Shown in pieces: positions 1-35,144 of a stretch of DNA of 35,144 bases. The notes under the pieces are model-generated. The model saw only the letters and a program-made list of their open reading frames with translations, made no database searches and was not told the origin of the DNA. Both the position numbers and the translations under genes were made by a program. The stretch lies in IMG/VR virus record IMGVR_UViG_3300042815_000183, positions 1-35,144 of that record, one strand, 5' to 3'. The first letter of the stretch is position 1. Each line of letters opens with the position of its first letter. This stretch comes from a virus (Duplodnaviria > Caudoviricetes).

Positions 1-1
1 T

Positions 2-721
2 CTCGCTGTTCTGCTTGGCCCCAGCGTTCCTGTTACCGCAGCAGGCGGTCTCGATAGAAACCGTGGAAACGCCGAAGAACTGCGTCGCTACTGGACAATT
101 GGTCGCGGTGGTCTCAAGATTCGCTGGACGACACCTGGCGACTGGACCCGCTGTGTTCGCAACCTTCGCAAGTACATGGGTCCTCGCGCTAAGGGATATT
201 GTGCTCTCCGTCACAAGGAGATGAACGGCTACTGGCCTGGCGACAAGCGGAACCGCGAAACCGGAATTATTGACGACGCTACTTACCTTGTATCAGAAGA
301 GCAGGTTCTCACGGCTGCCGTCCTTCGCGCTGAGCGCGACGAGCTTGTACAGCGTATCTCAGCTCTCCGTGCTGGTGGGCAGATTCAGACTGTCGGCGAC
401 GACTACAATTCCAGCACTTCAAACTACTTCCACCGAGATCGCATTGAAGTTCCTGAAACTATTCGTGACATGGTCGAATACGGGGACTCCGATGAGGTCG
501 AAGAAATTTTGTTTATGGACCTAATTCCCACCCAAAAGAGTGTCAACATGCGTCGAGTTGGTCGCAACTACACTTCTGACAAGCCTGTCAAAGTCTGGAA
601 AGACGACGAAGGCTACAAACTTATTGACGGCCACCACCGCTGCGTCGGCCACTACCTCAATGGTAATGACTACGTCAAAGCCAAGGTATTTAGCGCTCAC
701 GCGGAAGAAGGAGCAGAATAA
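2..721 (+). CDS. 5'-truncated head-associated multidomain protein: KIRW..PGDWTRC..GYC domain plus C-terminal ParB/Srx-like domain
   Basis: Frame 2 is open from base 2, so the track's 176 start is internal. It reads ...PVTAAGG...LKIRWTTPGDWTRCVRNLRKYMGPRAKGYCALRHKEMNGYWPG, a motif block I recall from actinophage head-region proteins. The C-terminus LIPTQ...KLIDGHHR is ParB/sulfiredoxin-like. The stop overlaps the next ATG (TAATG). Confidence 0.7.
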   Translation, partial: LAVLLGPSVPVTAAGGLDRNRGNAEELRRYWTIGRGGLKIRWTTPGDWTRCVRNLRKYMGPRAKGYCALRHKEMNGYWPGDKRNRETGIIDDATYLVSEEQVLTAAVLRAERDELVQRISALRAGGQIQTVGDDYNSSTSNYFHRDRIEVPETIRDMVEYGDSDEVEEILFMDLIPTQKSVNMRRVGRNYTSDKPVKVWKDDEGYKLIDGHHRCVGHYLNGNDYVKAKVFSAHAEEGAE

Positions 722-3606
722 TGCACAACGACAAAGAAATCCGCATGAGCGGGTCCAAGTTTGTTATTCCTCTGGTTATCCCAGAAGAGACTGAGTCGGG
801 TGATGGTCGTATGTTCCGTAAGGACGCCATCGAAATCCGTGAACTTCCTCTCCCACTCTTGTGGCAAATCAAAACTGGCTCCGGCCACGACGGCTCTGTA
901 GTTGTCGGACGCATCGATCAAATGGAGCGTACCGAAAAAGGAATTGGAAACTGCTACGGCACTTTCGATGATGGTCCCTACGGACGCGAGGCCGAGCGCC
1001 TCGTCCGAAACGGTTTTCTGCGCGGTGTTTCTGCGGATATGGATCGCTTTGAAGCGGACGATAATCGCAAAGATAAAGACAAAGATGTGTCGGATATGGC
1101 TAAAAAACCAGACAAAATCAAAAAAGACAAAATTGTTGTAAATAAGGCTCGTGTAATGGCGGTTACAATAGTATCAAAGCCCGCTTTTCAGGAGTGCCAA
1201 ATTGCTCTTGCCAATGAAGGGCAAGAAGCCTACACTCAGGAGGAAACTGTGTTGACCGATGGCGTATACGCCGACGATGCTGACCCCATGGATGCCGCGT
1301 CATTAGTGGCGTGCGGCATGGTTGCTCAGCAGATCCCCGTCGTACCACCCAAGATGTGGTTCGAAAACCCTCGCCTCGATAAGGCGACCCCACTTACCGT
1401 CTCTGATGACGGCCATGTCTACGGACACATTGCGTCGTGGGAGACTGATCACATTGGTCTTCCCTTCGGCACTAAGCCACCCCGTAGCCGTGCCAACTAT
1501 GGATACTTCCACACTGGAGTTGTTCGCGTAGATGATGGAGCTGACATCCCTGTTGGCCAGCTTACTCTTGCTGGCGGTCACGCTGATTTGACCGCGTCGG
1601 CGGCTGAAGCCGTCAAGCACTATGACGACACCGCGAGCGCAGTTGCTGACGTTCACGCTGGCGAAGACCGCTACGGAATCTGGGTTGCTGGAGCACTTCG
1701 CCCCGGAGTCCAGCCCGAGCAAGTCCGTGCGCTTCGCGCGTCATCCCCTTCGGGTGACTGGCGTCCAATCCGTGGCTCGCTCGAGCTCGTCGCTGTCTGT
1801 CAGGTCAACGTTCCCGGATTCCCGATTGCACGAGCTCGCGTTGCGTCTGGCCAGGTTATGGCGCTTGTTGCTGCTGGTGCTGCCACTCTCGCTCGTATGA
1901 AGTCCAACCCCATTGACGATCTTCAGACTCGCCTCAAGCTTCTCGAGGAGAAGGAAAAGAATGCTCTGGTTGCGGCTGCCGATAAAGCTCGCATGGACTT
2001 TGCCAACAAGAAGATGAAGTCTTACGCTCCCAACATTGACAGCCGTTTGGCAGAAATGCTCCAGCAGACTCTTGCTGATGTGTCTGTCTTCGCGGCCAAG
2101 GTTCAAGGACACCACTGGAACGTTGAAGGAATGAACTTCCCACAACTTCACGAGTTGTTTGCCACCATCTACGAAGATGTCGAGGACTCGATTGACCCTC
2201 TCGCGGAGAACATCCGCAAAATGGGATACAAGGCTCCTTTTGATCTTGCTACCTTTGCCAAAATGAGCCAGTTCGGTGAGTCTGACTTAGGACCCAACCC
2301 CACGTGCCAAGAAATGATTGCTGACCTTCACAAAGTCAACGAGAGTGTCATTGGTCTACTCAAGGCTGTATTTGACGTAGCTGACCAAGCCAACGAGCAA
2401 GGTGTTGCTGACTTCATTGCTGGACGTATCGATTCTCACCAAGAGTGGGCATGGCAGTTGCGCGTATCGCTCGCTAACCGCGAAAAAGAAGAGTATAAAG
2501 CAGAGCGTATGGATCGTATGGAAGATTCCTACGAGGACGAAGACTACGACGCGTTCTTTGCTTCTCTCTCTAGGCAGGGTGTCCCCGAAGCAGGTCTCAC
2601 GGCTAGCGCGGGCGACCTTGTTCAGCGTGCCCGCGAACTCTCGGCTATTACAGAATTTGCTAAGTTCACCTCGAAGGAGCGTGAATCTCTTGCAGACAAG
2701 GGTCAGGCTCTTCCCGATGGTTCGTACCCAATTCGCAACGAATCTGATCTGAAGAACGCTATCCAAGCATTCGGTCGATCCAAAAAGTCAGATCGCGCCA
2801 GGGTTCGTAAGCACATCACTAAGCGTGCGCGAGCTCTCGGTAAAGCAAAGATGATTCCTGAAAACTGGAAAACTGCTGCTTCGGACTCTATCACCGCAAG
2901 CCTTGAGTCGATGCGTAACCGCACTGCAATCTTGGCTTCCGCTGAAGGAGATGCAATTATTGAAGCTGTTCGCCAGATTCGCGCCGGGAACATTCCTGAC
3001 CTGACCAATGTCAATCCCAAGCAGCTAGAGATTCTCCTCCCCGGTGTCAACATCCAAGACATCCTTGACGCAAAAGAGGGGAAGAACGATGGCCGTGTCA
3101 AGTACACGCCCAAGACTCAACCCCGCGATGCTCAGGGACGATTCCGTCAGGTACTTGCTCGTTTGAAGCAGGACCTCGGTGACTCAGGTAACTCGGATGT
3201 CCTTCAAAAAATTGAAGAAATTGAGAACCTTGACAATGCTGGTGACTACTTGGCTTCTGTTATGGCATCAAAAGACCTTCTTGATATTGTTGATCGTCTC
3301 GACGCTGGCGCACTGAACGCCGAGTCCCTCGAAAATGTTCGCTCGTCCACCACAGAACTTGGACGCGCGATTGCAAACCTCCCACTACCTTTCGACAACC
3401 AAGCGCAGAAAGTTCGCTACAGCGATCTTCCTCCTACGTTGAAGAACTTGATGGACGACATGATAACCCGTGTTGAAGCCAAGATTGGGAAAGAAGACGC
3501 CGATATTGCTACCCGGGAGCTGAAAGGCTTCCAAGCAGGATCGGATGTATACAGTCAAGCAGATATTTCATCGCAGATGAACCGTTTGCTTCGATTGCTA
3601 ACTTAA
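721..3606 (+). CDS. Capsid maturation protease polyprotein (protease domain(s) + Dps domain + small basic domain + QPRD-GRF motif + helical C-terminus)
   Basis: N-terminal DGR..PLPLLWQ..GH56DG..LRGVS104AD..VTIVSKPAF pattern of HK97/assemblin-type prohead proteases; lies directly before the major capsid gene; 961 aa. Confidence 0.85.
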   Translation: MHNDKEIRMSGSKFVIPLVIPEETESGDGRMFRKDAIEIRELPLPLLWQIKTGSGHDGSVVVGRIDQMERTEKGIGNCYGTFDDGPYGREAERLVRNGFLRGVSADMDRFEADDNRKDKDKDVSDMAKKPDKIKKDKIVVNKARVMAVTIVSKPAFQECQIALANEGQEAYTQEETVLTDGVYADDADPMDAASLVACGMVAQQIPVVPPKMWFENPRLDKATPLTVSDDGHVYGHIASWETDHIGLPFGTKPPRSRANYGYFHTGVVRVDDGADIPVGQLTLAGGHADLTASAAEAVKHYDDTASAVADVHAGEDRYGIWVAGALRPGVQPEQVRALRASSPSGDWRPIRGSLELVAVCQVNVPGFPIARARVASGQVMALVAAGAATLARMKSNPIDDLQTRLKLLEEKEKNALVAAADKARMDFANKKMKSYAPNIDSRLAEMLQQTLADVSVFAAKVQGHHWNVEGMNFPQLHELFATIYEDVEDSIDPLAENIRKMGYKAPFDLATFAKMSQFGESDLGPNPTCQEMIADLHKVNESVIGLLKAVFDVADQANEQGVADFIAGRIDSHQEWAWQLRVSLANREKEEYKAERMDRMEDSYEDEDYDAFFASLSRQGVPEAGLTASAGDLVQRARELSAITEFAKFTSKERESLADKGQALPDGSYPIRNESDLKNAIQAFGRSKKSDRARVRKHITKRARALGKAKMIPENWKTAASDSITASLESMRNRTAILASAEGDAIIEAVRQIRAGNIPDLTNVNPKQLEILLPGVNIQDILDAKEGKNDGRVKYTPKTQPRDAQGRFRQVLARLKQDLGDSGNSDVLQKIEEIENLDNAGDYLASVMASKDLLDIVDRLDAGALNAESLENVRSSTTELGRAIANLPLPFDNQAQKVRYSDLPPTLKNLMDDMITRVEAKIGKEDADIATRELKGFQAGSDVYSQADISSQMNRLLRLLT
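2041..2472 (+). other. dps: Dps (mini-ferritin) domain embedded in the protease ORF, aa ~441-584
   Basis: HHWNVEGMNFPQLHELF...IDPLAENIR...HQEWAWQL. H465, H477, D492 and E496 have the 12/15/4 spacing of the Dps ferroxidase ligands (Listeria H31/H43/D58/E62), with W466 following the first His. Confidence 0.93.
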
Positions 3607-3614
3607 TAATAAGT

Positions 3615-3620
3615 TACAAT
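3615..3620 (+). promoter_or_regulatory. Candidate -10 element (TACAAT) upstream of the major capsid gene
   Basis: TACAAT in an AT-rich patch just after the protease stop; SD AAGGAG precedes GTG 3726. Confidence 0.4.
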
Positions 3621-3725
3621 TAGTAAGAAGGGTGTAGCGCCTGCATCGATGATGGTAGTCCCTACGCCTCAGACTATATCCCCAGGTAGACATCCCGTCT
3701 GCCGACTGACCTAAGGAGAGGTACA

Positions 3726-5720
3726 GTGGATTCTTTTAAGAACCAACTGGACCGACTGTCCGAACTGAACGACGAGCAAGTCTCGGAACTTCAGGCGGGC
3801 ATCATCACCGAGTTCGAGTCTATCGACGAGAACGGCGATCTCACACCTGAGTCAGTGGATGCCATGACAACTCTAGCGGACATGCTAGAGACAGTCCGTG
3901 GTGAGGTGCAGCGCCGCGAGGCGCAGGCCGAGGAACTTGTTTCCATAGCCGCCGAAGCCACTAATCGAGTATATGGTGATGGAGAATCTGAAGAGATGAT
4001 CCCCGCCGAGGAAGAAGAGGAAGCCCCAATGGCTACTGAACCAGAAATGGTAGAGGAGACCGAAGAGCCCACCGCTCCAACTGAGGACGAGATCGTTGAA
4101 GAAGTTCCAATGACTATGCCCGAAGAGGACGAAGACGAAATGTCTGAGGCATCGACTGTCTCCGATGAGAATGCCGAATTCTCGACGGATGAAGAACCCG
4201 AGGTTGTAGAAGAAGTACTGGATGGATCGGCTGATGTCGATGCTCCTGTTGCCGAATTCTCAACTGATGAGGAAGTCGTCCCTGCTGAAACAGCAGAACC
4301 CGCCCCCGCCGAAGAGGCTCCCGCAGGCGAAGAAGCAGTTGTTGCTTCCGTCGAGGGTGCTGACGAGGCTGAGGCACCAACCGAAGAAATCACCGACATT
4401 GCGCCCGAGGCGCAGGAAGAGGCACCCGTGACCGCCGCAGCAGAAGGAGCTTTCGAAGCTCCAGCAGACCGCCGTCCAGTTGCTCAGGTTGCACCCGTAA
4501 CACCCGTTGCTATTACAGCGGGCGCGGACATCCCTGGCTACACGGCTGGAAGCACCCTTACAGACATGTCGGAGGTGGCACAGGCTTTTGAAAAGCGCCT
4601 GCACACCCTCCGTCGCGTCAATGGTGGAGATGGAGAACAGCACATCGTTGCATCCCTCTCGACCCAGTACCCCGAAGCCCGCACCTTGGGCTCAGACCCC
4701 GAAGAGAACCGCGCAAAGATCCAAGCAGTTGTCGGCCCTGAGGCCCTCATCGCTTCCGGTGGTTTTGCAACGCCTCTCGAGGTCAAGTACGACGTCTTCG
4801 GACTCGGAACGAGCATTCGTCCCGTCCGTGACTCGCTCCCCCGTTTCCAGGCAGACCGTGGCGGTATCCGCTACGTCACTCCTCCAGTGCTCTCGTCTTA
4901 CGCGAACGCTGTTGGTGTGTGGACCGCTGCTAACGACTCAGCAGCAAGCCCTGACCCCGCGTCAAAGCTTTCGCTGACCGTTACTGCTGCTGCTGAATTG
5001 ACTGCCGTCACCGACGCTGTCACTCTGCAGATGCAGTTTGGTAACCTGTTTACCCGCGCGTACCCCGAGCTCCTCGCTCGCCACAACGAGCTTGGCTTGA
5101 TCCAGCACGCTCGTGAGGCAGAGCAGAACCTGCTCTCGCGTATCGCAACTGACTCGACAGCAGTTACAACCACAAGCCTCATCGGCTTTGGTCGCGACTT
5201 CCTCGTTCAGATCCGTCGTGCAGCCGCAGCTTACCGCTCGCGTCACCGTATCGAAGCTAGCACCCAGCTCCGCGCCATCATCCCTGACTGGGTATATGAC
5301 GCAGTTGCAGCGGACCTCACGCTCGCAATGCCTGGTGACAGCACGATCTCGATCTCGATGTCGGAAATCAACGGATACCTTGCCACCTCGAACGTGACGC
5401 TCGTCGCTTCGCTCGACTCGTCGGTCTTCGGCTCGCAGAGTGCTGCTGCACTCCTCGAGTTCCCTGACTCGTTCGTTTGGTACCTGTTTGCTGAAGGAAC
5501 CTTCGTCTTCCTTGACGGTGGAACCCTCGACCTCGGTATCATCCGTGACTCGACCCTCGTCGGAACCAACGACTACAAGATGTTCGTTGAAACCTTCGAA
5601 GGCGTCGCCAAGGTTGGTGTCGAGTCTCTCGCCATCACCTCGACGATCAACGTCAACGGTACCGCCGCAGCACTCCGTGACACCACGGGTAACACCGCTG
5701 CAGCAACCATCGAGTACTAA
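3726..5720 (+). CDS. Major capsid (hexamer-type) protein with long acidic N-terminal scaffold-like extension
   Basis: 664 aa; helical then E/A/P-rich N-terminal ~300 aa, followed by ALIASGG..P...RDSLPRFQADRGGIRY and GGTLDLGIIRDSTLVGTNDY..FVETFEG motifs typical of Rosebush-like major capsids; strong SD. Confidence 0.88.
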   Translation: MDSFKNQLDRLSELNDEQVSELQAGIITEFESIDENGDLTPESVDAMTTLADMLETVRGEVQRREAQAEELVSIAAEATNRVYGDGESEEMIPAEEEEEAPMATEPEMVEETEEPTAPTEDEIVEEVPMTMPEEDEDEMSEASTVSDENAEFSTDEEPEVVEEVLDGSADVDAPVAEFSTDEEVVPAETAEPAPAEEAPAGEEAVVASVEGADEAEAPTEEITDIAPEAQEEAPVTAAAEGAFEAPADRRPVAQVAPVTPVAITAGADIPGYTAGSTLTDMSEVAQAFEKRLHTLRRVNGGDGEQHIVASLSTQYPEARTLGSDPEENRAKIQAVVGPEALIASGGFATPLEVKYDVFGLGTSIRPVRDSLPRFQADRGGIRYVTPPVLSSYANAVGVWTAANDSAASPDPASKLSLTVTAAAELTAVTDAVTLQMQFGNLFTRAYPELLARHNELGLIQHAREAEQNLLSRIATDSTAVTTTSLIGFGRDFLVQIRRAAAAYRSRHRIEASTQLRAIIPDWVYDAVAADLTLAMPGDSTISISMSEINGYLATSNVTLVASLDSSVFGSQSAAALLEFPDSFVWYLFAEGTFVFLDGGTLDLGIIRDSTLVGTNDYKMFVETFEGVAKVGVESLAITSTINVNGTAAALRDTTGNTAAATIEY

Positions 5721-5732
5721 TCCTCGATAGGT

Positions 5733-5777
5733 AACCACCCCGTGGTTGTTCCCCAGGGGCTTCGGCCCCTGGGGGAC
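5733..5777 (+). terminator. Tandem hairpins including a GC-rich cUUCGg stem-loop between the two capsid genes
   Basis: aaccac-ccc-gtggtt (5733-5747), then ccccaggggc-TTCG-gcccctgggg (5751-5774, perfect 10-bp stem). No U-tract follows. Confidence 0.7.
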
Positions 5778-5813
5778 TCCCCACACAAGATCAGACCTTA
5801 AGGAAAGAACCAA

Positions 5814-6713
5814 ATGGCATTCAACGGAGTCCACCCGGCACTTCCCCTCGAGCCGACTCAGTTCGGACTCTTCGCTGCGGTTCCCCCAATCACCCACGCT
5901 TCGCGCGACTACGACGAGCGCTGGGAACGCGGATATGCACAAATGCTTGAATCTTCTCCCTATGCACTTCGCAACTGGGATATCACTAGTAATACTAGCA
6001 ACGTCATCCACGGCACTGATTCAGGTGCTCGTAGGGAAGATCGATTTATCGCTCAAATCCGTCCCTTCTTTATTGAAGTAGAGGACGACGCTTCTACTCT
6101 CGGTCTTGTTGCTGAAGATCGTTTTGCCCGTGTTCTTCGACAGCTCGAAGCCGCATCGCAGAAGGCCGTTGAAGAGGAGCTTTGGGACGGCGCTATTGCT
6201 CAGGGAGAATCACTTGTTAACCCCTACCTGACCAAAGCCGCGACCGTTACTACTCTCAACTCTGGGACTGCTCTTTCTGCCAAGCGTGCTCTTGCCTTGC
6301 TTGAGCACTACATTGGCACCACATCGCCTTTTGGCGAGCAAGGGTTTATTCACATGACTCGCGATGTTGCAGCCATACTTAGCTCTAACAGCCAGATGCT
6401 GTTCCACGACAAGGGAAAAGACCACCATCAAACCCACGGCGGAACCCCAGTCATTATTGGCTCGGGCTACTCTGGCGCTGGACCCGTTGGTGCAACGGGA
6501 GCTTCGGCTACCGACACTAACAAATGGATGTACGCCACAGGCTCACTCCGAGTTCACCTCGGCAAGCCTGAGGTCGTCAACGACACACTGGCCCAGGGCT
6601 ATAACGTGTCGGGAAATGCAAATGACATGAAGATCAAGGCTTACCGATCTGCATCGGTCTTCTTTGACACTTCGATCCACCTCGCTGTTCGAGTTGATCT
6701 GACAGCGGCCTAA
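5814..6713 (+). CDS. Second capsid protein, probable pentamer-type major capsid protein
   Basis: 299 aa directly after the major capsid gene; P..FGLF N-terminus, VEEELWDG, GTPVIIGSGY and WMYATG motifs as in the Rosebush-type pentamer family (recalled, not searched). Confidence 0.7.
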   Translation: MAFNGVHPALPLEPTQFGLFAAVPPITHASRDYDERWERGYAQMLESSPYALRNWDITSNTSNVIHGTDSGARREDRFIAQIRPFFIEVEDDASTLGLVAEDRFARVLRQLEAASQKAVEEELWDGAIAQGESLVNPYLTKAATVTTLNSGTALSAKRALALLEHYIGTTSPFGEQGFIHMTRDVAAILSSNSQMLFHDKGKDHHQTHGGTPVIIGSGYSGAGPVGATGASATDTNKWMYATGSLRVHLGKPEVVNDTLAQGYNVSGNANDMKIKAYRSASVFFDTSIHLAVRVDLTAA

Positions 6714-6740
6714 CCTACAAGAAATAAGGAGAATAGCTAC

Positions 6741-7769
6741 ATGGCTACTCAAGACTACGCCGCCAGCATTCAAGGTGTTGCCATTCGTGTTACCCGGCTC
6801 GATGCCGACGGCAACCTTCTGAACGGTGCTGGTGACTCGTACACCACATCCGCGTTCATGCGCGTATCGTTCACCCCAGAATACGAAGAGGGTGACGAAT
6901 TCACGGAAAAAAGCGCCAACGGTGCTGTCTGCGTGACTTACAAGTCCCCCGACACACTCAAGCGTATCACGATGGAACTTGCCATCTGTGAGCCCGACCC
7001 CGAACTCTCGGCCCTCCTCTCTGGTGGACTCTTGCTTCGCAAGAACACTGGATCGGCAGTACAGTCCATTGGTTGGGCTGCTCCCGGCGTTGGAGACGAC
7101 CCTGCTGGTAACGGTGTTTCCATCGAAGCTTGGTCCATTGCCATCAAGGATGGACGTAAGGCTGCTTCGTACCCCTACTTCCACTGGGTTTTCCCATTCG
7201 CCAAGCTCCGCCAGTCGGGCGACCGCGTTATCGAGAACGGAATGCTCGCAACGACATTCGAAGGTTACGGCCTTGGAAACATTGCGTTTGACTTCGGACC
7301 CGACAACCGCTGGGAGTTCCCACAGGCTTCGGACCGCCCCTACTCGTACGCACGTGCGACATGGGCTCCAACCGGACTCAAGGGCTTCTACACGTGGGGT
7401 GTCACTGACACAATCACTAACGTTGTTGCTGCTGCTGGTACTGTCACCATTACGACAGACGGCGCACACGGCTTCCGCGTTGGTGATGAAGTGACGGTCG
7501 CAGCTGTTACAGCTGGTGCAACCGTAAACGGAACCTTCCCCATCACGGCTGTCCCAACTACAACCACGTTCAGCTACGCCAAGTCGGGTACTGTCGCATC
7601 GGCAGTCGAGACTGGAACCGTCACGAACTACGGAGCCTACGCTGAAGTTGCAACAGGATCGCTTGATAACGACATTGCTATCAACGTCCCTGGAAACATC
7701 AACTACAACGCTGACAACGCCATCGACAACGTGGTAGTCGCGCAGACAGGCCCAACTGGAGCGCCCTAA
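6741..7769 (+). CDS. Major tail (tube) protein with C-terminal accessory beta-module
   Basis: IRVTRLD..G, PEYEEGDEFTEKSANGAVC, CEPDPEL and YFHWVFP motifs of actinophage tail tube proteins; SD AAGGAG; followed by a hairpin. Confidence 0.85.
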   Translation: MATQDYAASIQGVAIRVTRLDADGNLLNGAGDSYTTSAFMRVSFTPEYEEGDEFTEKSANGAVCVTYKSPDTLKRITMELAICEPDPELSALLSGGLLLRKNTGSAVQSIGWAAPGVGDDPAGNGVSIEAWSIAIKDGRKAASYPYFHWVFPFAKLRQSGDRVIENGMLATTFEGYGLGNIAFDFGPDNRWEFPQASDRPYSYARATWAPTGLKGFYTWGVTDTITNVVAAAGTVTITTDGAHGFRVGDEVTVAAVTAGATVNGTFPITAVPTTTTFSYAKSGTVASAVETGTVTNYGAYAEVATGSLDNDIAINVPGNINYNADNAIDNVVVAQTGPTGAP

Positions 7770-7783
7770 CCAATAGTTAACTA

Positions 7784-7825
7784 GGTGGATGGGTGGCACG
7801 TCTCACGGTGTGCCACCCATTTACC
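7784..7825 (+). terminator. Stem-loop after the major tail gene (probable terminator)
   Basis: atgggtggcac (7789-7799) pairs with gtgccacccat (7810-7820), extendable outward with G-U pairs. Confidence 0.7.
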
Positions 7826-7846
7826 ATAAAGGATTAGGAATAAAAA

Positions 7847-8902
7847 ATGGCTGGACTTTGGATCACGGTCGACGAGCTCGATCCTCAATTCCAAGAAAAC
7901 GAGTATGCTCAGGACGCAGTAAAAACTGCTTCCTACTTGATGTGGTCAATGTCGGGCCGTAAGTATTTCGGAACGCAAACAATCACCGAGCGCTACGTCC
8001 GATTTGCACCGCTCCTCAACATGCACCTGCTTCAAGAAGCGGCTCTCGTCAATGCTATCATCACCAAGACAACGGAGATGATTGAGCCTTGGGTTTCAGC
8101 TGAAACTCGTATCCGACTTCGTAGTCAGCCCGTCCAATCTATTCAGACTGTTCGTAGCACAAAGGGTGAGATCTACTCCCCTGACAATTATTATGTTGTC
8201 GATCGATCGACAATCCAGTTCTCCGAGGGTGCGCTCATCGTTCCTGCCGACATCGAAATCACATACACCTACGGCATGAACCCCCCAACCATGGGGAAGG
8301 TTGCGGCCAAGCGTCTTGCTCAAGAGTTCATCCGACTCTGGACAGGTGACGACGACTGCGCTCTTCCTCGCCGTGTAACTTCTGTTTCGCGTCAAGGCGT
8401 GAACTACACCATCCTCGATCAACAAGACTTTATCGCTGAACTCCGTACAGGTATCTACGAAATCGACCTGTTCCTCAAGACCAACAACCCAGACGGAGCA
8501 AAGAAGCGCGCTCGCGTCTTCACTCCGGACATCCCCCGCGCTCGCAAGTACACACGCAAAACGCGGAAACTCACAGCCAGTGCTCGGGACATTGTTGTCC
8601 CTGCTGGCGGGACCGAAACTATTACGGTAACGCTTGCCTCCATCAATGCTGCGTTCTTATACTCGCAGGCAGGTTGGACTCCTGAAGTGGTTCTACGTAG
8701 TTATGACGGGACGTACTCTAAAACCGTCTCGGGCGCGTCTTACATCACGGTTACCTCAACAAATATTTCTATCACCGTTCCCTATGCCGACGCTTTCGCC
8801 GTACTTCGCATGATTGATCCTGGAACATGGGATCTGTATGGAGTACAAAACGGCGCAAGCACTTATATTACATCTGGTAACCTAGATGTAGACCTAACAT
8901 AA
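7847..8902 (+). CDS. Head-to-tail adaptor with C-terminal extension
   Basis: ASYLMWSMSGRKY, ITYTYG..PP, CALPRRVTSVSRQGV and TGIYEIDLFL...NP motifs of actinophage adaptors; position. Confidence 0.78.
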   Translation: MAGLWITVDELDPQFQENEYAQDAVKTASYLMWSMSGRKYFGTQTITERYVRFAPLLNMHLLQEAALVNAIITKTTEMIEPWVSAETRIRLRSQPVQSIQTVRSTKGEIYSPDNYYVVDRSTIQFSEGALIVPADIEITYTYGMNPPTMGKVAAKRLAQEFIRLWTGDDDCALPRRVTSVSRQGVNYTILDQQDFIAELRTGIYEIDLFLKTNNPDGAKKRARVFTPDIPRARKYTRKTRKLTASARDIVVPAGGTETITVTLASINAAFLYSQAGWTPEVVLRSYDGTYSKTVSGASYITVTSTNISITVPYADAFAVLRMIDPGTWDLYGVQNGASTYITSGNLDVDLT

Positions 8903-8916
8903 CAAGGAGAAAATCA

Positions 8917-9066
8917 ATGACCATCATGACCAACTTCCGCGCACAAGATATGCCCGGAAACCAGAAGCCCACTGTTGCTGTCCCCGCGCTAAAAAAGGTT
9001 GCAGCCCCTGCCCCAGTTGTTGTCGAAACCCCTGCCGAAGAGGTAGAAGAGGCTCCTGCGGAGTAA
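8917..9066 (+). CDS. Small hypothetical protein (49 aa, below track cutoff)
   Basis: AAGGAG SD at 8904-8909; MTIMTNFRAQDMPGNQKPTVAVPALKKVAAPAPVVVETPAEEVEEAPAE*; fills the gap between neighbours. Confidence 0.7.
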   Translation: MTIMTNFRAQDMPGNQKPTVAVPALKKVAAPAPVVVETPAEEVEEAPAE

Positions 9067-9069
9067 TCC

Positions 9070-9588
9070 ATGGCCTCAATCAATATTGACAATTACGACA
9101 TTGACACTGAAGCACTACGTCTTGTAGAACTGCTGCAAGGTGTGCTTGAGCGTGTTGAGTCAGTATTTGTTTCGCACGGAGTACCCCTCCCGGCCCGGCG
9201 GTATTGGACCGTCGGGGTCCCTGCTGTTGACTGTGAGCAGTTGACAGTGTCTTTTGTGGACGGGTACCTTGGGGCTCCTGGGGATCAGGCTTCTATGCCC
9301 TTGCGCTGTAACGTTCCTCGTAGTGTGAATATGTCGATTGAGTTGTCGCGGCCTGTTCCCGTAGTGGGGCAAAATGGGCAGACCCCCAGTGCCCAGGTTA
9401 TTCAAGATGCGTCCCGGATTGCCCTAGTTGATTCGTGGGTTCTACTTACTGCTATCAATTTGCTAGACGTCTGGGATGAAGATTTGGGTGCTTTCTCTGG
9501 GCCTGGCGTCATTGCTACTGTTCAAATTAGTGGTGTTGAGGGCGGCTACATGGTTACCTCTATGCGCGTTACTATGGCTGTTCCCTAA
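9070..9588 (+). CDS. Probable tail terminator / neck protein
   Basis: 172 aa; PAVDCEQLTVS and G.EGG motifs; synteny between adaptor and chaperones. Confidence 0.5.
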   Translation: MASINIDNYDIDTEALRLVELLQGVLERVESVFVSHGVPLPARRYWTVGVPAVDCEQLTVSFVDGYLGAPGDQASMPLRCNVPRSVNMSIELSRPVPVVGQNGQTPSAQVIQDASRIALVDSWVLLTAINLLDVWDEDLGAFSGPGVIATVQISGVEGGYMVTSMRVTMAVP

Positions 9589-10121
9589 TGACTTACGGAC
9601 TTCCCGATAGCTTTCTCTACGGATCGTATAAGCGAATCCGTGGTGCAATGCGGGGCGGTCGCGGAGGTTTTATCAATGGTCGATCGTTTGTCAGCTACGA
9701 TATTAGCTTTGGCGGTCTTAATCTCGACACAGAAAAGCTTGACCGCTTGCTCAACCAACAGAATGGTGAAGTTGGCAGACATATGGATGCAATAGCTCGT
9801 ATTATTACTGCGAGAGCCAAAGCGCAGGTTGGTCGAGAGACTGGGGCACTCATGGCGTCTATCAAGTGGGAGTACAAAAGAAATTCTGTAGGTCAAGAGC
9901 GAGTTATTGGTTCTCATCTTCCCTATGCTCTTGCCCACCACGAGGGGACCGCTCCTCGAGTAATAAAGCCTAAAAATGGGCAGGTTTTGTCGTTTAAATC
10001 TAAGGGTGTCTCGATCGTTACGGACGAAGTAAAGCATCCGGGGACTGAAGCTAATCGCTACCTCTCTGACAACTTGTATGTTGTTGTTTCTTCCTACCTC
10101 CGTCTGCTCTCTCGCGGGTAA
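9588..10121 (+). CDS. HK97 gp10-like neck/tail-completion protein
   Basis: TGALMASI...YALAHHEGT.P..I...VKHPGT..N.YL pattern; TAATG coupling with the upstream gene. Confidence 0.65.
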   Translation: MTYGLPDSFLYGSYKRIRGAMRGGRGGFINGRSFVSYDISFGGLNLDTEKLDRLLNQQNGEVGRHMDAIARIITARAKAQVGRETGALMASIKWEYKRNSVGQERVIGSHLPYALAHHEGTAPRVIKPKNGQVLSFKSKGVSIVTDEVKHPGTEANRYLSDNLYVVVSSYLRLLSRG

Positions 10122-10127
10122 TCGGTG

Positions 10128-10133
10128 TATAAT
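10128..10133 (+). promoter_or_regulatory. Candidate -10 element (TATAAT) before the tail chaperone
   Basis: Perfect TATAAT in the intergenic gap; no clear -35. Confidence 0.45.
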
Positions 10134-10185
10134 TGTAGAGAGCAACTGCTCAAAACGACATAACTAAGAATAGAGGTACTACACC

Positions 10186-10521
10186 ATGGCAAAATTCCGC
10201 GACTTTGGAGTTGGCAAGCCCGCCGAAGATCGAGAGACAATCTCGTTTAAACTGCACAATGAAGAATTTATCTGTGTCCCACAAATTCAAGGCGTTGTCT
10301 TGCTCGAACTGGTAGCGTCCAGTGGCAGCGAAGACAGCACTGATTCAGTTCGCGCGATCACAAACTTCTTCAAGGATGTTTTGGTGGACGAGAGCTACAA
10401 GCGCTTCTCTAAACTAATCCGCGACAAGGATCGCATTGTGGACGCGTCAACTCTTGGCGAAATCGTAGGCTGGGTCGTTTCTCAGTACGGTGACCGCCCG
10501 GAATCGCAACCCGAGGTCTAA
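10186..10521 (+). CDS. Tail assembly chaperone (G-like)
   Basis: 111 aa, two ORFs upstream of the tape measure; ends ...YGDRP; SD GAGGT. Confidence 0.75.
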   Translation: MAKFRDFGVGKPAEDRETISFKLHNEEFICVPQIQGVVLLELVASSGSEDSTDSVRAITNFFKDVLVDESYKRFSKLIRDKDRIVDASTLGEIVGWVVSQYGDRPESQPEV

Positions 10522-10913
10522 TTCAATGGGCGTTAGACCTCTGGCCCTCGGTCAACGGCAAAGCCCTAACAACAAACGTACACTTGAAGGATATGGAGGC
10601 CAGTCAGATGCTTGACGTACTCCATTTCTACATGGAAGAAGATTATCTAGCTGCCGATGCTACTCAAGCGCAGCAAAAGACGAATGTCCGTACTGTCATT
10701 TATCGAGAGTTTTATGGCATTGCCTACAAGTACGGACAGAGTCAAAACCAGTCACAGGGTCGGCAGTACCTAGACCCCGCTAAAGACTATGACGATGATC
10801 TTTCAGATGTGACGGTGTTTAGCCCAACTGCAAAGCCATACACTCCAGCCACCGACTTCGACCCGAGCAGCCCCGAACCATTCGGTGGCCTGCTTGACGC
10901 ACCCATAGGATAA
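10494..10913 (+). CDS. Tail assembly chaperone second segment (GT-like, probably reached by -1 frameshift)
   Basis: The -1 frame is open from 10494 (after TGA at 10491) and reads ...GLIQWALDLWPSVNGKAL..LDVLHFY; only a weak TTG start at 10584. Confidence 0.65.
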   Translation, partial: PPGIATRGLIQWALDLWPSVNGKALTTNVHLKDMEASQMLDVLHFYMEEDYLAADATQAQQKTNVRTVIYREFYGIAYKYGQSQNQSQGRQYLDPAKDYDDDLSDVTVFSPTAKPYTPATDFDPSSPEPFGGLLDAPIG

Positions 10914-10917
10914 GCAA

Positions 10918-13900
10918 ATGGCAGTTGTCGGTACCGCTGAGATTATTGTTAGGGCTATTACAAAAGATGTAGCCAACGACATTCGCACTGGATTTAAAGA
11001 CGTCGAGGCTGAAGCCAAGCGTGCTGGTATCAATGCTGGACGTAACTTTAGCAGGTCGATGAACATGAATATCGATCCAGACTCTGGTCTGGGTCGATTG
11101 ATGCTTCGTCTTAAAGAGATTTCTCCGAATGCTAAACAAGCAGCCGACGCTTTTACTGCTCTTGTCCGAAAAGGCTATTACGTTCAAGCGGGGTTGGGTG
11201 GAATTGTAGGGGCTATTGGTTCAATTGTTGGTGGACTTGGAGCTCTAATCGGGGCGGCAGGTGCTGCTTCCGCTTCAGTTGTCGCTCTTGGTTCTTCGCT
11301 TGCATCCACCTTGACGGGTTTTGCCCTGATGAAGTATGCATTGGGTGGGGTCGGTGCTGCGCTACAAGAATCTGCTGGAGGAGGCGGTGGTGGTGGCGTA
11401 AGTGGAGTCGATCAAGCTCTGCGTAACTTAGCGTTAACTGTTGAGCGCAATGTGGAGTCAATCGCCAATGCCAACAACAATTTGCGCGATGCTCAGTTGG
11501 GTCTTAATGAAGCCTACAAAGAAGGTGCGGAGTTCCTCCAGCAATTAGGCTTCCAGGCAGAAGAAGCCGCTCTGAGTCAAGAACGCGCCGGAATGTCACT
11601 GGAAGAGGCAAGGGAAAACCTTGCTCGAGTACAGGACCTCCCACCCAACTCTCGAGCGCGACGAGAGGCTGAAATTGCTTTTCGAGAGGCCGATCTCAAC
11701 TATCGTCAGGCGGTTGACGCCAATTCTGATCTTGCAAAAGAGCAAGATAAATACTCCTCGGCAGGTATTGAAGGGACTGAAGCAGTATTGGACGCGAAGG
11801 AGCGTCTACTCCAAGCTGAAGAAGATTTAGCCAGAACTGTACGAGACAATCTCCGCGCACAGGAACAAGCAGAGGAAGCACTCGCACAAGCTCGACGGGG
11901 CGGCGGGGGAGCGGCCTCAGCTCAGCAGTCTGCCTACGACAAACTGACCAAGAGTCAGAAACGGTTTGTTGATTTTCTTAAAAAGGAAATTATTCCTGAA
12001 ACTAAAAATCTTAAAGAAGCTGTAGCAAAAGGCTTCTTACCTGTTCTAGAAACTCAGCTTCGTCGTCTCAAGGATGGTGGCTTTTTTGAAGCGCTTGAGA
12101 CGGGGTACGAAGCTGTCGGTGTCGGTCTAGGAAAAGCAACAGAATCATTCAATAACGCATTTATCAATAATGGCGGCATTGACGCCATGCAACAGTTTTT
12201 CCTTCAAACTGCAAAAGTGATGCCTGCTGTCGGTGAGAGCCTAGGAAGTATTGCTAGTTATGTGCTGTCCCTTTTTAAGGCCGCTGAACCCCTAACTGCT
12301 CGATTTACTGAGTGGGTTACAGGAGTGGCTGGAGGTTGGGCCAACTCGCTTGACACCGCTGGTGAAATAACAAATCTACAAAATTTCTTTGAAAAAGCTG
12401 GCAACTTGGCCGCCATGTTTGGCGATGTCTTTGGAAACGTCTTTGACGGAATTGGTGACTGGATTGATCTCAACCTTTCCCCCGGATCAGGCGGATATCA
12501 GATTGTTGAATGGCTCCAAGAAATTTCTGAAGGATTTGCAAATATTGATCGGGTGTGGCTCGATTCTTACTTCCGCCAGTCGTCTCGAAACTTTATTGAA
12601 ATTGGGGATTCTATAGGAATACTTCTCAATATTATTGCTCGGGCTGGGGGAGACAGCAATATTGAAGAGTTGTTTGAAAATCTGAATCAAGGTGCCTTAT
12701 ACATAGCCAACATTGGACGAGAAGCCTTAAAAGTTGCGCCAGAGATTGGACTTCTTCTTCTTAATATTACTAAATTGTTGTCAGCTTTCGCAGACTCTCA
12801 GGCAACTCAAGCGTTCTTTAGTGTAATCAACACAATGACGGGCGGGTTTGCTGCAGTCGCCAGAGCCGCACAACACATAATTGAACCAGTTAGTCAAGTT
12901 TTCGGGTTTATTGCCGGATTTGGGGCTTTGGCCCGGGCGATGGAGAAAGTTAAAGACGTAGCCGCTGGCTTCTTGGAGCCAGTCCTCGAAGGATTCCAGA
13001 ACTTTAAAGAAGTTTATGCTGTAGCTGTAGCCACAATTGAGGGATCTAAGGGCACATACAGTGGGTTTAAGGACGCCTTCAAACAGATGGCTGACGGTAT
13101 AAATGCTTCTAGTGGGGGCCTAGAAACATTTAAAGGCGGGCTATCGACGTTTGGCGGAGCCAGTAAAGTTGCGTTCTCTTCGCTCATCAAGTCAATTGGG
13201 CCAGGTGGTTTAATTGAACTTGGGCTTGCAGCTATATCCACTACAGTTGTGCTTATTGGTGGACTTATTGAAGAGAACATGCGAAAAAAGATGGAGGCTG
13301 CCACTGACGCATTTGAAGATGGTACAGACGCAGTAAGTCTACTCAATAGTGTTCTTGAAGAAGGTGACTGGACCGGGGGAGAATATATTGATCTAACTCT
13401 GGGAGACATAGCTAATGCCGCAAAAGAAGCTGCCACACAAATTAAAAAAACTGAGGAAGCAATCGGCGGTGCTGCAGTCACTCTGCGAGGTGAGCTGGTT
13501 CAAGCAGGTATCGATGCTAGGGACCCAAACACAAGTGGTGCAGAAGCACTAAAAGCCTATAAAACTGCAATTACTTCTGTCGGAGATAGCCTTGCACAGG
13601 TTGCTACTACTGATCTAGCCCTTGCACAGGAAAGATTTAGAAAACTTCGAGATGAGTTGGGATTCAACAATCAACAGCTGATTGATACCGAATCTCTTAC
13701 AGGTGATTTTAGAGACACTCTGATTGCTCAAGCCGATGCATTAGATATCAGCATTATGGGCACAAATGGCTTAGTAGACGAACAAAAACTGATGGCATTT
13801 GCCGTTGGTGAAGGTGACATTGCCATCAGGAGACAGAATGAGGCCCTAAGAGAAAATGATGATGAACTTAGTAAATTGATCTCGGCCACGGCAAACACCA

Positions 13901-14790
13901 CCGACGCTGCCGCGGCTGGGTGGGCAAAAGGTACCTTTAACCTTAAAGAGTACAATAAAGCTCTTGAGAAAAACATAGAGGCCATCGCTGAGTCTTTTAC
14001 AAACACTCAGGAGTTAATTGCTAGAGGATTTGATCAAGATTTAATTGCTGCGTTCACAGAGGGAATGGACCCCGCGCAAGCAGCAGCGGCTCTCCAAGTT
14101 TTAGTAGACGCCAGTGACAAAACGTTGAGTCAAATCAAAGACAATCTTTTACGTAGCGGAGATGATTACAACACTGCTCTAATCAAATTTACTGAAGGGA
14201 CTGCCACTGAAACAGAAAAAGCGGCTAAGCGTGCATTCGACAATAACTTAATTAATCTTGAAACTTTCTTAGATGTCATGAGCGGTGAATTAGAGTCGTT
14301 CGACACCAAAGTCACAATTGGAGCAGACACAACTGCGTTTGACGCTATTGAAACCAACGCACGAATGGCCGCTGATAAAGCACAATCAACCGTCAAAATT
14401 AGCGCCGTTGCTCAACCAAAGAGTGGAACAATTTCGGTTGCTGGAATCCCCTTCCCCTTCAAGTTCTCAGGATTCAAGAACGGTGGTATGGTCGGAGCAC
14501 TTAACATGATGGGCTTTGCCAACGGAGGAATGGTTTCAGGCGGTGGCTACGGTGGAGGTCGATCGGACCGCATCCCCGCCATGCTCTCCAACGGTGAGTA
14601 CGTTGTCAACTCTGGAGCCGCGGCTCGTAACCTTTCTACTCTCAATGCGATAAACTATGGCGGAGCCTCGGTGGGATCTGGCTCAACCGTCAACATCACC
14701 GTAAACCCCTCCCCCGGAATGGACGAGCGCGAACTCGCGTCCGTTGTCTCTCAGGAACTTATGCGTCAAATGCGTCGAGGTAGTATCTAA
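10918..14790 (+). CDS. Tape measure protein
   Basis: 1290 aa, Ala/Gly-rich helical; N-terminal VGTAEIIVRA; C-terminal FANGG..G...SDRIPAMLSNGEYVVN and VNITVNP motifs; follows the chaperones. Confidence 0.92.
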   Translation: MAVVGTAEIIVRAITKDVANDIRTGFKDVEAEAKRAGINAGRNFSRSMNMNIDPDSGLGRLMLRLKEISPNAKQAADAFTALVRKGYYVQAGLGGIVGAIGSIVGGLGALIGAAGAASASVVALGSSLASTLTGFALMKYALGGVGAALQESAGGGGGGGVSGVDQALRNLALTVERNVESIANANNNLRDAQLGLNEAYKEGAEFLQQLGFQAEEAALSQERAGMSLEEARENLARVQDLPPNSRARREAEIAFREADLNYRQAVDANSDLAKEQDKYSSAGIEGTEAVLDAKERLLQAEEDLARTVRDNLRAQEQAEEALAQARRGGGGAASAQQSAYDKLTKSQKRFVDFLKKEIIPETKNLKEAVAKGFLPVLETQLRRLKDGGFFEALETGYEAVGVGLGKATESFNNAFINNGGIDAMQQFFLQTAKVMPAVGESLGSIASYVLSLFKAAEPLTARFTEWVTGVAGGWANSLDTAGEITNLQNFFEKAGNLAAMFGDVFGNVFDGIGDWIDLNLSPGSGGYQIVEWLQEISEGFANIDRVWLDSYFRQSSRNFIEIGDSIGILLNIIARAGGDSNIEELFENLNQGALYIANIGREALKVAPEIGLLLLNITKLLSAFADSQATQAFFSVINTMTGGFAAVARAAQHIIEPVSQVFGFIAGFGALARAMEKVKDVAAGFLEPVLEGFQNFKEVYAVAVATIEGSKGTYSGFKDAFKQMADGINASSGGLETFKGGLSTFGGASKVAFSSLIKSIGPGGLIELGLAAISTTVVLIGGLIEENMRKKMEAATDAFEDGTDAVSLLNSVLEEGDWTGGEYIDLTLGDIANAAKEAATQIKKTEEAIGGAAVTLRGELVQAGIDARDPNTSGAEALKAYKTAITSVGDSLAQVATTDLALAQERFRKLRDELGFNNQQLIDTESLTGDFRDTLIAQADALDISIMGTNGLVDEQKLMAFAVGEGDIAIRRQNEALRENDDELSKLISATANTTDAAAAGWAKGTFNLKEYNKALEKNIEAIAESFTNTQELIARGFDQDLIAAFTEGMDPAQAAAALQVLVDASDKTLSQIKDNLLRSGDDYNTALIKFTEGTATETEKAAKRAFDNNLINLETFLDVMSGELESFDTKVTIGADTTAFDAIETNARMAADKAQSTVKISAVAQPKSGTISVAGIPFPFKFSGFKNGGMVGALNMMGFANGGMVSGGGYGGGRSDRIPAMLSNGEYVVNSGAAARNLSTLNAINYGGASVGSGSTVNITVNPSPGMDERELASVVSQELMRQMRRGSI

Positions 14791-17510
14791 TGGCACGAAC
14801 TAATCTAGCCCCCAACCCGTCTTTCAAAACAAACACGACGGGGTGGTCGGCAACCGAAAACTCCACCATCCTTCGATCAAATGATGTGGCGTTCTTTGGT
14901 GACAACTCTCTCAAGATCACCAACAAGGGTGTAGGCCTTTATGGCACTACTACCACCAACATCACTGGATTTACCGCAGGTCTGTCCTATGCGTTTTCGG
15001 TGTATGTGTACCTGCCTGACAACCCCACCGCTACTGCGTACTATAACGACATTGAAATGCAGGTTGTATTCTACGACAGTAGTAACAACATCGTCGGCTC
15101 TACATCGCCCACGTCAGGTGTTCACCGCGTCTTCGACAATGACCGATGGGAAGACAATCGACTCTCTATCGTAGCAACAGCACCTGCTGGGGTTTCGTAC
15201 GCGATTGCAACCATTCAAGCCAGTACTGATGTTTCTTCAGCCACTGAAGTCTTCTACCTCGATGCTCTCCTTATTGAGCAGGCTTCTAAGATTAATGAAT
15301 ATTTTGACCAGCTCAGCGACACTCCCGCCAACGAGCAGGGTCGCGAAAAAGAACTGGTCAACCGCGCTCTTACCCCTACCCCAATTCCTCACATCACGGG
15401 GCCTGAGCTCAATGCCGACATTTCTTTGGGCCGTCTGATATTTAACACGGTGGACGAAGACGGAACCGTGTGGGTCTGTACTGACCTCACTGGCTGGTGG
15501 GGGCAGACATCCCCTGACGTCCCGGACATCACTCGTGGAACAGAGGACGGCTCGTTCGACGTGTCGGGACGGTATATGGCCCGCGTTATCACGCTCTCAG
15601 GAGTATTCCTTCCTCAGAGCCGTGACTACCTGCCCAAGGCCCTTGACCGACTCATTACTGAAACAGACTTGGTTCGACGCACTTCCACTCTCCGTGTCGA
15701 CGAGGACCCGACCAAGATCGCCGAGGTACGCCTTGTCGGACAGCCTGTTATTACGACAGTAAATGCTCGTGGACGCACCGAGTTCTCCATCACCCTTCGG
15801 GCCGCTGACCCTATCAAGTATGCTTGGGCCATCAATCAGGTTCACGGATATGAACTCAGGGGTATTAATGGTTTGGAACCAGATGCCTCTACTAGCCCAA
15901 CGAGCGCCTCGGCGTCAACGACGGTAGTAAACGCCGGAAATACAACGGTCACGCCGACTATTACTGTTCTTGGCCCCATCGGCTCGGGCAGTACCATCCG
16001 CGCTACCAGTCGAGACCGTGACGAAACAATCACGCTTGTCTCAGCGTTGCGAGACGCTGGGGCCATTGCGAGGGCTACGTCCTACACCCGTGAGAACTTG
16101 GTGGTCACAGTAACAACCGATGCCGACCACGGTCTGCTGGTTGGGGACACCATTTCTTTCAATTGGACTACCATTGATTACAACATTGACCCACAAGTAA
16201 GTGATCATGTTGTCACTGCTACTACCACTCAGACACCATTCACATTCTCGTACTCACTTGCTGGTGTGTCACTGTTTGGAACTGACGCTGGGCAAGATAT
16301 TGTTTCTACCACAATTACGGGTGGAGCCGATGTAAAGCTGACAAACCCAGACACTCTGGTTATCGACAACTACAACAAAGAAGTGTCGTTCAACGGAACT
16401 ACCATCGGACAGCGTTCTAAGCTCGAGCCGCTCATTGACTGGATTAAATTAGATGCGGGCACGACGACTGCCACTCTTACTGATAGTTTTGACAACTACA
16501 CAGTTGTCAACAAGCAATTCTCTCGGACCACAACTACAGCTACTGCTACCGTTAAGTTTGATCGAGCACACTTTCTCGGCGTAGGAGACACGGTAAATGT
16601 CTTCCTGCCTGAGAGCATTGACATCTCCACAACTGCAGCAGTAGCGTCAACAGATGTTGTGACTGTCAATACTGATACGGCTCATGGGTTTGGTGTGGGG
16701 GACGTTGTCACGGTAGAGGTCAGAGAAGCAAGAAACATTACGCAAAAAGCCTACGACGCTACTGGCGATATCGCTACTCTCACCCTCAACGCCAATCACT
16801 CTTGGGCCGACACTAACCGAATTAGTGTGGCACTCCCGTCCACCGCCACCGCGACATCGTACTCCTTCAACACCAGTACCGATATTGTAACAATTGGAAC
16901 TCAAGCAGCACACGGATTTGTTGCGGGCGACACAGTCAATATCGCTAACCCAGCCCTCTCCTCAATTGCCACCAAGAGCATGAGCGCGGCGGGCGTTGCA
17001 ACACTTACTACCCGAACAGCACACGGTCTGACCACTGGAGGCGACGCGTTGGTTGTGTTGCCAGTAAGCACAACGCTTGCTCTTAAGGCAGTAAGCGGAA
17101 CAACGGTAACTATGGCCACAACGACTGCACATGGGTTTTCAGTGACAGACCGTGTGGCCATCGATCTGCCAATCACCGCCACAGTTGATGCCTTTGCATA
17201 CGGCGGGTTCGCCACTCAACTCGTCACCGTCACGACGACAGCCGCCCATGGCTTTTCCATCGGAGATCAAATTACGACAGCATTCAATTCTACCTACGAC
17301 TCGTATGAAGGTACGTACTACATTCAGTCCGTCCCGACTACAACATCTTTTACCTACTACTACTTTGGGTCTCAAACTGCTTCCGTTGCCGAGGACGGTA
17401 CGGCCACCGGAACAATTACCAACGTGACAAATACTGGCCTCAATAGTGCAGGCACGGCTATCACGTCCGTCCCCACCCCCACGACATTCACATACACGAA
17501 GGCGAGCTAA
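14790..17510 (+). CDS. Distal tail (Dit-like) protein: N-terminal CBM-like domain, Dit core, nested beta-repeat stalk
   Basis: TNLAPNPSF...W CBM4/9-like start; GWWG..P..R...DG...R.ITLSG, LRAADPIKY, VNAGN...P and LVIDN Dit motifs; multiple T.T..AHG...GD repeats. Confidence 0.75.
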   Translation: MARTNLAPNPSFKTNTTGWSATENSTILRSNDVAFFGDNSLKITNKGVGLYGTTTTNITGFTAGLSYAFSVYVYLPDNPTATAYYNDIEMQVVFYDSSNNIVGSTSPTSGVHRVFDNDRWEDNRLSIVATAPAGVSYAIATIQASTDVSSATEVFYLDALLIEQASKINEYFDQLSDTPANEQGREKELVNRALTPTPIPHITGPELNADISLGRLIFNTVDEDGTVWVCTDLTGWWGQTSPDVPDITRGTEDGSFDVSGRYMARVITLSGVFLPQSRDYLPKALDRLITETDLVRRTSTLRVDEDPTKIAEVRLVGQPVITTVNARGRTEFSITLRAADPIKYAWAINQVHGYELRGINGLEPDASTSPTSASASTTVVNAGNTTVTPTITVLGPIGSGSTIRATSRDRDETITLVSALRDAGAIARATSYTRENLVVTVTTDADHGLLVGDTISFNWTTIDYNIDPQVSDHVVTATTTQTPFTFSYSLAGVSLFGTDAGQDIVSTTITGGADVKLTNPDTLVIDNYNKEVSFNGTTIGQRSKLEPLIDWIKLDAGTTTATLTDSFDNYTVVNKQFSRTTTTATATVKFDRAHFLGVGDTVNVFLPESIDISTTAAVASTDVVTVNTDTAHGFGVGDVVTVEVREARNITQKAYDATGDIATLTLNANHSWADTNRISVALPSTATATSYSFNTSTDIVTIGTQAAHGFVAGDTVNIANPALSSIATKSMSAAGVATLTTRTAHGLTTGGDALVVLPVSTTLALKAVSGTTVTMATTTAHGFSVTDRVAIDLPITATVDAFAYGGFATQLVTVTTTAAHGFSIGDQITTAFNSTYDSYEGTYYIQSVPTTTSFTYYYFGSQTASVAEDGTATGTITNVTNTGLNSAGTAITSVPTPTTFTYTKAS

Positions 17511-17512
17511 AC

Positions 17513-19645
17513 ATGCCAGTAATTGGAGGCACAACTTCTACTTCATTTAGTACAGATTCAGGATATGTACAAACATCGCTAACACCAGCCGCTTCGGCGC
17601 GTGTGGCATTCAACGGTAACAGGCCAATTAAGATTACCCGGCTTCGCACCTACGTTTCTTCTTACGACGAAGTTGGAAACATTGTTGCCAGCATTGGAAG
17701 CTTTAGTGGAACATTTAATAACGTCGCGATTGACTCAACTCCTGGGCTCTCTAGCTGGGTAACACTTTCAGGTTCTTTTATTAATGGAAGCACATCTACC
17801 AATTTCCGACTTAACCCATCAACGGGCGGTGGTGTCTACTTTAAACGATCTAGTTCAGGAACTACGACCAAAGAAGACGGATATACGTGGGCTGGAACCA
17901 TGTACTGCGAATACGACTACGCTCAAGTACCTGCTGCATCAGCGGCACTTCAAGTATCTGTTAGTAGCGGTACAGGTGTTGTAAGTTTGCAGTGGGACCA
18001 ATTTCCTGATAACGGCGGCTCAACCATTACTGGGTTTGACATCTATCGAGGCACAGCAACAGGCACTATCACAACGCTGATTGGTAGTGTCACCGGAGGG
18101 ACTTTCTCCTACACGGCACCAGACAGCACTCTGTATTACTACCACGTCAGGGCAAAAAATGCTGTATCAACCGCAGCTAGCACCACTGGTCCGGCCTCAA
18201 ATGTGGTCTCTGCGGCTGCATCATTTAGCGTAGACGATCAAAGACCGACAGCCCTTACCGCCACTGCCAGCGGAACTACAGGGCAAATTAACTTGTCGTG
18301 GACGGCACCAGCAATCCCAGCCACACCTAGTAGCTACGGCTATCGAATTTACAGGAATGGCGTTCTGATACATACCATTTCCTTGGCCAATCCCCCAGCT
18401 ACAACATATACTGCAACGGGGCTGACTCCAGGTGTTCAGTATAGTTTCTACGTTACTGCACTTAGCTCGGCTGGTGCGGAAAGCGCTGCTTCTAACACTG
18501 CTACCGCCACAGCACCCGGTGCGGCGGCGGCCCCATCAGCTATTGCCGTCACATCAGTCATTACAACAACGGCTCTGGCCTCAATCGAAGTTCCCAAGCA
18601 ACTTCGTATTTCGTGGACCGCGCCAGCGGATATGACCAGTACTGGTGGATACAAAATCTACCGGAACGATGTTCAAATTGCTGGAGTTGGTGTGGCGGGT
18701 TCTATTATTGGAAATATGACAACCCCCTTCTACATTGACAGCGATGCAGCGTTGATTGCCGGAACCGAGTACACCTACACAATTCGAGCGTACTTAGCGA
18801 GCTCTAGTGAAGTTGGTATCCTGTCAGCTCCCGTCTCAGGGATCCCTGTGAACGCATCTGTTCAAGCCGTTACAGACACGGTGGCAAACTTGACCAACGC
18901 TGAATTTGACGGGACCTATGACGACGTAGTCACTGTCATCAGTCCTACGACATTTAGCTACCCCGTGGCGGGCGGAACAGCATATTCAGTTCAGTCAGTA
19001 GATGATGGTTTCGGAACTGTCTCGGCGTCCTTGCTTGCAATCTTTGGGAATGACTACGCAATTGCGACAGCCGCAGATACCTCCTTTACTTTTGCATTCA
19101 GTAGCGCTCTGCCCAGTATCACTACTCCAATTAGTATTAGCGCTACTGCCACCAACAAGACAAATGCTGCCTTGAGCGGTAATTTCACAGTAGACGCTAG
19201 TACCCCAACTCGGCCTACTTCAACTGTCAAATACTCTGTCACGGGTGCGGCACTGACCGCGAACATTACGACAATTGCCACTGCTGGAACTGCAAACAAC
19301 CTAGACTCGGGCGTAATCAATGACACAAGGCCTGTGGTAACCGTTCCGTCTGCGTCGTCATTTACGTATGTCAAGACCAGCGGAGGCGGAATTGCTACAG
19401 ACCAGGCTGAAACTATCACTACCGGTGTAGTCACTGTTCCGGCCAATAAAAATATCTACAATGGCGTCAGCAAAACTGTCACAAGTATCCCTCGATACGA
19501 CACTGTGGTCTATACGACTACCGGAGTTGCGGACTCTGGTGAGACCAGTGAAAATGTGAGCCCTACTTTCCCCGAAGAAACCGCTCGACGAACATCCAGC
19601 ACTGCATCGGCTGAAATTGAATACCGCTCAGGCTGGATTGGGTAG
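17513..19645 (+). CDS. Minor tail protein with three fibronectin type III domains, repeat C-halves and a Dit-like terminal strand
   Basis: Three FN3 signatures (LQW/LSW/ISW...Y/F.IYR...Y...V/I.A); ends ...AEIEYRSGWIG. Confidence 0.75.
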   Translation: MPVIGGTTSTSFSTDSGYVQTSLTPAASARVAFNGNRPIKITRLRTYVSSYDEVGNIVASIGSFSGTFNNVAIDSTPGLSSWVTLSGSFINGSTSTNFRLNPSTGGGVYFKRSSSGTTTKEDGYTWAGTMYCEYDYAQVPAASAALQVSVSSGTGVVSLQWDQFPDNGGSTITGFDIYRGTATGTITTLIGSVTGGTFSYTAPDSTLYYYHVRAKNAVSTAASTTGPASNVVSAAASFSVDDQRPTALTATASGTTGQINLSWTAPAIPATPSSYGYRIYRNGVLIHTISLANPPATTYTATGLTPGVQYSFYVTALSSAGAESAASNTATATAPGAAAAPSAIAVTSVITTTALASIEVPKQLRISWTAPADMTSTGGYKIYRNDVQIAGVGVAGSIIGNMTTPFYIDSDAALIAGTEYTYTIRAYLASSSEVGILSAPVSGIPVNASVQAVTDTVANLTNAEFDGTYDDVVTVISPTTFSYPVAGGTAYSVQSVDDGFGTVSASLLAIFGNDYAIATAADTSFTFAFSSALPSITTPISISATATNKTNAALSGNFTVDASTPTRPTSTVKYSVTGAALTANITTIATAGTANNLDSGVINDTRPVVTVPSASSFTYVKTSGGGIATDQAETITTGVVTVPANKNIYNGVSKTVTSIPRYDTVVYTTTGVADSGETSENVSPTFPEETARRTSSTASAEIEYRSGWIG

Positions 19646-19647
19646 TG

Positions 19648-19653
19648 TAAAAT
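19648..19653 (+). promoter_or_regulatory. Candidate -10 element (TAAAAT)
   Basis: gtgTAAAAT right after the upstream stop, same context as gtgTATAAT at 10125-10133. Confidence 0.3.
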
Positions 19654-19679
19654 AAAAGTAACGACAAAAGACTAGGCAC

Positions 19680-22600
19680 ATGGCTACCGTAACCGCACCC
19701 GTTTATCGATACTTCACCGCCGATCTTCTCACGAATGAAATTCTTGAGGAAATCCCGTTCCGTGGAGTGTCGTACCAGCGTGCCCTGAACGGTGCTGGAT
19801 CTTTCTCAGGATCGATTCCAACCTCCGAGCAGACCAACTATCTCAACCTCTACTCGAGCACGACGCCGGGAAACACCGCTCTCTACATTGTCCGAGACGG
19901 AATCTGCGTCTGGGGTGGGATTATCTGGTCCCGGTCGTACGACGTTGTGCAGAAGACGCTCTCCGTCAGTGGTTCGGAATTTCCTAGCTACCTCTACCAC
20001 CGCAAGATTTGGAAGACTTACAGCCACACCCTCGGGTCTACGCTGACCGTGGAAAGCGGAGTCGGAACAGTAGACCTCGACCTTGGCTACACTAGCGGTG
20101 CTCTCAAGTCTGGCCGCACAGTAGAGCTGCAGTTCGCTGACTTCCGGTACGACGGCATCTACACAATTGCGTCGAGTCCAGCTCCCACAATTAGACAATT
20201 CACTCTTAATAGTCTCAATAGTGTGGTAACGCTGTCTTCTGCCTCGGTTGCAGACAACGTTGTGACCATTACTACCGTTGAGGACCACAAATATAGGACC
20301 GATGATCTCGTCACTATTGACTCATCCTTGACCAGTATCAACGGAACTGACTTCAAGATCACGGCGTCGGGGGTGGATAGCAAGCAGTTCTCTTACGCTC
20401 TAACCTTGGCCAACGCCGATAGCGCAACTATCACTGGCACAGGAACTCGAACTATCCCGGACGGCACTTATGACAAGGTCAACGTCTCGGTGCGGACCGA
20501 CACATACGACTACATCCGCGACTTGTTGTCGGGCATGGCCAGCGACTTTGTCGGTGTCAACTTTCCCAACGTCTACGTTGAGCCAGGACTCAGCTACTCA
20601 CTCGACATCGTCTCAAAGAAACTTGCTGATGGGTTCGCCACCATTACAACGGCTCAGCCGCATGGTCTTGTCTCGCAGCAGGCTGTCCAGATCAAAAATG
20701 TTGACGACAACTTTGACGGCGAGTACCGCGTCTACTCGGTCCCCAGCCCCACCACCTTTACGTTTGAAAAGACTGGAACACTCTCCCCAACTGCAGTAGC
20801 AAAATCGAAAGCAACCGTTACAAAGATGGTGGCGGTTGAAGGCCTCACTACAATTACAACAGCAGCAGCCCATGGATTTAGTGTTGGACAGACTGTTGAG
20901 GTCAACACTCAGATTGGCTCACTCGGATATGGGGGCTACTTCAACGGTTCGCAAACGATCACCGACACGACTGCAACTACCTTTACATATCAAGAGGCGT
21001 CTAAGGCCAGCGTCCCAGAAACTACGTTCAATAATGCAACTGCCACTGTTGGTGCGAGCTCGGCTGGTGTAGTGCAGGCGAAACTTACCTCCAATGTTGC
21101 CACCATTACAACGGATAAAGCTCACGGGTTTACTGCTGGTCAGTCAGTCGTAGTCGCTAACACTTCCCCGCTGATTCAAATTGCTTCCCGAGCACTTCGC
21201 GTTGCATCTGGTTCTGGTACTGCCACAGTACAGACTAGTGCGATTCACAGCCTGAACAATAGCGATGTGGTTGACATCACAGGACTTCAGGACTCGGCCT
21301 TTATTTTTTCGATTTACGTCAAAGACAATATTGCTACACTCAAGACTTCTAAATCAGTCAACTTTAAAAATGGCGACACCATAACCGTTTCTGGGGTCAG
21401 CACACCGACAAGAATCACCCACAAGTCCCGAACTAGTAACAGCGTCACTCTTACCCTGAGCACAGATGCCACATACAAGCATCCCTATTCAATTGGGGAC
21501 GAAGCAGTCATTGAAAATATCTATGACTATGTCACCGTACAAAAACAAAGAATTAGCAGTGCGGTAGCAACCCTAACAGTTCCGACAGGTCACGGAATTA
21601 CAGTTGGCACCACAATTACAGTTAAAAAGTGTACAGACTCTGAAACCCTGATTAGCAAGCGAGCCTCTCGCGGGTATGCCACTGTTACAACAGGTGGACC
21701 ACACAACTTTAGCTCTGGCGACACTGTCACAATTTCTGGAGCAGGGTCAGGCTTTAACGGAGAGCACCGCGTTACCGAACCCATTACCAGCAATAGTTTT
21801 AGCTATGAAGTAATCCTGGACGATGAGCTAGTAACGAGGCCCAACAGAAAAACAGTTGTTGCTGAAAAGTCCATTACCGGGACTGTAACTACCAATGAGG
21901 CCGTATTCAACGGCGACTTTGAGGTGTCTGCAGTTTCTGATACTACAGTTTCTTATCAGATTAACAACGCATACGACTCCCCCCTTACTACATCAGCGGG
22001 TACCGCTCAAATCGTGCTCTTGAGTCCGATGAACGGAACCTACGCCCTTACTAATGTATCTACTACTCAGATTACCTATACTCAAAACGGAGCCAATGTC
22101 GCCAATGTTGCCGTGGAGCGTCCTGATAAGAATATCGAAACACCGTACCCTACGGCCACCCCCAAGACTAATATCTTGAACGGCGATCGAGTCATCACAA
22201 AAGTTGATGGCAACACTCTTACGTTTGCGGTGACACCGCCTCGAAACTTTAAGACCGACCCAGTACTGGCGGGTATCGTCACCAAAAACAGCGTATTTAA
22301 TGGAACTAACAAGACAATTAGCAACGCTACAAATAATGTCTTTGACTACTCCGCTGGGGCGCAAACCACAGCAGTTACAGAAGATGTTGTAAACTCCGTT
22401 GCCTACGCTAAAGCCACGAGCATCTATAACGGGACAAAGACTATTCTGTCTAGTCCAGCCCCGACGGAAAAGACGTTCTCGTACTCGGTGACGCACGGCG
22501 ACCGATCTCCTGAACTTATCATTAGTCAGGGCTCAGCAACCGTGCGACCTGTCGCCATTGCTAGTACATTTGGACCATTCCCTGGCAGTGCGGACATCGG

Positions 22601-23384
22601 ACTGTTGTTCTCGACTCGGGAGGCGTCTGGAATTAACACCGACCCACCCATTCATCGCGGCTTTGAACTCACGACTGTTGGGGAGGCGCTGGAGAAGTAC
22701 GCATCGTCCGTAGACGGATTCGACTATCGCATTGACTGTGAGTACGACGAGTCGACCATGACCTTCACCAAGACTTTTGTTATGCTCCCCCTTGAGTACC
22801 CCAATCCGCCAGAGGCAGGTGTGGTATCTCCCGTTAGTCGATATGGGGCTGACGAGGTTATCTTTGAGTACCCTGGAAATATTGGAAAGTTCTCCGTCAA
22901 CGAAAGTGCAGAGAATGCGTCTACGCGAATGTTTGTGGTTGGTAACGAAAACGCTGGCGACGACTACGGCTCGAACATTGGTGTCGCTGCCTTGACTGAC
23001 TTCCTCGATGGATCGCGTGGACGCAAGTGGCCCCTCCTCGACTTTGACGAGAAGGCCGACGACGCCAACAACAAGACTATTTTGTACGGATACGCCCGAC
23101 GCTACGCCCTCGAGGCCGCACCTCCAATGGCCGAATTTTCCATTAGCGTGAACGGGGCGCTAGAACCAATTGTTGGATCATATGCTCCTGGTGACTGGTG
23201 CAGTATTGTTGTTCGAGACCCGTTCATTCAGGCTCGACTGAGCACTGACCTTGAGCCTCGTGATACCGTGCTAGTCCGTAAAATTGAGTCCTACTCGGTC
23301 TCAGTTCCAGACGGTGTGACCTTCCCCGAGGAAGTAACGCTGACAGTTATTCCTGAGTGGGAGGTGGATGGCTTTGGCGACTAG
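19680..23384 (+). CDS. Baseplate hub/Tal-like minor tail protein with about 10 inserted beta-modules
   Basis: N-terminal [17 protein letters not shown]...[23 protein letters not shown] and C-terminal FEYPGNI...GSYAPGDW motifs of actinophage minor tail proteins; central AHG..G repeats. Confidence 0.75.
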
Positions 23385-26300
23385 ACGCGTACGACGTAAC
23401 CGCAATGTCGGAAACAAGCTCAACGATCTCGAGTCGAGGGTTGACTCCAATGAGAAGAAGAAGATTCAAGATAACTCTGTTGGGGCTGCTCAGATTGCCA
23501 ATCAAGGTGTTGCCACCGACAACGTCCAAGATCGAGCCGTAACCAGCAACAAGATTGAGCTAGGTGCAATTAGCACCGAGCACTTGTCGCAGATCACTTC
23601 GCTGTCATCAGGTGGAGATTTGTCTTTGAATCTAGGCGATGAGGGCCATGTCGTACTTAATGGTGTCCGGTACGAATCTCCATATGACTCACTAGCAAGT
23701 GCTACTGGATTATATAGCTTAGCGTTTGATCCAGACACTAATGAAGTTTTAGTTTACCCGCAGCAACCTGGCGGCGATGCAGTCCTTACCCCCAGCGAGA
23801 TGAACTGGAAGCAGGTTACTGGAACCGGGACAACATCTGCCAACCCTACGCCACCTGTAACGCTTCTTGTTTTTGACAGTGACGGGACATATGTTCAGCC
23901 GAACAGTCCCCTTGTAACTGTTGGCGGTGCGGTTCTTGTTAGTGTGTCTGGGTATGTTCACGCAAACTCGACCCCACGAAGCTGGGTTGTTCAGTTGTAT
24001 CGAGGTAGCACTGCTATCGGCGTACAGCACTCATACGATTTCGACACAAGCAATGATGATTTAGCATTTGAGTTTAGTTTTATTGATGATGTAGCCGCTG
24101 GGACATATGTGTACTCCCTACGTCTAGTTAGCTCCCCCGCTGGAAGTCTTGACTGGTCTGCAGAAATGAATGTCATCGAGCTGATGGGATCCGTCGGGCC
24201 ACAGGGTAATACAGGAGTAACAGGCCCTACGGGCGCGATTGGTGCAACCGGAATTACGGGTCCAACAGGATCAGTAGGAGCTACTGGAGTTGCTGGTAAT
24301 ACTGGAGTAACAGGATCAACAGGTGCTATCGGAGTCACTGGCGCAACTGGCGCAACCGGATCAACTGGTGCCGTCGGTGCCACAGGTGCGGTAGGCGCGA
24401 CTGGTGCTGTCGGTAATACGGGCGCAGTTGGGGATACAGGAACAACTGGTGCCGTTGGACCAACAGGACCAACAGGCGCAACAGGTCCCACTGGCTCTAC
24501 AGGTGCAACAGGAGCAGGTGGGGCACTAGGCTACTACGGCTCGTTCTACGACATGACCGACCAACAACTTGCTTCTATTTCTGCGGAGCAAGTCATTGCA
24601 ATCGGTACCACGTCGGAGTCAAACGGCGTGAGCATCCAAAACGGCGACGAAGTTACATTTGCTTACGCTGGAACCTACAGCCTCACATTTTCTATCCAAA
24701 TTACCAACTATGCTAACTCTGTAGAGAAAGCAATTTTCTGGCTAAAGACAAATAACGTCGACTACCCAGACTCTGCCACTGAAATAGATTTACAGCCACG
24801 CAAAGCGGCAGACAACCCTAACCGCCAAGTAATCACAATCAACTATGTTGCAACTGCAACAGCGGGACAACAAGTACAGGTTTACTGGTCTGGCTCAAGC
24901 ACTCAACTTCGAGTAGAGTCCCTGCCCGCTGGCACGTCGCCAGTCTCTCCCGCAGTCCCGTCAATCATTCTTACCGCAGTACAGGTTATGTACACTCAAC
25001 TTGGACCGACGGGTGCTGTCGGCGCTACTGGTGTGACGGGACCCACGGGCGCTGTCGGGCCAACGGGCGCTCAAGGCGTAACTGGTCCGACTGGCTCGCA
25101 GGGTATTCAGGGAGTTACTGGACCGACAGGCGCACAAGGCATTCAAGGCATTCAAGGTCCGACTGGCGCACAAGGTTTGACGGGTGCCACGGGTCCGACT
25201 GGCGCTACGGGCGAGACGGGGGCAGTAGGAAATACTGGGGCAACTGGAACCAATGGAATTGACGGTGCTACTGGTGCTCAAGGAAATACTGGTGTAACTG
25301 GGGCAACAGGGGCAGTCGGAAATACTGGACCAACTGGCGCAATCGGTAATACGGGTGCACAAGGTGAAACTGGAGCTGTTGGTCCCACTGGTTCAGTTGG
25401 TAATACTGGAGCACAAGGAGTTACAGGTGCAACTGGCGCAGTAGGTAACACAGGCGTTACTGGACCAACGGGTGCTGACTCAACTGTTGTTGGACCAACA
25501 GGAGCTGTCGGTCCGACTGGTGCTGTAGGTGCTACTGGAAATACTGGATCACAAGGCAACACTGGTCCAACAGGTGCTGTCGGAGATACAGGTGCTGTCG
25601 GAAATACTGGAGCAGTAGGAAACACGGGTGCAACTGGTGCTGATAGTACGGTTGCTGGGCCTACGGGCGCAGTCGGGGCAACGGGTGCGGTGGGCGCGAC
25701 TGGTGCTACTGGTGCAACAGGTGCTACTGGTCCTACGGGTGCCGATAGTACGGTTGCTGGGCCTCAAGGAAACACTGGAGCAACAGGAGCAACAGGTCCT
25801 ACAGGCGCGGACTCAACAGTAGCTGGTCCTACGGGAAATACTGGTGTGACAGGATCAACAGGATCAACAGGATCAACTGGTTCAACTGGTGCAACAGGTT
25901 CGACAGGGCCAACCGGCCCAACACCATCTTCTTCAGTAATACTTCGTCTAACCGTCACGGGTGGGACGTCAGTAGACCTTACTGGCGCACCTGCAATTGT
26001 CTATGCTGTACTTGCAGCAGGTGGCGGTGGAGGAGGCGGCACCAGCGGCGCTACCTCGGTAGCTGCTGGTGGGGGTGGGGCAGGAGCCGTAGTTTCAGGC
26101 TGGGTGCCTGCACTAAGCACAGTCACCCTTGGAGCCGGCGGCTCGGGGGGAACTACGACGGCTGGCGGAACCGGAGGAACCTCGTACTATTCTGGGCTGG
26201 TCGCTTTTGGGGGAGCTGGCGGTGGACTCGGCGGAGGGGTCGGTTCGGCTGGGTCTAACGGTTCAGCCGGCGGAGGCGGCGGCGGAAGCACGACAGTCGG

Positions 26301-26805
26301 ATTTGCTGGAGGCGCATCAAGTTCAATCGGGTACAACGTCGGCGGATCGGGCGGAGCTGGAGTTTTTGCAGCTGCTTTTGCAGGAGGAACTGATGGTACA
26401 CCCGGAAGCTCTGGAGGAGGTGGTGGATCAGCGGTGACTTCTGGAACAGCAAGCAACTCTGGAGGTGGGACTGGCGGAACCGGACTGGCTGGAGGTGGCG
26501 GTGGCGGGGCGTACAACACGTCGGCCTCAAACACCGGAACTGCTGACGGCGGCTCCGGAGGAGCTAGTTTTAGATTCTCTGGTGGGTCTACTGCCGTATC
26601 TGGGAGCAGTACAGGAGTTAAAGGCTCATCTGGAGCTGGTGGCGCTGGAATTGCAGCTGCTGGCTCAAACGGAGCTTCAGGTACAGGATCAGGAGCACGT
26701 ACCGGAGGAGCCGGAGGAGCCGGAGGAGGCGGAGGCGGAGGAGCCGCAGGCCTTTCCGCAACTGGCGGCGCTGGCGGAGCCGGTGCGCTCCTTCTGTACT
26801 GGTAG
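23368..26805 (+). CDS. Collagen-like tail fibre with C-terminal glycine-rich domain
   Basis: Two long Gly-X-Y blocks (about 24187-24520 and 25003-25923; [12 protein letters not shown]) flanking a YYGSFYD beta-domain; Gly-rich C-terminus ending LLYW; 17-nt overlap with the upstream gene. Confidence 0.85.
25849..25875 (+). repeat. 9-bp tandem repeat (acaggatca)x3 within the collagen block
   Basis: acaggatca acaggatca acaggatca, encoding TGS x3. Confidence 0.75.
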
Positions 26806-26817
26806 GAGTGAGACCCT

Positions 26818-27744
26818 ATGTTTGGTAATCTTTTAGTTCCCGAGGGTATGACCCTTAGATATACGTTTGCAAGTAGCGCGTACAGTCCGGGAGTTTACCA
26901 CACAGTAGATCTTACTGATGCACCTACCTTTGTTTTTGCTATCGTCGTTGGTGGTGGAGGCGCTGGAGGTAGCAGTAACGCACTTGGCCAAAGTGCGGGG
27001 GGAGGTGGTGCTGGAGCAATTAGTTATGGCTTAGTTCCTGCCTCGAGCAAGGCGTACTTTGGAGCCGGAGGCGTCGCAACTTCAAGTGGCTCAAATAACG
27101 GCAATCCGTCAGCCTACTCAACGCTTTACGCTGAAGGTGGGGCTGGCAGCCTTGGAGGAAATAACAGTGTGACGTCTGTAGCAAAATACGGTGCTGGCGG
27201 AGCTGGCGGACCAAAAGGTGGTAACAGCGGCACTATCTCTGGCGGTGCAGGAAGCACCCTGTGGTACAGCATTGGTGGCGCTGGTGGCGCTGGAGTTTCG
27301 GAGGACAATGCCAATGTTGGTAATCCTGGACAAGACGGCTCCTCTGGTGGAGGTGGTGGGGGCAGAACCAACCCGTCAACTACGGGACAAAATCCGTGCG
27401 TTGGAGGGGACGGTGGAAGTGGTTGGGTCGGTGGTGGTGGGGGGTCTGGAGTAACAAAGGATGCAACTCAGTCAGCCACCACCAGCGGGGGCAACGGTGG
27501 CAGCTCATACGCAGGATATTCTGGCGGAATAGGCGGAAGCATAACAAACTCAACAGACCGCGCCGCAAGTGGTGGCGGAGGAGCTGGGTACCTGGGGGAC
27601 GGATTCAATGGTTCGGCTGCTAGAACTTCTACCGGAGCCGTCGGAGGAGCTGGAGGAAATGGCGGGGGAGGCGGAGGCGGAGCAGGAGGCGACAACTCTT
27701 TAGGTGGAAATGGCGGAAACGGTTGTGTCCTTATTTATTGGTAA
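26818..27744 (+). CDS. Glycine-rich tail-tip protein, paralogous to the fibre C-terminal domain
   Basis: VDLTDAPTFVFAIVVGGGGAGG...GCVLIYW versus [22 protein letters not shown]...GALLLYW upstream; SD AGGAG. Confidence 0.8.
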   Translation: MFGNLLVPEGMTLRYTFASSAYSPGVYHTVDLTDAPTFVFAIVVGGGGAGGSSNALGQSAGGGGAGAISYGLVPASSKAYFGAGGVATSSGSNNGNPSAYSTLYAEGGAGSLGGNNSVTSVAKYGAGGAGGPKGGNSGTISGGAGSTLWYSIGGAGGAGVSEDNANVGNPGQDGSSGGGGGGRTNPSTTGQNPCVGGDGGSGWVGGGGGSGVTKDATQSATTSGGNGGSSYAGYSGGIGGSITNSTDRAASGGGGAGYLGDGFNGSAARTSTGAVGGAGGNGGGGGGGAGGDNSLGGNGGNGCVLIYW

Positions 27745-27759
27745 AGAAAAGAGAGTTAA

Positions 27760-27978
27760 ATGAACGTATATGCAGTAGTTAACCCAACTCAAGGGTACGT
27801 AACAAATGTCATTCTTGCTGACAACATAGACCAGGCTCGGGCCGTGATGAGCAACGTAGTTGAGGTCACGGAACTGACTGGCCCCGCAAGAATTGGTGGA
27901 TGGTGGAACGGGAGCGTTTTTATGGACGAACAACCAACAACTCCTGAAGAACCAATCATCGATGATAGTTCGGTGTAG
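27760..27978 (+). CDS. Small protein, possible tail-fibre assembly partner
   Basis: YAVVN...YVTNVILAD...IGGWWNGSVF...P pattern commonly seen after Gly-rich tail genes. Confidence 0.6.
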   Translation: MNVYAVVNPTQGYVTNVILADNIDQARAVMSNVVEVTELTGPARIGGWWNGSVFMDEQPTTPEEPIIDDSSV

Positions 27979-27992
27979 CGTCGATCCTGAGA

Positions 27993-28036
27993 TTGATACT
28001 CACACTGTTGTTTTATAAAAATGATAGAATAGAGGA
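27993..28036 (+). promoter_or_regulatory. Candidate sigma-70/SigA promoter region at the start of the replication module
   Basis: AT-rich gap with TTGATA (27993-27998), TATAAA (28014-28019) and extended -10 TGaTAGAAT (28022-28030); SD-like AGAGGA follows. Confidence 0.5.
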
Positions 28037-28039
28037 ACA

Positions 28040-28510
28040 ATGTACTACGTAAAAGACGGCCCGCGTACCCTCGAGTTCGAGGGGCGTCTTCTTGGGGAAT
28101 CTACTTCTCGGCGTGGTGACTCTATCCGGTGGATCGAGTTTAAGCTGTATCAGACCGAGAGCGGTGCGTACGTTCTCTCGCGCATTGGTCGATCAAAGGT
28201 TTATCATACAGCTTCATGTGCCTTGGTTTCTCGCTACGGGCTGACCGAGGTTGAGTGGAATGACATTGATATTGACTCACTTGAATGTCCTGAGTGTCTT
28301 CCGAGTGCTGAGGCTCAGCTGGTCTTTCCAGAAAAAAACCGATACTGGGCGCAAGTTAGTGACGAGCCGCAGGCGGTTCTCGAGGCTCTCTACAAGTATG
28401 ATGAAGGAGGTGCGCGATATCTGACTAAGGTCGCCCAGCGACTGCTTGAGTCGGCATCACACAACGACTCTCGTATAGAATCTATCTACAGAATAGAGCG
28501 CATCCCGTGA
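28040..28510 (+). CDS. Hypothetical protein with possible Zn ligands
   Basis: 156 aa; H..SC and CPEC. Confidence 0.7.
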   Translation: MYYVKDGPRTLEFEGRLLGESTSRRGDSIRWIEFKLYQTESGAYVLSRIGRSKVYHTASCALVSRYGLTEVEWNDIDIDSLECPECLPSAEAQLVFPEKNRYWAQVSDEPQAVLEALYKYDEGGARYLTKVAQRLLESASHNDSRIESIYRIERIP

Positions 28511-28773
28511 TAAACCCAGACTTTCAACACAGCCCCCTGCAAATGTTGCTGGTTGAAATGCATGAGCTTCACCAAGAATTACAACGTCAAGGGTTTTCAT
28601 CCAAGGACTCTAACGAAATTATTGGTCACATCTTGTACGATCAGATGATGGACCGTCCGCTTGTGTCGGACGTAGATACCGAGTACACTGAAGACCTAGA
28701 AGATTTAGACGACGACAACGACGAAGGAGATTTACTAGATGACGACGACCCCAGCGGAGAACGGCCTCTCTAA
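28507..28773 (+). CDS. Small acidic hypothetical protein
   Basis: 88 aa; GTGA overlap with the upstream stop; helical N-terminus and D/E-rich tail. Confidence 0.6.
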   Translation: MINPDFQHSPLQMLLVEMHELHQELQRQGFSSKDSNEIIGHILYDQMMDRPLVSDVDTEYTEDLEDLDDDNDEGDLLDDDDPSGERPL

Positions 28774-30580
28774 CGTCAAGCTTCACTTGGTAGACACTGT
28801 CGAAAAGGCAGAACAGTTTCTCTCGTGGCTTGGCGAGCGCCGACCGATGAACGCTATTGCCATTGATATTGAAACGGGCGAGAAGCCAGGTGGGCACCGC
28901 AACGATGCGTTGTCCCCGTGGCACGGAAACATTCGCCTCGTTCAGGTAGGAGATGCACAGCAAGGCTGGGCGATCCCGTGGGAAGAATGGGCTGGTGTCT
29001 TCTATCAGGGTATGGAAAACTACGACGGACCCATCGTTTGCCACAACATTGCGTTCGAGGCTCGCTGGTTTTCGGTCAAGTCGCGCTGGGAACTTCCGTG
29101 GCACCAAGCCCACGACACCATGATTATGGCTCAAATCATTGATCCTCTCGGAACAGGTGCGCTCAAGCGCCTTGCGGCTCGATATGTTGATGGCCGCTCA
29201 GTTGCCTTGCAGGACACGCTCGATCGTCAATTCATGGATAACGGCTGGACGTGGGGGACTGTTCCCGTCACGTTTGAGCCGTACTGGGCATACGGCGCTC
29301 TCGATACCGTACTCACAATGCGCCTCTTTGAGCAGTTCTACGAACTATGCGGTCCGGGAAAGCCATACAGCATTCCTTACGAACTCGAGATGGCGACGCG
29401 CAAAATTGTCACGCGCATGGAAATTAATGGTGCTCGCGTCAACCTTGAGTACTCCAAGAGCAAGTACGACGAACTCATGAACTACTCTGACTCCGTCAAG
29501 CAGTGGGCAAAACAAGCCTATGGTGGTGTGTCAATTACGAGTAACATGCAACTCGTGCGCGCATTTGAATGGATGGGTGCTGACATCACGGAGACCACTC
29601 CGTCTGGCAATAAGTCCGTCAGCAAGGATCAACTTGCCATGCTGGTCCGTGACGGTAACGCTGAAGTTAAGCAATTGGCCGATGCGGTACTCAAACAGCG
29701 CAAGGCTGACAAGTTGGCAAGTTCCTACTTCCTTAACTTTATCAACGACAATGTCGATGGGTTTGTCCACCCCTCCGTTAAAACAATGGGTGCTCGTACT
29801 GGCCGTATGTCGATTACAGACCCTGCTTTGCAGACTCTTCCGTCTGGCGATGCTACGGTTCGTCGTGCGTTCATCCCGAAGGATGAGAACCACGTCATTA
29901 TCTCTTCCGACCTTGATCAAGTTGAGTTCCGCCTTACCGCCAACTACAGCGAAGACCCAGCCCTCATCAAGCTGTTCCACGATGCCGATGCTACTGGCGG
30001 TGACGTGTTTACCTCGATTATGCAGCAGGTTTACCGTGATAACACGCTCACTAAGGCAGACCCTCGCCGTAAACTTATCAAGGGTGTCGTCTATGGCAAG
30101 CTCTACGGTGCTGGTGTGGACAAGATGGCTCTAACCGCAGGTGTTCAAACCGACGTCATGCGCGAGGTCGTTGAGGCCTTCGACGGTAACTACCCTGGTG
30201 TCAAAATGTTCCAAAAGCGTATTGAAGACTTTGGGATGCGTCGCGTCCGTGATGAGGGCAAGGGGTATGTTATGACTCGTACCGGACGCCGACTTCCTTG
30301 TGACGACGATCGAGTTTATTCGCTGACCAACTACCTTATTCAAGGGACGGCAGCAGAAGTCTTTAAGCAGAACTTGATTCGACTCGATCAGGCTGACCTT
30401 ACGGAACTCCTTATTGTTCCAGTGCACGACGAAATTGTTCTTCAGGCTCCTCGCGAGAACGCCGAAGAAATCAAGCGTGTTGTGCAAGCCTGCATGACAA
30501 CAACCGAGGGCTGGGACATTCCTCTCACTGCGGGTGTAGACGGGCCTTTCGAGAACTGGGGACAGAAGTACGATGCCTAA
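28739..30580 (+). CDS. polA: DNA polymerase I family A (3'-5' exonuclease + polymerase, no 5' nuclease domain)
   Basis: ExoI AIDIETG, ExoII HNIAFE, ExoIII YGALD; TGRMS..P.LQ; motif A SDLDQVEFR; motif B RKLIKGVVYGKLYG; motif C VHDEIV. Confidence 0.95.
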   Translation: MTTTPAENGLSNVKLHLVDTVEKAEQFLSWLGERRPMNAIAIDIETGEKPGGHRNDALSPWHGNIRLVQVGDAQQGWAIPWEEWAGVFYQGMENYDGPIVCHNIAFEARWFSVKSRWELPWHQAHDTMIMAQIIDPLGTGALKRLAARYVDGRSVALQDTLDRQFMDNGWTWGTVPVTFEPYWAYGALDTVLTMRLFEQFYELCGPGKPYSIPYELEMATRKIVTRMEINGARVNLEYSKSKYDELMNYSDSVKQWAKQAYGGVSITSNMQLVRAFEWMGADITETTPSGNKSVSKDQLAMLVRDGNAEVKQLADAVLKQRKADKLASSYFLNFINDNVDGFVHPSVKTMGARTGRMSITDPALQTLPSGDATVRRAFIPKDENHVIISSDLDQVEFRLTANYSEDPALIKLFHDADATGGDVFTSIMQQVYRDNTLTKADPRRKLIKGVVYGKLYGAGVDKMALTAGVQTDVMREVVEAFDGNYPGVKMFQKRIEDFGMRRVRDEGKGYVMTRTGRRLPCDDDRVYSLTNYLIQGTAAEVFKQNLIRLDQADLTELLIVPVHDEIVLQAPRENAEEIKRVVQACMTTTEGWDIPLTAGVDGPFENWGQKYDA

Positions 30581-31049
30581 ATTTGTGTTGGCTGTAGACC
30601 CCGGAAAAGTTACGGGCATGGCGCTCGCTTCCTTTGGAAAAGGATCCGATCCACATCTAATTTGGGCTGACGAGCTCGAGATGATCGACTACTATGACAA
30701 GCTTCGCGAGTTGTTTGCAAGGTACGGGGACGACCTTGAAATTGTCTGCGAGAAATTTACAATCAATGTGCAGACGGCTAAGAAGTCTCAGGCTCCGTAT
30801 AGCCTTGAGTGCATCGGTGTCCTCAAAGCGGTTATGATGTACTATGGCCGCAACCCCGAGGAGCTGAAGTACCAACTCCCCGCGAATGCCATGAGCATGT
30901 TCCCTAATGCCAAGATTAAGACCATGGGCTACTGGTACCGAGGAGGTGCTGGGCACGCCCTCGATGCAATTCGACATGCGCTACTTTATGTGGTACAACA
31001 GGAGAAGTGGAATTTTTTACCACTACTCAGAAAAGGAAATGACGAATGA
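30573..31049 (+). CDS. RuvC-like Holliday junction resolvase
   Basis: VLAVDPG..TG.A, IVCE and HALDAIRH RNase-H-fold acidic motifs. Confidence 0.75.
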   Translation: MPKFVLAVDPGKVTGMALASFGKGSDPHLIWADELEMIDYYDKLRELFARYGDDLEIVCEKFTINVQTAKKSQAPYSLECIGVLKAVMMYYGRNPEELKYQLPANAMSMFPNAKIKTMGYWYRGGAGHALDAIRHALLYVVQQEKWNFLPLLRKGNDE

Positions 31050-32833
31050 CGATTAATGTCGAACTGAACGAGGAACGCACACAAATCCTTATTAGTGCCG
31101 AGTGGCGTTTCAAGGAGCTGTGTAAGACGATTCCTGGTGCGACATGGGACTCCAAGAGCGATGTGTGGCGTATGCCTGTGTCGTGGTCTGGCTGTCTCGC
31201 CCTGCGCTCTACGTTCCGAGACGCCCTTGCAATTGGTCCGGGGCTGGCTCAGTGGGCAACGGATGAGCGAACTAATCGTATCGACCCTGCTAACGCACTG
31301 CGCGAAGTTACCGTCTCTGACGAGGGGGACGCGGACCTGTTCCCTCACCAGCGAGCTGGTGTCGAATTTTTGGTTACAGCACGTCAGGCGTTGTTGGCTG
31401 ATGAGCCTGGGCTTGGTAAGACTGCACAGGCGATTCGAGCTATCAAGAAACTTCACGATCAGGGGGAGGATGTTTTTCCTGCCCTAATTGTCTGCCCTAA
31501 CACTCTGAAAAAGAACTGGGAACGCGAGTTTGATCGGTGGTGGCCAGGTGTCGACGTTACCGTCATTGGTGGTACCGCCGTTCAACGTCGCAAGCAGTTT
31601 GAAGAGCCTGCTCAGGTCTATGTCATTAACTGGGAAAGCCTCCGTACACACTCGCGCTTGGCTCCCTATGGCTCGGTCTCGCTGGCTCGCTGTAAGGCGT
31701 GTGGCGGAGAGAACGGCTCTATGACCGAAAGCCGTTGTGAGGTTCACCCACGCGAGCTCAACTCTATTGACTTCAAGGCGGTGGTCGCGGATGAAATCCA
31801 TCGATCCAAAGACCCAAAGTCCAAGCAGACTCGCGCCCTCTGGTCGGCGTCGGGCAACGCAGACATTCGATTTGCACTTACCGGAACTCCAATTGCTAAA
31901 GATGTTGTCGACCTGTGGCCGATCTACCACTGGCTTGCCCCAACTGAATTCCCAAGCCGTACTCGCTGGATTGACCGAATGGTCGATACCATGTTCAATG
32001 CTTTCGGCGGGATGATGGTTCTCGGTGTCAAGCCTCAGATGGAGGACGAGTTCTACGCCTCAATCAACCCCCGCATGCGTCGTATGCTCAAGCAGGTTGT
32101 GCTTCCGTGGCTTCCTGAAGTCATTGTCGATCGTCGCGATGTCGAGATGTCGGCCAAGCAAAAGAAAGCTTACAAGGATATGAAAGAGCAAATGATTGCT
32201 GAGATTGAGGACGGTGGCATTGTCACAGCACCCTCAGTCCTGACCCAGACTCTGCGCCTCCTCCAACTTTCGAGCGCGTACGCCACAATAGAAATTGATG
32301 AGACCTCGGGCGAGGAGCGCGTGATTCTCTCCGAGCCGTCGTGCACGATTGATGCCTTGATGGACGACATTAAGAACGCTGACTTCGGCGACGATTCAGT
32401 TGCGGTTTCCGCTGTGTCTCGTCAGTTGATCTACTTGCTGAGTGCTCGCCTCACCAAAGAGGGCATTGCTCACGGCCTCATTACAGGGGCTCAGACCGCT
32501 GATGAGCGACAGTACGCTATCGACGACTTCCAGTCTGGTCGCACTAAGTGGATCCTCTTCACGGCGCAAGCAGGCGGTGTTGGGGTCACCCTGACGGCAG
32601 CTCGTCGCCTGATTCGTCTGCAACGTCCGTGGTCACTCGTTGACGATCGACAGGTCAACGACCGCGTCCACCGCATTGGCTCTGAGATTCACGACTCGAT
32701 CATCATTACTGACTATGTCACTGGCGGAACTGTGCAGGAACGCGTAGTTGACGTGTTAGAATCAAAGTCCGACAATTTCGAACAGATTGTCAAGGACAAG
32801 GAGCAACTCCTCAAGATGCTCAAAGAAGGGTAA
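31046..32833 (+). CDS. SNF2-family DNA helicase
   Basis: DEPGLGKT, IVCP, DEIH, LTGTP, GVGVTLT and DRVHRIG motifs. Confidence 0.92.
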   Translation: MTINVELNEERTQILISAEWRFKELCKTIPGATWDSKSDVWRMPVSWSGCLALRSTFRDALAIGPGLAQWATDERTNRIDPANALREVTVSDEGDADLFPHQRAGVEFLVTARQALLADEPGLGKTAQAIRAIKKLHDQGEDVFPALIVCPNTLKKNWEREFDRWWPGVDVTVIGGTAVQRRKQFEEPAQVYVINWESLRTHSRLAPYGSVSLARCKACGGENGSMTESRCEVHPRELNSIDFKAVVADEIHRSKDPKSKQTRALWSASGNADIRFALTGTPIAKDVVDLWPIYHWLAPTEFPSRTRWIDRMVDTMFNAFGGMMVLGVKPQMEDEFYASINPRMRRMLKQVVLPWLPEVIVDRRDVEMSAKQKKAYKDMKEQMIAEIEDGGIVTAPSVLTQTLRLLQLSSAYATIEIDETSGEERVILSEPSCTIDALMDDIKNADFGDDSVAVSAVSRQLIYLLSARLTKEGIAHGLITGAQTADERQYAIDDFQSGRTKWILFTAQAGGVGVTLTAARRLIRLQRPWSLVDDRQVNDRVHRIGSEIHDSIIITDYVTGGTVQERVVDVLESKSDNFEQIVKDKEQLLKMLKEG

Positions 32834-32837
32834 AGCT

Positions 32838-32966
32838 GTGGCTGGGAAAAGAGGAAAGTCCTCTGGCGTTCGTAACAACGATCGTCAAAATGGCAAGGCA
32901 TTTAAGAAGCACCCCAAGAAGTTCGACACTGAAAAGCGTCGACTCGTTCCGGCACCACCTAAGTAA
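32838..32966 (+). CDS. Small basic peptide (42 aa, below track cutoff)
   Basis: GTG 4 nt after the helicase stop; (M)AGKRGKSSGVRNNDRQNGKAFKKHPKKFDTEKRRLVPAPPK*; fills the gap. Confidence 0.55.
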   Translation: MAGKRGKSSGVRNNDRQNGKAFKKHPKKFDTEKRRLVPAPPK

Positions 32967-32978
32967 GGGAACAAACAA

Positions 32979-33914
32979 ATGACAGAAGGAATCTATACGC
33001 TCTCCAACTCGGAGATTCAGACGTACAAGGACTGTCGCCGTAAGTGGTGGCTGGCCTATTACCGACGTTTGAAGCCAAAGCAGAAGAAGTACAGCGGCCC
33101 CTTGGCTCTTGGATCTCGTGTCCACGAGGCATTGGACCAGTACTACTCGACTGACTCTCCGCTTCTTGACATCTACGCAAACCTTGTTCAAGAGGAGCGT
33201 AAGCTTGTCGAGGCTCAGACGGAGTTTACAAGCGACTTTGAGACAGAAGCCGACCTCGGTCGTATCATGCTCGAAGGGTACCTCGACTGGGTCGAGGAGG
33301 AAGGGATTGACGCCGACCTCGAGTTCATCTCGACGGAAGAAATCCTGACCATGCCAATGTTCGACGGTAGCGTTGAACTTCAGGGCAAGCTGGATATGCG
33401 AGTTCGCCGTAAGGCGGACGGTGTTCGCATGTTCCGCGACTTCAAGACGGTGGGCGGGTCGTTTACTCAGTTCGGTGAAACTGCTCACATGAATGAGCAA
33501 ATCCTCACCTACATGCTCTTGGAAAATGCTCAAAACACAGACACGGACGAACGAAGCGAAGGTGGTCTCTTTACCCTGCTTAAGAAGGTAAAGCGTACTG
33601 CTGCTGCAAAGCCTCCGTTCTACGATCAGTTCGAAGTACGACACAATGTGTACACGTTGCGAGCCTTCTGGCAGCGACTTCATGGTGTAGTATCAGACTT
33701 GATAAAGACTAAAGATGCGTTGGACAATGGCGAAAGTCACTTTGCAGTGGCTTATCCTCGTCCGAACCGGGACTGCAAGTGGAAGTGCGAATTCTTTGCT
33801 ATCTGCCCTCTCATCGATGATGGAAGTGCCGCAGAGTCAGCTTTGGAAATGGGCTACGAAGTTGCAGACCCGTATGCATATTACGGAAAAGACGACCTGA
33901 AAGGTAGTGAATAG
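32979..33914 (+). CDS. Cas4/RecB-family PD-(D/E)XK exonuclease
   Basis: S.S.I..Y..CRRKW, GSRVHEAL, E...GKLD...DFKT, Q...Y and C-terminal C.W.C.F..IC (four-Cys Fe-S-type arrangement). Confidence 0.88.
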   Translation: MTEGIYTLSNSEIQTYKDCRRKWWLAYYRRLKPKQKKYSGPLALGSRVHEALDQYYSTDSPLLDIYANLVQEERKLVEAQTEFTSDFETEADLGRIMLEGYLDWVEEEGIDADLEFISTEEILTMPMFDGSVELQGKLDMRVRRKADGVRMFRDFKTVGGSFTQFGETAHMNEQILTYMLLENAQNTDTDERSEGGLFTLLKKVKRTAAAKPPFYDQFEVRHNVYTLRAFWQRLHGVVSDLIKTKDALDNGESHFAVAYPRPNRDCKWKCEFFAICPLIDDGSAAESALEMGYEVADPYAYYGKDDLKGSE

Positions 33915-34669
33915 TGTCTGAAATTCAGCGCTCTTTGACGATGATGATCTATGGCGCGTCAAAGGTGGGTAAGTCCACTTTTGCCGTCACAGCACCCTAT
34001 CCTCGTCTCATGCTCGATGTGGAGGGCGGCCACCGCTTCCTTCCCATCAACGTCAAGTACTGGGACCCCATGCGGGAAGAACCTCCAGTAGCTGACGGAA
34101 CTTGGGACACCTGCGTTGTGATCGTTCGCGATCTCCACGTTGTGCTCAAGGCCTATCAGTGGCTTCAGGCTGGTAAGCACCAGTTCAAGTCCCTGATCAT
34201 CGACTCCATCTCGGAGTTGCAGGACAAGTACATGACCGACATTGCAGGACAGGATGCGGTCAAGATGCAACAGTGGGGCGAAATCCTGCGTCGTATGGGA
34301 GCATTCCTCCGCGACGTTCGTGACCTCACCTCGCACCCGACGGCACCTCTCGAGGCTGTCGTTCTCACGGCAATGGCTCAGGAGCGTGAAGGTGTCATGC
34401 ACCCTTACCTCCAAGGACAGCTCAAAACTCAGGCACCGTATTTCTACGACATCCTTGGTTACCTGTCTAACGAGACATTCCCGAATCCCGATCCCATGCA
34501 ACCACCGTACAAGGTTCGCCGTCTGTACGTTGAGCGCACGGAAAAGTTCGAAGCAGGCGAGCGCGTACAAGGCCGACTCGGTTCAATTGTTGAACAGGGT
34601 GACCTTGGCGTCGAGCGTATGCTAGACTTGATTTTCGGACCCCGTACTCAGCCGAGTGCGGACCAGTAA
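33914..34669 (+). CDS. Sak4-like AAA ATPase (AAA_24-type) recombination protein
   Basis: YGASKVGKST Walker A, LDVEGG and LIIDSISE; sits between the exonuclease and SSB-like genes. Confidence 0.82.
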   Translation: MSEIQRSLTMMIYGASKVGKSTFAVTAPYPRLMLDVEGGHRFLPINVKYWDPMREEPPVADGTWDTCVVIVRDLHVVLKAYQWLQAGKHQFKSLIIDSISELQDKYMTDIAGQDAVKMQQWGEILRRMGAFLRDVRDLTSHPTAPLEAVVLTAMAQEREGVMHPYLQGQLKTQAPYFYDILGYLSNETFPNPDPMQPPYKVRRLYVERTEKFEAGERVQGRLGSIVEQGDLGVERMLDLIFGPRTQPSADQ

Positions 34670-34695
34670 CAAAACCCGATTACTAAGGAGATAAA

Positions 34696-35144
34696 GTGAC
34701 ACAGATCAACTGGGGAGAAATAATTAAGGAAGCCGCTGAGAGCGGTACATCCTTTGAGCCCCTTCCCGTAGGAGACTACAACCTCACCATCAAAGAAGCC
34801 TCATATAAGAAAGCCCAAAGTGGCCGCGATATGTGGAAGATCACCACTGAGGTGATTGATGGTCCTCACGCGCGTCGTCGTGTGTGGAACAACCTTGTCC
34901 TCGTCACGGAAAACCCTACCGCTCTTGGTATGTTCTTCCGCAAGATGGGCGCACTCGGACTCACTCAAGAGTTCTTTGCTCAGAACCCCGACGTTGACAC
35001 GATTGCTCGTGCCATGATTGGTCGTTCATTCCGTGGTCAGGTTACTCAGGCTGACTACCAGGGTAAGATCAACAACGAGATTCAGATGTTTTACCCGATC
35101 TCGACACAGCCCGGTGTTGCGACTACCGTCGCAGCTCCTGTATC
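34696..35144 (+). CDS. DUF669-like ssDNA-binding protein (3'-truncated, not in track)
   Basis: SD AAGGAG then GTG; (M)TQINWGEIIKEAAESGTSFEPLPVGDY...GPHARRRVWNNL...GMFFRKM...; open to the window end. Confidence 0.8.
   Translation, partial: MTQINWGEIIKEAAESGTSFEPLPVGDYNLTIKEASYKKAQSGRDMWKITTEVIDGPHARRRVWNNLVLVTENPTALGMFFRKMGALGLTQEFFAQNPDVDTIARAMIGRSFRGQVTQADYQGKINNEIQMFYPISTQPGVATTVAAPV

Follow-up and report, generated by a model that had tools for sequence, protein, structure and literature searches.

A complete Dps mini-ferritin domain was found in frame inside the head-maturation protease polyprotein of a tailed phage, and this fusion is real, conserved and widespread, and combines two things that are each already known. 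We propose, with a probability of about 0.55, that the Dps domain is a processed cargo of the phage head that would serve as a sink for iron and peroxide and not as a DNA-binding coat, as suggested by sequence, structure models and analogy with other phages. The window, which is the whole stretch of 35,144 nucleotides analysed here (IMG/VR record IMGVR_UViG_3300042815_000183; Duplodnaviria; Caudoviricetes), is a linear virus record that is about 20% complete and in which head genes are followed by tail genes and then by replication genes. The head region contains the following features.

2..721, + strand: upstream head-region ORF, truncated at its 5' end, with phrog_6439 and ParB-like modules and 2 motif copies
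721..3606, + strand: head-maturation protease polyprotein, a single open frame of 961 aa immediately upstream of the major capsid gene
742..1230, + strand: protease domain 1, S78/HK97-like (aa 8-170), with Pfam S78 and TIGR01543 matches below their cut-offs and invariant H56/S104
1318..1896, + strand: conserved domain 2 (aa 200-392), matching PHROG 18402 'head maturation protease' at E 5e-59, with H287 and S344 invariant
1864..1878, + strand: motif LVAAG (aa 382-386), predicted cleavage site closing domain 2
1966..1980, + strand: motif LVAAA (aa 416-420), predicted cleavage site ahead of Dps
2005..2019, + strand: NKKMK basic patch (aa 429-433)
2041..2472, + strand: Dps mini-ferritin domain (aa 441-584), identified by Pfam, PHROG, a solved relative and a structure model
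2113-2115, 2149-2151, 2194-2196 and 2206-2208, + strand: ferroxidase codons H465, H477, D492 and E496, read from the sequence
2476..2652, + strand: acidic linker, net charge about -7
2596-2610, + strand: motif LTASA (aa 626-630), predicted cleavage site behind Dps
2653..2886, + strand: small helical X module (aa 645-722), at least one copy of which occurs in every listed homologue
3088..3603, + strand: helical C-terminal module (aa 790-961), a separate gene in phage DSL-LC01
3726..5720, + strand: major capsid protein (PHROG 777); long acidic prodomain, 5 motif copies
4746-4760, + strand: fourth capsid motif, LIASG (aa 341), putative start of the mature capsid part

The modules of the polyprotein are arranged in the order of S78-like protease (aa 8-170), domain 2 (200-392), helical linker, Dps, acidic linker, X (645-722) and helical C-terminal module (790-961), and in many relatives the counterpart of the upstream ORF at 2..721 belongs to the protease polyprotein itself. 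Domain 1 matched Pfam S78 over aa 55-171 with an E value of 6e-4 and 20.4 bits, slightly below the cut-off of 21 that is passed by the homologues P0029 (23.9 bits) and P0098 (21.9 bits), and it matched TIGR01543 with an E value of 3e-4, below the cut-off of that model. H56 and S104 are kept in 31/31 homologues, and we infer that they form the catalytic pair of domain 1. Domain 2 is possibly a second, tandem protease; it gave no match by BLAST or hhalign, the profile comparisons being shallow, and the confidence of its model is low (pLDDT <50). The whole-protein model has a pTM of 0.28, and fold searches with it recovered only Dps. Some phages of Gordonia, such as Forza, align to domain 2 alone (1318-1896). 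The X module, a candidate head-targeting module, matched 4529 clusters at E<=0.001 and is often repeated, and no Pfam or NCBIfam family name was found for it. The C-terminal module may be scaffold-like. Among 75 scanned carriers of X, some also have S78, XkdF or DUF2213 proteases, ChaB, NUDIX, 2'-5' RNA ligase or ADP-ribosyltransferase.

The nearest relative of the 961-aa protein in GenBank comes from the metagenome-assembled lake phage DSL-LC01 (62% across 70% of the protein), followed by those of the Microbacterium phages Big4, Cece, Zooman, Pumpernickel and A3Wally at 56-58% and, further down the match list, of hundreds of Arthrobacter, Gordonia and Mycobacterium phages. Since these relatives are mainly actinobacterial phages, we infer that the host of the window phage is also actinobacterial. 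An actinobacterial host was predicted for DSL-LC01 in a paper whose available text does not mention ferritin or Dps (PMC10611076), and Dps is absent from the protease of the closest GenBank phages, namely DSL-LC01 and the Microbacterium Cece group. A head-region protein of DSL-LC01 (L001 4856-5590) is annotated as 'high potential iron-sulfur protein', and a Cys module resembling it appears to sit inside protein P0274, beside Dps. The window also encodes a tail fibre of 1145 aa with collagen repeats (23368-26805).

A preliminary description of this DNA had proposed a complete Dps domain at aa 441-584, to be checked by a profile search, and this was borne out. Pfam Ferritin PF00210 matched aa 445-584 with an E value of 3.2e-19 and 69.7 bits (cut-off 24.5), PHROG 3636 matched aa 442-584, and the best solved relative was the Pseudomonas aeruginosa Dps 8ff9 (PA0962), with an E value of 4.2e-21 across aa 442-585. 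The NCBIfam Dps equivalog models, which are lineage-specific, scored 41-47 bits, below their cut-offs of 114-300. The AlphaFold model of the domain (pLDDT 96.9) shows four long helices and a short BC helix (2-27, 33-60, 69-75, 89-116 and 120-144 in domain numbering). When we compared this model with 8ff9, the TM score was 0.92 and the rmsd was 1.5 Å, and the top 7 rows of VIA-align were all Dps-family proteins with Z values of 20-21.

The ferroxidase residues H465, W466, H477, D492 and E496 correspond to H37, W38, H49, D64 and E68 of 8ff9 in the sequence alignment, so that all five residues that had been named at first are present at canonical spacing. H465, H477, D492 and E496 are invariant in 28/28 fused copies and in 120/120 short relatives, and W466 is retained in 27/28 fused copies. 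The phage domain thus shares with cellular Dps proteins (8ff9, Brevibacillus brevis 1n1q and Listeria 1qgh) the four-helix bundle with its BC helix and the H-W-x10-H and D-x3-E inter-subunit ligands. However, these proteins are at most 33% identical to the phage domain, which has acidic tails, sits inside a viral polyprotein, and contains A481 and N497 where 8ff9 has E53 and R69, respectively. Position 481 thereby lacks an acidic side chain close to the metal site and position 497 lacks a conserved Arg, so the activity or assembly of the phage domain may differ from that of cellular Dps. Most fused copies have Gly or Ala at the auxiliary acidic position 481, and Asn occupies position 497 in 25/28 fused copies and 118/120 short relatives; N497 is therefore a trait of the clade and not a sign of decay. 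A sequence comparison with locus L007 showed that the Dps domain is under purifying selection, with a dN/dS of 0.12 versus 0.04-0.10 for the other folded modules (one pair).

The fusion could have been an assembly chimera, which we ruled out: the same fusion occurs in the separately assembled proteins P0001-P0003 and locus L007, and contigs cross both Dps junctions within the region 2000-2500. One contig of run X1, a possible source run, covers 1500-3100. Contigs of X2, from the same study and with 0 differences, and of X4, from a different study and with 22 differences, also span the 5' junction. The 3' junction is spanned by X1 only, and run X7 yielded no matching contig.

Of 1976 homologues, the 120 with the highest scores were compared, a ranking that favours Dps carriers; Dps was present in 27 of them and absent from the others, and its slot was always between domain 2 and X. 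The gap between these two modules is mostly 80-130 aa without Dps and about 300 aa with it. What had been taken for a single oddity is a real and conserved fusion, and Dps recurs as a cassette of this modular polyprotein. Including the window's own, 63 fused proteins were collected from several source collections. In a tree of the protease part with 149 rows, 56 of them with Dps and 93 without (7/156 were left out as incomplete), the presence of Dps required 3 changes compared with 45 when labels were shuffled, and Dps fell into three clades with no scattered losses; it was therefore gained or lost rarely and then kept. A tblastn search of the Dps domain against 50,697 GenBank phage records gave 22 distant matches (23-38% identity). 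The annotation of none of them names a protease fusion, and in none of the 50,697 records does this Dps lie inside the protease. The literature searched, mostly openly accessible papers, yielded no description of a Dps-protease fusion, which agrees with the impression first recorded for this sequence.

The predicted processing motif, [LIV][TVIL]A[ASGC][AGV], was picked by eye from the same head genes in which it was counted, and the count of 13 copies in three head ORFs (0.8 expected) versus 7 in 19 other ORFs (5.2 expected) is therefore post hoc. We also counted the motif in 60 of the 63 Dps-bearing homologues (3 fragments were dropped), with expectations taken from shuffles. It stands at the end of domain 2 in 60/60 (5.6 expected), in the linker before Dps in 34/60 (1.6 expected) and in the linker after Dps in 33/60 (0.9 expected), and it occurs within Dps in 0/60 (2.7 expected). 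The motif is probably the cleavage site of the head protease; herpes assemblin, which cuts between A and S of V/L-x-A-S sites, offers a similar pattern. Cece gp70 bears 13 copies, and a motif of Rosebush gp15 aligns with aa 341 of the window capsid protein. The capsid prodomain of about 340 aa (window 3726-4760) has a very acidic stretch and repeated motif copies, and no solved capsid relative that could fix the mature N-terminus was found. The copy at aa 290 of the polyprotein falls within domain 2 and may not be cut. With motifs flanking the domain at aa 416 and 626, it is plausible that Dps is freed by self-processing, as had been suggested, and the predicted released piece (aa 419-628) would have a mass of 23.7 kDa, a pI of 4.6 and a net charge of about -17. 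In 15/60 fused copies no site follows Dps even under a looser pattern, and in these the X module would stay attached.

Prohead proteases act inside the shell, and HK97 gp4 co-assembles into the procapsid. By analogy, loading of Dps into the head is plausible: the modular polyprotein, including Dps, would be carried into the procapsid along with its protease, and Dps would be cut free at the Ala-small motifs on either side as a folded piece of about 24 kDa that could not leave the head. The Dps subunits would then pair and oxidise Fe(II) with H2O2, so that the packaged DNA, or the newly infected cell in case Dps is ejected, would suffer less Fenton damage. Slight support from virions comes from Rosebush gp13, a homologue (32% over aa 26-385) that has no Dps and was detected in purified virions with 17 spectra and 11.4% coverage in band 3 (PMC7150772 supplement), the most spectra of any Rosebush phage protein in that band, and with 2 spectra in band 1, 3 in band 2 and none in band 4. 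BSA made up 52-76% of the spectra in bands 1-3 of this preparation, in which the capsid protein was barely seen, and peptide positions are not given in the available parts of that source (PMC7150772).

The window Dps is a member of a clade that is specific to phages and associated with head genes. With patterns from an alignment of the window domain and 59 close relatives, about 1500 stored IMG/VR stretches are estimated to match. In a tree, 12 cellular rows were split from the phage clade by a long branch with a support of 100. Recent capture from a host is not supported, as the clearly cellular GTDB matches are at best 32-41% identical among the matches listed in this pattern-limited scan. 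The Dps part has a GC content of 0.51, within the range of the other modules (0.49-0.60). Three of the top GTDB matches, L087-L089, from bins labelled Gammaproteobacteria, Betaproteobacteria and Actinomycetota, lie among phage head modules, and two of them have Dps fused to an HK97-type protease.

When we surveyed the best 80 viral loci, near-duplicates included, 45 had Dps inside a head protease or directly behind a portal or protease gene, HK97-type proteases included: 4 are fused in the protease type of the window, 3 lie in an HK97-type protease flanked by the portal and capsid genes, 34 are immediately behind the portal gene and 4 immediately behind a protease-like gene. Of the other loci, 14 have a head or packaging gene no more than 6 kb away on their own strand, 17 are neighbours of replication genes and are encoded on the other strand from the tail genes, and 4 were left unclassified. 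Dps is N-terminal to the HK97-type protease in the P0252 group, L075, L081, L088 and L089 and C-terminal to it in L064 and P0321. The 113 new long proteins comprise 71 with Dps first (a group mostly with DUF5824), 35 of the window's family, 6 single S78 proteases to which Dps is joined at one end or the other, and 1 unassigned. The motif occurs somewhere after Dps in 66 of the 71 Dps-first proteins (7.3 expected). Independent origins of the protease fusions were considered and not adopted, as a single clade of 33 fused rows stays compatible with the data (p-AU 0.51). Cys-rich segments, called metallothionein-like from their sequence pattern alone, adjoin Dps in 61/71 DUF5824-type, 9/63 tandem-protease and 3/120 short proteins and point to metal handling; the window's own protein has none. 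Examples directly attached to Dps are found in P0282, P0246, P0008, P0024 and P0137. Related unfused Dps genes occur in T4-like phages, between the small and large terminase genes (L004 1981-2415) and beside a large cytidylyltransferase-domain protein (L005 9968-10414), and P0294 (866 aa), with an N-terminal Dps and an otherwise unassigned body, is a further fusion type.

The most serious competitor of a packaged iron and peroxide sink is a late-expressed cytoplasmic stress gene, in which the head operon would be used just for strong late expression and Dps, cut off or left outside the shell, would protect both the infected cell and the DNA that is undergoing packaging against ROS. We consider this less likely, though well worth weighing. 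In its favour, 70/80 viral loci encode short unfused Dps ORFs (<=230 aa) with no evident targeting signal, which weakens packaging as the whole point of the clade, and 32 of these ORFs come immediately after the portal gene. The 17 loci beside replication genes, the 15/60 fused copies that lack even a loose site after Dps and the closest GenBank phages, which do without Dps, likewise speak against packaged cargo. Phage ferritin or Dps has been proposed as a ROS defence of the host (PMC6802176 and PMC8008677, in their available text). On the contrary, an in-frame slot between the protease and the C-terminal head modules exceeds what co-expression needs, if proteases act inside the shell, and the fusion was kept through whole clades and is present in two protease types. 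A role in assembly or iron delivery, in which Dps oligomers would bring protease and scaffold modules together inside the procapsid or supply the next host with a load of iron, seems to us a good deal less probable. Dps proteins assemble as 12-mers, which would gather the attached modules, and the Cys-rich neighbours could hold metal too, but the invariant catalytic ligands favour chemistry over scaffolding alone, and since 93/149 members of the protease tree have no Dps, the domain is not needed for assembly.

The suggestion that the domain binds DNA through a basic tail did not hold up. The NKKMK stretch before Dps and the acidic linker after it are both present as first described, and NKKMK lies inside the predicted released piece of the window protein and of its three closest relatives. 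However, this patch is conserved solely among the closest relatives, the 25-residue stretch ahead of Dps carries a net positive charge in just 6/60 homologues, the C-terminal linker is never net positive, and the released fragment is acidic, so that the conserved basic terminal tail of DNA-binding Dps of the E. coli type is lacking and a DNA shield is very improbable. That Dps is a neutral passenger or an artefact is, in our estimate, next to negligible: its absence from the closest GenBank phages and the bridging of the 3' junction by the possible source run alone would fit, but the 63 fused proteins from several collections, the invariant ligands and the dN/dS of 0.12 argue against it.

For a packaged iron and peroxide sink, a cellular counterpart is the encapsulin, an HK97-fold shell that holds a ferritin-family iron enzyme loaded via a tag or by fusion. 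Encapsulins are cellular compartments without DNA, tail or maturation protease, and are thus only an analogy to the phage head. The internal head proteins of T4 are processed at a short motif by the head protease, and so are those of phiKZ (bioRxiv 10.1101/2025.11.23.690004, available text); some of this cargo is injected. Both systems differ from the window phage in protease family and motif, and their cargo comes from separate genes. Enzyme cargo fused to actinophage head proteins is already known from VIP2-MuF (PMC7302621, available text). Related phage head proteases have the same two-domain core and motif as the window protein, and the window cargo, unlike the known extra enzyme domains of head proteins, is proposed to be protective and not a toxin. 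Phage genes for Dps or ferritin have been read as ROS defence in Gratiaviridae (PMC8008677), Lactobacillus phages (PMC6669764) and freshwater phages (PMC6802176); these are also Dps-type genes in phages, but the available parts of these papers describe aid to the infected host and mention no head-protease fusion or virion location. PMC7354516 concerns host dps only.

More tentatively, and appreciably short of even odds, we suggest that the phage-only Dps lineage as a whole may serve the virion: the capsid would double as an encapsulin-like iron and peroxide compartment, with Dps inserted into the maturation protease of several head architectures that are unrelated to one another, often beside a metallothionein-like segment, and this would slow the oxidative decay of free virions or deliver an antioxidant with the genome. 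The motif defines the exact fragments to seek by mass spectrometry. Ferritin genes of phages have so far been interpreted, in the available text of the papers, as help for the infected host (PMC8008677, PMC6669764 and PMC6802176). If the clade is virion cargo, it would provide a functional link between phage heads and ferritin-loaded encapsulins, it would matter for how fast viruses decay and how iron cycles in water, given the estimated 1500 or so matching IMG/VR stretches, and a particle thought to be an inert carrier would carry an active defence against iron and peroxide damage.

Follow-up and report, generated by a model that had tools for sequence, protein, structure and literature searches.

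A siphophage Dit whose stalk is probably a nest of barrels shared between two adjacent genes

The window analyzed here (the whole 35,144-nt stretch) holds two neighboring tail genes that each carry unpaired halves of the same repeated module, which raises the question of whether both products fold separately or build one structure together. The surrounding genes form a siphophage structural module with major head (3726), major tail (6741), and tape measure (10918) genes, followed by ORF14790 (phrog_5577), ORF17513 (fn3), ORF19680 (phrog_1885, at the Tal position), and a collagen-like fibre gene. ORF14790 occupies the place of a Dit gene, with the tape measure gene (10918-14790) upstream and the Tal-like ORF19680 downstream, and its partner ORF17513 lies between Dit and Tal. 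A tblastn search with the Dit core and stalk against 50,697 phage records matched eight, of which seven are Microbacterium phage records and one is an Actinomycetia phage; the host of the window phage is thus likely actinobacterial. The two genes contain the following features.

14790..17510, + strand: Dit chain 1 (906 aa), with CBM-like N-terminal domain, ring and peripheral domain, and outgoing stalk, without the Dit last strand (phrog_5577, AlphaFold2 model)
14790..15299, + strand: CBM4_9/CBM22-like N-terminal domain, ~aa 1-170 (Pfam CBM_4_9, E 2e-4, below cut-off)
15384..16496, + strand: Dit core, aa 199-569, ring and galectin-like domain with one complete barrel module inserted at ~16056-16346 (VIA-align)
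16521..17039, + strand: orphan N-halves N1-N5, without a C-half in the same chain (half-module HMMs, model)
17085..17507, + strand: N6-N7-C7-C6, two barrels closed within chain 1, predicted arm tip (pLDDT 86-96)
17495..17515, + strand: gene junction with purine-rich last Dit codons, TAA, 2 nt, and ATG (sequence; translational coupling likely)
17513..19645, + strand: partner chain 2, 710 aa (translation, Pfam, alignment)
17513..17926, + strand: variable N-terminal head, aa 1-138 (57-69% identity to two close relatives)
17927..18850, + strand: FN3 string, three domains by motif pattern, of which Pfam resolves one stretch, aa 245-329 (fn3, E 2e-17)
18887..19528, + strand: five orphan C-halves, read as C5 to C1, putative returning stalk (HMM, alignment)
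19616..19642, + strand: IEYRSGWIG, Dit terminal strand (same motif at the end of 87 unsplit Dits)

The earlier note on this DNA had counted seven consecutive N-halves but just two C-halves in ORF14790, and five C-halves followed by IEYRSGWIG in ORF17513. All of these elements are present. Specifically, the quoted N-half motifs occur at aa 594, 632, 670, 708, 745, 781, and 820 (spacing of 36 to 39 aa), the two C-halves behind them were recovered both in the translation and by HMM, and the five C-halves of ORF17513 match the quoted translation, were scored by HMM, and follow FN3 domains, one stretch of which Pfam resolves. IEYRSGWIG ends ORF17513 and is absent from the end of ORF14790. The order after the Dit core is thus seven N-halves and two C-halves in ORF14790, five C-halves in ORF17513, and, in ORF19680, several complete modules followed by six N-halves and six C-halves. 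Because the window supplied the seed for the N- and C-half HMMs, which were then rebuilt on 350 matches in 309 proteins, these profiles are not fully independent of it. With them, the stalk N-halves of the window scored 24 to 41 bits and the seven C-halves 12 to 42 bits, while 86,818 block-shuffled residues scored no higher than 12.1 (N) and 10.9 (C). Support for the weakest C-half (ORF17513 aa 515-532, 12 bits) comes mainly from its register in alignment A2.

Domain annotation gives little hint of this architecture. Pfam finds only weak FCCH fragments, with E1_FCCH bits of 35.8 in Tal (summed over weak stretches), 24.4 in Dit, and 20.2 in the major tail protein at a gathering score of 29.5, and the GenBank label for both genes is "minor tail protein". 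In the predicted structures, the module appears as an FCCH-like six-stranded closed beta-barrel, which aligns with the Uba1 FCCH domain at Z 8.4 to 8.7 and rmsd 2.2 to 2.6 Å in two models (Tal and chain 1). Over the E1_FCCH class (PF16190; Uba1 FCCH; K1F/phi92 endosialidase), the matches span 73 to 82 residues with Z 8.5 to 10.2 and rmsd 2.1 to 2.6 Å. In those proteins the barrel is a single continuous domain, whereas the one described here is cut at a fixed loop and, as argued below, probably nested. According to one report, FCCH barrels already occur as outward decoration of siphovirus tail tubes (PMC13576161), and a weak module in the major tail protein of the window parallels those described for other siphovirus tubes.

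7434..7625, + strand: weak, single FCCH-like module in the major tail protein ORF6741 (Pfam E1_FCCH, E 6e-4, below cut-off)

The AlphaFold2 model of chain 1 (aa 199-906 alone, 92 sequences, pLDDT 84.9, pTM 0.56) identifies ORF14790 as a siphophage Dit. Seven solved Dits align with its ring and galectin-like domain over 221 to 254 residues (Z 10.5 to 12.6, rmsd 4.7 to 6.6 Å); VIA-align of model residues 1-371 scored 12.6 with Douge, 11.5 with Bxb1, and 11.3 with SPP1, and the SPP1 Dit is the top Foldseek match (E 2.5e-5). The complete barrel inserted in the core was matched at model residues 225-321 and the tip barrel at 595-685 (Z 10.1 to phi92 endosialidase, 8.7 to Uba1 FCCH). All strands of N6-N7-C7-C6 are present in the model with pLDDT 86 to 96. 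N1-N5, modeled without the partner, form hairpins with a mostly unpaired third strand (pLDDT 65 to 84) that are not predicted to be disordered; VIA-align returned no barrel match over N1-N5, an absence that is uninformative for this comparison. Like the Dits and evolved Dits of SPP1 (gp19.1, 2x8k), p2 (2wzp), 80alpha (6v8i), Douge (8zdo), and Bxb1 (9d93), ORF14790 follows the tape measure gene, precedes Tal, and combines a ring with a peripheral domain whose loops host extra modules. Evolved Dits, as described in PMC7291167, carry one or two CBMs in galectin-domain loops. The CBM-like domain of ORF14790, which matches xylanase CBMs (E 4e-5, profile A1), is instead N-terminal, and the loop inserts are FCCH-like barrels. 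A further difference from evolved Dits is that the insert would be a seven-level barrel nest, for which a second gene encodes five of the barrel halves along with the strand that normally ends Dit.

It is this last strand that would tie the two genes to one fold. Chain 1 ends in a C-half and the terminal motif of the family is found on ORF17513, so that ORF14790 by itself falls short of a whole Dit, which the two-gene unit contains. Consistently, alignments to the chain 1 model stop 10 to 21 residues before the ends of the SPP1, p2, 80alpha, monocin, and Douge chains (at SPP1 242/252, p2 284/298, 80alpha 301/314, and Douge 269/290), which fits a chain 1 that misses the Dit last strand. Comparison of 169 loci plus the window, which yielded 118 distinct Dits, supports the claim of the earlier note that IEYRSGWIG is a displaced Dit strand. 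A motif of the Y-R/K-S-G/A-W-x-G type ends 87 of the 118, all unsplit. Ten others are cut by the contig end or have no complete next gene, and in the 21 evaluable Dits that lack the motif it ends the next gene in 18 (including L091, the window's own sequence) and neither gene in three split loci (L135, L136, and L143).

The break between the genes is real. An indel, raised in the earlier note as a possible source of the split, is absent from the assembled contigs of runs X2 and X3, which belong to the same study as the possible source run and cross the junction (TAA-ac-ATG) with zero differences, and also from one contig of run X9 (another study), which differs from the window across the junction by 22 substitutions and is ungapped. 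No RNA run is listed among those that carry this sequence. Two IMG/VR relatives with 77 to 85% identity break at the same residue, and four cultured Microbacterium phages carry two annotated genes in the same layout (Cece gp81/82, Pumpernickel gp95/96, Zooman gp83/84, and A3Wally gp98/99); DSL-LC01 has a short, unsplit Dit. This recurrence makes an assembly error or a decayed gene hardly conceivable, even though the junction comparison covers contigs rather than raw reads.

A conserved joining of both ORFs by stop-codon readthrough or programmed frameshifting, which would render the nest intramolecular, is the more substantial objection. Of 24 junctions, 13 are in frame, 8 are at +2, and 3 are at +1, and six of the in-frame junctions present a single TAG, which speaks for such a joining. 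The other seven, however, hold a second in-frame stop, and the frame varies between sister genomes (TAA+2 in the window versus TAG+3 in L001 and L002; TAA+2 in L096 versus TAG+6 in L012). Several of the 24 junctions have an SD-like stretch ahead of the second ATG, and the sole X XXY YYZ site found (17364) lies upstream of a second-frame stop at 17444. Readthrough or frameshifting is therefore very unlikely. A spacing of -1 to 24 nt between the genes, together with purine-rich sequence ahead of the second start, suggests that translation of Dit and partner is coupled.

The earlier note had proposed that each module was inserted into a loop of the previous one. The Tal gene of the window provides an internal control in a single chain.

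21069..22499, + strand: single-chain nest of six N-halves followed by six C-halves in Tal ORF19680 (HMM, AlphaFold2 model)

VIA-align placed solved barrels of ~70 residues on the Tal model at residues 201-289 (N6/C6), 166-329 (N5/C5), 87-418 (N3/C3), and 47-463 (N2/C2), with the phi92 endosialidase barrel (Z 10.2) and the Uba1 FCCH domain (Z 8.5) as best matches; none of the matches listed spans N1/C1 or N4/C4. These ranges are concentric, as nesting demands, in a model of aa 452-965 that was built from only eight sequences (pLDDT 71.4, pTM 0.50, two of five models at ~42). Together with graded natural intermediates, the Tal model speaks for modules inserted into one another. Specifically, the single-chain Dits P0137-P0139 hold one module at this site ahead of the terminal motif, the single-chain Dit of L046 contains a shallow nest, and the Tal series runs from CNCNC through CNCNNCC to 6N6C. 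The insertion point after the GD strand is fixed: xP occurs in 361 of 656 N-then-N transitions versus 1 of 154 N-then-C, and Gx in 4 of 656 versus 97 of 154, respectively. The Dit stalk is probably nested like Tal. Deep Tal nests also stand beside unsplit Dits (L026, L123, and L168). No single-chain deep stalk was found among the 120 matches listed of 276, seven longer matches, and 118 distinct locus Dits, the deepest being L046, although these searches were word-limited and provide weak evidence of absence.

The Dit stalks of relatives vary in length, yet most keep the same number of N-halves without a C-half. Among the 120 listed Dit matches (of 276), 112 lack the terminal motif and 107 have a usable anchor. 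In these, N minus C after the Dit core equals five in 79, 86, and 80 proteins at thresholds of 11.5, 7, and 5 bits, respectively. The shortfall of five is kept across the layouts 7N2C, 8N3C, 7N-C-2N-3C, and NC-7N2C, with seven, eight, or nine N-halves, and modules gained within chain 1 are whole N+C pairs (e.g., in L001). It deviates from five in 21 to 28 of the 107, most of which read four; since the latter include proteins 83 to 92% identical to the window Dit, many of these uncurated cases look like HMM misses or wrong anchors. On the partner side, 30 of 36 partner-like proteins have five C-halves, five have four, and one has six, and all five C-halves are in register in 17 of 17 aligned partners. 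The sequences are kin, and a ring-domain tree (104 rows; nine lacking an anchor were left out) separates the 24 split rows from all others at one branch (support 84/81). Hence, the homologue counts are not independent events, and they may reflect conservation after one event, in agreement with a single origin of the split.

The constancy of this number bears on whether the half-repeats of each chain could fold independently of the partner, the N-halves among themselves and the C-halves as a beta repeat of their own, so that chain 2 would dock via its last strand only. Barrels of the FCCH-like class are pseudo-symmetric, and N1-N5 keep their pLDDT of 65 to 84 when modeled alone, as expected from self-folding. 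Such folding, however, gives no reason for a shortfall fixed at five while N-halves vary from seven to nine, nor for partners without the last strand that retain five C-halves, and the same halves pair N with C in the Tal model. We thus regard self-folding halves as improbable and favor pairing between the chains.

The register of this pairing is less directly accessible. In a mirror test based on half-to-half similarity, the nested order came out at rank 1360 of 5040 when Dit and partner were combined and at rank 456 of 720 in Tal. The test has no power, because Tal, which is nested in its model, reaches only this rank. Pairing in another register or between neighboring Dit subunits would cross-link the arms into a skirt around the tail tip instead of leaving six separate rods, and the lack of power of the mirror test leaves room for it, as do the six copies that sit close together on the Dit ring (PMC7291167). 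Nonetheless, since the terminal strand has to reach the Dit core, the last C-half is placed next to N1, and the Tal model has the reverse order. A skirt is accordingly a quite unlikely outcome.

What we consider the likely explanation, in line with the earlier note and held with good though not full confidence, is an obligate heterodimeric nested arm, in which five barrels and the Dit last strand are completed between chains and an FN3 string hangs from a new free N-terminus. Chain 1 would build the ring and run outward through seven barrel N-halves, closing by itself no more than the two barrels farthest out. On its way back along the stalk, chain 2 would match its successive C-halves to N5, N4, and so on down to N1, and the Dit peripheral domain would be finished by the end of this chain. 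From a 1:1 ratio of both chains, given coupled translation, and a Dit hexamer, six such arms are expected. The chain break would endow chain 2 with a free N-terminus at level 5, from which the linear FN3 string and the variable head would hang; they are placed at this level because both sit just before the first returning C-half. A tandem string whose ends lie far apart seems ill-suited to the loop of one out-and-back chain, and we infer that fission was needed to hang it.

The arm would most likely be a spacer that holds host-surface adhesion modules away from the tail. Conservation is lowest in the head and the first two FN3 domains (49 to 69% identity, versus 73 to 89% in the stalk and 88 to 91% in the core), and fn3 is present in 17 of 17 partner genes scanned. 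A contig of run X4 departs from the window immediately behind the Dit stop codon, with 141 different letters in place of the 134 at window positions 17511-17644. Low conservation and this replacement of the head fit a swappable cassette with a putative role in adhesion. An atlas search with the ORF17513 head gave no match of at least 0.9.

Recursive insertion of a small domain into itself has a precedent in Si3 of the cyanobacterial RNA polymerase subunit RpoC2, a six-level nest in one polypeptide (PMC13114784 and PMC10895346) that an ECOD survey singles out as its extreme case. Si3 and the predicted phage arm share an elongated shape, several domains discontinuous in sequence, and self-insertion of one domain over several levels, as the concentric barrels of the Tal model illustrate. 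They differ in the module, which is a sandwich-barrel hybrid of an RNA polymerase subunit in Si3 and an FCCH/endosialidase-type barrel of a phage tail gene here (Foldseek against 8emb, TM 0.08 only), and in extent, since 7 to 9 N-halves would form a nest shared by two polypeptides. Judged by the models, the arm would work like Si3 without being a member of its type. Our literature search, which covered mainly abstracts and for the most part journals outside subscription, returned no description of a split Dit, of nested FCCH-like arms, or of a nest shared by two chains.

Out-and-back arms whose domains combine an N-part and a C-part are familiar from the AcrA/MexA membrane fusion proteins and streptococcal antigen I/II. 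Those are single chains with a different domain per level or a helical stalk, and they are not known to have a self-nested repeat. With moderate confidence, and somewhat more readily than not, we extend the proposal to a lineage of actinobacterial siphophages, which would build arms by recursive barrel self-insertion over 7 to 9 levels, i.e., beyond the six of Si3, and zip two chains through five half-barrel pairs plus a donated strand, fission having generated the swappable adhesion cassette and, in a clade of ~2-kaa partners, the return path perhaps being split over a third gene. If true, this is a repeat architecture missed by tandem-repeat and domain annotation, and protein designers would be interested in a rigid arm that can be tuned in length and is held by a noncovalent five-barrel zipper. 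The natural gradation from one module through two and six levels to the split form would show how nested domains grow and how gene fission can cut them. The proposal is directly testable, since four cultured Microbacterium phages carry the split arm.

A point against the proposed heterodimer is the ~2-kaa clade, which comprises 16 of the 36 partner-like proteins (1.9 to 2.2 kaa); these keep the C-halves and have no terminal motif. In its members (L135, L136, L143, and in part P0140-P0158), CBM-like domains come after the five C-halves, and the gene behind the partner is other than Tal. The Dit last strand of these phages may reside on a third gene; no motif was found in six frames of L135, L136, and L143, and a viral scan for the missing strand returned generic CBM-like matches only. 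Runs of three to four consecutive "TNxxxNP" starts of CBM-like domains in P0134-P0136 and L135 (11079-17546) suggest that a second domain type nests likewise. In other partner genes (L012 10854-13691, L067 10655-14164, and L094 9395-12667), additional modules, complete or nested, are inserted among the five C-halves or behind them.

Two further regions of the window deserve mention. The collagen-like fibre gene and a glycine-rich gene (23368-27744) differ wholesale in L001 and L002. Finally, in a 961-aa ORF at 721-3606, a region of the head-maturation protease/portal family is joined to a Dps-type, ferritin-like domain at aa 445-584 (E 3e-19).
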